From sequence record OM339718.1: a DNA stretch of 64,000 nucleotides, one strand, 5' to 3'. A program made the translations under genes and the position numbers. Shown one piece after another: positions 1 to 64,000 of the stretch (positions within the stretch are counted from its first letter, which is position 1; the number at the start of each line of letters is the position of its first letter). Under the pieces are notes generated by a model that did no database searches, had not been told where the DNA came from, and saw only the letters and a list, made by a program, of their open reading frames with translations.

Positions 1-2
1 TG

Positions 3-359
3 TTCAAGCAACTTAAATCTCGTTATGGTGATATCAACACCCATAATAAATTCTGTATGGTTGTAGAAAAAGCTAAAATGCGTTGGTCTGACCTCGACGA
101 AACTACTCCATATACTGTTGTATTCGAAAGAAAGGATCTGGAAGAACGTTCTGATATTCAAGACGATGCAGTTATTGTTCGTCGTGGTGATGGAATTACT
201 TCTGTTCCGGTTGAAGTTACTCCGGAAGTTGTTGATGAAATTGATACTACTCCGATGGGTAGTTCTATGTTCAAACGCCGTATGAGCAAAACCGAAGTTG
301 ATTTTAATGACCTTCTGGCAGAACAAACACAAGAAGACGATGCACCTTGGGATAACTAA
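3..359 (+). CDS. 41: Replicative helicase gp41, C-terminal part (5' truncated by window)
   Basis: Frame is open from the window start and reads FKQLKSRYGDINTHNKF, matching the T4 gp41 KQLKSRYGD motif; lies upstream of primase. Confidence 0.9.
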   Translation, partial: FKQLKSRYGDINTHNKFCMVVEKAKMRWSDLDETTPYTVVFERKDLEERSDIQDDAVIVRRGDGITSVPVEVTPEVVDEIDTTPMGSSMFKRRMSKTEVDFNDLLAEQTQEDDAPWDN

Positions 360-362
360 ATA
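357..362 (+). promoter_or_regulatory. Possible late-promoter TAAATA box
   Basis: ACTAAATA directly upstream of the SD and start of 387..836; a short AT-rich motif, so weak evidence. Confidence 0.3.
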
Positions 363-386
363 AAAGGATACCAAGGAGGATTTAAC

Positions 387-836
387 GTGAGTATTAAAAC
401 TATTATGGACGGGATTTATTCCGTCCGTATGCTAGACCTATTAAGAAAACCATTTCGTAATTGGGAAGCATACAAGCGCGGTATTATCGACGAAGCCGGT
501 GAGTTTATTAAGAAGCCGGAAACCGTGAGAGAAAAAGCGGCATATACATCATTTCACGCAGCAATTAGATCACTGAAAATAAACCTTCAAAAGTATGGGG
601 GTGAGTCGGTATCTAAATCGTTGGCGGTGAAGGCTGGATATGACACTTTAACAGAATCATATGGTCAATCAGAATACACGATTGAAATGTTATATGAAGA
701 GATGATCGCTGGTGATTCCGGGGGTAATGTGACAAACATCGCAACCGGGGTAAAATCTGGTTCTGTTACAGATAAAGGTCCGTCTGTCATGGGGAAGAAA
801 AAAGAGCGTCGTAAAATTGAAGTAAAAGCCCCGTAA
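387..836 (+). CDS. Conserved T4-like protein between helicase and primase (61.1-like)
   Basis: LLRKPFRNWEAYKRGIIDEAG motif typical of this conserved T4-like family; SD AAGGAGG, GTG start. Confidence 0.7.
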   Translation: MSIKTIMDGIYSVRMLDLLRKPFRNWEAYKRGIIDEAGEFIKKPETVREKAAYTSFHAAIRSLKINLQKYGGESVSKSLAVKAGYDTLTESYGQSEYTIEMLYEEMIAGDSGGNVTNIATGVKSGSVTDKGPSVMGKKKERRKIEVKAP

Positions 837-846
837 TTGGGGCTTT
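825..846 (+). terminator. Intrinsic terminator hairpin
   Basis: AAAGCCCC-gtaatt-GGGGCTTT; differs by one base from the hairpin at 22335. Confidence 0.7.
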
Positions 847-893
847 ATTGTTTCTGGTGAGTGTGATATCATAGGTTGAAAGAGGATTTTTAT

Positions 894-1949
894 ATGAACA
901 TAATTTATATCGAACGACAGTTTGCAACTAGACTTAGTTACCGGATGGAATTGTGCACAGATCACTCCCGTGGTGTTGAGGTAAAGTATAATTTCCGTTG
1001 TCCTGTATGTGGTGATAGTAAAACTGACTACAGTAAAACCCGTGGGTGGTTATACGAATCAGAGGGTCATGTTCGGTTTGGTTGCTTTAACTGCAACGTT
1101 AATATGAAGCTAACCAACTACCTTTATGATAATGAACCTGAAATGTATAGAGAATTTGCAAAGGAAAAATTTGCAAACAAAGACGATAGTGAATGGTTCG
1201 AAACTAAAAAAACTGTAGAAAAACCAGTTGAACTAATCACAAAGAGTGTGATACCATATTCAACTTGTATAGCGGATCTCCCAGAGAATCATCCAGCCGT
1301 GAAATGGGTTGCTGCTCGTAAAATCCCAAAACATCAATATAAACTGTTCTTCTTTACTGCGGATTGGAAGAAGGTTGCTAATAGTGTTAAGCCAGAAACC
1401 TATCTGTATGACGATAAGAAAGAATATCGATTGGTTATCCCGATCTATAACAAAGATGGAACATATTCATCTTTGCAGGGTCGAGCATTAGATCCAAACG
1501 TTGATAAGAGTAGACGATATTTGACTATCAAGGCTGATGACAAAGCGTCTAAAGTATATGGTATGGAACGTGTGGATCCATCAAAGACAGTTTGGATGTT
1601 GGAAGGACCAATAGACAGCGTGTTTATCCCTAATGCATGTGCTATCGTCGGTGGTGTTATGGCTCTTGAAGATGCACCATTCCCTGATAAACGGGTATGG
1701 GTACTTGATAAAGAGGGTAGATCCTTCGACACACTAAAACGGATCGAAAATCTAATCAAAGCAGGTGAAAAGGTTGTTATCTGGGATGAATGTCCGTGGT
1801 CTTCCAAGGATATCAACGATTTCATAAAAAATGATGGCGCTACCATAGAAGAAGTAGTACAATACCTGAAAGACCACACTTATAGTGGTTTGAGAGCTGA
1901 ACTTGCACTTAGCAAGTGGCGTAAATTTGGACATAAGAGGATTTCGTGA
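894..1949 (+). CDS. 61: DNA primase gp61
   Basis: Zn finger YNFRCPVCGDS...CFNC, RLVIP, QGRAL, TOPRIM LEGPIDS, KDIND; ATG 894 follows GAGG. Confidence 0.95.
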   Translation: MNIIYIERQFATRLSYRMELCTDHSRGVEVKYNFRCPVCGDSKTDYSKTRGWLYESEGHVRFGCFNCNVNMKLTNYLYDNEPEMYREFAKEKFANKDDSEWFETKKTVEKPVELITKSVIPYSTCIADLPENHPAVKWVAARKIPKHQYKLFFFTADWKKVANSVKPETYLYDDKKEYRLVIPIYNKDGTYSSLQGRALDPNVDKSRRYLTIKADDKASKVYGMERVDPSKTVWMLEGPIDSVFIPNACAIVGGVMALEDAPFPDKRVWVLDKEGRSFDTLKRIENLIKAGEKVVIWDECPWSSKDINDFIKNDGATIEEVVQYLKDHTYSGLRAELALSKWRKFGHKRIS

Positions 1950-2314
1950 TGTATACTGAAAATGAACAAGATTATAAAATGACCGTTTCTGAGGTTCTTT
2001 ACAACGTATCGGTTGGAATTTTTCCTGAATGGTGGTGCTTTGAAATTGGTCTCTGTAACCAATCGTGGCATTACTGTATTGACTTTGAGAAAATCACAAA
2101 TGAATATGCCACAGAAGAAGATGGTATGTGTGATGTTTTCTCGTTGTTTTGGGTAGAGTGGGATCATTTTTCCGGTGATAGCAGCTATCCTGTAAAATCC
2201 CCTTATGGTGATAACGCCTATGGGATGTACAATGAAGCAGATAGTCACTATGATCTTGCTTATGGTGAGAGTCGGAAACAGCTTGCAGAATTTTTATCTA
2301 AAAAATTGAAATAA
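1946..2314 (+). CDS. Hypothetical protein
   Basis: Co-directional ORF overlapping primase stop. Confidence 0.75.
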   Translation: MMYTENEQDYKMTVSEVLYNVSVGIFPEWWCFEIGLCNQSWHYCIDFEKITNEYATEEDGMCDVFSLFWVEWDHFSGDSSYPVKSPYGDNAYGMYNEADSHYDLAYGESRKQLAEFLSKKLK

Positions 2315-2326
2315 GAGAGAACAAAA

Positions 2327-2818
2327 ATGGAAATGAATTTTATTAGTGGTTTTGAATATGGTGTTTGTCCTGATTTTCAACGAGAAGGGGACGCAGCTAT
2401 TGACCTTCGTACCCCGGAAGCTATTATGTTGAAACCGGGTGAAGATATTATCGTTAATACTGGTATGCGATTTGATATGAGTCAGATCGATACTGGTATT
2501 CCGGGTGTTGGTATTGCTGCAATGGTTCTCCCCCGTTCGGGTCTCGGGTTCAAATTCTATACCCGGTTGGCTAACACTGTTGGTCTTATCGATGGAAACT
2601 ATCAGGGTGAGATCATGGTGAAGGTCCGGAATGAACATATTGTTAACGAAGACGACCCGATGAGTTTCAACAAGGTTCTCCATATTCCGAAGGGTGAACG
2701 TTTCTGTCAGATGGTGTTCATTCCCGTATTCAACCAGATCAAGTTTAACCAAGTTGACGACTTCAATACACAAACTGTTCGTGGTTCTGCGGGGATTGGT
2801 TCTTCGGGGACAAAATAA
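2327..2818 (+). CDS. dut: Trimeric dUTPase
   Basis: Five dUTPase motifs: AAIDL, PRSGLG, GLIDGNYQGEI, RFCQMV, RGSAGIGSSG. Confidence 0.95.
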   Translation: MEMNFISGFEYGVCPDFQREGDAAIDLRTPEAIMLKPGEDIIVNTGMRFDMSQIDTGIPGVGIAAMVLPRSGLGFKFYTRLANTVGLIDGNYQGEIMVKVRNEHIVNEDDPMSFNKVLHIPKGERFCQMVFIPVFNQIKFNQVDDFNTQTVRGSAGIGSSGTK

Positions 2819-3471
2819 TGGTTACCGATTATATTACTGACTTTGAGACTTTGAATACGGTAGAAAAAGCTACCTTAGTTGAATTTTCTGTGATACCATT
2901 CAAAATGGATATTGAAAATCCACCTACATTTCAAAGTCTGGTTGAATCCGGAAAGAAAATTAAATTCGATCTGAAACATCAGAAGGCCCTAGGACGTCGT
3001 GTAAGTGCTTCCACCGTGGAATGGTGGAAATCTCAGGGAGATGAAGCGAAATCTCTCTTGAAGCCATCCAGCGACGATATGACCCTATATGATGGATATA
3101 TGGACATCAAAGATTGGTTTGTGGAAACCGGGGTCGAGTTTAAGAAGTCCCATATCTGGACTCGTGGGGAAATGGATATCATTTGGTTCCGTAGTTGGTA
3201 TTGTGATGCTATGGATCTAGCAGATGATGATATTTCTGCTGCTATGCCTGTGATGTTCAACAACTTCCGTGAAGTACGAACCGCAATCGAAGCAAACATG
3301 GATCGCGATGTTACGTATTGCCCCCTTCCTAACGGGAGTCTTCCGGGTTTCGTAAAACATAACTCACTTCATGATTGCGCTCGTGACATTCTTATGTTAA
3401 TCTATTCAAAACGATATGCGTATGGTCTGGAAGATATTCCGACTGACGTAGACCCTAACTCAATGAGGTAA
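2818..3471 (+). CDS. dexA: 3'-5' exonuclease DexA
   Basis: ITDFET ExoI, WTRGEMDI, HNSLHDCARDI ExoIII; T4 dexA position. Confidence 0.88.
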   Translation: MVTDYITDFETLNTVEKATLVEFSVIPFKMDIENPPTFQSLVESGKKIKFDLKHQKALGRRVSASTVEWWKSQGDEAKSLLKPSSDDMTLYDGYMDIKDWFVETGVEFKKSHIWTRGEMDIIWFRSWYCDAMDLADDDISAAMPVMFNNFREVRTAIEANMDRDVTYCPLPNGSLPGFVKHNSLHDCARDILMLIYSKRYAYGLEDIPTDVDPNSMR

Positions 3472-3476
3472 TTGAA

Positions 3477-3668
3477 ATGGCTATTAAATATCTGTCTATC
3501 GAAGAATTTGAATCCATCGTTAACCAAGAGGGTGTTGTAATGCGCTCATCATACGACCCGGAAGGGTATACTCAAGCGTATTATCTGGATGGTGAGCTGG
3601 TTGCGCAGATGGATTGCACCGATAACGTAACCGTTCGGTTTATCGAGGTGGATGATGGGAGCGAGTGA
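3477..3668 (+). CDS. Hypothetical protein
   Basis: GAGG SD, co-directional. Confidence 0.7.
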   Translation: MAIKYLSIEEFESIVNQEGVVMRSSYDPEGYTQAYYLDGELVAQMDCTDNVTVRFIEVDDGSE

Positions 3669-3960
3669 TCTAAACCCATTCAACAATCCATGGGTTGATG
3701 TCAATGTTGATTATCAAACCAGAATTAAACCGGGGGGTTTCTTAAACCCTTCTCAAGAAGAATATATTACGTTTGAGCGATTCATAGATCTAACTTCCGT
3801 TAATGATATGGTTTCTGTAGTTCCGGACCTTGTTCACCCATCAATGGAGCGGCATCGACACTATCTTAAGATCGGTTCAAACCGTATTCATTACATGGCT
3901 ACGAAAATAAAATTCACAACCAGTAAAGATACGTTATATTCTATAGAAAAAGGTTTATAA
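3652..3960 (+). CDS. Hypothetical protein
   Basis: GAGGTG SD, ends at terminator. Confidence 0.7.
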   Translation: MMGASDLNPFNNPWVDVNVDYQTRIKPGGFLNPSQEEYITFERFIDLTSVNDMVSVVPDLVHPSMERHRHYLKIGSNRIHYMATKIKFTTSKDTLYSIEKGL

Positions 3961-3978
3961 GGGGATTCGTCCCCTTTT
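3959..3978 (+). terminator. Intrinsic terminator
   Basis: AAGGGGA-TTCG-TCCCCTT-TT. Confidence 0.8.
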
Positions 3979-3993
3979 ATCATTGAGGTATAA

Positions 3994-5997
3994 ATGAAAG
4001 AACAAGAAGGTAAAATCCTAAGTGATTACGAACATATTTTCCTCAATAGTGATATGTATGTTGGGTCGCTTTCGGAAGAAACCCATTTAGTGTTGGTTGA
4101 TGGGAATTTTGTAGAAAAGCAATACATTCCGGGTTTGGTTAAAATTATCGATGAAATTATCGATAACTCGGTTGATGAAGCTATTCGTACCGATTTCAAA
4201 TTTGCTAATAAAATTGATATTGTTGTTGATGACCAGACCAATCAGGTATCCATTTCTGATAATGGTCGTGGTATCCCACAATATGACGTAAAGACCCCGG
4301 AAGGCGAAACCATCCCATATCCACAAGCTTGTTACACCCGAGCCCGTTCCGGTGGTAACTTCTCGGCTGATCGTAAGGGTATCGGTAAAAATGGTGTTGG
4401 TTCGGTATTGACCAACCTATACTCTACAATGTTCCGTGCGACAACTTGTGATGGGAAAAATACGGTCACAATCTATTGTACACAAAATGCAGAACACCAA
4501 TCCTACACCAAGAAAAAAGGTGGCACTCAGGGTACAACTGTTGAGTTTATTCCAGATCTTCTTGATAAATTTAACATCTTTGGCGGTATGCCCCCTGATG
4601 TAGTTGATGTTATCCGTTCTCGGGTAGAAATCCTTTCTGTTTTGTTCCCACAAGTAAAATTCACATTCAATAAGAAAAAAGTAGATTCCAAGTTCAAGAA
4701 ATTTGCTAGTGACTTTGGGGATCCTGTTATCTTTGAAAATGAGAATTGTTCGTTCTTTATCGGTACATCAGATGAATTCCGTCAACTTAGTTATGTTAAC
4801 GGGGTTCACACTAAGCAGGGTGGTAACCACGTTGAATATCTGATAAACAGTCTATGTGATGAATTGACCCCCATGATCAAGCGTAAGTTTAAGGTCGAGA
4901 TTAACAAAGCCCGTATCAAGGAAAACACTTTGCTGTTCCTTTCTCTTCGTGGCTTTGAGGGTGCCAAATTTGACGGACAAACTAAAGAACGGTTGAGTAA
5001 TTCCAACGGTCAGATCAAGGATCACTGCGGGATCGATATCAAGTCCATAGCCAAAAAGATGATATCCAACGATTCTGTTATCATGCCAATTGTAGAGAGT
5101 GCAATTGCAAAACGGGATGCGGTGGAAAAGGCACTAGCGACAAAAGCACAAAAGAAGGCTTTAACTGCCAACGTACCAAAACATATCCAAGCGAACAAAT
5201 ATGGAAAGAAAGGGTTTGAAACCACTCTGTTCTTGACCGAGGGTGATTCTGCAAGTGGCCCACTGGGTATAACTCGCGACCACGACACTCAAGGTGGATT
5301 CCCGTTGAAGGGTAAACTTCTATCTGTTCATAAATGCGAAAAGGTAAAGGTAATTGCCAACAAAGAGATTGCCAATATTATTTCAATTCTTGGTATGACT
5401 CTAGATGATACAAAAGAGCTACCATCAGGAGATTTCTTTGTAAATAAAGATGGTTTCATTGTTGCAGAAAATGATGAAATGTTGGTAAATGGTAAATGGG
5501 TTGAAACTCGTGGTATTGTAACCGGTAAGGATTGGGAACAAACTCTACAGCCTGATATGTTAAAATATCGTGGTCAAAAAGGGGTTCGACGTAACACCAA
5601 GGCAAATTATGATTATGTTGCTATCTTGGTAGATGCGGATCCAGATGGACGAGGACATATCAGTAACCTGATAATCTCGTTGTTCCATAAGTACTGGAAA
5701 CACTTTATTGATCAAGGTCGTTTGTTGGTATGCCGTACCCCGGAATTCATTAGTCGAAACGGGAAAGAAACCGTTTGGAGTTATGATACGGTAGAATTTC
5801 ACTCCAAGACGTTCAAGGGTTCTGGGTGGAAGCATGAACACGTTAAGGGTCTGGGTCAGTTAGACCGAGCTGACTACAAGAAATGTATTCGAGATCCTTA
5901 TATGGAGGTTGTTCGGGTTGATGAACAAGCAGCAGATGCGTTAGAAATGTTCTTTGGAACCGAATCGGACCTTCGTAAGGTGTGGATGGATGATTAA
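3994..5997 (+). CDS. 39: Type II topoisomerase large subunit, gp39+gp60 as one ORF
   Basis: GHKL motifs EIIDNSVDE, DNGRGIP, GKNGVGS; TOPRIM TEGDSA, PLKGK, DADPDG, KGLG. Confidence 0.95.
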   Translation: MKEQEGKILSDYEHIFLNSDMYVGSLSEETHLVLVDGNFVEKQYIPGLVKIIDEIIDNSVDEAIRTDFKFANKIDIVVDDQTNQVSISDNGRGIPQYDVKTPEGETIPYPQACYTRARSGGNFSADRKGIGKNGVGSVLTNLYSTMFRATTCDGKNTVTIYCTQNAEHQSYTKKKGGTQGTTVEFIPDLLDKFNIFGGMPPDVVDVIRSRVEILSVLFPQVKFTFNKKKVDSKFKKFASDFGDPVIFENENCSFFIGTSDEFRQLSYVNGVHTKQGGNHVEYLINSLCDELTPMIKRKFKVEINKARIKENTLLFLSLRGFEGAKFDGQTKERLSNSNGQIKDHCGIDIKSIAKKMISNDSVIMPIVESAIAKRDAVEKALATKAQKKALTANVPKHIQANKYGKKGFETTLFLTEGDSASGPLGITRDHDTQGGFPLKGKLLSVHKCEKVKVIANKEIANIISILGMTLDDTKELPSGDFFVNKDGFIVAENDEMLVNGKWVETRGIVTGKDWEQTLQPDMLKYRGQKGVRRNTKANYDYVAILVDADPDGRGHISNLIISLFHKYWKHFIDQGRLLVCRTPEFISRNGKETVWSYDTVEFHSKTFKGSGWKHEHVKGLGQLDRADYKKCIRDPYMEVVRVDEQAADALEMFFGTESDLRKVWMDD

Positions 5998-6000
5998 CAA

Positions 6001-6030
6001 AAAGGGAACCGATGGGGTTCCCTTTTCTTT
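6001..6030 (+). terminator. Intrinsic terminator
   Basis: AAAGGGAACC-gatgg-GGTTCCCTTT plus T-run, followed by an extended -10 TGTGTATAAT. Confidence 0.85.
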
Positions 6031-6067
6031 TTTATTGTGTATAATAGTGGAAAATAGAGGAATAATT

Positions 6068-6394
6068 ATGGCTAACCTAAATGATATCGCTCACTCAGTA
6101 AGACCTACAATCTCAATTGGAGACAAATCCACCGTGTGGTTTATCCGTGAAAAGCTTGTAGGGTGGTTTGAAGAAAGTGTAGAATACTGGCTTGAATGGT
6201 GTAAAGAAGATGGTATAGAACCTATCGAAGAGGTTCTAAAAGAAAATATGAAGCTTCTCAACGCAATAAAAACATGTTCTACAATCACAAAGAAAACTGT
6301 TGATTGGAAACTGGTTATGGGTTATGATGTTGACATTGATAAGCTTGCACTCGACTGGTTAGATCTATATCTTGACTATGAGGTTAAAAAATGA
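6068..6394 (+). CDS. Hypothetical protein
   Basis: GAGG SD before ATG 6068; the track's upstream extension crosses a terminator. Confidence 0.75.
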   Translation: MANLNDIAHSVRPTISIGDKSTVWFIREKLVGWFEESVEYWLEWCKEDGIEPIEEVLKENMKLLNAIKTCSTITKKTVDWKLVMGYDVDIDKLALDWLDLYLDYEVKK

Positions 6395-6663
6395 GTATGT
6401 ACAAATTCCGAAGTGACTATGAAAAAGAAGAGTTCATTTCTGTTGGTGAGGTTTTTCACGAATTTGAAGAGGATGGTATTAACTCAAACAAGTTAATCGT
6501 TGATTTTCTTAAAAAGACTGGTCGTGACGAATTTGAACTTGTGCCGTTTGTACCTGATGAAAAATACGTTATCGATTTAGAAGAAACTCCCGATGAACTG
6601 AAAGACTTGATCTATCATTTCAGCCAAGCTGACATCGAAAACTATCTTGTGGAGATTGAATAA
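6391..6663 (+). CDS. Small acidic protein, FKS-motif paralog family
   Basis: YKFRS..KEEF ... YLVEIE; similar to 6663, 38753 and 63337. Confidence 0.75.
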   Translation: MSMYKFRSDYEKEEFISVGEVFHEFEEDGINSNKLIVDFLKKTGRDEFELVPFVPDEKYVIDLEETPDELKDLIYHFSQADIENYLVEIE

Positions 6664-6950
6664 TGAACAAATACCGGTTTAAAAGTGAGAACCATAAACA
6701 GGAATTTCTGAATTCTTCGTGGGATTTTGAAGATGAGATGGAATTCAACTACAACGAATCCATCTGTAAATTCTTGGATATGGAAGGTATTGACGAATTT
6801 TATGTTGACGAAACAGAAGACCATCAGTATTGTATCCTAATCGAAGACGACGACGGGAATTTTGGAATCGCAGAAGTCATCCATATCGGTAAACCGCTTC
6901 TGTTCCACTTCTACCCAGAAGACGTACATCATTATCTCGAAGTAGTTTAA
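6663..6950 (+). CDS. Small acidic protein, FKS-motif paralog family
   Basis: YRFKS..KQEF ... YLEVV. Confidence 0.75.
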   Translation: MNKYRFKSENHKQEFLNSSWDFEDEMEFNYNESICKFLDMEGIDEFYVDETEDHQYCILIEDDDGNFGIAEVIHIGKPLLFHFYPEDVHHYLEVV

Positions 6951-6972
6951 AAGGTTAAATGAGAAATACATT

Positions 6973-9207
6973 ATGAAAATTGTTACAAATAAACAACCTG
7001 TATTTGGGACTGTTATGGAAGAGTCCCGCGATTTTGGTATGAAGTTTGATGAAAAAGCTTATACCATTCTTAGTTCTGGGCTTTATAAATTCAAGATCCG
7101 AGCTTTCATTCGTGAATTGAGCTGTAACGCAATCGATGGTCACATTGCATTGGAAAAGATTGGTGGAACCCCACCGAAATATTTTGATGTAGAGCTTCCG
7201 TCTGATATTAATTTGCAATGGAGACTCCGCGATTATGGTATTGGTATGGACAAGGATGGTATTTTCAACTTGTTCACCACATATTTTGCATCAACCAAGG
7301 AAGATTCTGACGATTTTATCGGTGCATTTGGTCTTGGTTCTAAAAGTCCGTTCTGCTACACAACAACATTCACTGTAACATCGTGGTGTAAGGGTCTCAA
7401 AACCGTCTATAGCATCTTCATGAACAACGGTATACCAAAGTGTGTCCCCATCTTCGAAGAACCGTCAGACGAGCCCACAGGTATCGAAATCGTAATCCCT
7501 ATCGATCAAGATGATATTACCGAAGTTCGGAATGAAGCTCGGGTGGTGTACCACACATTTGATAAAGATGGATTTTATCCAAACATCATCAATCAGAATT
7601 TCGAGTTGACTAACTACAAGTCATCTGGTTACTATGGTTCCATCATGGATAATGGCGTATATGCTGTTATGGGTGGTGTTTCTTACAAGATCCCAGCAAA
7701 GCTTTACGAAAATGAGGTTTGTTCGGTATTCTTTAATAATTCATATAACTTTATCGATTTTCCTGTTGGGTCTCTCAATCCTCTCCCGAACCGGGAAGAA
7801 TTGAGTCTTGATAAACACACACTGAATACACTGAATTCTTATTTTAAATCCCAATCGGACCAAGTTATTGATGAAGTCAATAAAAAGGTTTCTGAACATG
7901 GAAAGGATGCTCGAAGTAAAATTCATGCTATTTTGTCTATGGATTTTGGTGAGCATATCTTTAACAAAGTATCAAAGATTATTGACCATAACGGCAAGTC
8001 TCTTCAAGATTGGCGCTTCTTCTACGAAAGTATTACATCTTCGAAAGAATGGTCTTTGTTTAAAGATTTCTGTGTGGATTACAGTTATAAAAACAAAAAT
8101 TTCGTTTATATCGATACATTTAGTAATGCGGTGCGAAATGTTTGGAATCTTGAACGTGCAAGATATTACGGGTCGTCTCGTAAAATCGAGTTTAATGACT
8201 ATTTCATGCCGTCAGTAAAGAATAAGCGATATCCATTCCCAATCCTTCTGTCTAATATGGATGGTAAGTGGAAGGTAAGGATCAAGCTTCTTATGAAGTA
8301 TGGTATCATTCCTAATGAACGGGTTGTTGTTATGAGCGATTACCCTTATTCTCGCAAACCTTTCAAGAATGTAACTCGAAATCTCTTTATCCAGATTGCA
8401 AAGCGTTACCACAAAGACGATATCGATGTTTTTCATGTAGAGAAGTTGTATGATAAGCACGTTCAAGAAATTGAAGAGAAAGAAGCAGAAGAGAAGCGCC
8501 AACGTCGTTTAGAAGCACAGCGGAATAGGGCTAAAACTCCACGTTACAAACCAGACAACTCGCATTATTATAATAAAGGGTATCGCAGTACTGGCAATTT
8601 CCTTGCCAAGGATGTACACGAGCTTAGTGGGCTGTATGGTCTTCGTTCTGGCGAATATATTGTTGTTGATGGTCATGAAGTTACAGATGGACTTCAAAGT
8701 TGGTTATCTGAGATGTTTGATACAACGTTGTATGCATTTCCGAAAACCCTTGAACGACGGGCTAACATGAATGAGAATTTGACTCTCATTACAAAGGAAA
8801 TGATCAAAGGTAAACTTGTTGAATATCTCAATAACAATTTAAAGGGTAATAAAATTGGTTGGAATATCAATAGGTCTGATAAGCCAAGGGTCGATATGGA
8901 AATTACTCGGGAAATGAAGGACTATTTTGGTATCTCGGAATCCGGTGATTGGGATCATGATCTTGGTAATATTTATGTTCATGCTCAAGAATATTTGACT
9001 GAACATGAATATCAAGTTTATACCGATGTTGTTGAAAACCATCGTCAGAGTATGTATGATGTATATCATAATTTTTATGACGAAATGAAAAAGCAATTCC
9101 CCATGGAATGTGCGATTCTTAGGTTGAAGAAAAATTATAGTTGTGTAAAAAACGAAGAGTTCGAACTTGCAACTAAACTTATTATGGAAAACTACAAAGG
9201 GGTGTAA
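6973..9207 (+). CDS. rIIA: rIIA protein
   Basis: N-terminal HSP90-like ATPase IRELSCNAID, RDYGIGM, STKEDSDDFIGAFGLGSKSPF; 744 aa; precedes rIIB. Confidence 0.93.
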   Translation: MKIVTNKQPVFGTVMEESRDFGMKFDEKAYTILSSGLYKFKIRAFIRELSCNAIDGHIALEKIGGTPPKYFDVELPSDINLQWRLRDYGIGMDKDGIFNLFTTYFASTKEDSDDFIGAFGLGSKSPFCYTTTFTVTSWCKGLKTVYSIFMNNGIPKCVPIFEEPSDEPTGIEIVIPIDQDDITEVRNEARVVYHTFDKDGFYPNIINQNFELTNYKSSGYYGSIMDNGVYAVMGGVSYKIPAKLYENEVCSVFFNNSYNFIDFPVGSLNPLPNREELSLDKHTLNTLNSYFKSQSDQVIDEVNKKVSEHGKDARSKIHAILSMDFGEHIFNKVSKIIDHNGKSLQDWRFFYESITSSKEWSLFKDFCVDYSYKNKNFVYIDTFSNAVRNVWNLERARYYGSSRKIEFNDYFMPSVKNKRYPFPILLSNMDGKWKVRIKLLMKYGIIPNERVVVMSDYPYSRKPFKNVTRNLFIQIAKRYHKDDIDVFHVEKLYDKHVQEIEEKEAEEKRQRRLEAQRNRAKTPRYKPDNSHYYNKGYRSTGNFLAKDVHELSGLYGLRSGEYIVVDGHEVTDGLQSWLSEMFDTTLYAFPKTLERRANMNENLTLITKEMIKGKLVEYLNNNLKGNKIGWNINRSDKPRVDMEITREMKDYFGISESGDWDHDLGNIYVHAQEYLTEHEYQVYTDVVENHRQSMYDVYHNFYDEMKKQFPMECAILRLKKNYSCVKNEEFELATKLIMENYKGV

Positions 9208-9217
9208 GCCCCTTTTT
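9196..9217 (+). terminator. Possible terminator hairpin at rIIA end
   Basis: AAAGGGG-tgtaag-CCCCTTTTT. Confidence 0.55.
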
Positions 9218-9231
9218 AATGAGGAAATAAA

Positions 9232-10425
9232 ATGGAAACTATCCATATTGAAAAACTTGAAGCATTGATTCGTAGCGGTATTTACGATGTAACCGGTTAT
9301 AAAGTAAAAGAACTTGACAACAACAGAACTTTTGCATATTACAACCTAGACGATCTCGATGTTGTAGAACTTGTTATGTATATCGAGGAAGAACTTGATA
9401 TAGATCTTGGCGATCTCGATGTACTTGAAGGATGGGAAGCCCTTACAATTAAAGAATTGATTAAATTGATGGTTGGGACTAATAAAATCGATTTGCAATT
9501 TGATGTACATGATTATTCTGAAAATAAAGTCGAAGAAAGTCATGATGATAAAATTATCCGACTTCATAATCTCGGAATCAGCCAAAACGAAATTTCCCGT
9601 CAAACTGGTATCCCTCGTTCAACAGTAGGTGATGTAGTTCGTCGCTATAAGGGAATTCAGAAGAAGTCGGATAAAACAATCCATTTGAAGGAAATAATCG
9701 AACCGGTTCATACCCCCGTGGTATCTTGGAATGCAAGTTATGACTTTATTAACTGCTTCATTGATGGAACCCCATACGTTGCAGACCGAGCCCACCCACG
9801 GTTTGAAGATGCGTTTCAACTCCTGATCCGCGACAATGATGTGGTCGGTGCGGTAAACCTGATTTCTATCAAAGAAGCAATCAAAACCTATTCTTCTGGT
9901 GATATTCGGATTGAAGGCGACACACTCTACTATCGTGATATTGTTCTTGATACATCGATGACCCGAAGAATCATTGATATGTGGGCGTCCGGGGAAGAGT
10001 TTGAGTATATGGTTACCTTCCTGAAAAACCTGTTACAGAATCCGCGCCGTGCGGCTGTATACGAGCTTTTTGACTTCCTGACTCATAGTGACATCAAAAT
10101 CACCAACGATGGTCATTTCCTAGCGTACAAGCGCGTTACCGAGGATTATAAGGATATCCGCACCCACACGTTTGATAATAGTATTGGTTCTAAGCCACGA
10201 GTCGAGCCATTTGAGGTAGATGACGACCGAAACAATACTTGTGCTGCGGGTCTTCATGCTGCTGCTCGTCACTACATCCCATACTATTCATCTTGTGAGA
10301 ATGACCGGGTTGTGATGGTTAAGATCAACCCAGCCCACGTCGTTGCTATCCCAACTGATTACGACAATGCGAAACTTCGTACTTGGACTTATGAAGTAAT
10401 CTCAGACGTAACTCACGAGTTCTAA
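9232..10425 (+). CDS. rIIB: rIIB protein with N-terminal ACP-like domain and HTH
   Basis: C-terminal rIIB core (FLKNLLQNP, DGHFLAYKRV, CAAGLH, VKINPAHVVAIPTDYDNAKLR); HTH GISQNEISRQTGIPRSTV; N-terminal LDDLDVVELVMYIEEELDI. Confidence 0.9.
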   Translation: METIHIEKLEALIRSGIYDVTGYKVKELDNNRTFAYYNLDDLDVVELVMYIEEELDIDLGDLDVLEGWEALTIKELIKLMVGTNKIDLQFDVHDYSENKVEESHDDKIIRLHNLGISQNEISRQTGIPRSTVGDVVRRYKGIQKKSDKTIHLKEIIEPVHTPVVSWNASYDFINCFIDGTPYVADRAHPRFEDAFQLLIRDNDVVGAVNLISIKEAIKTYSSGDIRIEGDTLYYRDIVLDTSMTRRIIDMWASGEEFEYMVTFLKNLLQNPRRAAVYELFDFLTHSDIKITNDGHFLAYKRVTEDYKDIRTHTFDNSIGSKPRVEPFEVDDDRNNTCAAGLHAAARHYIPYYSSCENDRVVMVKINPAHVVAIPTDYDNAKLRTWTYEVISDVTHEF

Positions 10426-10427
10426 AT

Positions 10428-10447
10428 AAGGGGAGAAATCCCCTTTT
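10428..10447 (+). terminator. Intrinsic terminator
   Basis: AAGGGGA-GAAA-TCCCCTT-TT. Confidence 0.8.
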
Positions 10448-10530
10448 AACATATGAGAAAATCAAAATCAAAACATGAGTACATTGTGATATATAATGTT
10501 TATAACAAAACACATAAGGTACTTTAAATA

Positions 10531-11484
10531 ATGGCTATCAGTAATTACGAAACTGTCATCTCACAGATTGTCGAGATGAAAGAGAACAAGGGTATGGGTT
10601 CGCGAGCAATTGCGAAAGAACTTGGTATTTCTAAATCTTCCGTAAACTATTATTACGAGCGTTTCATGGAAGAGAACAATATTGTGGACGATATCAAAAC
10701 CGGTCCCCGTGTTCTAGTTCTGGATATTGAAACCGCTCCGATTATGGCTCATGTATGGCGCTTGTTTAAGACCAACGTTGGTCTGAATATGATCGAGTCC
10801 GATTGGTATATGCTTAGTTTTGCTGCTAAATGGTTTGACAGTGATGAAATCATTTATATGGACCAGCGAAATGCACCAAATATCGAAGATGATTCAGAAA
10901 TGCTGAAAGTTCTATGGGAGCTTCTTGACGAAGCTGATATCGTTCTTCATCAGAATGGTCGTCGGTTTGATATTCCAAAAATTCGCAGTCGTATGATCGT
11001 TCATGGTATGAAACCGTTCTCTACCGTGAAGCATATTGATACTCTTGAGATCGCAAAACGCACGTTTGGTTTTACTTCCAACAAGCTGGAATATATGACC
11101 GATAAGCTATGCACAGAAACCAAGAAATCTAAACATACTCAATTCCCCGGTTTTGAATTGTGGAAAGAATGCTTGGCTGGTAATATCGAAGCTTGGAAAG
11201 AGATGGAAGAATATAATATTGATGATATCGTATCTCTCCAAGAACTATATGTTAAATTGGCTCCATGGTCGGATCGTCTTCCGAACTTCTCTCTTTATAC
11301 AGATTCAGACAAATTCACTTGCGTATGTGGAAATCATGAGTTTGAAGATGCCGGGTTCGCGTATACCGAAGTTAGTAAGTTCAAACAATATAAATGCACC
11401 CACTGTGGTAAACACTGGCGTGGTCGCAAGAACCAAATCACTAAGATTAAGTCAAAACTTCTGTTGACTAATGCTCGTGAATAA
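10531..11484 (+). CDS. HTH + DnaQ/RNase H-like exonuclease + Zn ribbon
   Basis: GSRAIAKELGISKSSV HTH; VLDIETAP, QNGRRFDIP, YNIDDI; C-terminal CVCG...CTHC. Confidence 0.8.
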   Translation: MAISNYETVISQIVEMKENKGMGSRAIAKELGISKSSVNYYYERFMEENNIVDDIKTGPRVLVLDIETAPIMAHVWRLFKTNVGLNMIESDWYMLSFAAKWFDSDEIIYMDQRNAPNIEDDSEMLKVLWELLDEADIVLHQNGRRFDIPKIRSRMIVHGMKPFSTVKHIDTLEIAKRTFGFTSNKLEYMTDKLCTETKKSKHTQFPGFELWKECLAGNIEAWKEMEEYNIDDIVSLQELYVKLAPWSDRLPNFSLYTDSDKFTCVCGNHEFEDAGFAYTEVSKFKQYKCTHCGKHWRGRKNQITKIKSKLLLTNARE

Positions 11485-11495
11485 TAGTAAACTAT

Positions 11496-11522
11496 AGGGA
11501 ATCCTTCGGGGTTCCCTTTTTC
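11496..11522 (+). terminator. Intrinsic terminator, UUCG loop
   Basis: AGGGAATCC-TTCG-GGGTTCCCT-TTTT. Confidence 0.88.
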
Positions 11523-11538
11523 GTTATGAGGAAATAAA

Positions 11539-11832
11539 ATGGTTGATATGTTTGGTAATGAGCTTGTGGTCGGTGATTATATCGTCCACGGTATGGACAA
11601 CGGTTCTACCCTGTTATTGGGTCGTGTGTTCAAGCTAGGTGAGAAGAAATGTTGGTTCTACTATGTTCATAAGCATGAACAGGGGTACTATGAAATGTGG
11701 TTGAACAACCGTCATAACCGAGACTATGACAGAGTTGTTAAGTATACTGGTGATATCCATCTGATCAATAAAGGGTTGGGTGGTATTCGTGATGAAAATG
11801 GTAAATTGGTTGATCGATTTTTAGAATTTTGA
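11539..11832 (+). CDS. Hypothetical protein
   Basis: GAGG SD; DMFGNELVVGD SH3-like start. Confidence 0.75.
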   Translation: MVDMFGNELVVGDYIVHGMDNGSTLLLGRVFKLGEKKCWFYYVHKHEQGYYEMWLNNRHNRDYDRVVKYTGDIHLINKGLGGIRDENGKLVDRFLEF

Positions 11833-11839
11833 GGTGTAT

Positions 11840-12124
11840 ATGTTTAAATATAAAGTGTGGTTTGCGTCGGAAGAACAAAAAGCTGAAATGATCAGGTATA
11901 TAAATGAAGATGAGTTGGGACCTTGTAAAGTAGTTGTACCATATCTTGAAGAAATTGATGTTGGGGTGAAATATGATTTTGAATCAAATAAAAAACTAGA
12001 AACTTATTCTTATTCTGACGGGACGTTAAAAACCGTATTTAATGGGAAATATAACGATGGTATAAACCTCTTTATACCGGAAGATATTGACGATGGTCGG
12101 GTGTGTTGTGAGGCAATAGAATGA
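11840..12124 (+). CDS. Hypothetical protein
   Basis: GAGGTG SD before ATG 11840. Confidence 0.72.
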   Translation: MFKYKVWFASEEQKAEMIRYINEDELGPCKVVVPYLEEIDVGVKYDFESNKKLETYSYSDGTLKTVFNGKYNDGINLFIPEDIDDGRVCCEAIE

Positions 12125-12414
12125 AAATTTTTCAAGAATACAAAAACGGCAAGCTAATTGAAACCAAAGGCCCATTTTCTGTAATTCGGTGTAGTCGTTA
12201 TTATCTGGTTGCGGTTATTAACGGGGAGAAGATAGAACTAGGTCAGTGCAATGATTATGAAAAAACTTATAAAAAAGGTATTGACCAATGGATCTCTAAG
12301 GTGTACTCTAGGTGTATTGATACAGAAGCGAGTTACCGTTGGCAGGCTGAGAACCTTATCAAGCAAGCTGATGGAGAACGTGAGATTATTGAATTAATAA
12401 AATCACTGAGGTAA
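12121..12414 (+). CDS. Hypothetical protein
   Basis: ATGA overlap with upstream gene. Confidence 0.72.
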   Translation: MKIFQEYKNGKLIETKGPFSVIRCSRYYLVAVINGEKIELGQCNDYEKTYKKGIDQWISKVYSRCIDTEASYRWQAENLIKQADGEREIIELIKSLR

Positions 12415-12419
12415 TAATT

Positions 12420-12677
12420 ATGGATATGGTCGAATATTACGACTCTTTGGGTTGGAAACCTTTTCGTGAGTATATGTGTGATGTCATCTATATGGAATAT
12501 GATGCACAACTGGTGATTCGCACAAAAGATCTTGGAGAACCACCACATTATAAAGATGTCTTCCTTGTTACCTTAAACTGGGAACAGGGACACGGCAACA
12601 ACTGGTATTTTGAAACAGAAGATGGTTTGATTTTCAAGCCAGACGAAGTAAAAGAATTTTTGTTCGATTATAGTTGA
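12420..12677 (+). CDS. Hypothetical protein
   Basis: GAGG SD. Confidence 0.72.
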   Translation: MDMVEYYDSLGWKPFREYMCDVIYMEYDAQLVIRTKDLGEPPHYKDVFLVTLNWEQGHGNNWYFETEDGLIFKPDEVKEFLFDYS

Positions 12678-12701
12678 CTCCCATAGCCGTTAGATTATAA
12701 T
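12674..12701 (+). promoter_or_regulatory. Early sigma70-type promoter
   Basis: TTGACT-N16-TATAAT. Confidence 0.7.
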
Positions 12702-12731
12702 CATGGTTATCAACTGTTCTGAGGTAGTACA

Positions 12732-13298
12732 ATGAAAGTTTCATATGAATGCGATTACACCAGCTTTGAACATTGCAAAGGCGTTGACATTGTTGTTAAA
12801 CATTTCACAAAATTTGCGGTTGTTGCATCTAAAATAATCGACGATTCAAATATGGAACTTCTTGTTACTCAATATGAAGGGAACCAATACGAATTCTCTT
12901 TGTCCTGTGGAAAGAAACTCAGTATGATCCGAGTTGTTAACCTACGTACTGGTCATTATGAGCACGACACATTTTCCCTTGGGGAAGAATTCCAAGGGAG
13001 AGGACTTGTTAAACATATGTTCCGTTGTACTATCGACATATGCGAGGCACTTGGTATAACAAAAGTCGTTACGTCTGCGATTCTTGATGGTCGGATCGTA
13101 TGGTTAAAACGTGGATTTGTTCCTTTCTGTTGCGAAACCTATTTCAATCGACTTGAAAAGATGGGTGTTTGTGTTCCTGTGTGCGAACGGAATGAATATT
13201 GGTTCAATCAAGAAAATCTGAAAAAATACGAAAAAGAGGTTGCAGAAATCTCTTGGCATGGTTATGCTATGGTTGAAACTTTAAAACAATATGTATGA
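12732..13298 (+). CDS. GNAT-family acetyltransferase-like protein
   Basis: Motif A LGEEFQGRGLVKHM and motif B GRIVWLKRGF. Confidence 0.65.
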   Translation: MKVSYECDYTSFEHCKGVDIVVKHFTKFAVVASKIIDDSNMELLVTQYEGNQYEFSLSCGKKLSMIRVVNLRTGHYEHDTFSLGEEFQGRGLVKHMFRCTIDICEALGITKVVTSAILDGRIVWLKRGFVPFCCETYFNRLEKMGVCVPVCERNEYWFNQENLKKYEKEVAEISWHGYAMVETLKQYV

Positions 13299-13309
13299 AG
13301 GAAAATATA

Positions 13310-13480
13310 ATGAAAGTAACTGAAATTGGTGTTAAATTGTGTGGTGTTTATGTGGTATGTCCGCATTGCAATAAGGAACTGGATGGTTGGTATGTAGACC
13401 CACGAGGACAAACTACAACTTGTGACTTCTGTGATAAAGAGTTTGAAATTCACTCTGATGCAGATCTGGAATTACTATGA
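13310..13480 (+). CDS. Small Zn-ribbon protein
   Basis: CPHC...CDFC; AAGGA SD. Confidence 0.7.
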   Translation: MKVTEIGVKLCGVYVVCPHCNKELDGWYVDPRGQTTTCDFCDKEFEIHSDADLELL

Positions 13481-13731
13481 GTCGAGTAAAAATTATTGCA
13501 AAATTGAAGAAGATCGAAGAACTTCGCAGTCAAATAGAAGAAATTCGGTCTAAATGCCAACATAACGCGGTTATCCTGAAACTAGGTTCCAATACCGGAA
13601 ACTGGGATGGATTTGATTTATATTGGTACGATATCGAGTGTGAAGATTGCTTGAAGACTTGGAGAGAAGACCAAGAAGGTAGTAATTACAGTATTTACAA
13701 TGACCCTCGTGTTGTTAAGGTGATCCGATGA
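13477..13731 (+). CDS. Hypothetical protein, possible Zn binding
   Basis: CQH...CEDC; ATGA overlap. Confidence 0.7.
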   Translation: MSRVKIIAKLKKIEELRSQIEEIRSKCQHNAVILKLGSNTGNWDGFDLYWYDIECEDCLKTWREDQEGSNYSIYNDPRVVKVIR

Positions 13732-14021
13732 ACCACCGTCTATCCAAATCTCAAAATAGAAATGTGGTTAGTGCTTTCGTCATGAGTGGTTGTGCGAACA
13801 AACAAACTCTTGCTGATTTCATCATATCTCTTGCTAGATCACAAATGTACATGGATTTCACCCATTACAAATATTTTATTGATGATTCTATCATCTTTGC
13901 AACCGATTCCATGAGCCAATTGGTTACCGGGGTTGGATATGATGAGTTAAAAGAAGAGGTCAGCAAAAAGATTTTTGACCACTCTAGCGTTTTTGGAAAT
14001 AAAACTGTTGACCCAGTATAA
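13728..14021 (+). CDS. Hypothetical protein
   Basis: ATGA overlap. Confidence 0.68.
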   Translation: MNHRLSKSQNRNVVSAFVMSGCANKQTLADFIISLARSQMYMDFTHYKYFIDDSIIFATDSMSQLVTGVGYDELKEEVSKKIFDHSSVFGNKTVDPV

Positions 14022-14036
14022 ATTTTGATGTAATAT
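14008..14036 (+). promoter_or_regulatory. Early promoter
   Basis: TTGACC-N17-TAATAT, followed by a 21 nt leader identical to 59654..59674. Confidence 0.72.
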
Positions 14037-14066
14037 ACTCATATCAACTAACGAGAGGAAATATAG

Positions 14067-14843
14067 ATGTCTTTGATTAAGAGCCAAGCCCGAGTGATTG
14101 TTGAGAAACGGATTGCGGAAGTTGTGGAAATTGCAAAGACACTCTATCCAGAGATGGCTGGTTTTAAGTATACGTTTAAAGAATGTACAGGGCGTTGTGC
14201 AGGTATCGCCAGTTACACCAATAAAGGATGGAGCGATACAGAGTACACTATCAAGATTAACATCAATTTGATGGTGCAAGGGATGAAGGAATGGAATCAT
14301 ATTTTCCACAACACGATCCCTCACGAAATTGCACACCTTGTTGATTATGTTACTCGTGGTAAAAGTAACCATGATCGTGTGTGGGAACGGATTGCAAAAT
14401 CTCTTGGTTGTGATGGTGTATCCCGTCATAGTCTCCCTGTTGCCGGTCGTGGTCGTGTTGTTTACATGGTTCCGGGGTATGGTAAAGTAACTGTTACAAA
14501 TAGCACCCATATGGTCATTCAAGGTAAAAATTACGACAAGCCGTTTACTTGTGGTGGTGGGGCCTTTGAGATTAAGAAGGAACATCTTCTTTCTGGAACT
14601 GTAATGGACTCAATCCCTGACGGATACGGCCATTATCTGGAAGGTGAGACAATCATCGCGAAAAAAGAATCAAAGGTAATGGCTCCATCTGGAATCATGA
14701 TGCGGGCACCTACAAAGAAGGCCATCAAAATCTGGGAAAGTGGTTCTAATCGTTGGGGATCTTTCAATCGTGATTATGGTAAAGGTCGTCTTGAAACAGT
14801 TGAAAATCAGTATAAACTGTGTAAAATGTGGTTTGGAAAATAA
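14067..14843 (+). CDS. SprT-like zinc metalloprotease-domain protein
   Basis: GRCAG, TIPHEIAHL (HExxH), NHDRVW. Confidence 0.8.
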   Translation: MSLIKSQARVIVEKRIAEVVEIAKTLYPEMAGFKYTFKECTGRCAGIASYTNKGWSDTEYTIKININLMVQGMKEWNHIFHNTIPHEIAHLVDYVTRGKSNHDRVWERIAKSLGCDGVSRHSLPVAGRGRVVYMVPGYGKVTVTNSTHMVIQGKNYDKPFTCGGGAFEIKKEHLLSGTVMDSIPDGYGHYLEGETIIAKKESKVMAPSGIMMRAPTKKAIKIWESGSNRWGSFNRDYGKGRLETVENQYKLCKMWFGK

Positions 14844-14855
14844 GAGGAAATCCTG

Positions 14856-15119
14856 ATGAAAAATGTAAGTTGGAACGAAGCAGGGCGTTGTGCGGATCGG
14901 TTGATGTTGGCATGTAAACCTCATCTCCAAGGAAAAATTATTTCTCCGTTGAAAGATATCTACGGAAACAACCTTCCGGGGCTATTGAAAGATGTGGTTT
15001 ACTACAGTTCAGTTTATGGGACACCAGTGTGTTGTGCTATGGATTACGTTGTTGTAATCGACGCATGTAAAATCCTTGATGAGAAAGGTTTTTTGGAATT
15101 GGAGGTTGGAAATGTATGA
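14856..15119 (+). CDS. Hypothetical protein
   Basis: GAGG SD. Confidence 0.72.
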   Translation: MKNVSWNEAGRCADRLMLACKPHLQGKIISPLKDIYGNNLPGLLKDVVYYSSVYGTPVCCAMDYVVVIDACKILDEKGFLELEVGNV

Positions 15120-15447
15120 CGCAAAAGATTTACTGACAGAAATTACCATTCGGAACAAGCATAGTACAGATGAGATTGTTGAGGAAATACTGAATGCTGT
15201 AATTCGGGATATGCTCAATCGTCGTTCTCTGATTGGAACCATTAAATATTCGGTGGTGTGTGATTTTATTTCTGCCAGAATTCCAAAAACAGTTGAATTT
15301 GATAAAAACCTTGTATTGGTTGAAATTATCAATCAAGCGAACCTTCGTGGTTTTGATTGTGAATATGATAACCACAAGGAGTTGTTTAATTTTGGTGTGA
15401 GTGTCGAATCCATCAAAGAATTCACAAAAAACCAAAAGAACAATTGA
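15112..15447 (+). CDS. Hypothetical protein
   Basis: GGAGG SD before ATG 15112. Confidence 0.72.
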   Translation: MYDAKDLLTEITIRNKHSTDEIVEEILNAVIRDMLNRRSLIGTIKYSVVCDFISARIPKTVEFDKNLVLVEIINQANLRGFDCEYDNHKELFNFGVSVESIKEFTKNQKNN

Positions 15448-15477
15448 CTTCAATTTCGGGGTATGAGATTATACCCC
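15444..15477 (+). promoter_or_regulatory. Early promoter with -10 inside a hairpin
   Basis: TTGACT-N17-GATTAT; GGGGTAT/ATACCCC arms flank the -10. Confidence 0.6.
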
Positions 15478-15501
15478 TACAAAACAAAAGAGAGAAATAA
15501 T

Positions 15502-16011
15502 ATGAGCTTTACCACTTCTGATTTTTGCAAAGCCTACGGTTGGAACGAACAAGAAGTTACCATGAAACTCTCTGGTGATTTTCTTCACAAACCTACAGGT
15601 ACGATCCTTGGTAATTTGTTTGATCTCAAAATCGACGTAGAAAACCGACTGAAAAAATTCGAACGTCAGGCCAAAAAAGCACAGCGAGAAGCAGAACTAA
15701 ACGACCTTGTTCCTGCGGCCATCGACATTCTTCAAAACTCTCTCCCGGAGGCGAAGGTATGGAAAAACAAAACCATGCCGAACGTCATCCTCAACGAAAT
15801 CCATTTCTATATTGTCCTTGGTAAGAGTCTGGATTCTGACGTTATCGTTCGCTTCCATCACCCAGACATGACCGGTGAACAGGTAGCACGTTACACCGGA
15901 ATGAAGGTCAAATATGAAACAGGCCGTGAGAATAACTGTATCATCTCAGGTTTGAATATCGAGAAGGCTGCAAGCGTAATCGAGAAAGTAGCCATGATGA
16001 CCGGGGAATAA
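15502..16011 (+). CDS. Hypothetical protein
   Basis: ATG 15502 downstream of promoter; C-ending codon bias suggests high expression. Confidence 0.78.
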   Translation: MSFTTSDFCKAYGWNEQEVTMKLSGDFLHKPTGTILGNLFDLKIDVENRLKKFERQAKKAQREAELNDLVPAAIDILQNSLPEAKVWKNKTMPNVILNEIHFYIVLGKSLDSDVIVRFHHPDMTGEQVARYTGMKVKYETGRENNCIISGLNIEKAASVIEKVAMMTGE

Positions 16012-16013
16012 CA

Positions 16014-16220
16014 GTGATTGATATGCAGTCTGATAAGTTTCATGCTTACGGATACAAACATTGCTTCTACATCAAAAATCTTGAAAAGAATATTCGTTCC
16101 AAATTTATTATCGGAAAGTTAAGTGTTTTTAACAAGGTGAAGGAATGTAGATTAAAGAAAACGTTTGATCATGTGTGTAGTAAGTTGTGGATACTTTATA
16201 AACCTAGATCTCGAACGTAG
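16014..16220 (+). CDS. Hypothetical basic protein
   Basis: GTG-start ORF whose stop lies in the structured element; weak SD. Confidence 0.45.
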   Translation: MIDMQSDKFHAYGYKHCFYIKNLEKNIRSKFIIGKLSVFNKVKECRLKKTFDHVCSKLWILYKPRSRT

Positions 16221-16315
16221 TGAGACGGCGTAGCCGCCTGTTCGCTTCGCTCACATCCTTTCTAATTATAGATCTTCTATATAAATACTTATAGAGACTT
16301 TATACTTTGATTGCA
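16212..16315. repeat. Structured non-coding element, copy A
   Basis: CGAACGTAGTGAG..TTCGCTTCGCTC plus 37 bp core 16261..16297, exactly the reverse complement of 63724..63760. Confidence 0.92.
16280..16287 (+). promoter_or_regulatory. T4-type late promoter box TATAAATA
   Basis: Exact T4 gp55 consensus inside element A. Confidence 0.55.
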
Positions 16316-16439
16316 CTTGAAACTAAAAAGATTTGACTTCTAAATTCATGTGTGGCTAAATAATATTTTGGGCTTTGCTTGTTTTTAGATGAGTGTTAGA
16401 AAGTCCACAATTCACCCCTTCCACTAAAAAGGATCGAAG

Positions 16440-16967
16440 ATGAAAAGTGGTAGTATATTAGTAGGGATCCTCCTACTTCTAACGTCGATATCGGCAAATG
16501 CTGTTATGTATGAAAACCGTGAACTAACGGATAATCAGATTTATACAATTCAGCGAGCTTATGAGCTGGGAGAGTCTTCCGGTTTTGGGCTTACACTGGC
16601 TGCTATTGCTCTCACTGAGAGTCGTGCAGGTAAATTTTTAATCAACAATCGTACTGGTGATTATGGTGTGTTCCAGAACAACCTGAAATATACAGTTAAA
16701 CGAGTTGAACAGCTAACTGGCGCTAAGATGGGTTGGAGACAACAGCGAAAGCTAAGGTCTGAACTTATTAACAGTATGGAGAGTTCTGCAAACTATGCAC
16801 TTATGGAGCTTGAGTACTGGAAGAAAATCCGAAATGGTGACTGGAAAATGGTTGTTAAAAGCTATAATGCTGGATACAGCCCAAACAGTGCTGATGGGAT
16901 TGAATATTACGAACGGATTGCAAAAAACATCAAGTTTTTAAGATCTTGTGGTTGCTATCGTCAGTGA
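16440..16967 (+). CDS. vs.1: Lytic transglycosylase (SLT)-like protein, T4 vs.1-like
   Basis: Signal-like N-terminus; AIALTES (catalytic E), DYGVFQ, SYNAG. Confidence 0.78.
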   Translation: MKSGSILVGILLLLTSISANAVMYENRELTDNQIYTIQRAYELGESSGFGLTLAAIALTESRAGKFLINNRTGDYGVFQNNLKYTVKRVEQLTGAKMGWRQQRKLRSELINSMESSANYALMELEYWKKIRNGDWKMVVKSYNAGYSPNSADGIEYYERIAKNIKFLRSCGCYRQ

Positions 16968-16979
16968 TATGAGTATAAT

Positions 16980-17016
16980 AGGTCTTGTCCTTCGGGATGA
17001 GACCTTTTTCTTTTTT
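16980..17016 (+). terminator. Intrinsic terminator, UUCG loop
   Basis: AGGTCTTGTCC-TTCG-GGATGAGACCT plus T-run. Confidence 0.85.
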
Positions 17017-17031
17017 TGGAGACTAGAAAAC

Positions 17032-17139
17032 ATGAGCGAACTAATTACTATATCCGTACTTACTATTGGTGGTCTTATGTGGTATGGTTCTTGTGTTCTG
17101 GCTGCAAAAATTCTGTCTGGTGATTTTGATAAGGAATAA
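17032..17139 (+). CDS. Small membrane peptide
   Basis: 35 aa with one hydrophobic segment; GGAG upstream. Confidence 0.5.
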   Translation: MSELITISVLTIGGLMWYGSCVLAAKILSGDFDKE

Positions 17140-17142
17140 AAT

Positions 17143-17403
17143 ATGGCTAAATGGTATGATGATAATGGGATCCGTAAAGTTCGGTATGTAGTTATTAACG
17201 AGTATGCCCTTGGGTACATATACGAAGAACAACCTACAGTCGTTGGTATTCTTCGGGGCTCTATCCTTCGTGGTTATCCTTTCCTGTCAGAAGAACCGAT
17301 GTCTACATTTGGTAAAACTATTCGAGATGTCACGCTTGAGGATTTTGAGATTTATCGTGTAATGGTTCCAAAATTTGTTGTTGACCAAATTAATGTAATG
17401 TGA
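17143..17403 (+). CDS. Hypothetical protein
   Basis: AAGGA SD. Confidence 0.72.
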   Translation: MAKWYDDNGIRKVRYVVINEYALGYIYEEQPTVVGILRGSILRGYPFLSEEPMSTFGKTIRDVTLEDFEIYRVMVPKFVVDQINVM

Positions 17404-17435
17404 TTTAATAAAGATAAATCAGAAAGGAGATAATT

Positions 17436-17693
17436 ATGATATTTAAAATTGGTCAGTCTTATAAAATAGTTTCTATGTTTGGCGTTGCTGTTGAACACAT
17501 GGATTGTCTTAACGACGTCATTGTCTGTACTGACTTTGATGAAGACTCCGGGGTTGCTTGGTTCGACGGACTGATGTGGACAAATTTCGGGGACCGTGGG
17601 AATTATATTCTTGCGATGAGTGATGAGGGAGTTGAAGCCTTCGGAACTGATTATGGAAGTTTCCTCTCCAACGTTCTGGAAGAGGTGAAATAA
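17436..17693 (+). CDS. Hypothetical protein
   Basis: AAGGAG SD. Confidence 0.75.
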   Translation: MIFKIGQSYKIVSMFGVAVEHMDCLNDVIVCTDFDEDSGVAWFDGLMWTNFGDRGNYILAMSDEGVEAFGTDYGSFLSNVLEEVK

Positions 17694-17950
17694 TGGCTGT
17701 TGGGTTTGGTGGTTGCGATAACCATTTGGAAACTATTGAATCCACAATCAACAATGGTATTGACTTTGCTCGTTCTCAACTTCACCAAGGGGTATCTTCC
17801 GAATTTTGTGAAGAATGCGGAGATAGGATCCCGGAAGGGAGAAGGAAAATAATGGTTGTTCATTTTTGTGTTAAATGTCAAAGTGACCTAGACAAAAAGA
17901 TGAAACCATTATATAATCGTCGCGGAAGTAAAGATTCTCAACTTAGATAG
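17693..17950 (+). CDS. ybiI: DksA/TraR-family C4 zinc finger protein, YbiI-like
   Basis: CEECGDRIPEGRR...CVKCQ and C-terminal YNRRGSKDSQLR as in enterobacterial YbiI. Confidence 0.88.
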   Translation: MAVGFGGCDNHLETIESTINNGIDFARSQLHQGVSSEFCEECGDRIPEGRRKIMVVHFCVKCQSDLDKKMKPLYNRRGSKDSQLR

Positions 17951-17959
17951 GAGAATTTC

Positions 17960-18145
17960 ATGAAACCTTTCAAAAACCAAGAGACCGAAAACTTCTGTCA
18001 GAAAGTTGCAGAAGTGTATCAATCTGATACAATCGAAGCTAATATTATGTTTGAGAATTACATTTCTGAACATGGTAAAAATATGATGCGATGGGAAATG
18101 ATCGCCATAAAAGATCGTATCAGTTTCATCATTAAACACTATTAA
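17960..18145 (+). CDS. Hypothetical protein
   Basis: AGGAG SD. Confidence 0.7.
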   Translation: MKPFKNQETENFCQKVAEVYQSDTIEANIMFENYISEHGKNMMRWEMIAIKDRISFIIKHY

Positions 18146-18153
18146 GGAAAAAT

Positions 18154-19071
18154 ATGAACGCATATATCACTATCGGTGCTAGTTCGAGTGGAAAAAGTAC
18201 TTGGGCCGAAATGATGGTCAAAAAGTCACAAGGTAAGATGGTTAATATCAACCGTGATGATACTCGCCGTAGCCTGTTCCAGATCAAGAGCTGGAAAGGT
18301 TATAACTTCGGGAAAGACCGTGAAGCTCTGGTTACTGATGTTAACTGGCGAAAGGTTATGGCTGCTCACGCGGCTGGTAAACAAATTGTTATCTCTGATA
18401 CAAACCTGAATGAAAAGTTTCGTAACGTTATGATCAAAGAACTTAAGGATCTTGGATATAATGTAACACTGGTTTGGTTCCCTGTTCCTATGGAAGAACT
18501 GAAACGCCGTAATTCCACTCGTGGTGGTTGGTCTGTAAATGAATCAGTTCTGGATCGTATGGTTGCTCAATTTGACGACCAGTGGTCTCATTTTGATTAC
18601 TATGGTGGTGGGATTGTTGTTGATTTCGAACCAAAGGTAAGATACACTCCTGATGAATCTCTTCCGATGGCAGTTATCTTTGATGTTGATGGTACTGTAG
18701 CTGAAAAGAATGACCGTGACCCGTTTGACTGGTCTCGTGTTAAGGAAGACACTCCACGTCATACTGTTATCCAATATGCACAACTTCTGAAATATCGTGG
18801 TTATGTTATCATCGTTGCGTCTGGTCGTGATGGTGTATGTATGAAGGATACTTATGACTGGTGTGTTAAGCATGGTATGCCGGTCGACGTTCATATCCAA
18901 CGTAAACCGGGGGATCAACGTTCTGATAAAATCATCAAAGAAGAACTTTTCTGGGAGCATATCGCACCATACTATAACGTAACCCATTGCGTTGATGACC
19001 GAGACCAAGTTGTTAAAATGTGGCGTGACCTTGGTATCGAATGTTTTCAGGTTCAACCCGGAGACTTTTAG
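18154..19071 (+). CDS. pseT: Polynucleotide 5'-kinase / 3'-phosphatase
   Basis: P-loop GASSSGKST, INRDD, HAD DVDGT, SGR, DDRDQVV. Confidence 0.94.
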   Translation: MNAYITIGASSSGKSTWAEMMVKKSQGKMVNINRDDTRRSLFQIKSWKGYNFGKDREALVTDVNWRKVMAAHAAGKQIVISDTNLNEKFRNVMIKELKDLGYNVTLVWFPVPMEELKRRNSTRGGWSVNESVLDRMVAQFDDQWSHFDYYGGGIVVDFEPKVRYTPDESLPMAVIFDVDGTVAEKNDRDPFDWSRVKEDTPRHTVIQYAQLLKYRGYVIIVASGRDGVCMKDTYDWCVKHGMPVDVHIQRKPGDQRSDKIIKEELFWEHIAPYYNVTHCVDDRDQVVKMWRDLGIECFQVQPGDF

Positions 19072-19072
19072 T

Positions 19073-19270
19073 ATGAACTGGTTTACAAAAAAGAGAAAAT
19101 CTAAAGGGGAACGCCTGAAAGCTCAGGCTACCCACACTGATGATTTTGGTGCATTATACAAGTATGTAAACGGTCGTCTATTTCATTTCAGACGACATCC
19201 ATGCTGGGATGACATTTGTGTTTGGGGGATCATTAACCTCCCCAAAGACCACAAGATCTATAAGAGGTAA
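19073..19270 (+). CDS. Hypothetical protein
   Basis: ATG 19073 just after pseT stop. Confidence 0.65.
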   Translation: MNWFTKKRKSKGERLKAQATHTDDFGALYKYVNGRLFHFRRHPCWDDICVWGIINLPKDHKIYKR

Positions 19271-19271
19271 T

Positions 19272-19823
19272 ATGGTAAAATATCTTCTTTTATGTCTTTT
19301 AATCTCTACTCCTTTACATTCAGAGGTTTTAGATACTCAGAGGGTATGGAGAGAACATATCATAAATGATGCTGCTTCGTTGAAAGAACGTCATTTGGTT
19401 GGTTCATTCCAACACCCAGATTACGAAGATGATATTGACCTTCCGTATATGCTTCATATAGGCTCTATACAGGCTCATAGGGCATTTTATCTTAATCTGA
19501 CAACCATGAAGACAGACATACACCCAAAAGCGCCCATAATCGTTTCTATTGGCGATAACGAAGCAACTTATAGTTCTCAGAACTCAAGTTTTAAAGGAGT
19601 TGCTTCCACAATAAGAAATTCTGATTCTTCTGTAGCATTGAAACTTTTTTCTTACGATGAACTGTATGGATGTACAGGTTCTTATAGAATGCTGTGGGAA
19701 TCTGATTATATTTCTGTTCGGTATGTTACGCCTGCACTAGAACATAGGTCATTGACGTTAGATCTGAAAGGTCTCATTGAGACTATGGAGTATGTCTATG
19801 GGATCCCAGAAACGTGTAAATAA
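19272..19823 (+). CDS. Hypothetical exported protein
   Basis: GAGG SD; N-terminal signal-peptide-like MVKYLLLCLLISTPLHS. Confidence 0.7.
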   Translation: MVKYLLLCLLISTPLHSEVLDTQRVWREHIINDAASLKERHLVGSFQHPDYEDDIDLPYMLHIGSIQAHRAFYLNLTTMKTDIHPKAPIIVSIGDNEATYSSQNSSFKGVASTIRNSDSSVALKLFSYDELYGCTGSYRMLWESDYISVRYVTPALEHRSLTLDLKGLIETMEYVYGIPETCK

Positions 19824-19876
19824 TTAAATGGTGGTCAATGATGTGATATGATCACCAGTGAAATAGGAGATTAATC

Positions 19877-20158
19877 ATGTTTGCATTGACATTTTCCGAC
19901 GAATCAGGAAAAACACATTTAATTTTTCAAAATGAACGGGCTCTACTCTTTAAGTCAAAAAAAGAAGCCGAAGACTATGAACGCGATATATTCGTTCCTT
20001 ACTTGGAAACTTCCATAGAGAAAGGGGTATTGGTTAAGAAACGCCCAATTCTTGGTGATGTTTATAAACCATTATCTCAAGAAGAAATCCGAAAGATGTA
20101 TCAGATTGGAAGTACCATTCGTGTGCTTGAAGTCAAAGATCTAAAATATAAGAAGTGA
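19877..20158 (+). CDS. Hypothetical protein
   Basis: AGGAG SD. Confidence 0.72.
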   Translation: MFALTFSDESGKTHLIFQNERALLFKSKKEAEDYERDIFVPYLETSIEKGVLVKKRPILGDVYKPLSQEEIRKMYQIGSTIRVLEVKDLKYKK

Positions 20159-20168
20159 GAATTTTGAT

Positions 20169-20393
20169 ATGAGTTTTGAAAACGATGTTAAAGAACTAAT
20201 TCGACGGTTTGATAATTCAGTTCCTCCCCCTTTTCGAGTTGGGGTTATGAAGAAATCAGACACGGTTTTTGAGATTTCCGTCGTTGATCCTTTTGGTCAA
20301 CCTATCCAAATCTTTACCGTTTATGAGTATAAAGATAAGGTTTATTATTGTCATGGACAACAATATAAATCACCAGAAAAGGATATCAACTAA
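20169..20393 (+). CDS. Hypothetical protein
   Basis: Co-directional; stop overlaps cd start. Confidence 0.7.
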   Translation: MSFENDVKELIRRFDNSVPPPFRVGVMKKSDTVFEISVVDPFGQPIQIFTVYEYKDKVYYCHGQQYKSPEKDIN

Positions 20394-20917
20394 TGAAGAT
20401 TAAAACTCTGGTTACTATGGCATTGGCTGTGAGTAATGAAAGTAAATGCCCTAGCCATAAGGTGGGAACCGTTATCGTTAAAGATGGTCGGGTTATTTCT
20501 ACCGGGTATAATGGTACTCGTGCTGGTGGTATTAATCCTGATGAACATGCTATTAATATGAAATGGGCTGGATTCCAACGTGGAATGGTGCGCCTTTATC
20601 CAGAACACGAAGAGGAATATAGTAACTGGGCTAATATCCATGTTGTTCATAGTGAGATGAACGCCCTTCTATATGCAGCCAGAGCTGGTCAGTCGGTTGA
20701 TGGTGCTACTCTGGTAACATCCCTTAGCCCTTGTTCAAATTGTGCAAAACACATGGCGGCTGCTGGGATCAAGAAAGTAATTTATCATACCCGTTATAGT
20801 AAATCCCCCGATGGATGGGAGAAGATACTTGAGGATCAGGGTATAGAAGTAGTCCATTGTGGAGATGTAATTGATTTTAACAATTATGCGGTTCGCGTAG
20901 ACCGTATTCAAAAGTGA
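20393..20917 (+). CDS. cd: dCMP deaminase
   Basis: KVGTVIV, STGYNG, HSEMNAL, PCSNC. Confidence 0.94.
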   Translation: MKIKTLVTMALAVSNESKCPSHKVGTVIVKDGRVISTGYNGTRAGGINPDEHAINMKWAGFQRGMVRLYPEHEEEYSNWANIHVVHSEMNALLYAARAGQSVDGATLVTSLSPCSNCAKHMAAAGIKKVIYHTRYSKSPDGWEKILEDQGIEVVHCGDVIDFNNYAVRVDRIQK

Positions 20918-20920
20918 GAG

Positions 20921-21334
20921 ATGACAAAAATGAGTGATTCTATTATGCGACAAGCTCTAGTTGAACAAGAGCCACGTAGTTATGAAAACCTAACTGATGA
21001 ACAGAAAGTTTTCTTCAAATCTGTTGTTGAGGAAGTTCTTCATTCAGGGGTCGTTGATTTGGTTTTTGAGAAGGTTGATGGTACTATCCGTAGTGGTAAC
21101 GCAACTTTGGATACCGAGGTAATTGTTGAAGCAATTGGTCAACCTACAGAAGGTAGTTCTGGGTCCAAACCTCGCAAAGTAAACCCTGATGTTGTTCGCT
21201 TCTTTGATGTGGATAAGGGTGAGTTTCGGACATTCAAACTTAGCAATTTGATCCAAGTTGGATTTACCACTGTTGGTGATATTCATCATATGATCGAAGC
21301 TATGAGCTTAGGTGTGGTTGATATTGATGTTTGA
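20921..21334 (+). CDS. WYL_2/DUF2693-type SH3-fold protein
   Basis: FEKVDGTIR...RFFDVDKGEFRTFK pattern. Confidence 0.6.
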   Translation: MTKMSDSIMRQALVEQEPRSYENLTDEQKVFFKSVVEEVLHSGVVDLVFEKVDGTIRSGNATLDTEVIVEAIGQPTEGSSGSKPRKVNPDVVRFFDVDKGEFRTFKLSNLIQVGFTTVGDIHHMIEAMSLGVVDIDV

Positions 21335-21578
21335 AATCGAAGTTCAACCAAGTCGAGAACTGTGTTATCATGATTTCGTTGATATGTTTGAAGGTGAGGT
21401 ATTGAATGCACCAACCCTTCATAAAATGAACTTAGTTATCAGTGAAATAGAACACAAAAATATTTGTAGAACGGGTCATTCATATACAAAAGATTATATG
21501 GTTATCGATCAAGACCTATTTTTGATGAAACGGTATTTTAATGAAATCTCATACAAATTATTAAATGGATACCAATAA
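21327..21578 (+). CDS. Hypothetical protein
   Basis: Overlaps upstream stop. Confidence 0.6.
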   Translation: MFEIEVQPSRELCYHDFVDMFEGEVLNAPTLHKMNLVISEIEHKNICRTGHSYTKDYMVIDQDLFLMKRYFNEISYKLLNGYQ

Positions 21579-21623
21579 CATGCTATACTCGTTGTATATA
21601 AACCAATAAAAAGAGAAAACGAA

Positions 21624-22001
21624 ATGCAACAAAAAATCGACCAAAGTAAACTTGGATTTAAAGCTATGGGTGATCATCTCATCCTGCGATGTGAAGCCGC
21701 TCGGGCGGGGGAAGAAGAAAAATCGTCTGCTGGTATTGTTCTTGCTACGGCAACCCAAAACAAGCAAGGTGGTATTCCTACCCATGGTGTCATCGTCTCT
21801 GTTGGTGGTAATTGCCCTAAAGACTTCAATGAAATGATTGGTGCCGAGGTTGCCCTACCAACTACCGGTAATTTCGCTAAATTCTGGGATCCTCGTGTAA
21901 TTCGTAAAGAATTGAAAGAAGATAGCGGAAAAGATATCATCTACGTTACTTGTCATCATCTGGCTGTTCGTGGTGTTTACACCCACACAGATAAAGAATA
22001 A
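21624..22001 (+). CDS. 31: Co-chaperonin gp31 (GroES-like)
   Basis: KAMGDHLIL, mobile loop EEKSSAGIVL, GVIVSVG, YVTCHHLAV as in T4 gp31. Confidence 0.88.
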   Translation: MQQKIDQSKLGFKAMGDHLILRCEAARAGEEEKSSAGIVLATATQNKQGGIPTHGVIVSVGGNCPKDFNEMIGAEVALPTTGNFAKFWDPRVIRKELKEDSGKDIIYVTCHHLAVRGVYTHTDKE

Positions 22002-22150
22002 TGGAAACTTATTGTATCTTTCGATGGATTAAAGAAAATCCAGAAGAATACCAAAAGATCTTGACAGAAGAAATTGATAAAGAAATCATCGAAAATTTAA
22101 AAAAGGAAATACAAAATGGCAAAGCAAAAGAAAGCAGTACAAAAAGTTGA
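22001..22150 (+). CDS. Small hypothetical protein, 49 aa
   Basis: TAATG overlap with gp31; below the ORF-track cutoff. Confidence 0.5.
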   Translation: METYCIFRWIKENPEEYQKILTEEIDKEIIENLKKEIQNGKAKESSTKS

Positions 22151-22331
22151 AGAGAAGAAACTGACCGGTCGTCAGGGTTATAAGCGCAAATCAAACGGTC
22201 GTGTTGACCAGTTTGGTGATGCACTCCGGGCTCGTGTTCGTCGGGCTATGAAAGCAGAAGCGTTTGCTTCCAAGTCCCTTTCCCATGGTACTAAGGAAGT
22301 GCTTTCACAAGCAGTATCCTTCAAGTTTTAA
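22116..22331 (+). CDS. 30.9: Basic protein, T4 30.9-like
   Basis: MAKQKKAVQK...GYKRKSNGRV, resembling T4 30.9; syntenic after gp31. Confidence 0.72.
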   Translation: MAKQKKAVQKVEEKKLTGRQGYKRKSNGRVDQFGDALRARVRRAMKAEAFASKSLSHGTKEVLSQAVSFKF

Positions 22332-22334
22332 AAG

Positions 22335-22358
22335 AAAGCCCCTTAATTGGGGCTTTTT
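22335..22358 (+). terminator. Intrinsic terminator
   Basis: AAAGCCCC-ttaatt-GGGGCTTT-TT. Confidence 0.85.
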
Positions 22359-22362
22359 GTTA

Positions 22363-22390
22363 TTGACATCATTAAAAAACAAAGTAAAAT
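22363..22390 (+). promoter_or_regulatory. Early promoter
   Basis: TTGACA-N16-TAAAAT right after terminator. Confidence 0.68.
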
Positions 22391-22417
22391 AGGCCATACA
22401 AACTAAGGAGAATCGTT

Positions 22418-22648
22418 ATGAAGGTTGTTGTTACCCGTGAACAGTTTATCAAAGCACATCTTAATTATGTGGATAGTAAAGAGCGAGATGAGCTTGATAA
22501 ACTTCTTGGTTTCCCTGTGAGTATTTCGACTGCAAATCAACTGTTCTTGAACATCAATACCTTGTTTGTTTTTGATATCAAACATGTAGAAATAGACTTT
22601 GTTGATTTCGCTTACTTGGCCCCTTTCTGGCCCAAGAAAAAGAATTGA
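22418..22648 (+). CDS. Hypothetical protein
   Basis: AAGGAG SD. Confidence 0.75.
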   Translation: MKVVVTREQFIKAHLNYVDSKERDELDKLLGFPVSISTANQLFLNINTLFVFDIKHVEIDFVDFAYLAPFWPKKKN

Positions 22649-22730
22649 AAAACCTGTTGCAATCCGTGTTTGGTTTTGAGATACTAATCCCGTAGACAGA
22701 AAAGACATTCGAAACATTGGGAGATTTATT

Positions 22731-22958
22731 ATGACTACTATGACTGTTCAATTCGTATTTGGTACTCGTTCTGCTGCCCGTGCTGCTTCCTTCGGTAAAA
22801 TGACCGACAACGGTAAAGATTCCGCTAATCGCTGGGGTCGTTCCGCTACGGTGAATGTAGAAAAGAAAACTCCGATGACCCTCACCCGTACCGGTCGTCG
22901 TGGCCCTTCCACCCAGACCACCGTAGTTGTCAAGAAAATGAAAACCATGGTTCGCTAA
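22731..22958 (+). CDS. Small very basic protein
   Basis: GGAG SD; R/K/T-rich, strong codon bias. Confidence 0.78.
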   Translation: MTTMTVQFVFGTRSAARAASFGKMTDNGKDSANRWGRSATVNVEKKTPMTLTRTGRRGPSTQTTVVVKKMKTMVR

Positions 22959-22968
22959 GGATAAATTT

Positions 22969-23340
22969 ATGGATATTATCAACTCAACTTTGTTTTGCTT
23001 TATTTTATTTGCTGTTGTATTTTTAATAGTGACTTGTTTTGAATTATATCGTGGAAGAAAGCTTGAAAATCTCCCATCTCATTATAAGCAAGCTTTAAGT
23101 GAAGCTGGGTATGCCTTGTATTGTGATTACAAAAACGAATTTTTTAAGTTTAACAAGTGGGGGATCCGGAAACATTCAGAACAGAAACCAATTGTTCTAA
23201 TGACTGCGGACGACCTTTATCCAAAGTTGAAAGGTTGCTTTACATACACGACAAACAAGATTTATGTTGACCTCAACAAGATCGATTTATTGTATAAATC
23301 TTGTAATACACTAAAGCAAAAGCCATTGAAGGAGTGGTAA
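22969..23340 (+). CDS. Hypothetical membrane-anchored protein
   Basis: N-terminal hydrophobic helix; AAGGA SD. Confidence 0.7.
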   Translation: MDIINSTLFCFILFAVVFLIVTCFELYRGRKLENLPSHYKQALSEAGYALYCDYKNEFFKFNKWGIRKHSEQKPIVLMTADDLYPKLKGCFTYTTNKIYVDLNKIDLLYKSCNTLKQKPLKEW

Positions 23341-23341
23341 A

Positions 23342-24334
23342 ATGGAAAAATATCTTGTTGGTGGTGCAGTTCGAGATCAAATAATGGGGAAACCGGTAAA
23401 AGACCGTGATTGGGTTGTTGTAGGTTCCACAAAAGAAGAAATGGAAGGTCTTGGTTATAAGTGTGTCGGTGCTCATTTCCCAGTATACCTTGACAATGAT
23501 GGTGAAGAGATCGCCTTGGCTCGTACAGAGATATCAACTGGTATTGGGTACAACGATTTTCAGGTTGATTTCAACCCAGATGTAACTATCGAAGAAGACC
23601 TATACCGTCGAGATTTCACCATAAACGCTATCGCGTACGACCCCATAAACTCTGTTTATATCGATCCTTATCATGGTATCCAAGATATTGGAAAGAAACT
23701 GATTCGTATGGTAAACCCATATGCGTTTCGTGATGACCCTCTTCGTGTTTTCCGTGCAATTCGTTTTGCTGGACGCTACGGATTCAAGATGGAACCAGAA
23801 ACGGAAAAAGCAGTAACCGATATGATTGTTGGTGGTGCTTTGGATATGGTATCTAAAGAACGGGTATTCATTGAGTTTATGAAGTGTATGGAAGATATGA
23901 GCCATGTTGATGTTTTCATGGGTATACTTCGGGAACTCGATGTGGTAGAATTCTTTGGGTTCGACCGGGAATTTGTTAAGAACCTCAATAAAGATGGGAA
24001 GATCTATACAGACAGCACTATTGCAGACCTTTGCTATTACTGCGAAGATTTTGATAGTTATTTGAAGGTACATGAGAAACTGCATCTTACTTCATATCAA
24101 CGGATGGAAGCGGAGATGTACTACTTTTCTGGGTCTCGGTTCGAAGTTCTCGATTATGCAGGTGCAACTCACGACACACCGAAGCTTCACTATGCATTGA
24201 TGCACCAACCGATTCGTCAAGAACACATCGATTTGTGGCGATCTGTAAGTGCTAAGGACTTCCCAGAACTCCAAGGAAAAGAACTTGGTAAAGCAATAAA
24301 ACAGCGTCGTAAGGAATTGATTGATGAAGTATAA
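23342..24334 (+). CDS. cca: tRNA nucleotidyltransferase (class II CCA-adding enzyme), short form without C-terminal HD domain
   Basis: YLVGGAVRD..DRDWVV, ARTE loop, EDLYRRDFTINAIA, DDPLRVFRAIRF. Confidence 0.93.
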   Translation: MEKYLVGGAVRDQIMGKPVKDRDWVVVGSTKEEMEGLGYKCVGAHFPVYLDNDGEEIALARTEISTGIGYNDFQVDFNPDVTIEEDLYRRDFTINAIAYDPINSVYIDPYHGIQDIGKKLIRMVNPYAFRDDPLRVFRAIRFAGRYGFKMEPETEKAVTDMIVGGALDMVSKERVFIEFMKCMEDMSHVDVFMGILRELDVVEFFGFDREFVKNLNKDGKIYTDSTIADLCYYCEDFDSYLKVHEKLHLTSYQRMEAEMYYFSGSRFEVLDYAGATHDTPKLHYALMHQPIRQEHIDLWRSVSAKDFPELQGKELGKAIKQRRKELIDEV

Positions 24335-24509
24335 AATCATTTTTCTGGTGTTTGGTATCATGGTGTTTGTAAATTCTGTTTATACAGAGTATTCTGATAA
24401 GAAATTCAACGAGAATATGTTTGAATACGTTGAAGGTAATTTAGATCGAACTCATAATCGACCCGGATATAATATGAAAATAGTAGTTGATTATCAGACT
24501 CCCGATTGA
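24321..24509 (+). CDS. Small membrane protein
   Basis: Hydrophobic N-terminus; AAGGA SD. Confidence 0.62.
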   Translation: MMKYKIIFLVFGIMVFVNSVYTEYSDKKFNENMFEYVEGNLDRTHNRPGYNMKIVVDYQTPD

Positions 24510-24543
24510 TATAATGGTTTTGAACTTACGAGAGAGATAAAAC

Positions 24544-24795
24544 ATGATTCAGATTCGATATCAATCTAGCAACTACTCCCCGGAATTGGTAACTGGTCGA
24601 TACGTCCGTGAAGATTTTGATGGTGGTTATCTTGTTGTTGAAGCAGCAACAAACTTCGTCAAAGGCCCCTTTTACGGAAAGATAGGTCATGGGCCAACTC
24701 TCCGCGAATATATCACTGATGGGTCAGAAATACCTCAACACGTAAAAGATGAAGCAAAGAAATTGGTTTTTCGTATGACTTTTTGGGAAATTTAA
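24544..24795 (+). CDS. Hypothetical protein
   Basis: Downstream of TATAAT; co-directional. Confidence 0.7.
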   Translation: MIQIRYQSSNYSPELVTGRYVREDFDGGYLVVEAATNFVKGPFYGKIGHGPTLREYITDGSEIPQHVKDEAKKLVFRMTFWEI

Positions 24796-24797
24796 AA

Positions 24798-25304
24798 ATG
24801 AGTAAACATGATGTAAAAATGACTGCAATTGCTTATGGTCTGGTTTCTGATGCATTTGCAACAGTATTTGACCGGGGTGGACGTCCTTACTTCGAACATT
24901 GTATGGAAGTATGTCGAAAGCTTGGTCCTAAAGCAGACGATAAGCTGAAACAGGTTGCGATTCTCCATGATTATCTTGAGGATGTACAGAATGCAACTGC
25001 TGATGACCTTCTTGAAATAGGTTTTAACCCAGAAGTAGTAAAATCGGTGGTTCTTCTGACCAAAAAACATGGTAACGATTATAAAGACCCTGTGGTTTAT
25101 GAATCTTACCTTCAAGGTATCGAATCAAACCGGATGGCGTGCCTTGTAAAGATGTGTGACTTCCGTCATAATAGTGACCTACGTCGCCTCAAGGGAGTAA
25201 CCGAAAAAGATATGAAACGCTCCTTCAAATATCAGGAGGGGTTCTATCGTCTTTCTGCCGTGGCTAACCAAAATGGTTGGTCTTCTGAACAAAAGGGAAT
25301 GTAA
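24798..25304 (+). CDS. HD-domain protein, RelA/SpoT-hydrolase (Mesh1/SAH)-like
   Basis: RGGRPYFEH, AILHDYLED, LLTK, VKMCDFRHN. Confidence 0.8.
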   Translation: MSKHDVKMTAIAYGLVSDAFATVFDRGGRPYFEHCMEVCRKLGPKADDKLKQVAILHDYLEDVQNATADDLLEIGFNPEVVKSVVLLTKKHGNDYKDPVVYESYLQGIESNRMACLVKMCDFRHNSDLRRLKGVTEKDMKRSFKYQEGFYRLSAVANQNGWSSEQKGM

Positions 25305-25305
25305 A

Positions 25306-25698
25306 ATGGGTAAAATTTTTGAAGTGATTTTTGGTGAAGTAGGAACCGGTAAAACTTCCCGTCTTCTGGCAAAAGCTGCGGAACAAGTTGCGATCAGTCC
25401 TGTAATTGTATTGATTGATGAGCTTGATGAACAACAAGCGTTTGAGCGGCTTTATGACTTTGTTTCGCCAGACACAGAGACGTTTGAATTGGTTGTTTCT
25501 TCTGTCCAATCCGGTTCCAATTTCAATGGCCCTCGTGGTCTAAAAGAACAATTAGAAAATGCGTTGATGACCGTACCTGACGCAACCCATGTTTTTATTG
25601 ATGTATGTGGGTATATTCCGTCACAGGTAATTGATATCATCGGAGAACGTGAATTGGTTGTAACAAAACAGTTGATTCGTGGTGCATCAAGTCTATAA
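25306..25698 (+). CDS. P-loop-containing protein
   Basis: Walker A GEVGTGKT; VFID. Confidence 0.6.
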   Translation: MGKIFEVIFGEVGTGKTSRLLAKAAEQVAISPVIVLIDELDEQQAFERLYDFVSPDTETFELVVSSVQSGSNFNGPRGLKEQLENALMTVPDATHVFIDVCGYIPSQVIDIIGERELVVTKQLIRGASSL

Positions 25699-25708
25699 GA
25701 GGTGATTT

Positions 25709-26149
25709 ATGACCGGTTACGTTTTATCCATGATTGGACTGTTGGTAATTCTGATCGGTCTAGTTCATTGGAATAATGCAATGGGTAAGAAATTTCGTGG
25801 TATTTTTATTGATGATATTCGAAATCCGTCTGATGTAGGTTGGGTTCATTATGACCCAGATATTCAGTGGACTATTGTTCGGACTTATTCAGACTTTAAG
25901 GATGAGATCCGGACTAACGGTATCCCGAAATATATTAGCTTTGACCACGACCTAGCTGATTATGACGAGGATGGTATTGAATATACAGGGTTGTCATGTG
26001 CAAAATATCTTGTTGATATTGCACAATACGACAACAAAGAACTTCCTGAATATATCTATTACCATACACAAAACCCAATTGGTAAAGATAACATAAAGGG
26101 TTATATTGAAAGTTATCAAGCGTTTGTGAGACGAGAACATGAAGACTAA
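25709..26149 (+). CDS. Cyclic-phosphate-processing receiver-like domain protein
   Basis: IFIDDIRNP, ISFDHDL, GLSCAKYL, HTQNPIG; N-terminal hydrophobic segment. Confidence 0.72.
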   Translation: MTGYVLSMIGLLVILIGLVHWNNAMGKKFRGIFIDDIRNPSDVGWVHYDPDIQWTIVRTYSDFKDEIRTNGIPKYISFDHDLADYDEDGIEYTGLSCAKYLVDIAQYDNKELPEYIYYHTQNPIGKDNIKGYIESYQAFVRREHED

Positions 26150-26894
26150 AGTAATTTGTGGATTTCCCGGTGTGGGGAAATCTACGGCAGTAAAAGACAA
26201 TAAGTTTCCTCAATATAAAATTGTGGATCTTGACAACTCTAAATTTAAAACTAATTGGCCTAACGAATATCTAAAAGAGATTCAGTCTCATGTAGAAAGT
26301 GGGGCCTTTGATTTTATAATGGTGTCTACACATTCAGAAGTTGTGAAATTTGTTGTTGATATGGGGTATGACGTTGAGCTTGTATATCCAGAAAAGCCAG
26401 TTTATGAAAACAACCAGTGGTATCAGGATAACCAACGTTCTAAGATCAAAGAAATGTTTTTGACTCGGTATCAAGAACGAGGGGATTCCCCAGAATTTAT
26501 TGAATTTATCTCGGATAATTTCTGGACATTTGTGGATGATCTGTCTGGCGTCGTTGGAGAAAATGTAACCCATCATCGAGTAAACACATGCCTCAACGAT
26601 GTCTCATTCTTTATTTGGAGTATCTTGGGTGGTTATGGTGGGTCTGAACGTTCTGTTATCTCTCACTGGGACTCGTGGCAGGATGATGGTAGTTCGATTG
26701 GGTTCCATGACTGTGTATTGAAACCAGAATTTTTTGGGGACGAACTATATCAACTTATCCGGTGTGGTGTGCAGGATCCTCGTTTCTACGTGAATATAGA
26801 CAGTGAAAATAGCATTCTTTCTGTGATCAACAACACAACAGAAAAAACTTTCGAATTTAACTTTAAAATTGTATTGACAAAGAGAGAATTTTGA
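26139..26894 (+). CDS. P-loop NTPase/kinase-like protein with extra C-terminal domain
   Basis: VICGFPGVGKST, DLD, VSTH, YQERG. Confidence 0.68.
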   Translation: MKTKVICGFPGVGKSTAVKDNKFPQYKIVDLDNSKFKTNWPNEYLKEIQSHVESGAFDFIMVSTHSEVVKFVVDMGYDVELVYPEKPVYENNQWYQDNQRSKIKEMFLTRYQERGDSPEFIEFISDNFWTFVDDLSGVVGENVTHHRVNTCLNDVSFFIWSILGGYGGSERSVISHWDSWQDDGSSIGFHDCVLKPEFFGDELYQLIRCGVQDPRFYVNIDSENSILSVINNTTEKTFEFNFKIVLTKREF

Positions 26895-27256
26895 TGATTT
26901 CTAAAATTAAAGATATGTTTTATAGTGACCCACTTCCACCATCTATCCCAACCACGGATGCGATGATCCAGCAGCTAGAAGCTCTAAAAGAACAAGCTGA
27001 AAAGCGAGCTGAAACTGATACCAATGCTATTGGGTATACGATGGTACAGATGGATGACCTCACTAATGCACATATGAAAGACCTGAAAGATCTTGAAGCT
27101 TCGTATGAAGCACAGAAACAACTTTTGACGAATGAACATCAACATACCATTGGGGAGTTGGAGACTGTTGTGTCTAAGTTGAAGTCGTCTAAGGTAAAAT
27201 CAACTTCTATTGCTCTTACCCTTCGCACACAACTTGATATCCTCAAAGGTTGCTAA
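26891..27256 (+). CDS. Hypothetical coiled-coil protein
   Basis: Heptad-rich helical sequence. Confidence 0.7.
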   Translation: MMISKIKDMFYSDPLPPSIPTTDAMIQQLEALKEQAEKRAETDTNAIGYTMVQMDDLTNAHMKDLKDLEASYEAQKQLLTNEHQHTIGELETVVSKLKSSKVKSTSIALTLRTQLDILKGC

Positions 27257-27261
27257 AGTTG

Positions 27262-27297
27262 TTGACAGAGTATCCCCTGATGTGGGATACTCTTTTT
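27262..27297 (+). promoter_or_regulatory. Early promoter overlapping a terminator-like hairpin
   Basis: TTGACA-N18-GATACT; AGAGTATCCC/GGGATACTCT stem plus T-run. Confidence 0.7.
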
Positions 27298-27321
27298 GTC
27301 GAAACAAACCGAGGAATAGTT

Positions 27322-27435
27322 ATGAAAATATCACTGGAAATGCTGATTGCTAAGTATGGTAAAAAAGCTCGCTTGTATGATGTTCTCATGGCAGAATTCA
27401 AAATGAACAATATTAAATGTGTAGGTAAAGTATGA
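27322..27435 (+). CDS. Small hypothetical protein
   Basis: GAGG SD before ATG 27322. Confidence 0.55.
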   Translation: MKISLEMLIAKYGKKARLYDVLMAEFKMNNIKCVGKV

Positions 27436-27875
27436 AAAGAACAATTAACGCAATTAACGACGTGGCATCAATTCTTGGCTTCCGCCCCGCTAATGGTACA
27501 GATACCGGTGCTCGTGGGTTCTCTGTTTTGGATGGGTTTGGTCGGGTGCAATTTGTGTCATTTAAAGTAATGTGTAATTTGGTTACCGATTTTGCATTTA
27601 TTCAAAAAATACCAAAAACTCACAAAAAACCTTTTTATGATATTACCGTCAATAACGAAGAATCTGTTTTGATTCGATTTAACAACGGAATGGTATTGTT
27701 TTACGATAAATTTATTGTTGACCGGGCTATTAGAACCGCAAAAAGCGTATCACCTCACCTTTATCACGAACTTCAATACGCAAAGAAAAAGAATGGTCAC
27801 CATGGTTCTTATATTCAATGGAGCCATTTTTGGAGTGGTTATGGTGTTGTAATGGTAAGTCCTTCTAAAAAATAA
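27432..27875 (+). CDS. Hypothetical protein
   Basis: ATGA overlap. Confidence 0.72.
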   Translation: MKRTINAINDVASILGFRPANGTDTGARGFSVLDGFGRVQFVSFKVMCNLVTDFAFIQKIPKTHKKPFYDITVNNEESVLIRFNNGMVLFYDKFIVDRAIRTAKSVSPHLYHELQYAKKKNGHHGSYIQWSHFWSGYGVVMVSPSKK

Positions 27876-27885
27876 GGTATAAATT

Positions 27886-28176
27886 ATGGATTATTCAGCA
27901 AAAAGTCTTAAAGAAGCTATTTTGAACATGGATGACGTTAGTGGTATTGACGTTACCCCGGTTATTCGAAAAGTTTATGAATTTATGGCAAAAACCAAAA
28001 GTTTAGCTTATCGTTATATGGGCGATGAACTTATGTCTCTTGCTGCACAAGAACAGAAAAGTTTTTCTCGTGTATCAGATAAATTTATTTCTGAACTCCG
28101 AAATTTGGGGTATACTGTTTCGGTAGAACAACAACGTGGGTTTAACTGTCCACCAATCTATATCATCAAGGCATAA
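27886..28176 (+). CDS. Hypothetical protein
   Basis: AAGG SD. Confidence 0.72.
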   Translation: MDYSAKSLKEAILNMDDVSGIDVTPVIRKVYEFMAKTKSLAYRYMGDELMSLAAQEQKSFSRVSDKFISELRNLGYTVSVEQQRGFNCPPIYIIKA

Positions 28177-28177
28177 T

Positions 28178-28474
28178 ATGATCATGTTCAAAGATATAAA
28201 AACAAAACATTTCCACGAATTGAAATTTGAAGTTGTGATTTCTCCAAAGAATTTCTGTATTGATGTAGAGATCTGGAAAGATCATTTCTATGAAAGTTTT
28301 GTTGATTTTTGTGATCAATATGTTGATGATTTTAATACCTCCATCGTTCCGGATGATGATAATGTTCTGGAATTTGTGATAACTTCTGACACAGTTGGTG
28401 GTATTATCGATGCGTATAAGTATGTTGAAAGTTACCTTTCTGAATGTGCATATACAATTAATACTATGGGGTAA
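28178..28474 (+). CDS. Hypothetical acidic protein
   Basis: ATG 28178 just after upstream stop. Confidence 0.7.
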   Translation: MIMFKDIKTKHFHELKFEVVISPKNFCIDVEIWKDHFYESFVDFCDQYVDDFNTSIVPDDDNVLEFVITSDTVGGIIDAYKYVESYLSECAYTINTMG

Positions 28475-28478
28475 TTAG

Positions 28479-29447
28479 ATGAGTGAATTGATTTTTGAGT
28501 GTGTGTTTGGATCTAAGTTGTATGGAACAGACACCCCAGAAAGTGATACTGATTATAAGGGTGTATTCCTCCCAGAACCACGACAGATCATCATGGGAAC
28601 AAAAGAGGTTTATCACAGGGATACCGGAGCTAAAGGGTCTGCGAACACGGCGGACGACATCGACCGAGAGTATTTTTCTCTGAAAAAGTTCATTCAAATG
28701 GCTTCTAAGGGGGAAACTGCGGCTATTGATATGCTTCACGCACCTATCGATAAAGTGATGACAAACTCCGAGATCTTCCAACATTTGCGAAACAACCGGT
28801 CTGATTTTTACACAACCAAGATGAAAGCTTATCTTGGTTATGTTCGTAAACAGGCAAGTAAGTATGGGGTTAAAGGGTCTCGTCTCCAAGAGCTTAATTC
28901 TGTGTTGTCTTTCATCGAGAATCGTCCTGTAAGCTTGTATGGGGATGACCGATTGGGTGGTCTTGTATCTGGTATGCCCCAGAGTGAAAACTTGATTATT
29001 GGTAAGTTTGTAGACCCCAGCCATCAGACCGTCTATTATTACGAGGTACTTGGTCGCAAATATCTGTTTGGGATCCGTTACTCTGAGTTTGTAGAACAGA
29101 TTATGAAGATCAAATCTGAATATGGGGCTCGGGCTGAAAAGGCTTCGTCTGGTATCGATTGGAAGGCGATGAGTCACGCAATTCGTGGTGCGGAACAACT
29201 TCTTGAAATTTACACAACTGGTGATCTTCAATTCCCCTTGAAAAATGCGGAATACATCAAGCTTGTAAAACAAGGTAAGTTGGATTTTTCAAAGGAAGTT
29301 CAACCGTACCTTGAGGATGTTATGGACCGAGCGGAGGCAGCGGCGGTAATCGCATCCAAAAACGGTATGCCCGATGAAGTAGACCACGATTATTGGAACA
29401 ATTTCATTTATGAATATTATGTAAACGAGGTAATTGAACGTGGATAA
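28479..29447 (+). CDS. Pol-beta-superfamily nucleotidyltransferase (T4 nrdC.11 / RlaP-like)
   Basis: FGSKLYGTDTPESDTDYKGVF, YLGY, WKAMSHAIR. Confidence 0.85.
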   Translation: MSELIFECVFGSKLYGTDTPESDTDYKGVFLPEPRQIIMGTKEVYHRDTGAKGSANTADDIDREYFSLKKFIQMASKGETAAIDMLHAPIDKVMTNSEIFQHLRNNRSDFYTTKMKAYLGYVRKQASKYGVKGSRLQELNSVLSFIENRPVSLYGDDRLGGLVSGMPQSENLIIGKFVDPSHQTVYYYEVLGRKYLFGIRYSEFVEQIMKIKSEYGARAEKASSGIDWKAMSHAIRGAEQLLEIYTTGDLQFPLKNAEYIKLVKQGKLDFSKEVQPYLEDVMDRAEAAAVIASKNGMPDEVDHDYWNNFIYEYYVNEVIERG

Positions 29448-29661
29448 AAGTGGTAGCTTTAGGGTAAACGATATGGTTTTTAAGAGACCAGTTCATGTTG
29501 TAGTTGATATGGACAAAGTTGAATCAATTGGTGACATGAAAGAACTATTGATGATTGTTCTTGGTTCTATGTGCGGTGGTAGTGGTATGGAAACAAAGTT
29601 AAACCTATATCTACCGGAAGAACTTGTAGACACCAAACCATTTTTAAAGAGGGTTTCGTAA
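29434..29661 (+). CDS. Hypothetical protein
   Basis: Co-directional; start uncertain. Confidence 0.6.
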   Translation: MNVDKSGSFRVNDMVFKRPVHVVVDMDKVESIGDMKELLMIVLGSMCGGSGMETKLNLYLPEELVDTKPFLKRVS

Positions 29662-29939
29662 TGCTTAGTGCTTATGTAACAATGATTTATGTTTTTGCTT
29701 TTATCAATACAATTACGTCAGTTCGTAGTGTCCTGATCTTGGACGGGAAACTTGAGCCAAAATTTGGATTCGATTTTGACCTTATCGAACGGTATGAACC
29801 GATCCGGAAAAAGAAGGTTGGTCTTGGTTTTAACCCAAAACCCTTTCGTTGGTGCGCTATCCCAGTTACAGTACTAATCGATTCTGTTATTTGGCCTGCT
29901 ACTATTCTTGGTTGGATTGTCAAAATCTTCAAAAAATAA
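29661..29939 (+). CDS. Membrane protein
   Basis: Two hydrophobic segments; TAATG overlap. Confidence 0.68.
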   Translation: MLSAYVTMIYVFAFINTITSVRSVLILDGKLEPKFGFDFDLIERYEPIRKKKVGLGFNPKPFRWCAIPVTVLIDSVIWPATILGWIVKIFKK

Positions 29940-29940
29940 G

Positions 29941-29969
29941 TTGACTATAGTTCTGGGAGATGGGATACT
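29941..29969 (+). promoter_or_regulatory. Early promoter
   Basis: TTGACT-N17-GATACT. Confidence 0.65.
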
Positions 29970-29997
29970 CTAGTTGAACTTGAGAAGGAGATGAATT

Positions 29998-30213
29998 ATG
30001 TGGTTGATTAATATGTTTTACAAGATGTTTCGTTTTGTATTCACCAATATGATTCCTTTCCTTCTGTACTTCGCGTTTTGGGCTCTGAACGTACACACCA
30101 TGATCTATATTCCGGGGGCTCCGAATGAGGTATACCTTCGGTTTGTGGCTGCGGTTTTGTTCCCATTTGGTGTAGTATGGGGTATGGTTGACGCTGTTAT
30201 GTTGTTGATTTAA
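29998..30213 (+). CDS. Membrane protein
   Basis: AAGGAG SD; two hydrophobic helices. Confidence 0.72.
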   Translation: MWLINMFYKMFRFVFTNMIPFLLYFAFWALNVHTMIYIPGAPNEVYLRFVAAVLFPFGVVWGMVDAVMLLI

Positions 30214-30293
30214 TTGATAAACCCTAAATACTACTGACAGTATTAACTGTTGTGTGAGAACCAAATGGTTCCTCTCTCGATAAGAGGGTAAAA

Positions 30294-30668
30294 ATGAAAA
30301 CAATAAAGCAGTCTATTATTGAGTCACTTGAAACCGCACTTGAAAATGATTTTACAAATTATAGACAAACTGCGGGTCTTTGTTCAAATATCTATTACGA
30401 CCTCAAGAAAAAGCAAAATCACATAATGCCAGATAAAACAAAATCTTTTGTTGGGACGATATACGCGATCCTTCAAGAGACTTTTGTTACTTGGCCTCAT
30501 TATTCTGGAATGCTGGGTTATCCTATTCCTTCTGGGTGTGGGATTAAACCTGACGTATTCTACAAGATGATGAGAAAAGACGCTGGTATGTATGATGGTG
30601 TTTATGGGGATTATAGGTATGATCTTGCTGAATGGATCATATCTGAATTGAAGAAAGATATAGGTTGA
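30294..30668 (+). CDS. Hypothetical protein
   Basis: GAGG SD. Confidence 0.72.
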   Translation: MKTIKQSIIESLETALENDFTNYRQTAGLCSNIYYDLKKKQNHIMPDKTKSFVGTIYAILQETFVTWPHYSGMLGYPIPSGCGIKPDVFYKMMRKDAGMYDGVYGDYRYDLAEWIISELKKDIG

Positions 30669-30703
30669 CATGTTCACGGTATAGGGAGATAATCCTTATA
30701 CCG
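30665..30703 (+). promoter_or_regulatory. Early promoter with -10 in a hairpin loop
   Basis: TTGACA-N17-GATAAT; CGGTATAGG/CCTTATACCG arms. Confidence 0.65.
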
Positions 30704-30725
30704 TTTTATTTTTTGGAGAATCTAA

Positions 30726-30917
30726 ATGTTTGAAGTTGATTTTGATTTTGATGGTATGGAGATTTTGGTTGAACGTCGCAAGGCAGTTTCTAAGATGAAA
30801 CCAATCTGTTCTGAATGTGGTTCTGAACAGATCCAGATCACCAACTGGTTCAATCAGATTTGTGATATGCGATGTCGTCGGTGTAAACATAAATTTGTTA
30901 TTGACAGTGGTGTTTAG
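30726..30917 (+). CDS. Small Zn-ribbon protein
   Basis: CSECGS...CRRCKHKF; GGAG SD. Confidence 0.72.
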   Translation: MFEVDFDFDGMEILVERRKAVSKMKPICSECGSEQIQITNWFNQICDMRCRRCKHKFVIDSGV

Positions 30918-30950
30918 ATCTGAGAAGATATCGATATTGGAACAGTTGAG

Positions 30951-31151
30951 GTGATTGATATGGAAACTTTGTTTGCTCTGGTTCTTACATCATGTGTAAT
31001 CGATATTAACAACAATCCTGTGTGTGAGACTTTCCAAGTCGAATTATCAACCACCAAAGAGATCTGCGAAGAAAGGAAATTGGAAAATATGTCTTTTCTT
31101 TTTGAAGAAGATCGTTTAGACTGCGAACTTGTAAAATACGAAAAGGAATAA
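30951..31151 (+). CDS. Small exported/membrane protein
   Basis: GAGGTG SD; hydrophobic N-terminus, Cys residues. Confidence 0.62.
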   Translation: MIDMETLFALVLTSCVIDINNNPVCETFQVELSTTKEICEERKLENMSFLFEEDRLDCELVKYEKE

Positions 31152-31155
31152 AATT

Positions 31156-31836
31156 ATGAACCCATTTGTAAAATATGTACATCAGTACCTTCGTGGTGAG
31201 GTTGATGTATATAAAAACCCATATAACTATGTCCGGAAACCTCTTAACGGACGTCAGGCTGCGACATATACAGCTCGTATCCTAAACAAAAAATTCCTTC
31301 ATAATCTAATGAGGGAATATGGCCCACGAACTTCGTTTGATGTTTATGGTCATATTAATTATTCTTGTGATTTCCACCAACACTCATCAAAATCCGTTGT
31401 TATTAAAATTGGTAATGCAAAAAAATATCGAACTGGTGTGACTCGATATGTCCACCATCTTCTTACTACCGTAGCACAAGTAACAAACGGTTTGATGGTT
31501 GGAAAACTTAAAGTTCACAAGTCTAATGATGCTATCACGACTAATGGACGCCCTATCGGGAAGGAAGTCGAGTCTCATGTAGATTTTGAAATTCTCCTTG
31601 ACCTCAACATGTTATTTGGTGCGGTAGAACCATCTCAAGATATGAAAGAACAACATACATCTGTTTCTACACCATCTATTGAAGATGCATTCAAAGTTTT
31701 GAATGATGAATACAATCGCCTGAATGGTGAATTGACAAGCATCTCCAAAGAGATCAACGTCCTTACTGCAAAAGAAAAAGTCGCAAAAGAAAAACTGATG
31801 GAATTTAAATCTAAGTATACCAATTTCGGGGAATAA
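31156..31836 (+). CDS. Hypothetical protein with C-terminal coiled coil
   Basis: 226 aa co-directional ORF. Confidence 0.75.
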   Translation: MNPFVKYVHQYLRGEVDVYKNPYNYVRKPLNGRQAATYTARILNKKFLHNLMREYGPRTSFDVYGHINYSCDFHQHSSKSVVIKIGNAKKYRTGVTRYVHHLLTTVAQVTNGLMVGKLKVHKSNDAITTNGRPIGKEVESHVDFEILLDLNMLFGAVEPSQDMKEQHTSVSTPSIEDAFKVLNDEYNRLNGELTSISKEINVLTAKEKVAKEKLMEFKSKYTNFGE

Positions 31837-31838
31837 AA

Positions 31839-32249
31839 ATGAAAATCACGACTTACGCAAAGAAAGTTTTCAAAAACGAGATAGACGTTTTCGGTAATAA
31901 ACTGGGCTTCGGAAAATATAGCGGACTCCGATATCCATATGGAATGAACAAGTTTATCAATACCCTCCAACGTATGGTTCAAATGAATGAATATTATGAA
32001 CCAACTTGTCTCAATGGGTTTGATAAGCATGTATCAATCCAGATTAAGGATTTGGAACCAAATGACTTTGCCCCTGCGCGATGGGTCATTGTATTCCATC
32101 AGAAACCAGATTGTGGTGAGAAAATGATTGAACAACTATGTCGGATGGGTCGTTCTATTGAAAGTATGACCAAACAAGAGAATTTCGATATTGGAACAGT
32201 TGTTACCGGTGGGAAACTTCAATCTGTATCATTCGTTTTCTACAAGTAA
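31839..32249 (+). CDS. Hypothetical protein
   Basis: Co-directional. Confidence 0.72.
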   Translation: MKITTYAKKVFKNEIDVFGNKLGFGKYSGLRYPYGMNKFINTLQRMVQMNEYYEPTCLNGFDKHVSIQIKDLEPNDFAPARWVIVFHQKPDCGEKMIEQLCRMGRSIESMTKQENFDIGTVVTGGKLQSVSFVFYK

Positions 32250-32257
32250 GGGGTTGT

Positions 32258-32683
32258 ATGAAATTTATTATTCGGGTAAAATATAGAACTGGTGATAGTT
32301 TTAATACATATGATGACGAACGAATCCTAGCACCTGTTTGGTTTGACAACGACGATGCTATGAAGGCACTTGTTGAGATCTACGAGTTCAACGAGTTCTA
32401 CAATGCATACAACAACGAACGTTGGACACCAGCAAAACAGGAAATGGTTAAGGATCTGGCTTCTCGTCGTCCATGGGCCAAGGATACAGAAGACCCTTTC
32501 GATTTCTTCTCATCCATGAATATTCATCACTCTGATGGTAGGATCAAAATTGATATGGATTTCGTAACGGGATATTTCGAACACTTTGAAAGTGCAGAAA
32601 TTGAGGTTAAGATTGACAAGACCACAGATTATGGATACAGTGGTGGTTATGATGATCTGGTAAAGAAGTATGGCAATCATTGA
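32258..32683 (+). CDS. Hypothetical protein
   Basis: Y.TGDSF motif; AAGGGG SD. Confidence 0.72.
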   Translation: MKFIIRVKYRTGDSFNTYDDERILAPVWFDNDDAMKALVEIYEFNEFYNAYNNERWTPAKQEMVKDLASRRPWAKDTEDPFDFFSSMNIHHSDGRIKIDMDFVTGYFEHFESAEIEVKIDKTTDYGYSGGYDDLVKKYGNH

Positions 32684-33119
32684 CATCTATTCTGGGAGCC
32701 GGGATTGGATTGAACGTGAGTTGTCAAACTTCACAGAACACCCATTTACATTCGATGGTGTGTTTTATCGGACGATTGAGGCTTTCTTACAAAGCCTCAA
32801 ATATGAAAATCCCCCAGACATAAACACTCTGAGAGGTCATGAAGTTTATAAGGTTTGTCATTCTAATAGGGGGTGGCAGAAAGACCTTACCATGTGGTAT
32901 AAAGGAAAGCCTGTAAACCGCCTCAGTGAAGCGTATAGCAATCTTTTGTATAACGCATACCTTTCAATGGCAGAACAGAACAAATCATTCCTAGAGGCTC
33001 TGGTGCACTCAAAACCGCATGTATTGACCCATACTATGGGTTGTAAGGATCCACACCTCACAATTCTGACAGAAAAAGAGTTTTGTGACATTTTGAACGA
33101 GATTAGAGAACAACTTTGA
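32670..33119 (+). CDS. 30.3: NADAR-family protein, T4 gp30.3 ortholog
   Basis: LSNFTEHPFTFDG..IEAFLQSLK and LTHTM..TILTEKEFCDILN align with T4 gp30.3. Confidence 0.88.
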   Translation: MAIIDIYSGSRDWIERELSNFTEHPFTFDGVFYRTIEAFLQSLKYENPPDINTLRGHEVYKVCHSNRGWQKDLTMWYKGKPVNRLSEAYSNLLYNAYLSMAEQNKSFLEALVHSKPHVLTHTMGCKDPHLTILTEKEFCDILNEIREQL

Positions 33120-33514
33120 CCCCACATTCTGTTTTGTTCCGTTATCTTGACGGACTCCCCGTATCTGACGAAGAAGTTAAAATTCTTGTTGACTATGCAA
33201 AAGAAAAATTTAATAATAAACCGTGTATTTTGTATAGGTGGTCGTCTAAGAATCCACACGATGACCACACGATGAATAGCTTTTCTTCTTGTGCTAAAAC
33301 GGCTCGGTCTGTTGGATCATACTTCCAGAAGACAAACGATGGACACACATACGAAGTAGAAGCAGTTCCAGTCCTTTCAATCGATAACATCAGGTTCATG
33401 ATCCACAAGTTCTGTGATTATGAACCATATAAAAAGATTCTACTTAGGATCTTGAAACAGGAAGGGGAATACCTCGTCCTAAACTCTGATATAATTTCAA
33501 TGAGGATTATCTAA
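33116..33514 (+). CDS. Putative R-S-E-class ADP-ribosyltransferase
   Basis: LYR, SFSSCAKTA, YEVEA, QEGEYLV in canonical order; TTGA overlap with NADAR. Confidence 0.55.
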   Translation: MTPHSVLFRYLDGLPVSDEEVKILVDYAKEKFNNKPCILYRWSSKNPHDDHTMNSFSSCAKTARSVGSYFQKTNDGHTYEVEAVPVLSIDNIRFMIHKFCDYEPYKKILLRILKQEGEYLVLNSDIISMRII

Positions 33515-34311
33515 TGTATAAATTGTTTGTTACTTATAAAGACTTCAATATCAGTAATGCAATTGTTGATTTTAAACAGTTTGCCGGTGGGGAATGGAAC
33601 GTCAAACTTCCAAAAGATGTTATTGAATATGGGTCTTATGAGACAGAAACTGTTCGTGTTGATGCAAGTATCCACGATGGCGATATCATGAAACTGGCGA
33701 TCCTTACGGATGCACTTCACCGATTCTTCGGGACTGGTGTGCGATACGTTTTGGACCTTTCCTATCTCCCTTATGCTCGACAAGACCGAGTTATGACAGA
33801 AGGTGAAAGCCTGTCTTTGCGTGTCTTTTGTGATTTCATCAACTCTATGAAATATGATTTGGTTTGTCTCACAGACCCACATTCCGATGTAGCAACCGCA
33901 TTGATCAATAACGTATCTGTTAACAAACAGTGGTGTTGGGGTTCTCAAGGGATTTCCCGTCATAATTATGACGCAATCGTATCCCCGGATGCAGGTGCTC
34001 TGAAAAAGATTTATCCTCAAGCTCAAAGTGCGGGACTACCTGTAATTGAAGCCATGAAGACTCGTGACATCAACACTGGTGAAGTTAGCGAACCTCGTTT
34101 CAATGCTGACGTCAAAGGTAAGCGGTTGTTGATCGTAGACGATATTTGTGATGGTGGTCGTTCTTTCCTAAATCTTGGTAAAGTATTGAAAGAGTCTGGT
34201 GCGGTTCGAGTGGACCTGTTTGTTACCCATGGAATTTTTTCTTACAACGCCAAAGAAAACCTTGCACAGTACATCGACAACGTATATACTCGTTTCGACT
34301 GGACAAAATAA
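33514..34311 (+). CDS. PRPP-synthetase-like enzyme (likely NARP1 Adps)
   Basis: FAGGE, YLPYARQDR, DPHS, VSPDAGA, LIVDDICDGG. Confidence 0.9.
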   Translation: MYKLFVTYKDFNISNAIVDFKQFAGGEWNVKLPKDVIEYGSYETETVRVDASIHDGDIMKLAILTDALHRFFGTGVRYVLDLSYLPYARQDRVMTEGESLSLRVFCDFINSMKYDLVCLTDPHSDVATALINNVSVNKQWCWGSQGISRHNYDAIVSPDAGALKKIYPQAQSAGLPVIEAMKTRDINTGEVSEPRFNADVKGKRLLIVDDICDGGRSFLNLGKVLKESGAVRVDLFVTHGIFSYNAKENLAQYIDNVYTRFDWTK

Positions 34312-34321
34312 GGAACTAAAC

Positions 34322-34501
34322 ATGATGAGTATCGAAACTATGACCCAAATCATTAACTCCCGTATCGATGAACTTCTGGCTAACCAATCTGTTCAGGAAA
34401 TGTTGATGCGAGAAAAGGCGAATGGGATGAACGAAGAAGGGATCAAGAATCTTGTTCATAATCTGGCTATCGGTACTCTCTGTTTTGGAGAAAAGAAATG
34501 A
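34322..34501 (+). CDS. Small hypothetical protein
   Basis: AAGGA SD before ATG 34322. Confidence 0.65.
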   Translation: MMSIETMTQIINSRIDELLANQSVQEMLMREKANGMNEEGIKNLVHNLAIGTLCFGEKK

Positions 34502-34935
34502 TTAATTCAATTACATATGTATTGAAGAAAGAAGACTGTCACGAATCATATCAACCTATCACTATCAAGATCATTGGTGAAATTCCAATGGACGAAGTGA
34601 AAAAGGTACACCAAATCCGGATGTTTGACCGATATCATGACTGGTTCCGTTCGGAAGAAAATGATATCGAGATCATTGATACTGGTCGTGATACAATCGG
34701 TGATTATAAATTCATCGAGTATGATCTTAAAGATGGTAAAGTTTTGACCGTAGTTTTCTCTAAGCTGGTAAACCATGATCATATGGATGAATTTATTGGA
34801 CGTATCATTCATAAACGGCGGCTTGGTAGTAGCCTCGGTAGTTGTCGAGCTAAACGGGCTGGGTTTATTTGCGGCGAACGAAAGTTCGGAAAAAGTGAAT
34901 CTCTTCGTATTGACTATGAGGGGAACAAATTTTGA
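34498..34935 (+). CDS. Hypothetical protein
   Basis: ATGA overlap. Confidence 0.72.
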   Translation: MINSITYVLKKEDCHESYQPITIKIIGEIPMDEVKKVHQIRMFDRYHDWFRSEENDIEIIDTGRDTIGDYKFIEYDLKDGKVLTVVFSKLVNHDHMDEFIGRIIHKRRLGSSLGSCRAKRAGFICGERKFGKSESLRIDYEGNKF

Positions 34936-35123
34936 TGAATAAATGGCAAACCCCCGGACGGGTTATGACAAAAATAATCGACATTACGCTCGAAAATATT
35001 GGATATAATCTATCCGATTTGGTGGTACATTCTTACAAAGATGAAGGTGATTGCATTCTTGTAAACTTAGAGTTTAAGGAAGGTGGTGATCTGGTTGTTC
35101 AAAGAACAAGGTTGGTGTTATGA
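34932..35123 (+). CDS. Hypothetical protein
   Basis: Overlapping start. Confidence 0.55.
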   Translation: MMNKWQTPGRVMTKIIDITLENIGYNLSDLVVHSYKDEGDCILVNLEFKEGGDLVVQRTRLVL

Positions 35124-35662
35124 GAATTTATTTTATTGACAATATTCCTTATGTTGTAGAAAACGCCGACGGGGATGTTTCTGATTATGCGGAACTCCGT
35201 TGTCGGCTGGATCGGTTTACCATGTCAAGTAACTATGTGGTTGACTATAAAGATGATATTTTTGTTTTCATAAAAAATCGCTATTCGTCCGAAAAAATAG
35301 TTTTGTTTTCCTTCGATAGTGTGGTAGAGTATATTCAACAGTTTGAAGAGGAACCTGTTAGTAAATTCACCAGAATGGTAGGATTTGAAGATACCCCAAA
35401 AATCATCAATGAATACCGCAAAAAATTTACTTTTAAACCTAACGTGACCTCGATATACTACAAATCAGATAGACATCGGGTCGAATTTATGAGAGACCAT
35501 CGAAACATCGGTTGGCTTACTGCGATTGATAATTTTGTGATGGATGGGCAGGTTTGTAAAATTTGTGATGATGGTTCTGTAAATTTTGTTGACGTTAAAA
35601 CAGAAACAACGTATTCTATGAGAAAAGATACGTTAGAAAAATACTTTACCCAAATTATGTAA
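35120..35662 (+). CDS. Hypothetical protein
   Basis: ATGA overlap. Confidence 0.72.
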   Translation: MRIYFIDNIPYVVENADGDVSDYAELRCRLDRFTMSSNYVVDYKDDIFVFIKNRYSSEKIVLFSFDSVVEYIQQFEEEPVSKFTRMVGFEDTPKIINEYRKKFTFKPNVTSIYYKSDRHRVEFMRDHRNIGWLTAIDNFVMDGQVCKICDDGSVNFVDVKTETTYSMRKDTLEKYFTQIM

Positions 35663-35678
35663 TAAGGAAAATGAGAAA

Positions 35679-37205
35679 ATGAAATATCCGCATATGTCCG
35701 TAGACTTCTACAAATGGGGTCACATCGATCAATACATCAACGGTACTGAACTTGTAATCTCCAACCTAACCCCTCGTTCTGACCGTCTGGCTAACACCAT
35801 TCACGGCAACGGTAAGATGGTATTCTTCGGTCTGCAATACACCCTGCAATACATGGTGGAGCAATGGGATCAGAACTTCTTTAGTAAGTCTAAAGAGAAA
35901 GTAGTCAAGCGGTTCTCTCGTCGTGTCAAGAACTCCATCGGTAAAGACCATGGCGATTCCATGATTAAGGCTATTGGTGACCTTCATGACCTTGGTTATC
36001 TGCCTATTGAAGTGCGAGCAATCGAAGAGGGTAACTGGATTAACATGGGTATCCCTGCTTTCGTAGTGAGTAACACCAAGAAAGAGTTCTTCTGGTTGGT
36101 TAACTACCTCGAAACCTTCCTGAGTGCGATGGTATGGCCTATGAGCAACTCCGCTATGGTATCTGCTCAATACCGCAAGACCTCCAATAAGTGGGCTCCG
36201 ATGACTGGTGCAGACGACTTCTGGACTCTGATTGCTAACCACTGTTTCGCCGCTCGGGGTCATCGTGGTATTGAGGATGCTACCATCTCTGGTATGGGTC
36301 AACTTCTGTTCAGTGCTGGTACTGACACCGGTTGGGCTATCGATTACATCGAAGACTATTACGGTGCTAATAGCGACGAGGAACTGATTGGTTGTTCTGT
36401 TAACGCCTTCGAACATGCTACCGCAACCCAACGTATCGCTTACTTCCGTGGTCTTGGTTTTGAACATGCAGAACGTGAAAGCCTCCGCCGTCTTTTCACA
36501 GAAACTTATCCGACCGGGATCCTGAGTTACGTTGCGGATAGTGAAGATTATTATCGTCTGCTGTCGGTTGACCTTCTGGCACTGAAAGACGAAATCGAAG
36601 CCCGTCAACCGGATTCAAACGGTCTGTGTAAGTTTGTAGTTCGCCCAGACAGTTCCCCCAAGACTCCTTACGAGGTGATCATGGGTGACCCGGAAGCAGA
36701 AGATGAGAACGAACGTAAAGGGTCTCTGCAAATCCTGTGGGATATTTTTGGTGGTACTGTGAACGAGAAGGGTTTCCGTGTTCTGAATCCGAAAGTTGGT
36801 ATCATCTACGGTGAAGCGATTGACGGTGAACTGCAAGAAAAGATCTATGCTGGTATGGCTGCTGCTGGCTGGTGTGTTTCCAACGTACTGATGGGTACTG
36901 GTAGTTGGGGTTTCCTCAAGAATGCTTCTCGCGATAGCTTCTCTATTGCAATCAAGGGTACTCACTCCATCGTTGATGGAATTGATATCTCCATGCAGAA
37001 GAACCCGAAAACTGCGTTGAACAGTAAGAAGTCCGCTCGGGGTCGTCTGCGGGTTGAGAAGGTTGATGGTGATTATGTTCTTTTCGAGAACCAAACCGCT
37101 GATGAGTTCAACCAAGGCGAATTGAAACTTGCTTTCCGTGACGGTAAGATTGTTAACTTCCAAATCTGGAAAGACATCCAAGCTCGTGCGCTGGCTGGTC
37201 TGTAA
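35679..37205 (+). CDS. Nicotinamide phosphoribosyltransferase-like enzyme (likely NARP1 Namat)
   Basis: DFYKWGH..QY, FFGLQY, GYLPIEV, FAARG, AFEH, VRPDS, RDSFSIAIK. Confidence 0.92.
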   Translation: MKYPHMSVDFYKWGHIDQYINGTELVISNLTPRSDRLANTIHGNGKMVFFGLQYTLQYMVEQWDQNFFSKSKEKVVKRFSRRVKNSIGKDHGDSMIKAIGDLHDLGYLPIEVRAIEEGNWINMGIPAFVVSNTKKEFFWLVNYLETFLSAMVWPMSNSAMVSAQYRKTSNKWAPMTGADDFWTLIANHCFAARGHRGIEDATISGMGQLLFSAGTDTGWAIDYIEDYYGANSDEELIGCSVNAFEHATATQRIAYFRGLGFEHAERESLRRLFTETYPTGILSYVADSEDYYRLLSVDLLALKDEIEARQPDSNGLCKFVVRPDSSPKTPYEVIMGDPEAEDENERKGSLQILWDIFGGTVNEKGFRVLNPKVGIIYGEAIDGELQEKIYAGMAAAGWCVSNVLMGTGSWGFLKNASRDSFSIAIKGTHSIVDGIDISMQKNPKTALNSKKSARGRLRVEKVDGDYVLFENQTADEFNQGELKLAFRDGKIVNFQIWKDIQARALAGL

Positions 37206-37214
37206 AAATAGAAA

Positions 37215-37235
37215 GGGGTTGCGTATTGCAACCCC
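37215..37235 (+). terminator. Hairpin after Nampt-like gene
   Basis: GGGGTTGC-gtatt-GCAACCCC; no T-run on +. Confidence 0.45.
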
Positions 37236-37264
37236 AACACAACTAAACTAAAAAGGTTAATATA

Positions 37265-37552
37265 ATGGCTAAGATGAATAAAGAACAAACTGCAAAATTT
37301 AATTCACTGTTTGAAGATACCCTGAATTGGGGCGATGGTAGTACTTGTACTGGGTTGTTTGATTGTCTGGGTGGTCCAAACCTCGGTTATCTGGCGACTG
37401 AGATAGACGGGGACGATTTGCAGATTTTTGAATTTACTGGTTCTTACTGGGAATTCTTGGGTTCTATGCCTATTAACTCAAAGACAAAAGCGAAGTTCAA
37501 AAAGATTGTTCTCCATCTGATGGATAAAGATTTCGATACTCTGGAATTTTAA
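37265..37552 (+). CDS. Hypothetical protein
   Basis: AAGG SD. Confidence 0.72.
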   Translation: MAKMNKEQTAKFNSLFEDTLNWGDGSTCTGLFDCLGGPNLGYLATEIDGDDLQIFEFTGSYWEFLGSMPINSKTKAKFKKIVLHLMDKDFDTLEF

Positions 37553-37555
37553 ATG

Positions 37556-37594
37556 AAAAAAGGGTTGACTTGGGTCAGCCCTTTTTGTTATTAT
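37556..37594 (+). promoter_or_regulatory. Terminator hairpin containing the -35 of the next promoter
   Basis: AAAAAGGGTTGAC-ttgg-GTCAGCCCTTTTT; TTGACT-N18-TATTAT. Confidence 0.68.
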
Positions 37595-37625
37595 ACACCC
37601 ACATAATGTTGTAGGGGATTTTTAA

Positions 37626-38606
37626 ATGCTTGGTACTGTATGTATGACTGGTATTTTCGATAAGTCTAAATCAACTTTTACCGCTCATAAAGATACAAAA
37701 ATGGGTACGGTTACCAGAAAAAGTATGATGCAGATATGTGGGATTGACGACCCGTCACTCCTTACATTGGATGTGGTATCTAAAAATTCTATTAAACTAA
37801 AGGCAAAGCTGATGCCTAAAGTTAAACAAAATCTAAATGCTTTGTACAACCAACTGGTTTTTGTGTCTGGTATGCCAACTGAATGTCATGCTCTGCGGAT
37901 TAGTTCAGATCTACTTCCGTTGTTTGACCACCCAGTGTTAGGGTCTCTTTACGATGTGGATATGTTATCCGCTGTGGACATGTTGCTAAATCGTTGCAAA
38001 AAAGTAATAGATTCAAACGGTATCGTGATATCTACTCACCCGGACCAGTTTGTTATCATCAATTCTGTCGGTGAAGATACCAGAAATCAATCTTTTGCTA
38101 CCCTCATGTATCACAAATATTTTATGGAACGGTTGACTACATCAGATAAATCTTGTATTAATATTCATCTTGAAGGCAACTTAGATCATCTCCCAGAACT
38201 TGATAATGGTCAATATTCGGATCTTATTCCTTGGCTCTCATTTGAGAATAGCGATAAAAACGGTAAGATCTTCACGGGGGACACTCAAAATACGTTGCTT
38301 ATTTGTGAAAAATATGGTATAAAAATGTTGTATGACTGTCATCACCATCTTGTTATGACCGGTGAATTTTTGGATGTTGATTCATCTACGTTTGAACGAA
38401 TCCTTTCCACTTGGAGAAACCAAAAACCGTTTTTCCACGTTTCACAAAGCCGTGAAGTAGACAAAGTATCCCGCGCACATAGCGATTATATTGATGATCC
38501 TATGGTCATCCAACAAGCTAAAATCCTGTCTGGTTTGGGTTGTCTAGAAGTTGAAGCGAAAGCAAAAACATCTGCTGTACTGGATTTATTTTCAAAAATT
38601 GGTTGA
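37626..38606 (+). CDS. uvsE: UV damage endonuclease (UvsE/UVDE family)
   Basis: RISSDLLP, STHPDQF, NIH, FEN, YDCHHH, FHVS, HSDYI, EVEAKAK. Confidence 0.9.
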   Translation: MLGTVCMTGIFDKSKSTFTAHKDTKMGTVTRKSMMQICGIDDPSLLTLDVVSKNSIKLKAKLMPKVKQNLNALYNQLVFVSGMPTECHALRISSDLLPLFDHPVLGSLYDVDMLSAVDMLLNRCKKVIDSNGIVISTHPDQFVIINSVGEDTRNQSFATLMYHKYFMERLTTSDKSCINIHLEGNLDHLPELDNGQYSDLIPWLSFENSDKNGKIFTGDTQNTLLICEKYGIKMLYDCHHHLVMTGEFLDVDSSTFERILSTWRNQKPFFHVSQSREVDKVSRAHSDYIDDPMVIQQAKILSGLGCLEVEAKAKTSAVLDLFSKIG

Positions 38607-38752
38607 TTTCACGTCCCAACTTTTGTAATATAGCCCATGAAGAAACAAGAAGGAGGCTGTCATGTTAATCAAAACTCAAATGAATGACGGTTCTTATGGT
38701 GTAAAAGAAAAAGTTTCTGTTGGTATTCGCAAATCTTATGAGGATTAAGATC

Positions 38753-38974
38753 ATGATGTATAAGTTCAAATCAGAAGAAGCTATGAACCAATTTGTTTCT
38801 GAAATGCCGTGTACAGATCAACACAACCTACTGCTTGCTGGTATTGTTGGTCTAGACCCTTTCCGTGTTCATGACGAACCAGCATATAAAGATTTGGGTG
38901 GATTTTGGGTTAGTAAAGGTGGACAAGATTTCTTCATCACCGACTATGAAAAACAATTCTTGGTGAGGGTATAA
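38753..38974 (+). CDS. Small protein, FKS-motif paralog family
   Basis: YKFKSEEAMNQF...FLVRV; GAGG SD. Confidence 0.7.
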   Translation: MMYKFKSEEAMNQFVSEMPCTDQHNLLLAGIVGLDPFRVHDEPAYKDLGGFWVSKGGQDFFITDYEKQFLVRV

Positions 38975-38976
38975 TT

Positions 38977-39216
38977 ATGATTGAAGTAGGTAAAAAGTAT
39001 CGGATCACAACACCGGTTAGTGAGAGACATATCGTTGGTATTGGTGACGTTATCGAAGTGTATCACGTTGGTTGGCTTGGTGTAAAAGCATTTGGTATAA
39101 GTAAAGACCAAGATGGAGACATATACGACGGTTTCCTTTTGTTTGATGTTCCGGGTGGATATTCTAAAGATGAATATTTCAAATTGGTAGAAGAATGTTT
39201 GGAGGAAGTAAAATGA
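38977..39216 (+). CDS. Hypothetical protein
   Basis: GAGG SD. Confidence 0.72.
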   Translation: MIEVGKKYRITTPVSERHIVGIGDVIEVYHVGWLGVKAFGISKDQDGDIYDGFLLFDVPGGYSKDEYFKLVEECLEEVK

Positions 39217-39374
39217 AAAAGTTAGGTCATCAATCAGATAGAGAAAAGATTTTGAATCGTACCTTTAAAATGTATGTTCGGAAAGGTCGATATACCAAGG
39301 AGGATTTTCATTCTTTCTGTCATTTTGCAAAAGGGAAATCTGAATACACTCTTCTTAACCTTCTGGGGGTTTAA
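39213..39374 (+). CDS. Small hypothetical protein
   Basis: GGAGG SD, ATGA overlap; below track cutoff; coordinates approximate. Confidence 0.4.
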   Translation: MKKLGHQSDREKILNRTFKMYVRKGRYTKEDFHSFCHFAKGKSEYTLLNLLGV

Positions 39375-39375
39375 A

Positions 39376-39651
39376 ATGGAACTGAATTATATTTATGCAG
39401 ATAAACGTATCTTGACTAACGTTCGATATGACCACGATTATACATCATATCCATGGAGGGTCTTCCAATCCGATGGTTATTCTTTGTTGGTGTATAAGAA
39501 AGGTGATATTGTTTACTCCATGGAAATAGTTGATAAAGACGTTTATCGGGATAGTATGTATTTTGGGTTTAAATGTGATGACTACTGTTCGATCCATCCA
39601 CGTATTTATCTATTTGACGTAACTAAAATGGATATGAGTCTTCAACCATGA
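39376..39651 (+). CDS. Hypothetical protein
   Basis: GGGGG SD before ATG 39376. Confidence 0.65.
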   Translation: MELNYIYADKRILTNVRYDHDYTSYPWRVFQSDGYSLLVYKKGDIVYSMEIVDKDVYRDSMYFGFKCDDYCSIHPRIYLFDVTKMDMSLQP

Positions 39652-39833
39652 GAAATATGACAAAGAAAGAGATCCGAGAGAATTTGATTCGTTGTATCGG
39701 TATCGATAATAAGAAGCATCTCTGTCTACCATGGGAGGATAATTGTCTCTGTGGTATTCGGGTTAAGATCAAAAATCCTAATGAAAAACAAGAAAGTAAG
39801 TATGAGTTTTCTTGTTATGAATGTACTTATTAA
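39648..39833 (+). CDS. Small Cys-rich protein
   Basis: H.C...CLCG...CYEC. Confidence 0.65.
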   Translation: MRNMTKKEIRENLIRCIGIDNKKHLCLPWEDNCLCGIRVKIKNPNEKQESKYEFSCYECTY

Positions 39834-39843
39834 GAGGTAGAAG

Positions 39844-40389
39844 ATGATTAGTTTAGTTTTTGCAGTTGGTGAACAAGGACAATTCGGACATTGTGGTACT
39901 ATGCCTTGGCCCCATATCCGGGAAGATATGAAGAAATTCAAAGATGTAACTTCCAAAAAGGTTCTGATTATGGGTCGTGGGACGTTTGAATCTCTCCCAA
40001 GTAAACTTAAAGATCGTATGCATATTGTGTTATCATCTAATCCTGATTCAGTCACTAAGAGTGGTGAGGGTCCGGATGTTATCTCCGATGATATGGGGTT
40101 GATCAATCAGATGATTGAAGATAACCCAGAAACAGATTTTTGTGTGATTGGCGGCCCGAGTATGCTTTATCATTTTATGTCTTCTGGGATGGTTGATGAA
40201 GCTCATGTAACCGTTATATCCTGTGCTACAATGCCATCTAAACAATTCTGCGACGTAAACCTCGATATGGGTTTGGTCAAGGAAATCTCAAGTACTATGT
40301 GTATCATGGATAGTCAGGTACTTACCACCAAAGAGGGGCTGAGTGTTGTCTATACTCATTTCAAAAATTTCAAAAAGGAAAGTAAATGA
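39844..40389 (+). CDS. frd: Dihydrofolate reductase
   Basis: MPWPHIREDMKKFK, LIMGRGTFESLP, RMHIVLSS, VIGG. Confidence 0.94.
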   Translation: MISLVFAVGEQGQFGHCGTMPWPHIREDMKKFKDVTSKKVLIMGRGTFESLPSKLKDRMHIVLSSNPDSVTKSGEGPDVISDDMGLINQMIEDNPETDFCVIGGPSMLYHFMSSGMVDEAHVTVISCATMPSKQFCDVNLDMGLVKEISSTMCIMDSQVLTTKEGLSVVYTHFKNFKKESK

Positions 40390-40679
40390 ATATCAATGAA
40401 CTAATCGAAAAAGAAAATCCTACTGTTGAAGAATCAATTTTTGTGCAAAATTTTATGATCGACGCGATGGTTAAACAGTTGGAACACCAGCGAGAAACAA
40501 TCAAGACCCACGAAGCGACAATTCAAAGTCTAGTTGAATCAAATACGGAACTCCGCGCAGGGTTTACCGAAATGCAGCTTGCTATGACGACTTTCTACGA
40601 GCAGATGGAAAACGTAAAGAGTTCTACCGAAGCTCTTGGGGGTTATAGCAAATCTACCGGTGGGATCTTGATGCAATGA
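40386..40679 (+). CDS. Hypothetical coiled-coil protein
   Basis: ATGA overlaps on both sides. Confidence 0.72.
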   Translation: MNINELIEKENPTVEESIFVQNFMIDAMVKQLEHQRETIKTHEATIQSLVESNTELRAGFTEMQLAMTTFYEQMENVKSSTEALGGYSKSTGGILMQ

Positions 40680-41548
40680 TATTACTCCCACAAGGTAAGT
40701 ATGAATCAGAATATTACAATCTAGTAAAGGATGTTTTTGAATCTGGTCACGACATCTTCAACTCTCGTACTGGATATGTTTGTCGAACTATTCCAACTCA
40801 TGTTATGGTGTATGACCGATGTCCGATGATTTCTCATAAACATGTTTTCTTCAAAATGTTTATCGCCGAGTTTGTTGGTTATCTGCGAGGATATACAAGC
40901 GCAAAACAATTTCGGGATCTTGGAACCCGTACATGGGACGCAAACGCGAACGAGACAAAAGCATGGTTAGCCAATCCAAACCGACTAGGCGAGGATGATA
41001 TGGGTAATGTCTATGGTGCAATCGCCCGAGACTTTGGTAACATGGGTGGGGAATACGACCTACTTTGGGATGTGTATGAAGATCTAAAAGCTGGTATTGA
41101 TAATCGTGGTGAGATTATCACCTTCTGGGATCCTTCTCGGTTCGAAGAAGGTTGTTTGCGTCCTTGTATGATGATGCACCAGTTCCAGCTTATCGGTGAT
41201 ACCCTTCATCTCACGTCGTATCAACGTAGCACTGACATCCTTCTAGGTGGTCCTGCCAATATGCTCCAAGCATGGTTTTTCCTAGAACTGATGGCTAAGA
41301 TCACGGGTCATAAGGTCGGGAAGGTTACCCATGTTATGAACAACGTTCACATTTACGAAAATCAATTCGATGCATGTGAAGAGTTTCTGAAACGAGAACC
41401 ACACCCTCTCAACAACCCTGTGTTGGTGTTTGACGAGAAGTGTGTTGATCTGGACTATGTACTTGATGAAAAGAACAAAGTTTACGACATTGTAACAATT
41501 GATGGTTATCTTCATAATGGAAAATTAGATATTCCGTTTGCTGCTTAA
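40676..41548 (+). CDS. td: Thymidylate synthase (ThyA), intron-less
   Basis: SRTG, WDANA, YG, LRPC, YQRSTD..G.PAN, HIYENQ. Confidence 0.95.
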   Translation: MILLPQGKYESEYYNLVKDVFESGHDIFNSRTGYVCRTIPTHVMVYDRCPMISHKHVFFKMFIAEFVGYLRGYTSAKQFRDLGTRTWDANANETKAWLANPNRLGEDDMGNVYGAIARDFGNMGGEYDLLWDVYEDLKAGIDNRGEIITFWDPSRFEEGCLRPCMMMHQFQLIGDTLHLTSYQRSTDILLGGPANMLQAWFFLELMAKITGHKVGKVTHVMNNVHIYENQFDACEEFLKREPHPLNNPVLVFDEKCVDLDYVLDEKNKVYDIVTIDGYLHNGKLDIPFAA

Positions 41549-41554
41549 AAATCT

Positions 41555-41594
41555 AGCCGAAAGTGTTGACATACTTTCGGCTTTTCTGTATCTT
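41555..41594 (+). promoter_or_regulatory. Terminator hairpin with the -35 box at its tip
   Basis: AGCCGAAAGTGT-tgac-ATACTTTCGGCT-TTT; TTGACA-N17-TATCTT with TG extension. Confidence 0.75.
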
Positions 41595-41623
41595 ATGTGT
41601 ACCGAAAGACAAGGAGACGTATC

Positions 41624-41956
41624 ATGAAAATTAATGTAAACACGGTTACTCTAATAGTTTCACTCAATAACAAAACCGGTGATGTTGAGAATTGGATCTT
41701 CCCAACCCACTATGATAAGTCTTCGATTTATTCTTCCATTTCATATATGGAAAATAAATACGATAAACCGGTTGAGGTTTATCACTTCCAGAATTGCTAT
41801 CCTGTTGGGTTGATGAGTTCATGGGCCGAATGTACCCCAGAACAAAAAACCGGTTGGATAAAAGGAAATCTTAAAAATATGGTGTATAGCACCAAAGAAG
41901 GATTTACTAAGTACGGTAAATCTGTTATTTTTGAACCAGTTTACGACGAGGAATAA
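41624..41956 (+). CDS. Hypothetical protein
   Basis: AAGGAG SD before ATG 41624. Confidence 0.75.
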   Translation: MKINVNTVTLIVSLNNKTGDVENWIFPTHYDKSSIYSSISYMENKYDKPVEVYHFQNCYPVGLMSSWAECTPEQKTGWIKGNLKNMVYSTKEGFTKYGKSVIFEPVYDEE

Positions 41957-41958
41957 AA

Positions 41959-42621
41959 ATGTACACTCAACTCCATAAAGATACTGCGGACTATTTCGGT
42001 TATCCAATCTGTCTATCTCTTGCTATGACCGGTATCAAAAGTATGATGGATCATGAATCGTCTTACGTTCAAGCGATAGAATCAAAACTAAAATCAGTAA
42101 ACCGCGCCCCTGTTTTCAGTCTATGGGATTATGATTTCATCATCACACAAACCGATTCGGGGAGACGTGTCCTCAATATTTTAAACAAGAATATTACACC
42201 AGCATATATAGGGGTAATTGACCTAGGACATTGTTGGAAAGTTAACCTAAGCGAGTTGATTGAAGTAGCATCCGACCTTTACAAGACATTGGTTGATGTG
42301 GAATTCGACCATAAGAAATATTTTATTAAATCCTTCGTACCAGATGCACATTTTGAGATGACGGAGTTCTTTTTATCAACCAAAGTCTGGTCTTTGAAAA
42401 TAGGTTCAGAAAGTACCTTTTACGCGACTTTCTACTTTTGTCATAACATTAGGATGAGTATTTCCACTGGATTTTATAATCCACCTTTAATCACAGATTG
42501 GTTTACTGGTACTGTTGGAAGTAAAGAAATGACACGATGGACTGATTGGTATAAATTCGAATCTTTGGAAACCAAGTTAAAGCGCCATTCAGCGATCCTT
42601 GCCGAGCAGGTTCTTGTATGA
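41959..42621 (+). CDS. Hypothetical protein
   Basis: GAGG SD. Confidence 0.75.
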   Translation: MYTQLHKDTADYFGYPICLSLAMTGIKSMMDHESSYVQAIESKLKSVNRAPVFSLWDYDFIITQTDSGRRVLNILNKNITPAYIGVIDLGHCWKVNLSELIEVASDLYKTLVDVEFDHKKYFIKSFVPDAHFEMTEFFLSTKVWSLKIGSESTFYATFYFCHNIRMSISTGFYNPPLITDWFTGTVGSKEMTRWTDWYKFESLETKLKRHSAILAEQVLV

Positions 42622-43091
42622 GATATGTTTTCTTAGATGTAGATGGGCCTTTGAATAACTACGAAACTTCGGAAATTACCCACACAAACCAAGTGGGGTC
42701 ATATGTCTCATCAGAAGCGATATGGGAGGTTGTTAATGGAATCATATACCTTATATGCCCATGGATGTTAAACAACCTATACGACGTTCTGAGAGCTTAT
42801 GACGACGTTAAACTAATAGGGATCTCTTCTTGGTTTCGGGGTGGTGATGTATGTTGTGTTGGTTCTACCGTTTTCACTGAAATCACTGGTCTTAAACTGG
42901 ATGGGGTGATTGATTATACAGGTGGTGGTGAATATCGGTTTACTTGTGCAGAAGAGTATGCTAAAGTTAGGGGTGTTGAGAAATACGTTATTATTGATGA
43001 CCTTCGATATGATCATAGTCATTTGGTGAAGATCCATAGAGAGGGGTTGTCTTCTGAAAAAGCCAAAGAGGCTATAAGGATGCTAAAATGA
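42618..43091 (+). CDS. HAD-superfamily phosphatase (RNA-repair HAD_SAK-like)
   Basis: FLDVDGPLN, GISSW, YVIIDD. Confidence 0.75.
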   Translation: MRYVFLDVDGPLNNYETSEITHTNQVGSYVSSEAIWEVVNGIIYLICPWMLNNLYDVLRAYDDVKLIGISSWFRGGDVCCVGSTVFTEITGLKLDGVIDYTGGGEYRFTCAEEYAKVRGVEKYVIIDDLRYDHSHLVKIHREGLSSEKAKEAIRMLK

Positions 43092-43444
43092 AATTTTCAA
43101 GAGAGTCTGGTGAATATAGTGTGGAATCAAGGGATATACTCCCTATTATTGATGAGCACGTTCGAACCAGAATGGAAAAGCACAAATCGGAATTGAACGC
43201 CATTGAGGACAATGAAAAATTTGTCATCGAGTTATCAAAACTATTTTATATCTATAAACCAACCGATCAGGTTATAGATGAAATTAGCGATGAAGTATTA
43301 AAATTATACCCGAATGTTAACGTTGATGATTTGTATTATTGGATTTATGAACAATATACTTTGGAATTGGTAAATTTTAATATTTCCACTCGGTTGTTTC
43401 GTCGCTCTGATATTAGGAATAAAAAGAAAAATGATTTATCATGA
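43088..43444 (+). CDS. Hypothetical protein
   Basis: ATGA overlap. Confidence 0.7.
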   Translation: MKFSRESGEYSVESRDILPIIDEHVRTRMEKHKSELNAIEDNEKFVIELSKLFYIYKPTDQVIDEISDEVLKLYPNVNVDDLYYWIYEQYTLELVNFNISTRLFRRSDIRNKKKNDLS

Positions 43445-43757
43445 TACTGAAAAATGTTGTATGAATGAGAATGGGATGGTCATTTCTAAGATCATGGAGG
43501 AACGTATAGTTTCTGCTTTGTCTATTTTCGACAACCTACCTAAGAACGAAATAGAGGAACCGTTGCAGGCGGCTTTTTATGATTTAACACGTAGTGGTTA
43601 CATTCAGGAAATTTATCATTCTGAATTTTGTAAATTACAAGATGTTGAAATTCCTCTAACTCAATCAATTCGCCATGAGATCCATTTAATCTATACCTCA
43701 TGTCTCAATTATCAGATCGTGAAATATAAGATGTGTAGAAGTTTTAAGGGTGAATGA
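43431..43757 (+). CDS. Hypothetical protein
   Basis: Co-directional. Confidence 0.65.
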   Translation: MIYHDTEKCCMNENGMVISKIMEERIVSALSIFDNLPKNEIEEPLQAAFYDLTRSGYIQEIYHSEFCKLQDVEIPLTQSIRHEIHLIYTSCLNYQIVKYKMCRSFKGE

Positions 43758-44124
43758 TATGCTTCCGGGGTTTAAGAAGATATCGAAGTTGTATCTAGAC
43801 GATCGGGGTTTGTTATCAAGGGATATGCTAGTCCCAACTTATTACCAAAATGTTGTATACGCATTTGTAAGAGGATCTAAAATTCTCTACATTGGTAAAG
43901 CAAATGATCTATGGAAGAGATTCGATACGTATAGGAATTGTGTAAATTGGAGAAACGCCAGACAATCTAATGTCGACAAGAACAAAAAGATGGTAGAGAC
44001 TATCAACAAGGGGAATTTATGGTTGTATGTTTTCCGTTCTTCTAGTATGATGTTGGATATAGACGAACAACGACTAATCAGGGAATATCGTCCTGTTTGG
44101 AACGTACATTTTAACGGAGATTGA
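43750..44124 (+). CDS. denA: GIY-YIG endonuclease, T4 endonuclease II-like
   Basis: VVYAFV..LYIGKA..LWKRFDTY, EQRLI..YRP.WN; single domain, located between td and rnlA. Confidence 0.78.
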   Translation: MNDMLPGFKKISKLYLDDRGLLSRDMLVPTYYQNVVYAFVRGSKILYIGKANDLWKRFDTYRNCVNWRNARQSNVDKNKKMVETINKGNLWLYVFRSSSMMLDIDEQRLIREYRPVWNVHFNGD

Positions 44125-44125
44125 T

Positions 44126-44464
44126 ATGAAGATTATCGATATTAATATTTGGGATGATTTCGAAGGTTACGAAGACAAAGCCGGTGGTAAGACCTTTGCA
44201 TACATCGAATCCGGATTAGAAGATAAGGATAAACAAGAATATGTACTTCATAGTGTAGCCTCTATGCTGGCTACAGTACAAACAGAAGTTAAGTACAATT
44301 CTTATTATCCCGAAAGTGAGTATGGATACAGTCGTTGGGAACTCATTCTATATGGAGTTAACGAAGAAAAGATTTGTGCCATTTGCGATTATTTTGGTCA
44401 ACTAAACCATGTTATCCACCTTGACAATGAACCGTTTTCTGTTGAAGTGTATTCGGAGAGTTAA
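44126..44464 (+). CDS. Hypothetical protein
   Basis: GGAG SD. Confidence 0.72.
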   Translation: MKIIDINIWDDFEGYEDKAGGKTFAYIESGLEDKDKQEYVLHSVASMLATVQTEVKYNSYYPESEYGYSRWELILYGVNEEKICAICDYFGQLNHVIHLDNEPFSVEVYSES

Positions 44465-44466
44465 AA

Positions 44467-44709
44467 ATGAACAAAGATATTAAAATTGGTACTCTGGTAA
44501 AATTGGATCCAAAAAGCCGTTGGGCATATGATGGTAAAGGTGGGGAGACAAACCCAGTTGATGTAATTGGTGTTGTTATTCCGGTTCCGGAATACCAATT
44601 ATCTGGGTTTTGGCCTGTTTCAACGGGTTGGACTTGGGTTAAGTGGCCCAATAATATCGATAATTGTTATCCAGACAAAGAAGATTGTTTGATTGAGGTA
44701 GAAGAATGA
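44467..44709 (+). CDS. Hypothetical SH3-like protein
   Basis: IKIGTLVKL..GVV..WTWVKW..NCY. Confidence 0.7.
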   Translation: MNKDIKIGTLVKLDPKSRWAYDGKGGETNPVDVIGVVIPVPEYQLSGFWPVSTGWTWVKWPNNIDNCYPDKEDCLIEVEE

Positions 44710-44942
44710 AACACGATGCGATTTTAAAAAACTCGTCTCCATATCCGTTCAACGAAAACAAAGCACTTGGTTATGTTTTTTGTGATACCAAGAATCGTTT
44801 TAATGATGGTGAGCAAATAGTTACATCTTTTATCATTGAATATATTCGGGATTGTAACGATGTAACAACCCATATTGTAACCAAGTCCGGAACAGTTTAT
44901 AAACTGGTATATGGCGATATGCAGGATAATAGTGACGTATGA
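44706..44942 (+). CDS. Small beta protein, paralog of 45897
   Basis: G.V..D...RF.DG..I.TS...T.SGTVY. Confidence 0.7.
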   Translation: MKHDAILKNSSPYPFNENKALGYVFCDTKNRFNDGEQIVTSFIIEYIRDCNDVTTHIVTKSGTVYKLVYGDMQDNSDV

Positions 44943-44981
44943 AATATATATTGGTCGTAACCATTTTTCTGGTTATTCTAT

Positions 44982-45338
44982 TTGCTGGGTGTTGGGGACA
45001 ATCACCAATGTCTATACATGAACACGACCGCGATGAATAGATGTCGTTCTGTAAACCTGAATAAAGAACCTTGTGACGTCGTTGTTATGCGTCCTTCTAA
45101 GTGGGGGAATCCTTTCCCCTTACGCAGAGAAGAAGATCGAGAGATTATTTTAGAGAAATATAAAAACTGGTTGACAGAACAGATACGAACAGGTAATCTT
45201 ACTCGTGAAGATTTCAAAGAACTTGAAGGTAAGCGTTTAGGGTGTTGTTGTAAACCTAAACTATGTCACGCTGACATTCTGGCTTATGTAGTTAACAAGT
45301 TATTTGAGCCATCATTAGACAAACTATTTGGTATATGA
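44982..45338 (+). CDS. DUF4326-like protein (true start probably 45018 or 45033)
   Basis: RPSKWGNPF, LEGKRLGCCCKP..CHADIL. Confidence 0.8.
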   Translation: MLGVGDNHQCLYMNTTAMNRCRSVNLNKEPCDVVVMRPSKWGNPFPLRREEDREIILEKYKNWLTEQIRTGNLTREDFKELEGKRLGCCCKPKLCHADILAYVVNKLFEPSLDKLFGI

Positions 45339-45618
45339 GGAATATGTTATGACAAAAGAATTTTTTGTTGATATGGACGTCCAGTTTATGTACCCTATTA
45401 ACCATTTCCCGAAAGGTGGTTTACCGTTAGGGAAAGCTATCGACTATATCCCTTCTCTTGGTAGCCATATGGGTAAGTCTGATATTATGGGTATGATTCT
45501 CAAGAAAGCTCATGAACGTGGTGATATTAAATTCATTATCGGGTTTCCTGAAATTACAGAAGAAGACACGAAACGTCGGTTTGAACTTATGCGTAAACAG
45601 GCGGAGAATTTGGTATGA
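45328..45618 (+). CDS. Hypothetical protein
   Basis: GAGG SD favours ATG near 45349. Confidence 0.68.
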   Translation: MVYEEYVMTKEFFVDMDVQFMYPINHFPKGGLPLGKAIDYIPSLGSHMGKSDIMGMILKKAHERGDIKFIIGFPEITEEDTKRRFELMRKQAENLV

Positions 45619-45893
45619 TTACTTTCCATCGTGAACGAATTATAAAGGATCGGTTTGAAGTCACACCAGAAGAATTCATCAAATACCTAATGGAAGTGCG
45701 TTGTTATGAAGGAAAATATCATTTTTACGTAAATAATGGTATTAATAAAGGTATGCTTTCGTGGGCTTGTGAATACCCATGGAAAGATACAAATTACGAC
45801 CTTTGTGATTTTGATCCGTATAACCCAGCTTCATCATTTCAAAAAGAGATCCGTTCTGACATTATCAAGTTTCTAAAATCATTTGAGGAATAA
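45615..45893 (+). CDS. Hypothetical protein
   Basis: ATGA overlap. Confidence 0.7.
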   Translation: MITFHRERIIKDRFEVTPEEFIKYLMEVRCYEGKYHFYVNNGINKGMLSWACEYPWKDTNYDLCDFDPYNPASSFQKEIRSDIIKFLKSFEE

Positions 45894-45896
45894 GAG

Positions 45897-46118
45897 ATGA
45901 AACACCACGCAACACTTTCTAAAGTCCGTCCAGTACCCGGAAATCGTCTTTCTGGTCTTATCTATGACGATTGTCTAACCCGGTTTGAAAATGGAGACAG
46001 TATTGTAACTTCACCAATCACAGAAAAGATTGAAGTTGATGGGGAAGTTCGTTATGTAAAAACAGAAACCGGAACCGTGTATCTGATTGGTTCTTGGGTT
46101 CATGCATTGGATCTGTAA
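45897..46118 (+). CDS. Small beta protein, paralog of 44706
   Basis: GLIYDD...RFENGDSIVTS...TETGTVY. Confidence 0.7.
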   Translation: MKHHATLSKVRPVPGNRLSGLIYDDCLTRFENGDSIVTSPITEKIEVDGEVRYVKTETGTVYLIGSWVHALDL

Positions 46119-46120
46119 GT

Positions 46121-46333
46121 ATGAAGTATGAAATTAAATTAGAATATGTTTTGGAAAACACCGAACTTGAGTGGATCCAACGTACTATTCAAAGTGATAC
46201 CCCAACCGCAGATGAAAAATATATCCTGTTGAAGTTGGTTGCTGCTTTGAAGTCTCCATTGGTGGATACTATATTGGTTGACATCGTAGAACTACAAATT
46301 ATTGAAAGGTATATCCTAAAATGCAAATTGTAA
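46121..46333 (+). CDS. Hypothetical protein
   Basis: ATG 46121 after upstream stop. Confidence 0.6.
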   Translation: MKYEIKLEYVLENTELEWIQRTIQSDTPTADEKYILLKLVAALKSPLVDTILVDIVELQIIERYILKCKL

Positions 46334-46500
46334 TTGACCTTAAAAATGCAAAATTGACAAATCCAGACGATCTTGAAAACATTATGACATATGAACAATT
46401 TGCTTTGTATACATGGATTTATTACCCATGGTTCAATAAGAAAACAAATCAGGTTATTCTCACAAAAGAAGAATATAGCCTGATCCATGAATGGATTTGA
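46321..46500 (+). CDS. Small hypothetical protein, 59 aa
   Basis: AAGG SD; fills the gap between neighbours; below track cutoff. Confidence 0.5.
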   Translation: MQIVIDLKNAKLTNPDDLENIMTYEQFALYTWIYYPWFNKKTNQVILTKEEYSLIHEWI

Positions 46501-46762
46501 TATGAATAGAATTAATGTAGAATTAGAAGCTCGTGGTGTTGAAATTTCTGGTGGATATGGAAACAACCCGTATATTTTCTTGACATTAGATCAGGTAGAC
46601 CCAGAACCAGTAATGGATTCAATTACCATATCCGAATTTATTAGCCACTTTGGTGACTCAGACGTATTAAGTTACTTCACTATCCAAGATATCCTAGCCC
46701 ATTTCGGAGAATCCGAATTGTTGGCGGCTATGGATACCCAAACTATTATGGACGCTCTATGA
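46487..46762 (+). CDS. Hypothetical acidic protein with internal repeat
   Basis: HFGDSDVL / HFGESELL. Confidence 0.65.
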   Translation: MNGFDMNRINVELEARGVEISGGYGNNPYIFLTLDQVDPEPVMDSITISEFISHFGDSDVLSYFTIQDILAHFGESELLAAMDTQTIMDAL

Positions 46763-46941
46763 AAGTCGACTTAACAAATTTAGACGTAAAACACTTAGAA
46801 ACTATCACTCTTATTATCGCACGATCTGCCGATATCATGACTCGTTTGACTCAAGCTAAAAAGGTTGGGTGTGCCACATTCGAATTGTCCGAAACTGAAC
46901 TGAAAGATCTTAATACTATCAATTTGGGGATTACAGAATGA
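46759..46941 (+). CDS. Hypothetical protein
   Basis: ATGA overlaps. Confidence 0.65.
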   Translation: MKVDLTNLDVKHLETITLIIARSADIMTRLTQAKKVGCATFELSETELKDLNTINLGITE

Positions 46942-48116
46942 AAGAACTTTATAACAACCTGTTGAAGCTAACCGAAGAACATGGCGATTGTTTCTTCTTT
47001 CGTGACCATTGGTCTTCCATTGGAAACCATTTTCGGGTATTCTCCTATCACATCGCAGGATTAACCCAATGGATGCTCCCAGACGCTCTAGAGTGTCGTG
47101 GTATCATGTTCGAGCTGATTAACGGTGAACCGTACCGGATCGCATCTCGACCCATGGAGAAGTTTTTCAACCTAGCAGAACGCCAAGCATGGAACTTAAC
47201 AAATTCCGGTGTCGTTGGTCTCGATAAACTGGAATTGGATTATTCTAATATCGACCGATATGAAGATAAAGCAGATGGTAGTTTGATGAGTTCTTACCAC
47301 TTCATCGACCCAGAAGACGACAATCGCATTAATTACATGCTTAAAAGCAAGACCTCAATTAATAGTGATCAGGCAAATGACGCGAATCGTTGGTTGGTGA
47401 ACCACACAGACCTTTTGGACTTCATTATCGATTGCGAAGAGGCAGGGTATACTGTGAATCTGGAATGGTGTTCTCCGAAGAACCAGATTGTTATTATGTA
47501 TCCAGAAGAAAGCCTCAAGATCCTGAACGTCCGCCATCGTGATACTGGGGAATATTACTCAAACAACAAGTTGATTCGGTCTCCTGTGTTCCGCAAGTAT
47601 GCAGTAGATCAGTTCATGTTTGAAGAAGGTACGGATGTTAATGCCGCGATTTCGAACATGTACAACGAAACTGGGATCGAAGGATACATTCTGGTTATGA
47701 AAGATGGTAGCCGAGTTAAGATCAAGACCACATCATATGTGGCTCGCCACAAGCTGAAAGACTCCATTACCAACAACAAGGATTTGGTGATTGCAGTTGC
47801 TCAAGGTGTGTCAGATGACTTACGTCAACTGTTTTTGGATGATTCGTTATCTCTAACAAAAATCCAAGAATTCGAAGATCATGTGGTTAGTGTTGCTGGC
47901 TCAACTTATACCAAGATCCGAGAGGCTCATAAGGCTTGTGCTGGAATGGAACGACGCGAATACGCAATCTCCATGCAGAACACATTCAAACAAGACCGTA
48001 TGTTCTTTAACATCGTGATGAAGATGTTCCAAGCACCAGATCTGGAAGTGATGCCAGAGATTATGGCAGTCATTATCAAGTATCCAGAAGAATTTATTCC
48101 AACTAAATGGGGCTAA
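46938..48116 (+). CDS. rnlA: RNA ligase 1
   Basis: ECRGIMFE, PMEKFFN, motif I KADGS, KSK, NLEW, EGYI, KIK. Confidence 0.93.
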   Translation: MKELYNNLLKLTEEHGDCFFFRDHWSSIGNHFRVFSYHIAGLTQWMLPDALECRGIMFELINGEPYRIASRPMEKFFNLAERQAWNLTNSGVVGLDKLELDYSNIDRYEDKADGSLMSSYHFIDPEDDNRINYMLKSKTSINSDQANDANRWLVNHTDLLDFIIDCEEAGYTVNLEWCSPKNQIVIMYPEESLKILNVRHRDTGEYYSNNKLIRSPVFRKYAVDQFMFEEGTDVNAAISNMYNETGIEGYILVMKDGSRVKIKTTSYVARHKLKDSITNNKDLVIAVAQGVSDDLRQLFLDDSLSLTKIQEFEDHVVSVAGSTYTKIREAHKACAGMERREYAISMQNTFKQDRMFFNIVMKMFQAPDLEVMPEIMAVIIKYPEEFIPTKWG

Positions 48117-48117
48117 T

Positions 48118-48321
48118 ATGATTATCTATCAAAAGGACGGGAATACAATCACATTACCAGAAACCAATATAATGGTTAAACTTGAAAATGGTATGATGAT
48201 TGTTGGTACACGGGAAATGAATCACCACAGATTTTCTGATGTGTTTGTTATGGTTCCTTTGGATAACATTTCACGAGTCCAGAGCGACGTGATGGGAACC
48301 AACGGTAGCGCCAAAAAATAA
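48118..48321 (+). CDS. Hypothetical protein
   Basis: Directly after rnlA. Confidence 0.65.
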   Translation: MIIYQKDGNTITLPETNIMVKLENGMMIVGTREMNHHRFSDVFVMVPLDNISRVQSDVMGTNGSAKK

Positions 48322-48322
48322 G

Positions 48323-48368
48323 TTGACTGTATAATCAAAACCCTATATCATCTCTGGTATAGGGTTTT
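48323..48368 (+). promoter_or_regulatory. Early promoter inside terminator-like hairpin
   Basis: TTGACT-N17-TATCAT; AAAACCCTATA/TATAGGGTTTT arms. Confidence 0.68.
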
Positions 48369-48388
48369 TACTTACTGAGGATACGAAA

Positions 48389-48589
48389 ATGAAACTAACT
48401 AATATCATGCCCGGAGAGGGATACTGTATTGCGGTTTGGACTGATGGAGAAGGTCGCATAGAGTCAGAAAAGTGGCGCATCAATCTAGATGATATAGAAT
48501 ATTGGGACGACCTTGATGGATGGTGTGTTGTAGATCTCAATAATGAATTTTATTCTCGATTGGAAATTCAATGGGTGGTTCCTGAATGA
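48389..48589 (+). CDS. Hypothetical protein
   Basis: GAGG SD. Confidence 0.72.
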   Translation: MKLTNIMPGEGYCIAVWTDGEGRIESEKWRINLDDIEYWDDLDGWCVVDLNNEFYSRLEIQWVVPE

Positions 48590-48891
48590 AAAATATTGAA
48601 AATGAGATTATAAAATGGTTGTTCTTTGCAGAAGCCAATGGTAAGATTAGTTGGATGCTTAACAATGTTTTGAAACTCGATGAATCTACTAGAATCTATT
48701 TCGACAAAGAAGAAAAATCTATATCTTTAATCGACTGTGGTGAAAGTCCTAGGATCTTCGATAATGTGTTCGGTGAGGAATCCTGTAAAATCTTATGGGA
48801 TATGTATAACAACCACAATCGTCCTATTGACCTCAAGAACCAAGAAGAGGCGTTGATGGTTTTGAAATCTCGTATTGAGGGTATGAAATGA
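48586..48891 (+). CDS. Hypothetical protein
   Basis: ATGA overlap. Confidence 0.72.
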   Translation: MKNIENEIIKWLFFAEANGKISWMLNNVLKLDESTRIYFDKEEKSISLIDCGESPRIFDNVFGEESCKILWDMYNNHNRPIDLKNQEEALMVLKSRIEGMK

Positions 48892-49160
48892 TGGACCCAA
48901 TCTTAGAAGTTCGTATGTGGTGGTCAATTGGTATTGTTTGTGTTGGGTTTCTTCTTCCGTTGCTTGTTTTGGCACTCAGACAGATTTTCTTTAATAAAGA
49001 TGTGACTTGGTATCAAGCGGCTGGATATGTTCTGTGGATCACGTTATGGGTGTCGTTCGGAAAAGAACTGATCCCAGAAAAATACGATGTGAAAACCGAA
49101 AGGGTTTATCAATGTGAATGGGTGGATAAAACAGTACCGAAATATCCAAAAATTGATTGA
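48888..49160 (+). CDS. Membrane protein
   Basis: Two hydrophobic helices. Confidence 0.72.
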   Translation: MMDPILEVRMWWSIGIVCVGFLLPLLVLALRQIFFNKDVTWYQAAGYVLWITLWVSFGKELIPEKYDVKTERVYQCEWVDKTVPKYPKID

Positions 49161-49217
49161 CTATAAATGAAAATCCTGTACCCTATGTGGTATAGGATTT
49201 GTTTTGTGAGAGGTGGT

Positions 49218-49493
49218 ATGAAAAACATTGGTTGGAAATACTATGTGGTTTCTGAAAATATGGGCGATGTGTTTGATTTCGAAGAAAAATTCGGAATCGC
49301 TGCCTTATCTTTGGATAACTCGATTAAGGTAGACACATCATTGGTATTGGTAACTCTATATCATGGTGAAATCGTCGACCCGGTTCTTCATTTGCCCCGC
49401 GTATGGGTTCGTGGTGATGAATGCTGGCGGAACCCGAAGGCAGGTGATGAGCCAGTTTTTAAATTACTGAAAAAGTTTGGATACATCAGTTGA
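49218..49493 (+). CDS. Hypothetical protein
   Basis: GAGGTG SD before ATG 49218. Confidence 0.68.
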   Translation: MKNIGWKYYVVSENMGDVFDFEEKFGIAALSLDNSIKVDTSLVLVTLYHGEIVDPVLHLPRVWVRGDECWRNPKAGDEPVFKLLKKFGYIS

Positions 49494-49518
49494 CTTGAAA
49501 TTTAAATTATGAGAATAT
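49490..49518 (+). promoter_or_regulatory. Early promoter
   Basis: TTGACT-N17-GAATAT. Confidence 0.58.
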
Positions 49519-49545
49519 AGCTGTATCAAAACAAGGGAGATAGAT

Positions 49546-49722
49546 ATGAAAGAATATATGTTTAAGGTTGTTTATGTTGGTCAAGACGACCAAGTGTATG
49601 ACGAAACCCGTGAGTATCGTGCGGTAGATAAGTATGCCGCCGAAAAAGGGATTGGTCAGTATCTTCTTGATAACAAACACATTAAGTTTGTTTCAGACCT
49701 GAAAATTTTTGAAGAGGTGTAG
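49546..49722 (+). CDS. Small hypothetical protein, 58 aa
   Basis: GGGAG SD; below track cutoff. Confidence 0.65.
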   Translation: MKEYMFKVVYVGQDDQVYDETREYRAVDKYAAEKGIGQYLLDNKHIKFVSDLKIFEEV

Positions 49723-49726
49723 TGAT

Positions 49727-50122
49727 ATGCAAGGTAAGGGTAGATGTTGGGATTGGATTTCTAAGCTTTTGAATTCAGAAAAGCAGCCTCAATATTGGGA
49801 TGTTGTCAATCCGGTCACACCAACACCCCTCCAAGAAAAAGTAGATAAGATTGTTGAGATCATTGATAATTGTGATGACCTTAGCCGTAAACACACAGAC
49901 CGAACCGCAACATCTTTTGTTATAGGTGATGGTGTTAAGTTGGTATGGGGTATTTGCATCTCTATTTCAATCATGTATGATGACGATGGTAAAATTAATG
50001 ATATTTTCAATGAAAAAGAGAAAGACCGAATTCTAACAGCTCTGAGAAATTTGTCCTCTCGCGTAGAGGAAAAGAAGAGAAAAGAAGAGTTTAAAAACTT
50101 TCTTGAAACGGAACTAAAGTAA
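49727..50122 (+). CDS. Hypothetical protein
   Basis: GAGGTG SD before ATG 49727. Confidence 0.7.
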   Translation: MQGKGRCWDWISKLLNSEKQPQYWDVVNPVTPTPLQEKVDKIVEIIDNCDDLSRKHTDRTATSFVIGDGVKLVWGICISISIMYDDDGKINDIFNEKEKDRILTALRNLSSRVEEKKRKEEFKNFLETELK

Positions 50123-50130
50123 GGAATATT

Positions 50131-50358
50131 ATGATGAAATTTGATATGACTTTTTCAGAAGCACTTGTATATGTTCTCGAAGGTAAGGGTTGGGTAGTCG
50201 GTGAACATTTCCAAAAGGGGGTTGTTATGTCCCGTGGTGGTATGGGTTCTTTGATGGTAAAAGACTTCAAAAGCAACACAGAAACCCCAATGATTGTATC
50301 AGTTCGTAGTCTTCAACAGAAATATCGAGCTGTATTTACACAACCAGAGGTGATGTGA
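50131..50358 (+). CDS. Hypothetical protein
   Basis: AAGGA SD. Confidence 0.72.
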   Translation: MMKFDMTFSEALVYVLEGKGWVVGEHFQKGVVMSRGGMGSLMVKDFKSNTETPMIVSVRSLQQKYRAVFTQPEVM

Positions 50359-50359
50359 T

Positions 50360-50746
50360 ATGTTTTGGTTGTTCAAAAAACATGTACCGAATATCAGACC
50401 GTTGGCGAAAAAGATTATCGAAGTAATAGACAACGACCCGTATACATGGAATCTGTCAAGAAAAAACGATGTTGATGGTTTAATCTTTACTTTTGAAATC
50501 GAAGAACCAAACCTACCAAGACGATTCAAGCCACATGAAATAAAATTGGTTTATCGTCAAGGTAACGTTTTGATTCATGAGATGAATGAACGTGGTATTT
50601 TACATAAAGACCAATTCAACCGGGATGAGAAAAAAGAATTGATACCCCGTTTGGAAGAGATCAAACGTAAATCAGAAATTCGCCAGTATAACATTATCGA
50701 AAACACAATCGCATATGGATTGAATAAAAGGGAACGATGGAAATGA
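50360..50746 (+). CDS. Hypothetical protein
   Basis: GAGGTG SD. Confidence 0.72.
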   Translation: MFWLFKKHVPNIRPLAKKIIEVIDNDPYTWNLSRKNDVDGLIFTFEIEEPNLPRRFKPHEIKLVYRQGNVLIHEMNERGILHKDQFNRDEKKELIPRLEEIKRKSEIRQYNIIENTIAYGLNKRERWK

Positions 50747-51006
50747 AAAGCTCCGAAATCCACAAAAAGATCACCGAGAAGCGAGAAGCTTTGATTCAAA
50801 ACGCACTAAATTTCGTTTATGAATATCTTCTCAAAAAGACAAATGACTATAACGTGACGGTTAGTATCCCAAACGAGATCATCCCGTCCGAGATCCGTTC
50901 TGAACTGGTTGAGCGTATGGTCAAAGATGGATATGGGGTGTCTTGGTCTAAATCCAATGATATGTATAGCAGTTACTCCCGTCTTGTTGTTGTCATCAAC
51001 GAATAA
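50737..51006 (+). CDS. Hypothetical protein
   Basis: Co-directional overlap. Confidence 0.7.
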   Translation: MEMKSSEIHKKITEKREALIQNALNFVYEYLLKKTNDYNVTVSIPNEIIPSEIRSELVERMVKDGYGVSWSKSNDMYSSYSRLVVVINE

Positions 51007-51029
51007 ATTTAAAATCAAGGAAATTAAAA

Positions 51030-51317
51030 ATGTTTGATAAAATCAAAGAAGAAATGGATAAAATTGAAGCAGCCCACGCAGGCGGTGAGATGACTGCAAA
51101 ACAAGCCGTGAGTACAGTTATTAAACTGTCAGAAATGATGGAAGATGTCGCAACTAAATTCGCTGATGCTGGTGTTGTATCATTTTCAGTGGGTGATTAC
51201 GGTAGTGGTCGGACTTACTACCCGTTCGGTCATGAGTATTGGGATCTTGAACAAGCCGAAGATTACGGTCACGGTGACGGTCATGGTTATTGGATGAGTT
51301 CTTCGGATCAGTGTTAA
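51030..51317 (+). CDS. Small acidic protein ending YWMSSSDQC
   Basis: AAGGA SD; C-terminal W-x-S-S..C motif. Confidence 0.75.
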   Translation: MFDKIKEEMDKIEAAHAGGEMTAKQAVSTVIKLSEMMEDVATKFADAGVVSFSVGDYGSGRTYYPFGHEYWDLEQAEDYGHGDGHGYWMSSSDQC

Positions 51318-51341
51318 TTTTTAAACAAAAGGAAAAATAAA

Positions 51342-51569
51342 ATGTCTCGTAGTAATGAACTGGTAGAAAAAGCAAAACAACTGGCTGTACTCCTGAAAGA
51401 AGTACGCGATCTTGCTGGTCAGCACGATTATGGTGTAGAACTGGACACAGACTCTGACGAGATAGTGTTTAACGACTGGCTAAGTAGCTCTTGTTATGGT
51501 GAAGGTGGTGAAGGTTTTACCGTGTCTGTTGATGCAGAACCTAGCTACTGGGAAGAAAGTAGTTGCTAA
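51342..51569 (+). CDS. Small acidic protein ending YWEESSC
   Basis: AAGGA SD; WLSSSC and terminal WEESSC. Confidence 0.75.
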   Translation: MSRSNELVEKAKQLAVLLKEVRDLAGQHDYGVELDTDSDEIVFNDWLSSSCYGEGGEGFTVSVDAEPSYWEESSC

Positions 51570-51578
51570 TTTGATGAA

Positions 51579-51599
51579 ATGGGGTCGTATTGACCCCAT
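51579..51599 (+). terminator. Hairpin
   Basis: ATGGGGTC-gtatt-GACCCCAT. Confidence 0.45.
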
Positions 51600-51618
51600 A
51601 AATTTTGAGGGTAATATT

Positions 51619-52527
51619 ATGATTTTGATTGGTTCTCGTGCTATGTTGGAATGCTTCTACGCTGATAGTATGGCCCCAACTAAAGATATGGATTATGATT
51701 TCATTTCCACTGAACAAGAATGGAGTGAATACCAAGCTCGTATGCAAGGCCGCTCTGTAGCCGTACAGAATCCAAATGTACGAGCTTTTGTGGTTGGGCG
51801 CGGTGATAGTCGGAGTTGCTATCACGAGGCTTATATCATTCAACCGGGGTCGTCTGATGAGATGATTGCTGACTACATGAATAACGAACATGGTAAGATC
51901 AAGGTAGCTACTCCCGGTCTACTTCTTGCGATTAAGATGTCCCACCGGTTCAAAAAGAACACGCGCAATTTCATCAAAACCATGAAATCCATTCACGAAC
52001 TTCGTGACTTTGGTGTGGTGATGAATGAAAAAGAATTCGAGATCTTCAAGAAACGTGAAAAAGAATCCTTGACTTATGGACACCCAAAGCTTAATGTAGG
52101 TAAGAAAGATTTCTTCACCGATGATTTTTACACTATGGATCACGACACAGTTCACCAAGCTATTGCCGTTGGAGAACGACCCGCTTATTTGTCATACATG
52201 GTTGATGGTGAAGAAGTGATGACATCAAAAACGAAGTTTGAACAGTGTGATATGCGTATTAAACTTCTTGGTGTATACGAAGAAGCTTGCGTTTTGGCAC
52301 TAGAACGGTGTATAGTACCATTTCCGGGTAAGGTTCATCCAGCCAAAGCTTTTATGATGGCATTGGAAAAGGTTTGTACTTCTATCACTTCTGGATGGTT
52401 TCGCGAGTATGCATACGAGAACTATACAAACGTGATGGATATTTATAATGAACAAACCAAGATTGGGGAGAACTACGTTCAACTCTTCCTCAAGAACCAA
52501 CACATGATTAAGCCATTTGAGGGTTAA
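51619..52527 (+). CDS. Conserved phage protein, possible nucleotidyltransferase fold
   Basis: GAGG SD; N-terminal LIGSRA and DMDYDF resemble the Pol-beta GS..DxD motif. Confidence 0.55.
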   Translation: MILIGSRAMLECFYADSMAPTKDMDYDFISTEQEWSEYQARMQGRSVAVQNPNVRAFVVGRGDSRSCYHEAYIIQPGSSDEMIADYMNNEHGKIKVATPGLLLAIKMSHRFKKNTRNFIKTMKSIHELRDFGVVMNEKEFEIFKKREKESLTYGHPKLNVGKKDFFTDDFYTMDHDTVHQAIAVGERPAYLSYMVDGEEVMTSKTKFEQCDMRIKLLGVYEEACVLALERCIVPFPGKVHPAKAFMMALEKVCTSITSGWFREYAYENYTNVMDIYNEQTKIGENYVQLFLKNQHMIKPFEG

Positions 52528-52530
52528 GAT

Positions 52531-52794
52531 ATGTTTGCACTTGCACATAAAGAAACTGGGAAGTTTGTAGGTTGGGAGGTGTTTACCAGCTACATAGATG
52601 GAGAAACAGACTATTGTCTAACAGAACCGGAATTCTCTAACAACGTTTGGTGTCTATTGGCTTATATGGATGTCAAGCGTATTCTCGAAAGGGGAGAAAT
52701 TAAAAGAGGGTTCAACACATTTTATTCAGATCCGGACGTTGATTTCTCTCTGGATGAATATGAAATTGTGGTTCTAACTGGGGTAAAAGTATAA
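52531..52794 (+). CDS. Hypothetical protein
   Basis: GAGG SD. Confidence 0.7.
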   Translation: MFALAHKETGKFVGWEVFTSYIDGETDYCLTEPEFSNNVWCLLAYMDVKRILERGEIKRGFNTFYSDPDVDFSLDEYEIVVLTGVKV

Positions 52795-52958
52795 TGGAAT
52801 TTATCATCAACGACGGGTTGTATGTTGCTTTATGTGCTCTTGTTTCAATCGGTGCTCATATGTGGAATCGGAATTGGGCTCTTTGGATGGTTGGTTCGGT
52901 CTTGTTTAGTCCAGTCATTTCAGGAATTTTACTGATGCTCGCGGGTAAAAAGGAATGA
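52794..52958 (+). CDS. Small membrane protein, 54 aa
   Basis: TAATG and ATGA overlaps; two hydrophobic segments. Confidence 0.6.
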   Translation: MEFIINDGLYVALCALVSIGAHMWNRNWALWMVGSVLFSPVISGILLMLAGKKE

Positions 52959-53275
52959 AATTCGATGTAAAAATTGGCCCTAGTGTTTTCATGGTACAAT
53001 CTGATGAATCACCCGACGATCTATTTGAAATGCGAGGTGGAGTAAAAACCAGAGACGGGTTTATTCTAGGGCAATACAGGTACATCAAACCTTGGGTCGT
53101 TCATTGCCAAGATTGGGAGAATATGTTTAATATGTTCTCTTTCAATGAGGAACCGATAAAACGAAGCATAGTCATATCTAACGGAGAAAAGATCTGGTAT
53201 GCAGAAGGTTGTTTCGTTAGTGAATATGTGTACACAACCAAGAGTCTTTTTATACTCATAGATTGGATTGGATAA
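52955..53275 (+). CDS. Hypothetical protein
   Basis: AAGGA SD, overlap. Confidence 0.68.
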   Translation: MKFDVKIGPSVFMVQSDESPDDLFEMRGGVKTRDGFILGQYRYIKPWVVHCQDWENMFNMFSFNEEPIKRSIVISNGEKIWYAEGCFVSEYVYTTKSLFILIDWIG

Positions 53276-53572
53276 ATGAAAATAAGTAAAGAAGAAGTAG
53301 GAAGTTATATCAGTACTGTTTTTTGGTTTACCGCAAAACAGGGTATCGATAACACAAATGGTGTATATGGGGTGGATGGTATTATTGAAAAACATAATAG
53401 ATATCTATTCTGTATAATCACATTAAAAAACGGTTTAGTTTTTCATGGTGTCAATTCGGGTGGATTAGACCCAGAAAAATACGACAGGACATACGCCGAA
53501 AACGATGCATTTGAAGATGCATTTAATAAGGTATGGGAAGCCGTCGCAATTCACAAATCTTTTTCAAAATAG
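53276..53572 (+). CDS. Hypothetical protein (Gp49/DUF2829-like tail)
   Basis: CIITLKNG..FHGVNSG..DPEKYD...A..DAFNKVWE; family guess is tentative. Confidence 0.6.
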   Translation: MKISKEEVGSYISTVFWFTAKQGIDNTNGVYGVDGIIEKHNRYLFCIITLKNGLVFHGVNSGGLDPEKYDRTYAENDAFEDAFNKVWEAVAIHKSFSK

Positions 53573-53575
53573 TTG

Positions 53576-53604
53576 TTGACTGGGTATCTCAGAAATGGGA
53601 TACT
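53576..53604 (+). promoter_or_regulatory. Early promoter with hairpin, homologous to 27262
   Basis: TTGACT-N17-GATACT; GGGTATCTC/GGGATACTC; shared downstream TTGTCGAAACAAA. Confidence 0.72.
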
Positions 53605-53631
53605 CTTCTTGTCGAAACAAAGGAGATAACC

Positions 53632-53844
53632 ATGGATACTAAAACGACTTATGAACAGTGGGTTGAACAGAACCAAGAGTATCTGATTCGCTACATCAAA
53701 GAGAACATATATTTGTGGGTTGGTGTAGAACAGAGAGATAATTGTAGTAGTATCTCTACCAAAGTAAGTGTTGAGTTATATGATAGAAGCGAACATGACC
53801 CACTGACTTCTGATAGCGCAGATGATTATTTCAATAAGGATTAA
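53632..53844 (+). CDS. Hypothetical protein
   Basis: AAGGAG SD before ATG 53632. Confidence 0.72.
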   Translation: MDTKTTYEQWVEQNQEYLIRYIKENIYLWVGVEQRDNCSSISTKVSVELYDRSEHDPLTSDSADDYFNKD

Positions 53845-53846
53845 TT

Positions 53847-54533
53847 ATGAATAGCAAAAAGATTTTTAATTCCAAGTTCCAGAATCTCGGACAGTTCGCT
53901 CAACATGTATCAGATGACGAAATCAAGAACGAACCTATGTTCTTCAACTGCGATTTGGCTTTTGCTATAAATCATGGTGGTCCTATAACTAGGAGTTTCA
54001 TCGCCAAATTACCGGAAGAATGGCAATATGGCGATGTTGTGTTTGATTCTCGTGTACACATGCTTATGCCCGGTTGGTATCCCGCAATCCCCGGTTATCA
54101 TCATGATGATGTTCCGCGCCCGGACATCCCTGTAGGTCAGCATTTCATCACCGCAGGTCAACCAGACTATGACAACCCTCGTTATATGTCTGAACATATT
54201 CTTGGTTTGGTTAACGGTGATATCTGCCCTACTCATTTTGCAGTAGGAGAAGCCGAGTTTAGCCAAGTTCCAGATGGCGAACTCATTTACCGCCAATGGC
54301 ACAAAGAAGTTTTGGAAAAGATTGACAATGGTGAACTGGTGTTGCATACTGCCCCTGACCGGACGTTGTTACAGTTTGATTGGCAAACATGGCACACCGG
54401 GTCGAAGACGGTTGGTAACGGTTGGCGCTGGTTTGGTCGTGTATCCCGTAACACAGATCGTGTAAAGAAAATCAGTAATGAAATTCGTCGCAACGCACAA
54501 GTTTACCTTGAGTTCCCGATGGAAGGCTGGTAA
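53847..54533 (+). CDS. Putative 2OG-Fe(II) dioxygenase-fold protein
   Basis: PGYHHDD (HxD), distal WHTG, RWFGR. Confidence 0.58.
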   Translation: MNSKKIFNSKFQNLGQFAQHVSDDEIKNEPMFFNCDLAFAINHGGPITRSFIAKLPEEWQYGDVVFDSRVHMLMPGWYPAIPGYHHDDVPRPDIPVGQHFITAGQPDYDNPRYMSEHILGLVNGDICPTHFAVGEAEFSQVPDGELIYRQWHKEVLEKIDNGELVLHTAPDRTLLQFDWQTWHTGSKTVGNGWRWFGRVSRNTDRVKKISNEIRRNAQVYLEFPMEGW

Positions 54534-54541
54534 AAATATAG

Positions 54542-54570
54542 TTGACACAGAAAACAAAACAATTTAATAT
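54542..54570 (+). promoter_or_regulatory. Early promoter
   Basis: TTGACA-N17-TAATAT. Confidence 0.72.
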
Positions 54571-54600
54571 CTAATCTCAATAAACAAAAAGGAAATAAAA

Positions 54601-55194
54601 ATGAAAACTCTGAAACAAATCTGGGCATTTATCACCGCTAAAATCCTGACCTTCACCACCAAAAACGTTACCGTCGAAGATCAGTATACCGGGGCGGCTG
54701 AACGGATTATCAACGAAATCACCCGTCTTCGCACCGCACACGTCAAGTCTATCAAAGAAGAAAAACGGCTCCGTAGTCTGGCAGAAGAGAAAACCAATCT
54801 CGCGGTTAAGAAAGAAAACGAGATTCGTGGTCTTCTCAAGAAAGGGGTGAATGTAGAAAGTCACGGTAAGCTGGGTATCCTGTATCGTCGGACTTCCGAG
54901 GCCCTTACCAAGAAGGCTGATGAGTTTGTTGGGATGCGCTCCGAGATCGAGGTTGCTACCGTCCGCCTCAATGATCAGCTCAATGACCTTCAAGTAAAAC
55001 TGGAATTCATTCGCGAAACTAAGGCTGCTAACGAGCTGGGTGTCGCTTCCGCAGAAGATGTGGTAGAAGCTGCCGCACTGGTTGATATCGATGTGAGTGA
55101 AGTTCTTACCCGAGTTAACACCTTTACCGGTGATAAGGTTACCCAAGTAAGTGATATTGAAGTACAAGATTACATTGACTCCCTGAGCAAGTAA
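54601..55194 (+). CDS. Long coiled-coil protein, PspA/IM30-like
   Basis: Amphipathic N-terminal helix then continuous heptads; about 200 aa; own promoter and terminator. Confidence 0.5.
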   Translation: MKTLKQIWAFITAKILTFTTKNVTVEDQYTGAAERIINEITRLRTAHVKSIKEEKRLRSLAEEKTNLAVKKENEIRGLLKKGVNVESHGKLGILYRRTSEALTKKADEFVGMRSEIEVATVRLNDQLNDLQVKLEFIRETKAANELGVASAEDVVEAAALVDIDVSEVLTRVNTFTGDKVTQVSDIEVQDYIDSLSK

Positions 55195-55203
55195 TAGTAA
55201 GAT

Positions 55204-55232
55204 AAGGGGGTTGTCGAAAGACAATCCCCTTT
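55204..55232 (+). terminator. Intrinsic terminator, GAAA loop
   Basis: AAGGGGGTTGTC-GAAA-GACAATCCCCTT-T. Confidence 0.82.
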
Positions 55233-55250
55233 AAATTTTAAGGAAACATC

Positions 55251-55904
55251 ATGAAAATGTATGATATTAGTCTAAACGAAATAGAACAGGAGCTTTCATC
55301 CATGTATAATGGTGTCGTGCACACAGGATCAAAACCAAAAAACAATTCATATATCGGTATGAATGGGGAAGAAGTAAAAGATACCAACAAAGTTTTTAGA
55401 AATATGAATGCGGAATATCTCCATAAAAAGGGGTTAACGGAAGTCGCTACAATACTCGAAAAAACGGTAAAATCTCATACCCCATCTCACCATTATCACA
55501 GTGAATATCGACAATATAAAAATACACGTACTCCGTTAGTTGCATATATTGAATATGAAGAAGAAGTAAAAAAGTTTGTTAATCTCCTTCAAAAATCCGG
55601 AAATTTAAAGCTTTTGGGAATTGTTAGGTTGTCTTGGGATGCACTTGGGATGAATGATTCCACTAACGACTTTACAAATAACGACTTGTCTTCCGTACAC
55701 TATGGTGACAGTAAGATGATGGTAAAAGTAAAATATAATGATTTGATTTTTTGGATCCGAACTAAACATATTGAAACCGTCAAACGCTGTTATGATGATT
55801 ATAAAGGAGATACCACACCAACGTCAGAGAAAAAATCGATTATGTCTGATGAAATCTCGTCATTCATTAACTATTGTATCGTTAATGTAAGAGGGGAAAT
55901 TTAA
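55251..55904 (+). CDS. Hypothetical protein, paralog of 55906
   Basis: VKYNDLIFWIRTKHIETV; ISSFINYCI. Confidence 0.75.
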   Translation: MKMYDISLNEIEQELSSMYNGVVHTGSKPKNNSYIGMNGEEVKDTNKVFRNMNAEYLHKKGLTEVATILEKTVKSHTPSHHYHSEYRQYKNTRTPLVAYIEYEEEVKKFVNLLQKSGNLKLLGIVRLSWDALGMNDSTNDFTNNDLSSVHYGDSKMMVKVKYNDLIFWIRTKHIETVKRCYDDYKGDTTPTSEKKSIMSDEISSFINYCIVNVRGEI

Positions 55905-55905
55905 G

Positions 55906-56532
55906 ATGGTCAAGATGTATTCCCAACACGATATAGAAGATTTGAACATCACAACAAAGGAGACTATTAATAAACCACCACGATATGTAAATAGGAATGC
56001 TCGTATGATTGCAAAAAATGCAACATGTGAAGACCACCTTCACGTTGCAAAAGCATTATCAGATACAATGTGGTTTCATAATTACGATCCGGAGTTGTGG
56101 CTTAATACACATAGATCTTATATCGCATTATCAATACTCCGAAATTCGGTTTATCTGTCTAGTAAAGGACAAGTACGTTCTTTTATCAAAAATCTTAAAA
56201 AACATGGGGATGTATCACTTATTGATGATCAATATGGTAGGCTTTCTTATGCAGCAATTGGGATGAATGATAATCGTTCCGACATATCTTACTACGACCT
56301 CCCACGGGGGGATGGTTCTTCTAATAGAACATTCATTATCATTAAATTCAATAGTATACGTGTTTGTGTCCGTACAAGGTACGTTGACCTTGTTTGGGAT
56401 TTACTTAAGACACATTCAGTTAAAGTAGAAGAACAACAGGAAGTAAACCTAAACCCAATGGATAAAAACCCAGATATAAAATCTTTTGTTGAATATTGCA
56501 TCGAAATGAACAAGTTGACACAAGAGAAATAA
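55906..56532 (+). CDS. Hypothetical protein, paralog of 55251
   Basis: IKFNSIRVCVRTRYVDLV; IKSFVEYCI. Confidence 0.75.
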   Translation: MVKMYSQHDIEDLNITTKETINKPPRYVNRNARMIAKNATCEDHLHVAKALSDTMWFHNYDPELWLNTHRSYIALSILRNSVYLSSKGQVRSFIKNLKKHGDVSLIDDQYGRLSYAAIGMNDNRSDISYYDLPRGDGSSNRTFIIIKFNSIRVCVRTRYVDLVWDLLKTHSVKVEEQQEVNLNPMDKNPDIKSFVEYCIEMNKLTQEK

Positions 56533-56567
56533 TAAGCAATAATATCTAAAAATTGAGAGGATATATT

Positions 56568-57029
56568 ATGAATGCAAAATGGATTGTGAAAGAATTGGGT
56601 GATCGCAAGAGTAACAATTGGGAATTGTCTGTTGTTATGAGTGATTACAAATTCATTAAAGAATTCTCATGGCCCAATAAAGACGGTAAGATTATTATCT
56701 GGTCTGGGTGGGGTAGGTCTATTATCCAACCAGAACTTATTCCGGTAGTCATTAATTTTGCACAAGAAATGGCAGAAACCAAGAATAAGGAATTGGATGA
56801 ACTCCGAGTGAAGGATAGGAAATCCGGTTATTATTGGGTTCAAAAAATCCGATATGGGTATGGTGCCGATGATGGGTATGAGGGTATTGGTGATTGGTGT
56901 ATTGCATTCTGGAATTCGGAAAATCTTGGTTGGACCCGTCGAGACTGGGACGACGATGAATGTAGTAACGAGAACGACGATTATTGGAACGAGATAAACG
57001 AGAATCGTATTGAATATCCGGGGGTTTAA
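56568..57029 (+). CDS. Hypothetical protein
   Basis: GAGG SD; Trp-rich. Confidence 0.72.
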   Translation: MNAKWIVKELGDRKSNNWELSVVMSDYKFIKEFSWPNKDGKIIIWSGWGRSIIQPELIPVVINFAQEMAETKNKELDELRVKDRKSGYYWVQKIRYGYGADDGYEGIGDWCIAFWNSENLGWTRRDWDDDECSNENDDYWNEINENRIEYPGV

Positions 57030-57031
57030 TT

Positions 57032-57502
57032 ATGAACGGTCGTCGTATTCGTGGAATTAAACCCTCTAGAGTGACCAAGATTAATCGCCAAATCCAACTA
57101 ATGAACGATCAGATAGCAAACTGTCATCGTATTTTAGAAGAGGTAGAATACACATTACAGCCCGGTGATTATCTAGGTGGTAGGATAGAAGATCATTATA
57201 ATTACAGTACATGGAGAACTGTCGGGGTATTAAATCTAACAGACCATTTTATTGTAAGGTATTTCCAACGAGTGGAAAATATCAAAGTTAAAGACTCAGA
57301 TATCATTAAAGAATATCCAGAATTCACACCAGCAGATAGAGACATGTATACTGTCTGGTATATGGGACGGGTTGGTATCCTAGATGTAAATGCACAAATC
57401 CGAATCCGAGAATTTGTAAAGAATCCACCAGATTCTTTACGAGTAGTAAGAAACCAAGATCGAGTAATTACAATCCTTACGGAGAATCAATATGAATATT
57501 AA
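57032..57502 (+). CDS. Hypothetical protein
   Basis: TDHFIVRYFQRV motif. Confidence 0.72.
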   Translation: MNGRRIRGIKPSRVTKINRQIQLMNDQIANCHRILEEVEYTLQPGDYLGGRIEDHYNYSTWRTVGVLNLTDHFIVRYFQRVENIKVKDSDIIKEYPEFTPADRDMYTVWYMGRVGILDVNAQIRIREFVKNPPDSLRVVRNQDRVITILTENQYEY

Positions 57503-57788
57503 ATTTGACGAATTTAAACTGTTGGAAAACATTCAAATCGGTAAGATCTCTTTTATTTCCGTTGTATATGAACCAGATTATTTCGGTATGGAAGACCGAT
57601 ATCATGCGATGGAAAGCCATACTGTGTATTATGATGCACTACGAAATTTGTTCTTCACAAAAGAGGTTTATAGTTCTTTCCGTAAGTTGGAAGACCTAAT
57701 TAAATTTTATCGAGATTATGTTGGTGACGTCCGTTCTTATCGTGATGTTGAAAACGATATTTTCCACCAAGATATTATTTGCCTATGA
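57492..57788 (+). CDS. Hypothetical protein
   Basis: GGAG SD. Confidence 0.7.
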   Translation: MNIKFDEFKLLENIQIGKISFISVVYEPDYFGMEDRYHAMESHTVYYDALRNLFFTKEVYSSFRKLEDLIKFYRDYVGDVRSYRDVENDIFHQDIICL

Positions 57789-57794
57789 TATTAT

Positions 57795-57814
57795 GGGGAC
57801 GTTAGGTCCCCTTT
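57795..57814 (+). terminator. Intrinsic terminator
   Basis: GGGGAC-gttag-GTCCCC-TTT. Confidence 0.7.
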
Positions 57815-57826
57815 AACTTTTTAGAG

Positions 57827-58090
57827 GTGTTTATGCTACATAGAATTGGTGGTCCCGTATTTTATATTAAAAAAGATGGGTATCCATGTTGGGCTCATGA
57901 ACATGGAGCCAAAGAAATCCATTGCACAATAATGATGTTACCCGGTAATACATATGAGGAATCTTTATCTTTTATAGAAAAAGAAAGCTCAAATGCAAAA
58001 ACCCATTTTTACGCTGGTCAATTTGTTTGTTATACAGGAAATGGTGATGGTGTTATGATATGGGGGCATATAGGCGAACGGTATGAATGA
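57827..58090 (+). CDS. Hypothetical protein
   Basis: GAGGTG SD. Confidence 0.65.
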   Translation: MFMLHRIGGPVFYIKKDGYPCWAHEHGAKEIHCTIMMLPGNTYEESLSFIEKESSNAKTHFYAGQFVCYTGNGDGVMIWGHIGERYE

Positions 58091-59237
58091 GTCATATGAT
58101 TACGTGATAATGAATCCACCATATAACAGGAATCTTCACTTAGACTTCTTTAACAAAGCGAGTTGTATTGGGAGAGAGATAATTTGTGTGCATCCATCTG
58201 CACCATTTTTCAATCGTCGCCCGGTAAAAGAACAGAAACGTGTGGTTGAATTTAAAAGTGTGGTTGGAGAAAACATAACATCGATGGAACTAATCGATGG
58301 TAACCTTTATTTTTCTGCTGGGTTGTTTGTTCCATTATCCATAACCCATACAATAATGGGTATCCCATTTGATGGGTATATCGATGTATATGGACCTATG
58401 ACTAATGGCAGAAATAGGATGAAGGTTGATGAACTAAACTATTTCGGAACCCAGATCTTAAAGCTATATGAAGCGCTACCAATTCAAAAGAACCTTTTAA
58501 ATAGCCAGAATCCAGAAGGAAACTATTTCGTTAACATTGGATTAATCCGTGGACACGTACCAATAGCAGGTGAAAGGTTTAACGCGGATTTCTTTACTAT
58601 GGTTCCAAAAGAATATTCTGTTGAAACGAAACCAAATCTTAAATGGCACCACTATGGATTTGATACTTTAGAAGAAGCTAATAAGTTCTTGGATTATATC
58701 AAATCTGATTATGCTAGGGTGTTCTTGGCACTGTATAAGAATAATCAACACCTCGATTCTGGAACCCTAGCATCAGTACCGTACCCAGACCTCACCAAAC
58801 CTCTCCCAACGATTCGTGATTGGATTTGTGGTTATATGGGTGTGTTACCCTACTATGACGTAGAAACGCGAGGTAGATACCATTCAGGGACGCACACAGA
58901 GGATAAGAATCGAGTTGCTTCTGAGTTTGATTTAGAGCGCCAGAAATCCACACACGAGGTGTTTACCCCAGACGTGGTTACTGATATGTTACTTGACCGT
59001 GTTGTTAACTGGGATGGGTCATTCTGTGATCCGGCGTGTGGTGATGGGAATATCCTATACCGTATCGCAGAACGTCGGTTAGATATGGGGCATGATAAGG
59101 AAACTATCGCTAACCAGATATTCGGGTTTGACATAGTTGAATCTAACGTGGTAGCCTGTCGTCAACGTCTGGCGAACCTTCTCGGGTATCCAGAAGTATT
59201 TGACGAGCACATTGTTTGTAAGGACTTTTTAAAATGA
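58083..59237 (+). CDS. N6-adenine/N4-cytosine DNA methyltransferase, circularly permuted
   Basis: N-terminal YDYVIMNPPY; C-terminal EVFTP, FCDPACGDGNIL, FGFDI, CKDFL. Confidence 0.82.
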   Translation: MNESYDYVIMNPPYNRNLHLDFFNKASCIGREIICVHPSAPFFNRRPVKEQKRVVEFKSVVGENITSMELIDGNLYFSAGLFVPLSITHTIMGIPFDGYIDVYGPMTNGRNRMKVDELNYFGTQILKLYEALPIQKNLLNSQNPEGNYFVNIGLIRGHVPIAGERFNADFFTMVPKEYSVETKPNLKWHHYGFDTLEEANKFLDYIKSDYARVFLALYKNNQHLDSGTLASVPYPDLTKPLPTIRDWICGYMGVLPYYDVETRGRYHSGTHTEDKNRVASEFDLERQKSTHEVFTPDVVTDMLLDRVVNWDGSFCDPACGDGNILYRIAERRLDMGHDKETIANQIFGFDIVESNVVACRQRLANLLGYPEVFDEHIVCKDFLK

Positions 59238-59620
59238 TTGAACCTATTAGCACAATTTTTGGGTTATTGGTGTTTTACCAAATAAAGCATTACTCAGCAG
59301 ATTACCTTCTACAAGGTAAGTATATGCTTGGGAAATTTAAAGAGGTTGGTTGGGTTACACCACTGGCTGCACATTGTACTGTACATGCATTAATGACAAT
59401 GTTCGTTGCGATCATTATGGGATTGAATATATGGGTTGTCCTAGGTCTTACCCTTTTTGATTTTATATCACACTTCTTTATTGACAAGATTAAAGTAGAG
59501 TTAAGCCGTGGTCATACGCCCCAAGAGCCGGTCTTTTGGTATCATCTCGGGTTAGACCAAATGGCACACCATCTTGTTCATTACGCAATAATTTTTACTA
59601 TCGTGAAAATTCTTTTTTAA
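59234..59620 (+). CDS. DUF3307-family membrane protein
   Basis: H..ADY.LQ, H..VH, HFFID..K, DQ..H. Confidence 0.8.
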   Translation: MIEPISTIFGLLVFYQIKHYSADYLLQGKYMLGKFKEVGWVTPLAAHCTVHALMTMFVAIIMGLNIWVVLGLTLFDFISHFFIDKIKVELSRGHTPQEPVFWYHLGLDQMAHHLVHYAIIFTIVKILF

Positions 59621-59626
59621 AAGTAG

Positions 59627-59674
59627 TTGATCTCAAGTCCAACTCGTGTATACTACTCATATCAACTAACGAGA
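59627..59674 (+). promoter_or_regulatory. Early promoter and leader
   Basis: TTGATC-N16-TATACT then the 21 nt leader identical to 14036..14056. Confidence 0.62.
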
Positions 59675-59686
59675 AGGAAGAAAGAG

Positions 59687-59827
59687 ATGGTAATCGCCCT
59701 TGGTTTTGTTGCTGGCGTTTGTTTCGTGAAATCGGTACAGGCTACTCGTGCAGCATATCAACGCGCTTTCACTACTGGCTATATCGTAGCCGGTCTTTCT
59801 TCCATATCTCTCCTTGCTATGTCATAA
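59687..59827 (+). CDS. Small membrane peptide
   Basis: AAGGA upstream; hydrophobic. Confidence 0.55.
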   Translation: MVIALGFVAGVCFVKSVQATRAAYQRAFTTGYIVAGLSSISLLAMS

Positions 59828-59838
59828 GGGGGAATATT

Positions 59839-59976
59839 ATGACTTTTGCTTTGTTTGCAACTGGGTTTGGTTTAGGTACTGCTTTTGTGGTATCGAAGAA
59901 AAAGAAACATAAGGTTATTGTGGTTGGTGTGAGTATTATTGCGGTTCTTGTTGAGGTTTTCCTACTTCCTAAATAG
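59839..59976 (+). CDS. Small membrane peptide
   Basis: GGGGG SD; two hydrophobic stretches around KKKKHK. Confidence 0.58.
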   Translation: MTFALFATGFGLGTAFVVSKKKKHKVIVVGVSIIAVLVEVFLLPK

Positions 59977-60004
59977 ATATGTAGATCTACGAAAGGAAAA
60001 CAAC

Positions 60005-60880
60005 ATGTTGAAAACTAAAGACTTGTTCGCAACCCTGACCCGGTTTGATGAACAAATGGCACAAAGCCGAAATCAAAAGGTCGAACTTACTAAAGATCAG
60101 GAATTCGAACTTAGCAAACAATCAAAGCTACCTGTTTCTATGCGGGTGGGAGCGTTTAAGGTTCAAAGTTCTGTTCATGCTCAAGCTCGCGCACACCAGC
60201 GAGCCGCTGCTAAAACGGCGGAAGAGTGGAAAGATTTTGCTCGAAAGATGGTAAAACACGTAGAAGCAAACAAGATTAAGAATGGTACTTATATGTTCCA
60301 TTCCCAATCTGAAAATCGTTCCGTAGTTGGTTCTGTTAAAGGTCGTGAAATCAATATCGTAACTGTGTTCCCAAAAGGAACCGGTGGTAAAATTTCTCAT
60401 AAACAACAAGCTGCTGGTCAAAAAAGCGCAATGATGGAATCCCTCGTCGAATCTCTTATGATCCAAGATGAGTTCGAGACTATGCTAAATGAAGCCAAGA
60501 ATATAATCGGTTCTGATATTGACGGTGTTGAGGTATTTGACCTTGACGAGGTAACAGAAAAGGCTATTTCCGAAATGCCAGATGAACACAAGCCATACTG
60601 CCGTGATATTTGGCAGGATCCAATTCATAGGTCAACTGGTTCGGTTGCCCAGTTTGGTACAATTTTTCTTGATGATTCCAATGATTCCGGTTTCCCTTTG
60701 ATGATCGGTGATATAAAGAAGGCTAAAATTGGGATTGGTGGTGAATATATTCCCATTGATCTTCGTCTAGATTCCGGGAAATACGCATATGGTTCCATGG
60801 ATGAACTAAAAGAGTTCCACCATGTGGATCTATATGATACAATTGCCGCCAGAAACTATGGGTATGGGAAGGATTACTAA
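60005..60880 (+). CDS. Hypothetical protein, possible virion-internal protein
   Basis: AAGGA SD; TAAATA at 59970; LVES and LNEA motifs. Confidence 0.72.
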   Translation: MLKTKDLFATLTRFDEQMAQSRNQKVELTKDQEFELSKQSKLPVSMRVGAFKVQSSVHAQARAHQRAAAKTAEEWKDFARKMVKHVEANKIKNGTYMFHSQSENRSVVGSVKGREINIVTVFPKGTGGKISHKQQAAGQKSAMMESLVESLMIQDEFETMLNEAKNIIGSDIDGVEVFDLDEVTEKAISEMPDEHKPYCRDIWQDPIHRSTGSVAQFGTIFLDDSNDSGFPLMIGDIKKAKIGIGGEYIPIDLRLDSGKYAYGSMDELKEFHHVDLYDTIAARNYGYGKDY

Positions 60881-60881
60881 A

Positions 60882-61214
60882 ATGTTAAAGAATAAAGAAT
60901 TTTTCGAACGAATCGACGAATCGTTTCAAATGAAAACATCAAAAGATTATAACCGGATTGTAAATCAATACATTTCTATTCTGAACAGTGTTCAAGCAAA
61001 AATGAATACTGCTGGTATGCGCGAGGCTAAACGTTTCTATGAAGTCCAAATGGGCGAATGGAAGCGTTGGGTGAAAGAAAACGTAGATATTACCAAGGTT
61101 AACATCAGCCCAATTGAGGATTTTGGTAAGATTACGTGGAAACGGTCTCAGTCCGACACACAACAAAGCTTTAACCTAGCACATAGTAAACTTACTGGTA
61201 TGCTCAAGAAATAA
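60882..61214 (+). CDS. Hypothetical protein, possible virion-internal protein
   Basis: MLKNKEFFERIDES start; ends at terminator. Confidence 0.7.
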   Translation: MLKNKEFFERIDESFQMKTSKDYNRIVNQYISILNSVQAKMNTAGMREAKRFYEVQMGEWKRWVKENVDITKVNISPIEDFGKITWKRSQSDTQQSFNLAHSKLTGMLKK

Positions 61215-61218
61215 TTTT

Positions 61219-61254
61219 ATGGAGTCTTGCGAGAAATCGCTTGACTCCATTTTT
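61219..61254 (+). terminator. Intrinsic terminator
   Basis: ATGGAGTC..GCGA-GAAA-TCGC..GACTCCAT-TTTT. Confidence 0.8.
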
Positions 61255-61292
61255 GTTTCTGATACTATGAATTCTCAAACGAGAGGTGTTTT

Positions 61293-61583
61293 ATGAAAAT
61301 CCAATTTATCAATGAAGATGTACGAAAAGTCGTGGTTTCAAAAGGTAAATCATTGGCTGGGAAGAACGAATGGCTCATCGAGGTTCCACGAAGTGAGAAT
61401 TTCATCATTGTTAATTTCAACGGAAACCCGTTGCGAGAGATTGATAATGCTGCGGTTGTTAGCTGGTCTTTCAACGGGCGGGACACCATGGAATATCTAA
61501 AAGAGATCCATAAAGACATCTACTATCAGACTTATATGGATATGTTACACACTCTCATTCTTCCAATGTTGGAGAGGGTTTAA
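61293..61583 (+). CDS. Hypothetical protein
   Basis: GAGGTG SD. Confidence 0.72.
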   Translation: MKIQFINEDVRKVVVSKGKSLAGKNEWLIEVPRSENFIIVNFNGNPLREIDNAAVVSWSFNGRDTMEYLKEIHKDIYYQTYMDMLHTLILPMLERV

Positions 61584-61585
61584 TT

Positions 61586-61816
61586 ATGTGGACTGGTAAA
61601 TTTGTTGTAAAATCATTTGTTCAATTGTCAAGAGAGTTTGAGTCTCTGAAAAAATACGAATATCGAGCATTCGAGAGTTCGGTAGAATCTTTACTGAATG
61701 ATCTATACCCTATTGCATCGGCAAAAGGTTATGATGTATTATGTTGGTCGATGTTCCCAACCCACGATAGAAGTCCACATGTTTCTGTGATGTTTACATT
61801 TAAATCTAGGAGCTAA
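61586..61816 (+). CDS. Hypothetical protein
   Basis: GAGG SD. Confidence 0.7.
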   Translation: MWTGKFVVKSFVQLSREFESLKKYEYRAFESSVESLLNDLYPIASAKGYDVLCWSMFPTHDRSPHVSVMFTFKSRS

Positions 61817-61818
61817 AA

Positions 61819-62166
61819 ATGAAACAATCTCGTATCGATAACGTAAACAACAAATCAATCGAAAAGTTCATCAACGTAATCAAAAGCCAGATACGAAAAG
61901 TTCAGGAACAGGACTTTTATGATGCGGTTGCGGCCATTCCGGACGAATTGAAGTTTGATATTGTCCGTACCTTGAAAGACCTTCGTAAAGAGCATCTGGG
62001 GAAAATCGAAATTGTTGAAACCCCTTTTAATTCTGGCGTGGTTCGTGTAGAATATGAATTCAAGATTGGTAGTAAAGTTCCCGTAAAAATGGTGTATCAT
62101 TGCTCAGACAAGATCACCTTCCTTATCGCAGAAGGAAAGTTTGAATCGGTAACCGGTGTAGAATAA
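61819..62166 (+). CDS. Hypothetical protein
   Basis: AGGAG SD. Confidence 0.75.
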   Translation: MKQSRIDNVNNKSIEKFINVIKSQIRKVQEQDFYDAVAAIPDELKFDIVRTLKDLRKEHLGKIEIVETPFNSGVVRVEYEFKIGSKVPVKMVYHCSDKITFLIAEGKFESVTGVE

Positions 62167-62303
62167 TGAAATATTTGGTAATAGGTACTTTACTTGGTAT
62201 CTTGGCTATAGTAAACTCAGATGTATTCCAGAGCGAACAAGTTAGTCTGTTAGAAGACTCTGTATCTGGACTTAGTATTTTAATTGAACAAATGGAGAAA
62301 TAG
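62166..62303 (+). CDS. Small membrane-anchored peptide, 45 aa
   Basis: TAATG overlap; hydrophobic N-terminus. Confidence 0.5.
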   Translation: MKYLVIGTLLGILAIVNSDVFQSEQVSLLEDSVSGLSILIEQMEK

Positions 62304-62305
62304 AA

Positions 62306-62560
62306 ATGAAAAAGATGATTATCGCAATTCTTGCTGTACTGTCCCTGTCTGCCTGTACTGATGCGGACGGCGCTCGCCGTGTGTTGACTCAAAACGGATA
62401 TACCAACGTCCATGTGGGTGGATATGCTTGGTTTAGCTGTAGTGAAAAAGACACCTTTGCAACAAAATTTACCGCAATCAACGCAGCATCTGGTCAGGTT
62501 GTAAACGGTGCTGTCTGTTCTGGTTTGCTCTTTAAAAATTCCACCATCCGGTTTGAATAA
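62306..62560 (+). CDS. Phage lipoprotein
   Basis: Lipobox LSAC; TD...A.RVL...GY...GYAWF.C. Confidence 0.8.
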   Translation: MKKMIIAILAVLSLSACTDADGARRVLTQNGYTNVHVGGYAWFSCSEKDTFATKFTAINAASGQVVNGAVCSGLLFKNSTIRFE

Positions 62561-62570
62561 GGCTGTTGAT

Positions 62571-62852
62571 ATGAGTAATCATGTGTTGCGTGTGTATCGT
62601 TGGAAGGATGAATCGTCGAAAGACAAATGGTCTATTTCCGCAGGTGGCTATCAAAAGCTAGTTGCAATCGCCAACGATGTGATGAATCTTGATGTTCTTG
62701 TTTGTGGGTGTGATATCTACCAAGGCAGAAACCACGTAATGAAAATCGATGGGATTGATTACGATTATGGTATATCAATCTTCACAACCGACGACATCGA
62801 GAAATTTTTGGTGGAATTATCGAAGGATGAAGTGGAGAAACTTTTCAAATGA
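62571..62852 (+). CDS. Hypothetical protein
   Basis: ATG 62571 after lipoprotein stop. Confidence 0.68.
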   Translation: MSNHVLRVYRWKDESSKDKWSISAGGYQKLVAIANDVMNLDVLVCGCDIYQGRNHVMKIDGIDYDYGISIFTTDDIEKFLVELSKDEVEKLFK

Positions 62853-63334
62853 AAGTAAAATATTTTGTATGGAAAGATGATAAATCCAAAGAAGATTGGA
62901 AAGAGGATTTTTATAAACAACTAGGATTTGATCTGGTACAGTACAAGCCAATAGTTGATGAGATTTACAATATTGATACCCCAATGAAATGCGTCATGAG
63001 TGACCGTTGGGAACAAACCGTTGACACGGTTAATGATATTGGGATCCCCGGTTGGTTGATGTTTAGTATGAATGATATTGTGGAAAAGGTTATCGTTGAG
63101 GTGAACCCGACACATCAAGAGGTTAATATGAAAGAGCCTAAACTGGTAGAGCAAGGGTTTATCCCGGAAAGCGGTATGTTTACTGCTGTGTGGATAGAAA
63201 ATGGTGTTATTCGTTCCGAGGATTTTATTGCCGAGGGTAATATGGTTGCAATCGCACGTATGCCTGAAATAAAATTCCCGTTGATTGAGTTAATTTTCCC
63301 TTCCAATTATAAAATTTTTGCTATCGAGGAATAA
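62849..63334 (+). CDS. Hypothetical protein with an in-frame internal SD/ATG
   Basis: ATGA overlap; internal GAGGTTAATATG near 63128. Confidence 0.68.
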   Translation: MKVKYFVWKDDKSKEDWKEDFYKQLGFDLVQYKPIVDEIYNIDTPMKCVMSDRWEQTVDTVNDIGIPGWLMFSMNDIVEKVIVEVNPTHQEVNMKEPKLVEQGFIPESGMFTAVWIENGVIRSEDFIAEGNMVAIARMPEIKFPLIELIFPSNYKIFAIEE

Positions 63335-63336
63335 AG

Positions 63337-63600
63337 ATGAAAGTACGTTTTAAAAGTGACCAATGCTATGATGAATTTATGTCTACAATTAGTGATGAAA
63401 TTGTGACGTCAGAAACCTCGTGGGCAAGCAAGGACGTACATGATATCTTTTCTAATATTGCACCAGACGAGGTATTTGAGGTAGAATTTACCGATAAAAA
63501 TGAAATCAAAGCGGTAAATGGGTTCCGACCGTTTGACGAAGGTTCCACATTCACAGTTATGTTCAAAGATGAAGTAGATAACTATCTAGATTTCGTTTAA
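63337..63600 (+). CDS. Small acidic protein, FKS-motif paralog family
   Basis: VRFKSDQCYDEF...DNYLDFV; GAGG SD. Confidence 0.75.
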   Translation: MKVRFKSDQCYDEFMSTISDEIVTSETSWASKDVHDIFSNIAPDEVFEVEFTDKNEIKAVNGFRPFDEGSTFTVMFKDEVDNYLDFV

Positions 63601-63609
63601 TTATGCCCC

Positions 63610-63690
63610 TAGGAAGCTCTACAATCAATTCTAAAAGTAATCCTATAACTTTGTATCGGTTTTGAATATAATTGATTGTAGAGCTTCCTA
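63610..63690. repeat. Perfect 21 bp inverted repeat with 39 nt spacer
   Basis: TAGGAAGCTCTACAATCAATT (63610..63630) / AATTGATTGTAGAGCTTCCTA (63670..63690). Confidence 0.92.
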
Positions 63691-63705
63691 TGAGGTAGTA
63701 TCACT

Positions 63706-63799
63706 TGAAATCAAAATATAAAATCTCTATAAGTATTTATATAGAAGATCTATAATTAGAGAGCGAAGCGAACCGCCGAAGGCGTACTCACTACGTTCG
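63706..63799. repeat. Structured non-coding element, copy B (inverted relative to copy A)
   Basis: 37 bp core 63724..63760, then GAGCGAAGCGAA-CCGCCGAAGGCG-TACTCACTACGTTCG. Confidence 0.92.
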
Positions 63800-63816
63800 T
63801 ATTTTAAGGAGTAAAA

Positions 63817-64000
63817 ATGTTAAATTGGTTCAAGAAAACTGATACACTAGATCTGGTTGTAGAGATCTCTTATTACGATTCCATGAATTGTCTGGTGTTA
63901 ATTGATACCCCAGAGATTCCTGTTACATTCACAAAAGGTTGTGACGTTAGGGAAACAATAAATTCCACAATCATCACGTTTGCAAAAAACGATAATAAGA
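63817..64000 (+). CDS. Hypothetical protein (3' truncated by window)
   Basis: AAGGAG SD, ATG 63817, open to the end. Confidence 0.65.
   Translation, partial: MLNWFKKTDTLDLVVEISYYDSMNCLVLIDTPEIPVTFTKGCDVRETINSTIITFAKNDNK

Follow-up and report, generated by a model that had tools for sequence, protein, structure and literature searches.

A diverged acyl carrier protein-like domain predicted at the amino terminus of rIIB in T4-like Aeromonas phages

The rIIA and rIIB genes are among the oldest in molecular genetics. The biochemical mode of action of their products is still described as unclear; rIIB of phages T4 and T6 is needed for growth on RexAB-carrying cells and is a trigger of bacterial gasdermin systems (PMC10312443). 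The DNA analysed here (the window, a whole stretch of 64,000 nucleotides from record OM339718.1, to which all positions refer unless a contig is named) belongs to a T4-like Aeromonas phage of the CC2/P19 type (CC2/AS-zj group; Straboviridae, Emmerichvirinae, Ceceduovirus). Its rIIB raises a simple question. T4 rIIB starts at a helix-turn-helix (HTH) domain, whereas the window protein carries about 95 extra amino-terminal residues that comprise a domain resembling acyl carrier proteins (ACPs) and a linker. What is this segment, does it truly belong to rIIB, and what might it do there without the serine to which carrier proteins owe their prosthetic group? The organization of the locus is as follows, all features being on the plus strand.

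6973..9207 (+): rIIA gene, 744 aa; an ORF directly upstream of rIIB, annotated rIIA in CC2 and AS-szw
9221..9225 (+): Shine-Dalgarno sequence GAGGA, 6 nt ahead of the start codon (ATG, 9232); read from the sequence
9232..10425 (+): complete rIIB ORF, 397 aa plus stop, in the order ACP-like domain, linker, HTH, linker, rIIB core
9232..9501 (+): ACP-like domain, residues 1–90 (PF00550, AF2, Foldseek, dN/dS); residues 1–82 are encoded by 9232–9477
9349..9399 (+): recognition-helix region, residues 40–56, with 12 of 17 positions identical to E. coli AcpP 35–51
9352..9354 (+): Asp41 codon GAT, by alignment the counterpart of AcpP Ser36, which accepts phosphopantetheine
9505..9531 (+): flexible linker 1, residues 92–100; pLDDT below 50, length different among lineages, dN/dS 0.4–1.4
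9541..9648 (+): helix-turn-helix domain, residues 104–139; HTH Pfam matches at 106–142, AF2 helices; common to T4 rIIB
9670..9699 (+): flexible linker 2, residues 147–156; pLDDT below 50
9721..10422 (+): rIIB core, residues 164–397, PF26926 Phage_T4_rIIB; phrog_609, confident AF2

The ORF is identified as rIIB by its match to phrog_609 (E 6e-106, PHROGs) and by PF26926, which is precomputed on all of its homologues. Its DNA is 100% identical to that of Aeromonas phage P19 and 95.6–99.8% identical to that of 14 other records. The order rIIA, rIIB is shared with T4 and is also found in CC2, AS-szw, ZPAH1, L006 and L007; a longer arrangement (topoisomerase, small genes, rIIA, rIIB, RNase-H-like exonuclease) is common to the window and two metagenomic contigs. 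The gene found 3' of rIIB (10531–11484, plus strand) codes for an amino-terminal HTH and a 3'-5' exonuclease domain of the RNase_H_2 type (PF13482, 5.7e-15). The annotation in phages 65 and CC2 reads "DNA polymerase exonuclease subunit", and the gene is syntenic in all relatives inspected.

T4 rIIB (312 aa) has an HTH and a core homologous to those of the window protein, with 39% identity, and can be aligned only from residue ~100 onwards. Relative to the canonical plan of HTH plus core, the first ~95 residues are therefore extra, as an earlier note made from the DNA letters alone had proposed; T4 rIIB has no ACP-like domain. The same note placed the added domain in frame with the HTH and the rIIB core, and a single ORF does encode all three. 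The AlphaFold2 (AF2) model of the full-length protein (pLDDT 88, pTM 0.56) features three well-folded modules, with disordered linkers between them (92–100 and 147–156). The core is modelled confidently, with pLDDT mostly above 85, and found no fold match in the PDB by Foldseek; the matches of the full-length model are all to the ACP-like domain. The fused architecture is kept in phage 65, avDM6, ZPAH1, Aswh_1 and the metagenomic proteins P0002, P0005 and P0008, and the linker differs among them by indels of whole codons.

That the domain is an artefact, be it a fortuitous motif, an ORF joined in error or an upstream gene of its own followed by an internal rIIB start, is barely credible. The one feature that speaks for it is an ATG close to the end of the domain in the window phage (Met80). 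This codon is not preceded by a Shine-Dalgarno sequence and is replaced by Ile in CC2 and AS-szw, while in phage 65 and ZPAH1 the stretch from residue 56 to residue 115 is free of ATG, GTG and TTG, so that HTH and core could not be made separately there; a translation start at Met80 was ruled out on these grounds. Against an artefact stand also the strong GAGGA ahead of the ATG at 9232, the presence of the same ORF with the fused domain in fifteen independent phage records, and the agreement of the profile, pairwise and fold evidence set out below.

PF00550 (PP-binding) matches residues 14–78 with 28.0 bits (E 2.7e-6) when the domain is searched alone and with 24.6 bits in the whole protein, the curated gathering cut-off being 20.8 bits. 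The cut-off is passed independently by P0002 and P0006, relatives from two other lineages; P0003, P0010 and P0008 either score below it or are not matched by Pfam at all. In a BLASTP comparison the domain and E. coli AcpP are 39% identical along 54 aa (E 2e-9 for the pair), and phmmer against the PDB sequences retrieves E. coli AcpP chains at ~1e-5. Ubiquitin rows that topped the latter search were discarded as chance, for they are sums of many sub-threshold repeats of ~2 bits each. The ACP signature that the earlier note had quoted is found at residues 38–61 and 72–77. The nearest NCBIfam models are those of fatty-acid-synthesis ACPs, and the equivalog cut-offs of AcpP itself are not reached (26.6 versus 70.45 bits for TIGR00517 and 26.5 versus 106 for NF002149). 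Judged by these profiles, the amino-terminal domain of rIIB is a diverged member of the ACP superfamily and not an AcpP.

The structure prediction carries the same message. AF2 folds residues 1–98 into a confident ACP-type helical bundle (pLDDT 86, alignment of 23 rows), the fold that had been proposed from the motif, with helix I at 6–21, helix II at 41–55, a short turn at 68–70 and helix IV at 73–82; a small strand pair (2–5 with 86–89) closes the domain. ACPs or carrier domains make up nearly the whole of the 50 best Foldseek matches in the PDB, at a probability of ~1.0. The TM-score by target is 0.65–0.77 for the ACPs within the best ten and 0.65–0.68 for E. coli AcpP chains, and the E-values are merely 0.01–0.15 because the domain is small (~80 residues). 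Among the matches are ACPs that are structural subunits of large membrane complexes (MmpL5-AcpM and EmbC-AcpM). The domain also has the very low pI of AcpP (4.1 versus 4.05). On profile and model evidence, residues 1–90 of rIIB thus form a genuine ACP-fold domain that is homologous to the ACPs of type-II fatty acid synthesis. The likeness to E. coli AcpP extends to the fold, a nearly identical acidic recognition helix II and the pI. The rIIB domain differs by Asp in place of Ser, by its fusion to a phage protein, by the extra closing strand pair, by the absence of associated synthase or transferase genes and by a score far below the AcpP equivalog cut-off.

The difference at the serine bears directly on chemistry. 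As is known from phosphopantetheinyl transferase biochemistry, a carboxylate cannot accept a phosphodiester. In the alignment Asp41 (GAT, 9352–9354) lies opposite AcpP Ser36 and the acceptor Ser of the D-S-L motif is missing, so that in the window phage the domain, by this alignment, could not carry phosphopantetheine; the earlier note had said as much of both the substitution and the loss of loading. The substitution stands for the window phage but does not hold as a conserved feature, because sister lineages have Gly, Glu or Ser. At this codon P0002 has AGT (Ser), phage 65 and avDM6 have GGA (Gly), the CC2 group has GAT (Asp), and ZPAH1 and P0010 have GAA (Glu); Glu is also found in P0008 and P0011. 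An acidic residue, Asp or Glu, occupies the site in four of six fused lineages. Because of the Gly and Ser in sister lineages, we rejected the idea that Asp41 represents a generally conserved phospho-mimic. The Ser-bearing P0002 domain might be modified by a host enzyme. Searches of the near-identical genome G001 for a phosphopantetheinyl transferase, an AMP-binding enzyme or a ketosynthase (PF01648, PF00501, PF00109) returned none, with positive controls, and no second PF00550 match was found in that genome.

If the serine is dispensable, what is retained? Six residues of helix II (L42, D43, E46, L47, E52 and D56) are the same in every fused lineage, and the conserved trait of the domain, as read from the alignment, is this acidic helix and not the Asp at the Ser site. 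The same residues are the core structural motif of the family too, and their conservation could stem from folding rather than from a binding face. Identity of the domain goes down to 17–40% across lineages, with ~50–60% for the core, and its dN is 3–4 times that of the core. The dN/dS of the domain in close pairs is 0.12–0.23, compared with 0.07–0.10 for the core; it reaches 0.67 for phage 65 versus avDM6, and the constraint is therefore moderate. The reading frame is intact across lineages with saturated dS.

These values bear on the possibility that the domain once was a working carrier and is now in decay, still loadable in the relative with Ser and functionless in the window phage. We consider it very improbable. 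Replacement of the acceptor Ser by different residues in different lineages would fit decay, as would the fast dN and the several lineages that Pfam scores under its cut-off or does not match (P0003, P0010 and P0008). Against decay stand the dN/dS of 0.12–0.23, the open frame and confident AF2 fold that persist across lineages with saturated synonymous divergence, and the retention of the domain in every lineage of the clade that has a complete gene. Nor does the phage encode carrier-pathway enzymes that could account for a carrier role in the past. The variable Ser site, the invariant helix II, the dN/dS and the missing carrier enzymes taken together therefore point to a fold that is selectively kept for a cofactor-free job.

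The distribution of the fusion is narrow. The ACP-like domain is present in nine of 64 rIIB cluster representatives (218–695 aa), all nine being the closest relatives of the window rIIB, and in about 21 Aeromonas phage records, which form a small syntenic clade. A scan of IMG/VR with the amino-terminal alignment returned only the isolate genomes AS-zj, CC2 and 65, the other matches being to the HTH only. The domain would have joined rIIB in an ancestor of Emmerichvirinae-type Aeromonas phages. Its position within the protein is not fixed: P0010 and P0011 (L007:6001-7146) have the swapped order HTH-ACP-core, and the module is therefore positionally free. A tblastn search of phage records with the HTH-ACP amino terminus of P0010 found nothing. 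In P0009 (551 aa) an unrelated extension of ~240 aa, without a Pfam match, precedes the HTH. Judged by the sequences of P0009, P0010 and P0011, the amino-terminal architecture of rIIB in the clade is plastic.

Outside rIIB, the ESM Atlas clusters closest to the domain are ACP-like families of viruses, 87–95 aa long. The representative search likewise returned small ACP-like proteins, four of which are serine-less: P0067 (Glu), P0071 and P0076 (both Ala) and P0075 (Asp). P0067 and P0071, the two serine-less stand-alone proteins with enough flanking DNA, are encoded in phage-like contigs (L008:5001-5267 and L009:5001-5285); the contig of P0071 is 175 kb long and has TerD, vWA and NAPRTase genes. 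Protein gp353 of Pseudomonas phage Lu11 (L023:1240-1662) has a carboxyl-terminal ACP-like domain with Asp at the Ser site. These small phage proteins are the nearest relatives of the rIIB domain and several are likewise serine-less; they differ in being stand-alone or fused to other domains, and they are not beside rII genes in the contigs inspected. In a maximum-likelihood tree that combines the fused with the stand-alone ACP-like domains, most of the branching lacks resolution, and the tree is compatible with one or several acquisitions. Its sole supported grouping joins P0002 (Ser) with the Gly-bearing phage-65 group (97/95).

The structural observation is solid, and from it we infer a function for the domain. 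Helix II is the universal recognition helix of ACPs. The serine-less fold probably serves as a protein-docking module. It would act without cofactor, flexibly tethered in front of HTH and core, with the acidic helix-II face (D43, E46, E52 and D56) sitting on the basic ACP-docking surface of a partner; this contact would recruit rIIB to the partner or else obstruct the latter. Two candidate settings for such a module have to be weighed, one in the host and one within the rII system.

The reading that we favour, and hold tentatively, is mimicry of the host ACP towards a client that tolerates apo-ACP, the domain being a cofactor-independent docking module. It is favoured because an interface internal to the phage has no evident need for a helix II so similar to that of AcpP. 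The preferred partner would be sought among host ACP clients that tolerate the apo form, PlsB (a membrane acyltransferase) and MukB being examples. Apo- and holo-AcpP stimulate MukB to the same degree (PMC8602292), and apo-ACP strongly inhibits PlsB, the glycerol-3-phosphate acyltransferase (PMC3896788); both are possible targets. SpoT is reported not to bind apo-ACP (review PMC3896788). This speaks against the connection to SpoT and stringent signalling that the earlier note had drawn: SpoT needs holo-ACP (PMC3896788), the analysis gave no support for the link, and SpoT is an unlikely target.

As the main alternative, the domain may be an internal adaptor or regulator of rII with no host clients, which binds rIIA or the rIIB core or folds onto the basic HTH. 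We regard this as possible and doubtful. In one variant the domain would present an acidic, DNA-like surface that gates the adjacent basic HTH, and indeed the acidic domain (pI 4.1) always adjoins the HTH (pI 10.5 for residues 104–145), in either order. The Foldseek matches to ACPs that serve as structural subunits (MmpL5-AcpM and EmbC-AcpM) are in line with an internal role. A further point in its favour comes from rIIA. Alignment coverage of rIIA is 86–100% only in P0083-P0088, which belong to the clade with ACP-bearing rIIB, and 36–57% in hundreds of others, this amino-terminal 36–57% being the GHKL-type ATPase region (PF13589 in some). The carboxyl-terminal half of rIIA, to which other rIIA proteins do not align, is therefore specific to the clade and co-occurs with the ACP-like domain. 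Complex prediction for the ACP-like domain with rIIA (alignments A4 and A8) scored 0.00, a value that counts neither for nor against. The full-length AF2 model weighs against an internal contact, since it has disordered linkers and no confident packing between domains (pTM 0.56), and an adaptor of this type has no obvious need for a helix II that remains so close to the host AcpP.

An ACP function free of the cofactor has precedents, among them the effects of the apo form on MukB and PlsB mentioned above. The mitochondrial ACP of Plasmodium falciparum has likewise lost the prosthetic group and is retained for protein binding, its partner being Isd11-Nfs1, to which it binds although it has no Ppant group; it differs from the phage domain in being eukaryotic and stand-alone, and the two have sequence kinship only at the superfamily level (PMC8547962). 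A bolder extension would make apo-ACP mimicry the host-targeting arm of rIIB, directed at PlsB or MukB, and the fused and stand-alone domains members of a wider class of phage ACP mimics. We judge this extension unlikely. If true, it would give a lead to the contact that the rII system makes in the cell, which has long been sought, and the phage ACP-mimic class would serve host takeover or counter-defence.

In the full-text literature searched, no description of an ACP or phosphopantetheine domain in rIIB was found, nor anything relevant on phage ACPs with anti-defence activity; PF00550 is already flagged on the ZPAH1 protein by automatic Pfam annotation. A natural rIIB variant equipped with an ACP recognition helix, whose way of interacting is well understood, offers a concrete bait for the cellular contacts of rIIB. 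The variant further extends to viruses the short list of ACPs known to be kept after loss of the prosthetic group, and it points towards a larger, uncharacterised group of phage ACP-like proteins that have no serine at the site. Should the domain be a mere clade-specific structural add-on, the interest would be local, for the annotation of Aeromonas phages.

A last observation concerns the closely related phage AS-szw (L003). Its mismatches to the window are concentrated in the ACP-linker-HTH segment (35 in the 500 nt at 9201–9700, domain dS 0.26), while the remaining rIIB and the next gene are almost identical (core dS 0.018). This pattern suggests local recombination or allele exchange at the ACP-linker-HTH module.

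Follow-up and report, generated by a model that had tools for sequence, protein, structure and literature searches.

The replication origins of phage T4 are recombination hotspots. At least five of them lie in 169 kb, with no common motif, and only two are defined (PMC3016281); these measure about 100 bp and include an AT-rich unwinding element (PMC3016281). Another locus, oriE, carries iterons, 12-nt direct repeats confined to that single place, whose role is unproven (PMC3016281). PeSL cassettes combine an intergenic stem-loop with an AT-rich segment, some of their copies, in hyperplastic regions, border indels, and they are potential homology patches for recombination (PMC2839356, PMC4122927).

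Here we describe an element found in a 64-kb window, that is, the whole stretch of 64,000 nucleotides analysed, of Aeromonas phage P19 (OM339718.1, 228,236 bp), a T4-like phage of the Straboviridae (Emmerichvirinae, Ceceduovirus). Window positions 15000-18000 match the P19 record at 100%, and a window position equals the record position minus 62,000. The window's longest inverted repeat by far is an ungapped pair, 16258-16325 and 63696-63763, of 68 nt and 90% complementarity. The initial annotation had drawn attention to a 37-bp exact inverted match inside it, and we reproduced its coordinates exactly: 16261-16297 is the reverse complement of 63724-63760, and exactness ends there on both sides. 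The flanking blocks that had been called conserved are indeed identical in both copies, namely CGAACGTAGTGAG (16212-16224, plus strand; 63787-63799, minus strand) and GTTCGCTTCGCTC (16240-16252, plus strand; 63761-63773, minus strand), and the AT-rich tail lies within the 68-nt, 90% arms. The two copies, designated A and B, are built as follows:

16212-16325 (record 78212-78325), plus strand: copy A, whole element, third of the six P19 copies, co-oriented with the flanking genes
16212-16224, plus strand: copy A, X arm, the 5' arm of the GC-rich stem-loop module, identical in five of the six P19 copies
16226-16236, plus strand: copy A, inner 4-bp GC hairpin with a 3-nt loop
16240-16254, plus strand: copy A, Y arm, the 3' arm of the stem-loop module
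16258-16312, plus strand: copy A, AT-rich dyad-symmetric core with nested inverted arms
16306-16323, plus strand: copy A, conserved terminal box ("T-box"), in P19 confined to the six elements
63696-63799 (record 125696-125799), minus strand: copy B, whole element, fourth of the six P19 copies, inverted relative to the flanking plus-strand genes
63761-63799, minus strand: copy B, stem-loop module, with X arm 63787-63799, inner hairpin 63774-63784 and Y arm 63761-63773
63696-63759, minus strand: copy B, AT-rich core (63709-63759) and terminal box (63698-63715), with a GC content of 21% over 63696-63763

The whole element is 104-114 nt long. Both copies are intergenic, which bears out the gene-poor location claimed for them: copy A lies in a 428-nt gap (16012-16439) between an Alc-like gene (15502-16011) and the vs.1/SLT gene (16440-16967), and copy B in a 216-nt gap (63601-63816) between small ORFs at 63337-63600 and from 63817 onward. 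No tRNA was found in the 64-kb window. The GC content of copy A is 24% over 16258-16325, compared with 39% for the whole window. The small GC hairpins between CGAACGTAGTGAG and GTTCGCTTCGCTC differ between the copies (16226-16236 in copy A, 63774-63784 in copy B): the stem-loop arms are identical, whereas the inner hairpin of copy B has a swapped stem pair and another loop, a variant also present at the orthologous site of CC2 and AS-zj. The mini-hairpin words occur where they had been placed, GCGTAGC at 16228-16234 (plus strand), GCGAAGC at 16244-16250 (minus strand) and 63763-63769 (plus strand), and CCGAAGG at 63776-63782 (plus strand). As a selected feature they did not hold up, with loops that vary freely and formal covariation that did not exceed controls.

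The initial annotation had named conservation in relatives among its checks. A search with the element alone located 121 occurrences among 21 Aeromonas phage records, each of which has 4-9, and this recurrence excludes chance as the source of the repeat. P19 itself holds six copies, at 12.7 (plus), 37.3 (minus), 78.2 (plus, copy A), 125.7 (minus, copy B), 167.9 (minus) and 198.8 kb (minus) of the record, so the supposed pair is two of six that the window contains by chance of position. Orthologous sites in Ceceduovirus and Ishigurovirus lie beside gp24/inh, at a tail-fibre gene end, beside vs.1, upstream of ndd/gp52 and in the gp54-gp26 spacer; examples are a phage 65 copy beside gp24/inh, an Aswh_1 copy in the gp54/hub-gene spacer and an avDM6 copy beside the SLT gene. 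All six sites are present in ZPAH1; phage 65 likewise has six, one of them doubled. Copies A and B are thus members of a dispersed, syntenic six-copy family. In scans of IMG/VR and a metagenome collection with short degenerate patterns built from invariant columns, the full composite was confined to 65/CC2-like phages, and a 14-mer scan of IMG/VR returned chance matches for the most part. Our literature search found no published description of the elements, their words or their repeats.

The orientation of the element is not tied to that of the genes around it. Copy A and the 198.8-kb copy are co-oriented with their neighbours, three copies are anti-oriented, and the 37.3-kb copy lies between convergent genes on the strand of an adjoining SegE-like gene, which makes about three co-oriented and three anti-oriented copies in P19. 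The gene that copy 2 adjoins is of the SegE-type GIY-YIG endonuclease class. Copies 1, 2 and 6 are located near switches of the transcription strand, and copies 3-5 are not; copies 3 and 4 border variable DNA, and copies 1, 2 and 6 lie in conserved late-gene regions.

The anatomy of the element was derived from 19 distinct copies. In module 1, the stem-loop, which is GC-rich (61-62% GC), a 4-bp hairpin stands between a 5' arm of 13 nt and a 3' arm of 13-15 nt. Module 2, which is AT-rich (21-24% GC), begins with a core of some 53 nt that contains nested inverted arms and ends with the terminal box. The inner hairpin stem is kept in 18 of the 19 copies, with one pair changed on both sides in three copies, around loops that read GTA, GGA, GCA, TTT, AAA, TTC or TAC. 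The Y arm has two variable positions, which among phage copies are only C..G or T..A, and the two central bases of the terminal box are AG, CT, TA or TT. Indels between the modules have lengths that are not multiples of three, indicating that the element is non-coding.

About 40 nt of the core are invariant across the six P19 copies, and every sub-motif tested is present in P19 solely inside the six elements. Between P19 and ZPAH1, the core is about 94% identical, compared with about 70% for the surrounding gp54/gp26 DNA. Copy 3 is 96% conserved between P19 and CC2, with indels on both sides. Copy 4 is set in a hypervariable region, where alignment to ZPAH1 and phage 65 is confined to the element and the DNA next to it. 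The core variant is uniform within a genome, being either of the P19/CC2/ZPAH1 type or of the 65/avDM6 type, and the stem-loops differ site by site. The modules are also rearranged: the stem-loop of ZPAH1 copy 1 is the exact reverse complement of that in ZPAH1 copies 4 and 6, ZPAH1 copy 2 has the terminal box at both sides of the core and its stem-loop at the far side, and the gp54-gp26 spacer of phage 65 contains two cores head-to-head around GC hairpins.

A second family of elements is present in the Aeh1-group phages. The gp54-gp26 spacer of Ah1 (Cinqassovirus) contains about 520 nt of non-coding DNA with a tandem unit of about 180 nt, in which the same 13-nt 5' arm is joined by a GC hairpin, a box like the terminal box and an AT-rich palindrome whose arms are 18-21 nt long. 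This unit is also dispersed, at 80 places in 13 records, with 8-9 per genome in Ah1, avDM12, Aeh1, phiAS5 and phiWae14. Of the seven Aeh1 sites, one is a tandem pair and only three are syntenic with P19 (gp54/gp26, beside vs.1 and upstream of gp52); at its 49.6-kb site, the palindrome is flanked by the 3' arm as used in ZPAH1. The PX29/AsFcp group has only 2-3 partial copies.

The positions of the sites were evaluated against a null in which sites are placed anywhere on the circular genome, with these results:

P19: gaps 24.6-47.5 kb, P(CV) 0.0012, P(min) 0.0055, P(max) 0.0010
ZPAH1: gaps 23.6-51.3 kb, P(CV) 0.0019, P(min) 0.0089, P(max) 0.0041
Phage 65: gaps 24.0-52.5 kb, P(CV) 0.0016, P(min) 0.0092, P(max) 0.0042
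Aeh1: gaps 24.9-43.6 kb, P(CV) 0.0003, P(min) 0.0003, P(max) 0.0009

P19, ZPAH1 and phage 65 share their sites and count as one observation, and Aeh1 is a largely independent one. The sites are therefore significantly evenly spread in both families under the whole-genome null, at a density of one per 33-38 kb.

Comparison with the T4 origins gave both likenesses and differences. Like oriF (uvsY) and oriG (34), the element is a unit of about 100 bp with an AT-rich part, present several times per genome at a similar density (PMC3016281), and the 21-24% GC of the 68-nt core plus box in P19, against 39% in the window, corresponds to the AT-rich part of these origins. Some T4 origins are near transcription-strand switches and others are not, as with P19 copies 1, 2 and 6 versus copies 3-5. 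In contrast, oriF and oriG need a MotA-dependent middle promoter, whereas the P19 element has no detectable promoter or MotA, and T4 origins have no shared motif, whereas the P19 copies all share one conserved sequence and a GC hairpin module. A synteny with T4 origins (vs.1 with oriC, gene 26 with oriF and the tail-fibre cluster with oriG) was considered and set aside as no better than chance. The oriE iterons are comparable in being repeated words in a non-coding stretch within the baseplate gene region, and the gp54-gp26 spacers of phage 65, Ah1 and Aeh1 have doubled elements in about 500 nt of non-coding DNA; unlike the iterons, the P19 and Aeh1 units are composites of about 110-180 nt dispersed round the genome.

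Expression signals were searched for in and around the two copies. A promoter scan found nothing above chance as a sigma-70-type promoter inside either copy, and no hairpin followed by a T-run or U-tract, as in an intrinsic terminator, was found in or beside either of them. A -10-like hexamer, TATA.T, is conserved before the terminal box, with its fifth base free and no recognisable upstream element. No MotA domain was found in the expected region or in Aeh1, and none is annotated in phage 65. With no promoter above chance and no MotA domain, the promoter half of an origin of the T4 oriF/oriG type is therefore missing. The window's own early promoters (families D2 and D13) look unlike the elements. 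The 8-mer TATAAATA, which is the T4 late-promoter word, lies in the core of copy A (16280-16287) and occurs 20 times in P19, with six of the 20 being the elements. As a late promoter it was rejected: TATAAATA is replaced in the phage 65 and avDM6 copies, and the word found ahead of late genes in P19 is CTAAATA, which has been reported as the late promoter of Aeh1 (PMC1524935). CTAAATA occurs within 120 nt of three of six P19 and three of six phage 65 copies (p ~0.01), and of two of six ZPAH1 copies and two of seven Aeh1 sites (p ~0.08), under the whole-genome null. No match to Rfam 15 reached the gathering score in the window, and around copy A and in L070 (see below) matches at E up to 5 were noise only.

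We next consider folding and symmetry. The fold z-scores of the element are unremarkable (-0.7 to -2.5). As a DNA hairpin, the core is strong only in 65-type cores and in copy 5, with z about -1 in most P19 and CC2 copies, and we rejected a stable cruciform as a general feature on this ground. Under an explicit structure, 92.5% of cells pair, compared with 36-48% with slid partners, indicating that the dyad symmetry is real, and the stem-loop module is an imperfect hairpin with 89-99% of cells paired. Covariation under the explicit structure was not above shuffles. Hairpin formation and a palindromic protein site give the same pattern, and covariation does not separate them. Two both-sided inner-arm changes between the P19-type and the 65-type, seen by eye, were set aside as dependent on the placing of one alignment gap.

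Other genome-scale tests were as follows. In the long co-directional gene block, the GC/AT skew showed no change at copies 3-5 (percentiles 0.06-0.82). ORFs within 300 nt of the elements are 76% identical between P19 and ZPAH1, compared with 62.5% elsewhere, with a rotation p of 0.016 that is one of nine tests and would not survive correction; identity did not rise in this way in the two comparisons that involve phage 65, a genome of the other core type. The rise hints at exchange that starts from matching elements, and the hotspot character of T4 origins would be in keeping with it. A search by phylogenetic discordance found no protein that tracks the core type; ZPAH1 is equidistant from both types (62.7% amino-acid identity to P19 and 60.4% to phage 65), which makes this search powerless.

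The stem-loop module has relatives outside these phages. The X-arm 13-mer is found in the Ah1/Aeh1-type elements and also in hairpin repeats of cellular genomes. L070 is a 33-kb contig of an unrelated small tailed phage and encodes a T4-type lysozyme, a Rha/Ant regulator, a SegE-like endonuclease, a terminase and a portal. A non-coding stretch of 776 nt in this contig contains both stem-loop arms (5' and 3'), the initial part of the core (89% over 47 nt) and other short repeats; P19 and L070 have no DNA-binding protein in common, and the lysozyme is the sole protein they share. A pattern scan of cellular genomes gave at least 120 matches, near the chance expectation of about 100, many of which are nonetheless clearly related, and no Aeromonas chromosome was among the matches listed, although a host REP is still conceivable. 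Anaerococcus species have dozens of imperfect palindromes of about 110 nt that combine the 5' arm of the phage elements with the 3' arm in its phage 65 form, two loci in Haloferax run on into the P19 3' arm, and Acidobacteria, Chloroflexi, delta-proteobacteria and Bacteroidetes have hairpins with a co-varying stem whose loop is formed by the 5' arm. Ten of the cellular loci had no Rfam family, the genes beside the hairpins included no specific partner and recurred only as housekeeping families, and we found no paper that prints the hairpin words. The initial annotation had likened the element to plasmid primosome-assembly or single-strand origins (ssi/sso); this kinship was not borne out by blastn, with no match to the stem-loop among 72,556 plasmid records at E<=10.

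REP and BIME sequences are repetitive extragenic palindromes of bacteria. The phage stem-loop resembles them as an imperfect GC-rich palindrome with conserved words, whose relatives are dispersed hairpin repeats in cells; it differs in its low copy number, only six per phage genome, and in being joined in every case to an AT-rich core, which the cellular repeats do not have. No transposase-like gene was seen beside the P19 copies or recurrently beside the cellular hairpins. PeSLs have a near-consensus sigma-70 promoter and a working terminator, whereas the P19 element has neither, and they are numerous and tied to the expression of flanking ORFs, whereas the P19-type elements number 6-7, stand in both orientations, are syntenic and are evenly spaced.

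Taken together, the few copies, fixed sites, symmetry, orientation independence, constraint and even spacing point to a whole-chromosome, DNA-level function. The elements could well be cis-acting sites at the DNA level, most likely for the initiation of replication or recombination; replication initiation is the process that we infer to be served, and copy number, synteny, anatomy, orientation independence, spacing, constraint relative to the flanks and the second family in Aeh1-group phages are directly observed. Several observations stand against an origin: no skew signal, no promoter and no candidate binding protein were found, the core hairpin is thermodynamically weak in the majority of P19 and CC2 copies, and covariation does not rise over that of shuffles. 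Since T4 origins have no common motif, a repeated consensus origin would also be unlike T4, and the even spacing would equally suit other genome-wide DNA functions. One of these is architectural or enzyme-loading sites, for binding or cleavage by a topoisomerase or nucleoid-type protein at domain boundaries, or for loading of late transcription, with the palindromic core as a dimer-binding site and the hairpin module as an auxiliary landmark. Even spacing, orientation independence and module symmetry fit this equally well; one core type per genome with site-by-site stem-loops is expected under co-evolution with one trans-acting protein; CTAAATA lies near half of the P19 and phage 65 copies (three of six each, p ~0.01) and two of seven Aeh1 sites; and REP-like hairpins in cellular genomes are related to the stem-loop. 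We nevertheless consider this function somewhat unlikely: no binding protein was found, L070 shares just the lysozyme with P19, and the association with late promoters, tested against a whole-genome null, may reflect a common need for large intergenic gaps and is not significant in ZPAH1 or Aeh1 (p ~0.08).

The concerted evolution of cores within genomes, together with the module flips and rearrangements, would also be expected of recombination linkers or a selfish REP/MITE-like repeat kept by gene conversion, acting as PeSL-like homology patches between co-infecting phages. Indels abut copy 3, copy 4 is a homology island in a hypervariable region, flank similarity is raised only between genomes of the same core type, part of the element is present in the unrelated phage L070, and the stem-loop family is widespread in cells. 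Such a linker or selfish repeat is improbable, however, in view of sites that are orthologous across genera and not polymorphic, an even spacing in two families that is unexpected for a selfish repeat, about 40 invariant core nt with sub-motifs absent elsewhere in the genome, and phage and cellular loci that have no transposase-like neighbour. Near-identical repeats that exceed 100 bp and stand in both orientations should also carry a cost for a T4-type phage proficient in recombination (the homology requirement is cited in PMC2839356), and their presence speaks for a compensating function. An element acting in transcription, either an unconventional promoter for short sense or antisense RNAs or an mRNA processing or stability hairpin, is decidedly improbable. 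It would account for the conserved TATA.T hexamer before the terminal box, the avDM6 gene start 23 nt past the element, the hairpins or terminators about 100 nt or less after copies 1, 2 and 4, and the G-T pairs of the element strand, which would be G-U in RNA; these phages have AsiA and no known MotA, and a further class of middle-mode promoter may exist (PMC1524935). Yet the element has no -35, no known activator box and no promoter above chance, TATAAATA is not conserved in phage 65 and avDM6 and the late promoter of the lineage is CTAAATA, orientation relative to genes is inconsistent and the modules flip, there is no U-tract terminator and no Rfam family with fold z only -0.7 to -2.5, and the even spacing is left unexplained. 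Orientation freedom and movable modules mean that a symmetric DNA site fits better than a transcript. That copies A and B serve for programmed inversion of the 47 kb between them, a possibility raised by the initial annotation, is scarcely conceivable despite their mutually inverted state and 37-nt exact match: the left and right flanks are the same at each orthologous copy in CC2, AS-zj, ZPAH1 and phage 65, all of the genes between the copies point as their neighbours do, and no recombinase gene is adjacent. The flanks of every copy are also collinear in CC2, ZPAH1 and phage 65, with no inversion between copies seen in these relatives.

For the reading as initiation sites, the AT-rich, dyad-symmetric core (21-24% GC) would be the part that is easily melted or extruded, and the GC-rich hairpin module and the terminal box may provide a fixed landmark for structure or protein recognition. 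With both modules near-palindromic, the site would work in either orientation. The replication or recombination machinery might be loaded there, as at the AT-rich unwinding element of T4 oriF and oriG, and the sites might then act as origins or as recombination-dependent restart points. Of the origin-like role first suggested, a structured, non-coding and conserved cis element stands, with an origin as the best single reading, but not as a pair of origins; we retain it because of the six to seven copies, the synteny across genera, the orientation freedom and the even spacing in two families. It is possible, and proposed here only tentatively, that the elements are sequence-defined replication or restart origins of large Aeromonas T4-like phages, each a REP-like hairpin joined to an AT-rich palindrome, that stand 33-40 kb apart and were invented anew or reshuffled out of shared parts in two lineages, phage 65/CC2 and Aeh1.

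If this is true, the T4 superfamily would gain its first consensus origin. The choice of replication start sites in T4-type phages is only partly understood, and a conserved, evenly spaced module in two lineages would provide a sequence handle on it. The phage stem-loop is also linked to an apparently unnamed family of hairpins across bacteria and archaea. Whatever the purpose of the elements, the regular spacing of a non-coding phage element is unusual and points to a genome-scale constraint.

In P19, the word found ahead of late genes is CTAAATA rather than the T4 late word, and in many cases one or two C residues stand in front of it. CTAAATA is the late promoter published for Aeh1 (PMC1524935). 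In the following list, L003 and L005 are stretches of P19 beyond the window, and L145 and L279 are loci of the relatives.

L003:3972-4041, 4529-4611, 8457-8583 and 10265-10399: CTAAATA ahead of late genes
L005: CTAAATA upstream of late genes
Window 16356-16362: CTAAATA 30 nt downstream of copy A, ahead of the vs.1/SLT gene
L003:12668-12674: CTAAATA at copy 1 of P19
L145 near 34484 and L279 near 9394: CTAAATA at copy 1 in ZPAH1 and phage 65

At copy 1, in all three phages, the late promoter is directed into the element, whose stem-loop begins ~15-25 nt downstream of it. Because CTAAATA points inward while the annotated neighbour genes of this copy are on the opposite strand, the arrangement implies a late transcript that would run through the copy 1 element.

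The word TATAGATCT of the element's core is also the basis of a 12-nt perfect palindrome at L005:22638-22649, which closely follows the gp26 late promoter and is ~50 nt from copy 6. Beside copy B, the space between the stop codon of the upstream ORF and the element holds another hairpin (window 63610-63690), with a 24-bp stem (96% complementary) and a 33-nt loop. This hairpin is kept in CC2 and AS-zj, is not conserved in phage 65, and is not followed by a T-run.

Early-promoter-like sequences, composed of a TTGACT word, ~17 nt and a GATACT word, are repeated upstream of small + strand ORFs at the following positions.

Window 27283-27308: early-promoter-like repeat
Window 29928-29976: early-promoter-like repeat
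Window 53563-53611: early-promoter-like repeat

These repeats are probably the sigma-70 early promoters of the lineage. AsiA is annotated in P19, in a further stretch beyond the window (L004:44351-45962 region), and no MotA domain was detected in the ORFs between gp52 and asiA there. Likewise, motA is missing from the annotated genes of phage 65, and the authors of the Aeh1 study found none in Aeh1 (PMC1524935).

Copy 2 adjoins P19_0042 (L003:37578-38480), a SegE-type GIY-YIG homing endonuclease gene (Pfam E=3e-30), and an ORF of similar size also adjoins the copy 2 site in ZPAH1 and phage 65. In addition, an unrelated small tailed phage contig (L070) harbors a 776-nt non-coding region (7766-8542) in which the two arms of the stem-loop occur together with the first part of the core and several short repeats containing AGATCT. 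This region adjoins a T4-type lysozyme gene, with a SegE-like GIY-YIG gene ~1.2 kb away.

Hairpin repeats with the phage stem-loop arms are widespread in bacteria and archaea, among the matches listed:

Anaerococcus: L149, L160, L182, L260 and ~40 other loci, among the matches listed
Acidobacteria, Planctomycetota and others: L164, L171, L217, L221
Haloferax: L188, L249

In these cellular repeats, the conserved 13-mer, the 5' arm of the phage module, is often a loop closed by a stem that co-varies. The units are often bounded by GTCAT...ATGAC. Rfam returned no family for ten loci with the hairpin, and we found neither a recurring neighbour gene nor literature on cellular repeats sharing these arms.

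ZPAH1 is classified in Ishigurovirus, yet its ORFs (loci L143-L147) are on average equally close to P19 and phage 65 (means of 62.7% vs 60.4%). Aeromonas phage AP1 (MT713136.1, 254 kb) has the element at 9 places, and its SLT-gene match is annotated beside 'DNA polymerase'; duplication or faulty assembly may account for the additional copies and the larger size of this record.

The gp54-gp26 spacer of phage 65 comprises ~500 nt of non-coding sequence with two head-to-head cores (L024:783-985), whose 31-nt arms, 97% complementary, enclose two small GC hairpins. In Ah1 and Aeh1, the Aeh1-type unit occurs twice in tandem within this late-gene spacer (L025:673-1014; L285:19930-20260). In each group examined, ~230-520 nt of non-coding sequence separates gp54 from gp26 within an essential baseplate gene cluster.

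Follow-up and report, generated by a model that had tools for sequence, protein, structure and literature searches.

Adjoining NADAR and NARP1 genes, with an optional candidate mini-ADP-ribosyltransferase between them, in the T4-like Aeromonas phage P19

AdfN (gp30.3) of phage T4 has been shown experimentally to be a DNA ADP-ribosylglycohydrolase that counteracts DarT1 (LeRoux lab 2024, bioRxiv 10.1101/2024.07.11.602962). Another known counter-defence module, NARP1, consists of the ADP-ribose pyrophosphokinase Adps and the nicotinamide ADP-ribose transferase Namat (Osterman et al. 2024). Structures exist of ICP1 Adps and of SpbetaL1 Namat, the latter as PDB 9W5X and 9W5W, whose identity is confirmed in PMC12774641. 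In some phages, operons of this kind also encode an enzyme that processes ADP-ribose derivatives, either the Macro phosphatase Adpp (NARP1-AP) or the RyR-domain cADPR glycosidase RyDEP. Iyer, Burroughs, Anantharaman and Aravind had already described NADAR-ART gene neighbourhoods in 2022 and noted that NADARs neighbour NadV and NadM in phages making their own NAD+ (PMC9503650); their study predates NARP1, and NadV was hence read as a classical Nampt.

The window analyzed here comprises 64,000 nucleotides of record OM339718.1 and matches the T4-like Aeromonas phage P19 at 100% identity. In an earlier note on this DNA, a NADAR, an ADP-ribosyltransferase (ART)-like, a PRPS-like and a Nampt-like gene were proposed to form one closed unit that writes and erases ADP-ribosylation and rebuilds NAD+. 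We consider it rather probable that the locus instead harbors two known counter-defence modules, adjacent within a long packed early block and accompanied by an optional candidate mini-ART, and is no dedicated writer/eraser/recycler system.

An AdfN-type NADAR and the NARP1 pair in one early block

The four ORFs of the earlier note, starting at 32670, 33116, 33514 and 35679 on the plus strand, were borne out exactly by the sequence, as were the two overlaps between the first three (Table 1). At TTGA, the NADAR stop codon TGA (33117-33119) overlaps the TTG start (33116) of an ORF for a 132-aa protein; at TAATG, the stop codon TAA of the latter (33512-33514) overlaps the ATG of Adps, which begins at 33514. 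The TTG start is backed by the first 18 residues of the 132-aa protein, which are conserved in homologues of 61-80% identity and still recognisable in those of ~30%. However, such overlaps are not special to these genes. The ORF upstream of NADAR extends 14 nt into the NADAR gene, and phage G2, which is nearly identical, is annotated with overlaps of 1-14 nt at 17 of 38 gene junctions in the surrounding 17 kb. As overlaps are the local norm, the translational coupling pointed out previously, though real, is uninformative beyond an ordinary T4-like early-gene block. A hairpin with a 13-bp stem likely marks the 3' end of the early transcription unit; this call and that of the best promoter-like site are consensus matches only, with total counts not above shuffled expectation.

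Table 1 Features of the P19 early block (positions within the window)
Feature	Position	Strand	Evidence or remark
Best promoter-like site	30665-30693	+	Consensus match
141-aa protein	32258-32683	+	phrog_10176; upstream of NADAR in all three Aeromonas phage lineages
AdfN/gp30.3-type NADAR	32670-33119	+	PF08010, E 2.5e-33
132-aa protein	33116-33514	+	phrog_18982; TTG start; candidate minimal R-S-E ADP-ribosyltransferase, optional within clade
Adps, PRPS-like ADP-ribose pyrophosphokinase (NARP1 step 1)	33514-34311	+	PRPS Pfam domains, phrog_619
59-aa ORF	34322-34501	+	phrog_17159; found in related Aeromonas phages including Aswh_1
145-aa ORF	34498-34935	+	phrog_8320; missing from Aswh_1
63-aa ORF	34932-35123	+	phrog_1873
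180-aa ORF	35120-35662	+	phrog_24164; restricted to P19/CC2-type phages
Namat, nicotinamide ADP-ribose transferase (NARP1 step 2)	35679-37205	+	phrog_448, E 1e-169
95-aa ORF	37265-37552		Just before terminator-like hairpin
Terminator-like hairpin	37557-37586	+	Consensus match; 13-bp stem; after 95-aa ORF

The first of the four genes was correctly assigned as a NADAR. Like T4 gp30.3, to which it is ~40% identical, its product belongs to PF08010 and is encoded by an early gene of a T4-like phage. Residues E37 and K44 align with E36 and K43 of T4 AdfN, the two catalytic residues tested there, and the C-terminal helix is conserved and not truncated. The protein is thus predicted to be a DNA (guanine) ADP-ribosylglycohydrolase that serves as an anti-DarT1 counter-defence. 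The surroundings differ: T4 gene 30.3 overlaps downstream with 30.2, whose 278-aa product is not related to the 132-aa protein, and 30.1 and the ligase gene come next, whereas the P19 NADAR gene is followed by the 132-aa ORF and Adps.

Homology and the Adps catalytic residues support the assignment of the PRPS-like and Nampt-like genes as the known NARP1 pair, in agreement with the earlier note. P19 Adps shares 38-42% identity with the characterised Adps proteins of Gary (validated) and ICP1. K182, the DDI motif D209, D210 and I211, and the loop C212 to S217 correspond to the catalytic K185, to D212, D213 and I214, and to the PP loop of ICP1 Adps (ICP1 residues according to PMC13586617). P19 Namat is far nearer to SpbetaL1 Namat (E 3e-96) than to true Nampt (~1e-37). 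As in described NARP1 systems, the two genes share a strand and an early block; here, they are separated by 1.37 kb with four small unrelated ORFs, which the earlier note had left out. In our survey, Adps accompanied Namat in 85 of 86 loci; the two were directly adjacent in 44 of these 85 and separated by an insert of 150-2,500 bp in 39. Only three of ten scanned ORFs from such loci matched Pfam (an HNH endonuclease, a weak radical-SAM and a weak cupin match). The four ORFs of P19 are variable passengers. A Pfam scan of the ORFs in the P19 block gave no Macro or RyR match, and Pfam and PDB searches with the 141-aa protein encoded upstream of NADAR gave no match.

The 132-aa protein

The family of the 132-aa protein is very small (~8 sequences in 1.8 billion representatives), but, judged by its conservation, the ORF is a real gene. 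All intact members share R41, S55, S57, E116 and E118, the only polar residues that stay invariant down to homologues of ~30% identity. These residues sit in contexts like those in T4 ModA, ModB and Alt, with the same motif order: LYR, S-[TF]-S, and E-x-E followed by a hydrophobic strand. At 61-99 residues, the distance from S to E is similar to the 71-72 in ModB and Alt. In contrast, the Arg-to-Ser spacing is 13-15 residues instead of 25-26, thus 11-12 residues shorter, the P19 protein has 132 aa instead of 200-207, and it lacks a Pfam match to any ART family, including PF26816 (precomputed for ModB relatives). Alignment of the family with the Mod family (T4 ModA/ModB relatives) by hhalign placed all three motifs in register, with a P value of 0.047 and a probability of 1.1%. 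This score was matched by 3 of 300 column shuffles and by 23 of 300 block shuffles; the latter indicates that the local motifs account for most of it. Sequence and profile searches against Pfam and the PDB returned no ART match, and Foldseek with the best predicted model (pLDDT 67) found no ART fold. The ART-like assignment made previously thus has the motifs and a marginal in-register alignment in its favor, while ART homology or fold was not detected. Based on these motifs, the protein may be a very small ADP-ribosyltransferase for host take-over.

Alternatively, the protein may be no enzyme but a small binder acting in anti-defence or host take-over, for example as inhibitor or decoy, with structural or binding roles for the serines and glutamates and a coincidental likeness to ARTs. 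The missing homology and fold evidence, the small size, the narrow family and the optional occurrence of the gene are all consistent with this, as is the presence of a loose R..SxS..ExE pattern in ~4% of ORF segments of 100-250 aa. However, when motif and context were defined more strictly, only 2 of 2,445 ORFs outside the family fitted, and the polar residues that stay invariant at ~30% identity are exactly those of the R-S-E motif. We regard a non-enzymatic role as somewhat unlikely.

The five invariant polar residues are exactly those of the R-S-E catalytic signature and follow its order, which counts against reading the locus as a juxtaposition of modules and makes a writer function of the 132-aa protein conceivable.

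Linkage of NADAR and NAD+ salvage genes across phages

Phages of the P19/CC2 and 65 types, as well as metagenomic relatives, share the order NADAR, 132-aa gene, Adps, although in the phage 65 record the 132-aa gene is broken across two reading frames. The related phage Aswh_1 lacks the 132-aa gene altogether; there, NADAR abuts Adps at a distance of 17 bp, and Namat is retained. No NADAR, Adps or Namat occurs in the gene contexts of the distant 132-aa homologues, and both the 132-aa gene and gp30.3-type NADARs are missing from all 77 other NARP1 loci. The conservation in other phages expected from the earlier note thus largely fails for the ART-like gene, but only partly for NADAR with NAD+ salvage genes.

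These data bear directly on the proposed closed cycle, in which the 132-aa ART would write, NADAR would erase, and Adps and Namat would rebuild NAD+ from the ADP-ribose and nicotinamide set free, allowing reversible ADP-ribosylation at zero net NAD+ cost. The gene order shared between the phages, the tight junctions, the conserved motifs and their register with the Mod family would fit such a cycle. Nevertheless, the ART fold is undetected, the shortened Arg-to-Ser spacing and the block shuffles weaken the motif argument, the gene is absent from Aswh_1 and split in the phage 65 record, its distant homologues occur without NADAR or NARP1 nearby, and T4 AdfN functions without such a partner. The cycle is therefore not supported, and we consider it highly improbable.

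The adjacency of NADAR and Adps has been kept in three diverged Aeromonas phage lineages, one of them without the 132-aa gene; this hints that the two genes are selected as a pair and do not just happen to reside together, and counts against a plain juxtaposition. NADAR might be a NARP1 accessory, chiefly feeding Adps with ADP-ribose that it frees from ADP-ribosylated guanine of DNA or from some soluble N-glycosidic derivative of ADPr. Like Adpp and RyDEP, it is an ADPr-processing enzyme adjoining Adps and Namat, with ADP-ribose as predicted product; unlike these, it has neither a Macro nor a RyR domain, and a feeding role would be by analogy. Two further arrangements point in the same direction. 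In one locus (L081), the order is Adps, a SLOG-like gene, NADAR and Namat, the NADAR being of the unrelated PF08719 type. In four others (L099-L102), a Nampt-like gene is followed by NADAR at a distance of ~1 kb; in L099, the only one examined further, NADAR adjoins NARP2-type genes, with an NMNAT/Nudix gene immediately preceding the Nampt-like one. The linkage of NADAR to phage NAD+ salvage genes thus recurs, as already described in 2022 (PMC9503650). We found neither the 132-aa family nor the Aeromonas gp30.3-Adps arrangement mentioned in that study; Aeromonas phages appear there solely with an ART-ARG pair.

On the other hand, NADAR directly adjoins NARP1 in only two independent lineages among ~80 loci. 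It lies within 10 kb in 5 of 77, which about equals the chance expectation for large myoviruses by a rough, uncomputed estimate from the NADAR frequencies in PMC9503650. The scanned ORFs flanking NARP1 in the T4-like phage Acj9 and in JH2 include no NADAR. Conversely, gp30.3-type NADARs occur in ~1,500 phage records, among them T4, where no NARP1 is adjacent. An accessory role as the chief function of NADAR is thus unlikely.

Two probable counter-defence modules side by side

We favor adjacent modules with separate roles, based on the predicted activities. The AdfN-type NADAR would strip ADP-ribose from guanines modified by a DarT1-like host toxin, which would free the phage DNA for replication and release ADP-ribose. 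Adps would move pyrophosphate from ATP onto ADP-ribose, and Namat would join the resulting ADPR-PP with nicotinamide to NAD+, countering Sir2-, TIR- and other NADase defences. The 132-aa gene would be an optional insertion between NADAR and Adps. As the NADAR product ADP-ribose is the Adps substrate and DarT releases nicotinamide, the modules could also act in series, similar to what Adpp and RyDEP suggest, and recover NAD+ spent in a DarT attack. In quantity, this flux may not matter, since NADases cause bulk NAD+ loss whereas DarT modifies few sites by comparison. We read the P19 arrangement as a lineage-specific juxtaposition of known modules plus a candidate mini-ART rather than as a closed cycle.

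The gene block and its junctions

Aeromonas phage P19 (OM339718) and phage vB_AdhaM_G2 match the 5.3-kb region from 32258 to 37600 at 100% identity; the CC2, AS-zj and AS-szw group matches it at 93-97% and Aeromonas phage 65 at ~76%. All are T4-like phages of ~230 kb (Straboviridae, Emmerichvirinae). All genes of the region are closely packed on the plus strand. The four ORFs from which the earlier note had composed an ADP-ribosylation operon, encoding a NADAR, an ART-like protein of 132 aa, a PRPS-like protein (Adps) and a Nampt-like protein (Namat), are present exactly as described there, including both overlaps. Conservation of the first 18 residues among relatives makes the TTG start of the 132-aa ORF credible. 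Missing from that description were the four ORFs separating Adps from Namat and a 141-aa ORF upstream, which overlaps the NADAR start by 14 nt. According to the annotation of the near-identical phage G2, 17 of 38 gene junctions overlap by 1-14 nt over the 17 kb around the block; such coupling therefore characterises the block in general and does not single out a special unit.

The best promoter-like site and a strong terminator-like hairpin found by consensus scans would together enclose ~14 genes. As the counts in this promoter and terminator scan equal the shuffled expectation, the operon boundaries are only suggested. A peak in G+C content over Namat would be consistent with horizontal acquisition of this gene.

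Positions of genes and sequence features in the P19 block and in compared loci
Sequence	Feature	Position (strand)	Observation
P19	RlaP-family nucleotidyltransferase	28479-29447	PF10127, RNA-repair-pathway family; upstream of block
P19	Best promoter-like site	30665-30693	Consensus scan
P19	NADAR	32670-33119 (+)	gp30.3/AdfN-type
P19	132-aa ORF	33116-33514 (+)	ART-like motifs
P19	Adps	33514-34311 (+)	PRPS-like
P19	Four intervening ORFs	34322-35662	
P19	Namat	35679-37205 (+)	Nampt-like
P19	G+C peak	36001-38000	Highest of whole window (0.442 vs ~0.36-0.41 elsewhere); covers Namat and 3' flank
P19	G+C-rich palindromic hairpin	37215-37235	8 bp; 10 nt past Namat stop
P19	Strong terminator-like hairpin	37557-37586	13-bp stem, after 95-aa ORF; consensus scan
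P19	Terminator-like hairpin region	37557-37594	Overlaps promoter-like site (TTGACT, 18 nt, TATTAT)
P19	UvdE-type UV-damage endonuclease	37626-38606	PF03851, E 4e-31; downstream of block
T4 (L005)	Overlap of 30.3 (adfN) and 30.2	7308-7311	4 nt
Phage 65 (L002, NC_015251)	132-aa ORF	6935-7340	Split over two frames
Phage 65 (L002, NC_015251)	Namat	9549-9674, 9688-11079	Annotated as two CDS
Aswh_1 (L091)	320-aa ORF	6013-6975 (-)	Between Adps and Namat, in opposite orientation
L081	Adps, Nuc_deoxyri_tr2, NADAR, Namat	9902-13262	
L081	Metallophosphoesterase-type gene	9025-9714	Weak Metallophos_2; just upstream of the four-gene set with NARP1
Gary (L011)	Metallophosphoesterase-type gene	4271-4834	Upstream of NARP1
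L003	Metallophosphoesterase-type gene	7365-7874	phrog_547; directly upstream of a distant 132-aa homologue
L099	NMNAT/Nudix-like, Nampt-like, 175-aa ORF, NADAR	2899-6495	

NADAR and the NARP1 pair

Much of the conflict between bacteria and phages centres on NAD+ and ADP-ribose, and the block is predicted to join two known counter-defence modules, an AdfN-type NADAR and NARP1, within a single early transcription unit. The NADAR matches Pfam Phage_30_3 (PF08010) with an E value of 2.5e-33 and 115.3 bits against a cut-off of 36. [quoted passage not shown] The corresponding E37 and K44 of the P19 protein are invariant across an alignment with T4 gp30.3, the phage 65 protein and E. coli YbiA, in which the P19 protein aligns to the full C-terminus. 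With both catalytic residues and the C-terminal helix retained, its sequence places it in the gp30.3/AdfN family, and it is predicted to free guanine in DNA from ADP-ribose and to counter DarTG1. This family comprised 1,512 phage records by tblastn, nearly all of them T4-like; among these phages the gp30.3-type NADAR is a common accessory gene. T4 gp30.3 itself lies nowhere near NAD+ salvage genes. Through its overlap with the downstream gene 30.2, whose product has 278 aa (phrog_420), the T4 NADAR is also translationally coupled to an uncharacterised gene, and the ART gene alt is located four genes beyond 30.2. A DarT-NADAR toxin-antitoxin pair was rejected for P19: the neighbours gave no match to DarT or other defence-system models in PADLOC and Pfam, and NADAR is kept without the 132-aa gene in phage Aswh_1.

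The 508-aa Namat matched the SpbetaL1 Namat structures 9W5X/9W5W (PMC12774641) at an E value of 3e-96, compared to ~1e-37 for human and bacterial Nampt, which places it in the Namat clade and not with true Nampt. The 265-aa Adps bears PRPS domains and shares 38-42% identity with the Adps proteins of Vibrio phages Gary and ICP1. Gary Adps has been functionally validated, and the solved structure of ICP1 Adps assigned the catalytic Lys K185, the Asp-Asp-Ile ribose contacts and the PP loop (PMC13586617). In pairwise alignment, K182, D209, D210 and I211 of the P19 protein correspond to ICP1 K185, D212, D213 and I214, the stretch C212-D-G-x-x-S217 keeps most of the remodelled PP loop, and ICP1 F18 and R87 are kept as F23 and R89. 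The two genes lie on the same strand, 1,368 bp apart, and a Namat homologue is present at 85 of 86 surveyed Adps loci. Based on homology, residue matches and co-occurrence, we assign the pair to NARP1, in agreement with the earlier note. The pathway is already described, and the P19 proteins are predicted to convert ADPR and ATP to ADPR-PP, which with nicotinamide would yield NAD+.

Unlike the extended NARP1-AP and RyDEP operons, the P19 block lacks a Macro-domain Adpp and a RyR-domain glycosidase: Pfam returned no Macro or RyR match in any ORF between 31156 and 37552, and no SLOG, Nudix or cREC domain was found in the surrounding ORFs. PADLOC gave only generic PRTase-domain matches for Adps. 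The four ORFs between Adps and Namat had no credible Pfam match, with just a sub-threshold Gelsolin match for the 180-aa ORF, and PDB sequence searches gave no match for the 145- and 180-aa ORFs or for the upstream 141-aa ORF. The intervening ORFs differ between related phages. Inserts of 150-2,500 bp split Adps from Namat in 39 of 85 NARP1 loci, and the few insert ORFs with a Pfam match elsewhere are heterogeneous (HNH endonuclease, weak radical-SAM). We treat the four P19 ORFs as passengers. According to its annotation, the reversed 320-aa ORF of Aswh_1 resembles CC2 gene 068; it may be a mobile insertion.

The 132-aa protein as a candidate ADP-ribosyltransferase

The optional small gene between NADAR and Adps carries the R-S-E signature of ADP-ribosyltransferases, and its product is a candidate enzyme of this kind. 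The protein belongs to phrog_18982, and tblastn identified 19 records of the family, exclusively in Aeromonas phages. A word-indexed search of 5.8 billion proteins and an exhaustive HMMER search of 1.84 billion representatives added just a handful of relatives, among them two remote ones at ~30% identity, P0005 (197 aa) and P0007 (147 aa). Besides the close relative P0001, the only informative relatives in HMMER were P0004, P0005 and P0007; a polyubiquitin match was spurious and driven by repeats. Scans of viral and metagenome contigs for further members returned close relatives only. These comparisons support a real gene of a small family.

Just five polar residues are invariant throughout the intact members, P0005 and P0007 among them: R41, S55, S57, E116 and E118. 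They provide R, S-x-S and E-x-E in that order, with the distant members reading S-T-S and E-x-E. The arginine stands in a hydrophobic residue followed by Y-R, the serines in S-[TF]-S, and E-x-E is followed by a hydrophobic strand. These local contexts resemble those of T4 ModB and Alt, and the S-to-E spacing is similar, whereas the Arg-to-Ser spacing is 13-15 residues in the family and 25-26 in ModB and Alt. Outside the family, a context-aware version of the motif occurred in only 2 of 2,445 ORF segments. When the family was aligned to ModA/ModB by hhalign, the three motifs fell in register over 99 columns, a weak match (P 0.047, probability 1.1%). Of 300 column shuffles, 3 scored as high, but 23 did so among 300 block shuffles, which keep local motifs.

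Pfam searches with eight members at E values up to 10 gave no ART-family match, and neither the single sequence nor the profile retrieved an ART from the PDB. AlphaFold2 yielded an unusable model from four sequences (pLDDT 48.5) and a moderate one from eight (pLDDT 67.3, pTM 0.64). Foldseek with the latter, based on an alignment of only eight sequences, gave best E values of 1.8 (PDB) and 0.4 (BFVD), with no ART among the matches. Homologues of ModA, ModB or Alt were absent from the window and the fetched loci. Three further relationships were tried and rejected: T4 gp30.2, encoded by the gene overlapping 30.3, gave nothing by hhalign; with Alt as a single template, the only match was local, at the LYR motif, and not significant; and a PADLOC restriction-enzyme match was weak and not credible. 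The ART-like character proposed in the earlier note holds for the order and conservation of the motifs, and finds no counterpart in Pfam, PDB or Foldseek. We see a roughly even, or somewhat smaller, chance that the protein is an active ART and regard it as a lead, not a finding.

Linkage of the modules across phages

The order NADAR, 132-aa gene, Adps is kept among Emmerichvirinae Aeromonas phages of the P19/CC2 and 65 types and in metagenomic relatives. The split reading frames in the phage 65 record could stem from genuine decay or, the record being old, from sequencing errors; the 132-aa gene is intact in the phage 65 relatives 65.2 and avDM6 and in one metagenomic contig. In Aswh_1, a member of the same subfamily, Adps follows NADAR after 17 bp, the HMM shows no sign of the 132-aa gene (best E 1.9), and the ORFs between Adps and Namat are different ones. 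The contigs of the two distant 132-aa homologues contain no NADAR, Adps or Namat within the available flanks. The ART-like gene is thus an insertion that is optional and confined to this lineage. Among 77 other IMG/VR NARP1 loci, neither a gp30.3-type NADAR nor a 132-aa homologue occurred within 10 kb (0/77 for each). The T4-like phage Acj9 carries NARP1 between genes 41 and 61, and in Felixounavirus JH2 it adjoins rIIA; the NARP1-flanking ORFs scanned in both phages included no NADAR. The four-gene unit, which had been put forward as a single operon, is not a conserved system.

On this comparative evidence, a closed set of writer, eraser and recycler is unlikely. Very improbable, in our view, is the full circuit, in which the 132-aa protein would found a minimal R-S-E ART family of ~130 aa without the segment from the Arg strand to the S-x-S strand, the co-translated NADAR would reverse the modification, and Adps and Namat would rejoin ADP-ribose and nicotinamide in a self-contained, NAD+-neutral manner.

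A serial link between NADAR and NARP1 appears plausible. Using E. coli YbiA as seed, a PF08719-type NADAR was found within 10 kb of Adps at 5 of 77 other loci, which by rough estimate, not computation, is close to chance expectation for large myoviruses, a NADAR being present in many of them (PMC9503650). The viral contig L081 (IMGVR_UViG_3300045919_000631), in which a SLOG-like Nuc_deoxyri_tr2 gene (PF15891) and a NADAR (PF08719) stand between Adps and Namat, is an independent case of a NADAR within a NARP1 operon. Relatives of this NADAR occur in four more viral contigs (L099-L102), ~1 kb downstream of a Nampt-like gene. Closer examination covered L099 alone, where an NMNAT/Nudix gene directly upstream of the Nampt-like gene marks a NARP2-type set. 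These arrangements match Iyer et al. 2022, who place phage NADARs in gene neighbourhoods of NadV and NadM and describe those of T4-like phages as early genes along with ARTs. NARP1 operons recruit producers of free ADP-ribose, namely the Macro phosphatase Adpp and the RyR-domain glycosidase RyDEP, and a NADAR that frees ADP-ribose from ADP-ribosylated guanine would fit this logic.

As the evidence stands, the main value of these results is an accurate annotation of the P19 gene block. Should the 132-aa protein prove active as a transferase, it would rank with the smallest known ARTs and give phages a new tool for host take-over or counter-defence. If NADAR feeds NARP1, Adpp and RyDEP would be joined by a third type of enzyme that supplies ADP-ribose for NAD+ reconstitution, and DarT-type DNA ADP-ribosylation defence would be linked to NAD+ salvage.
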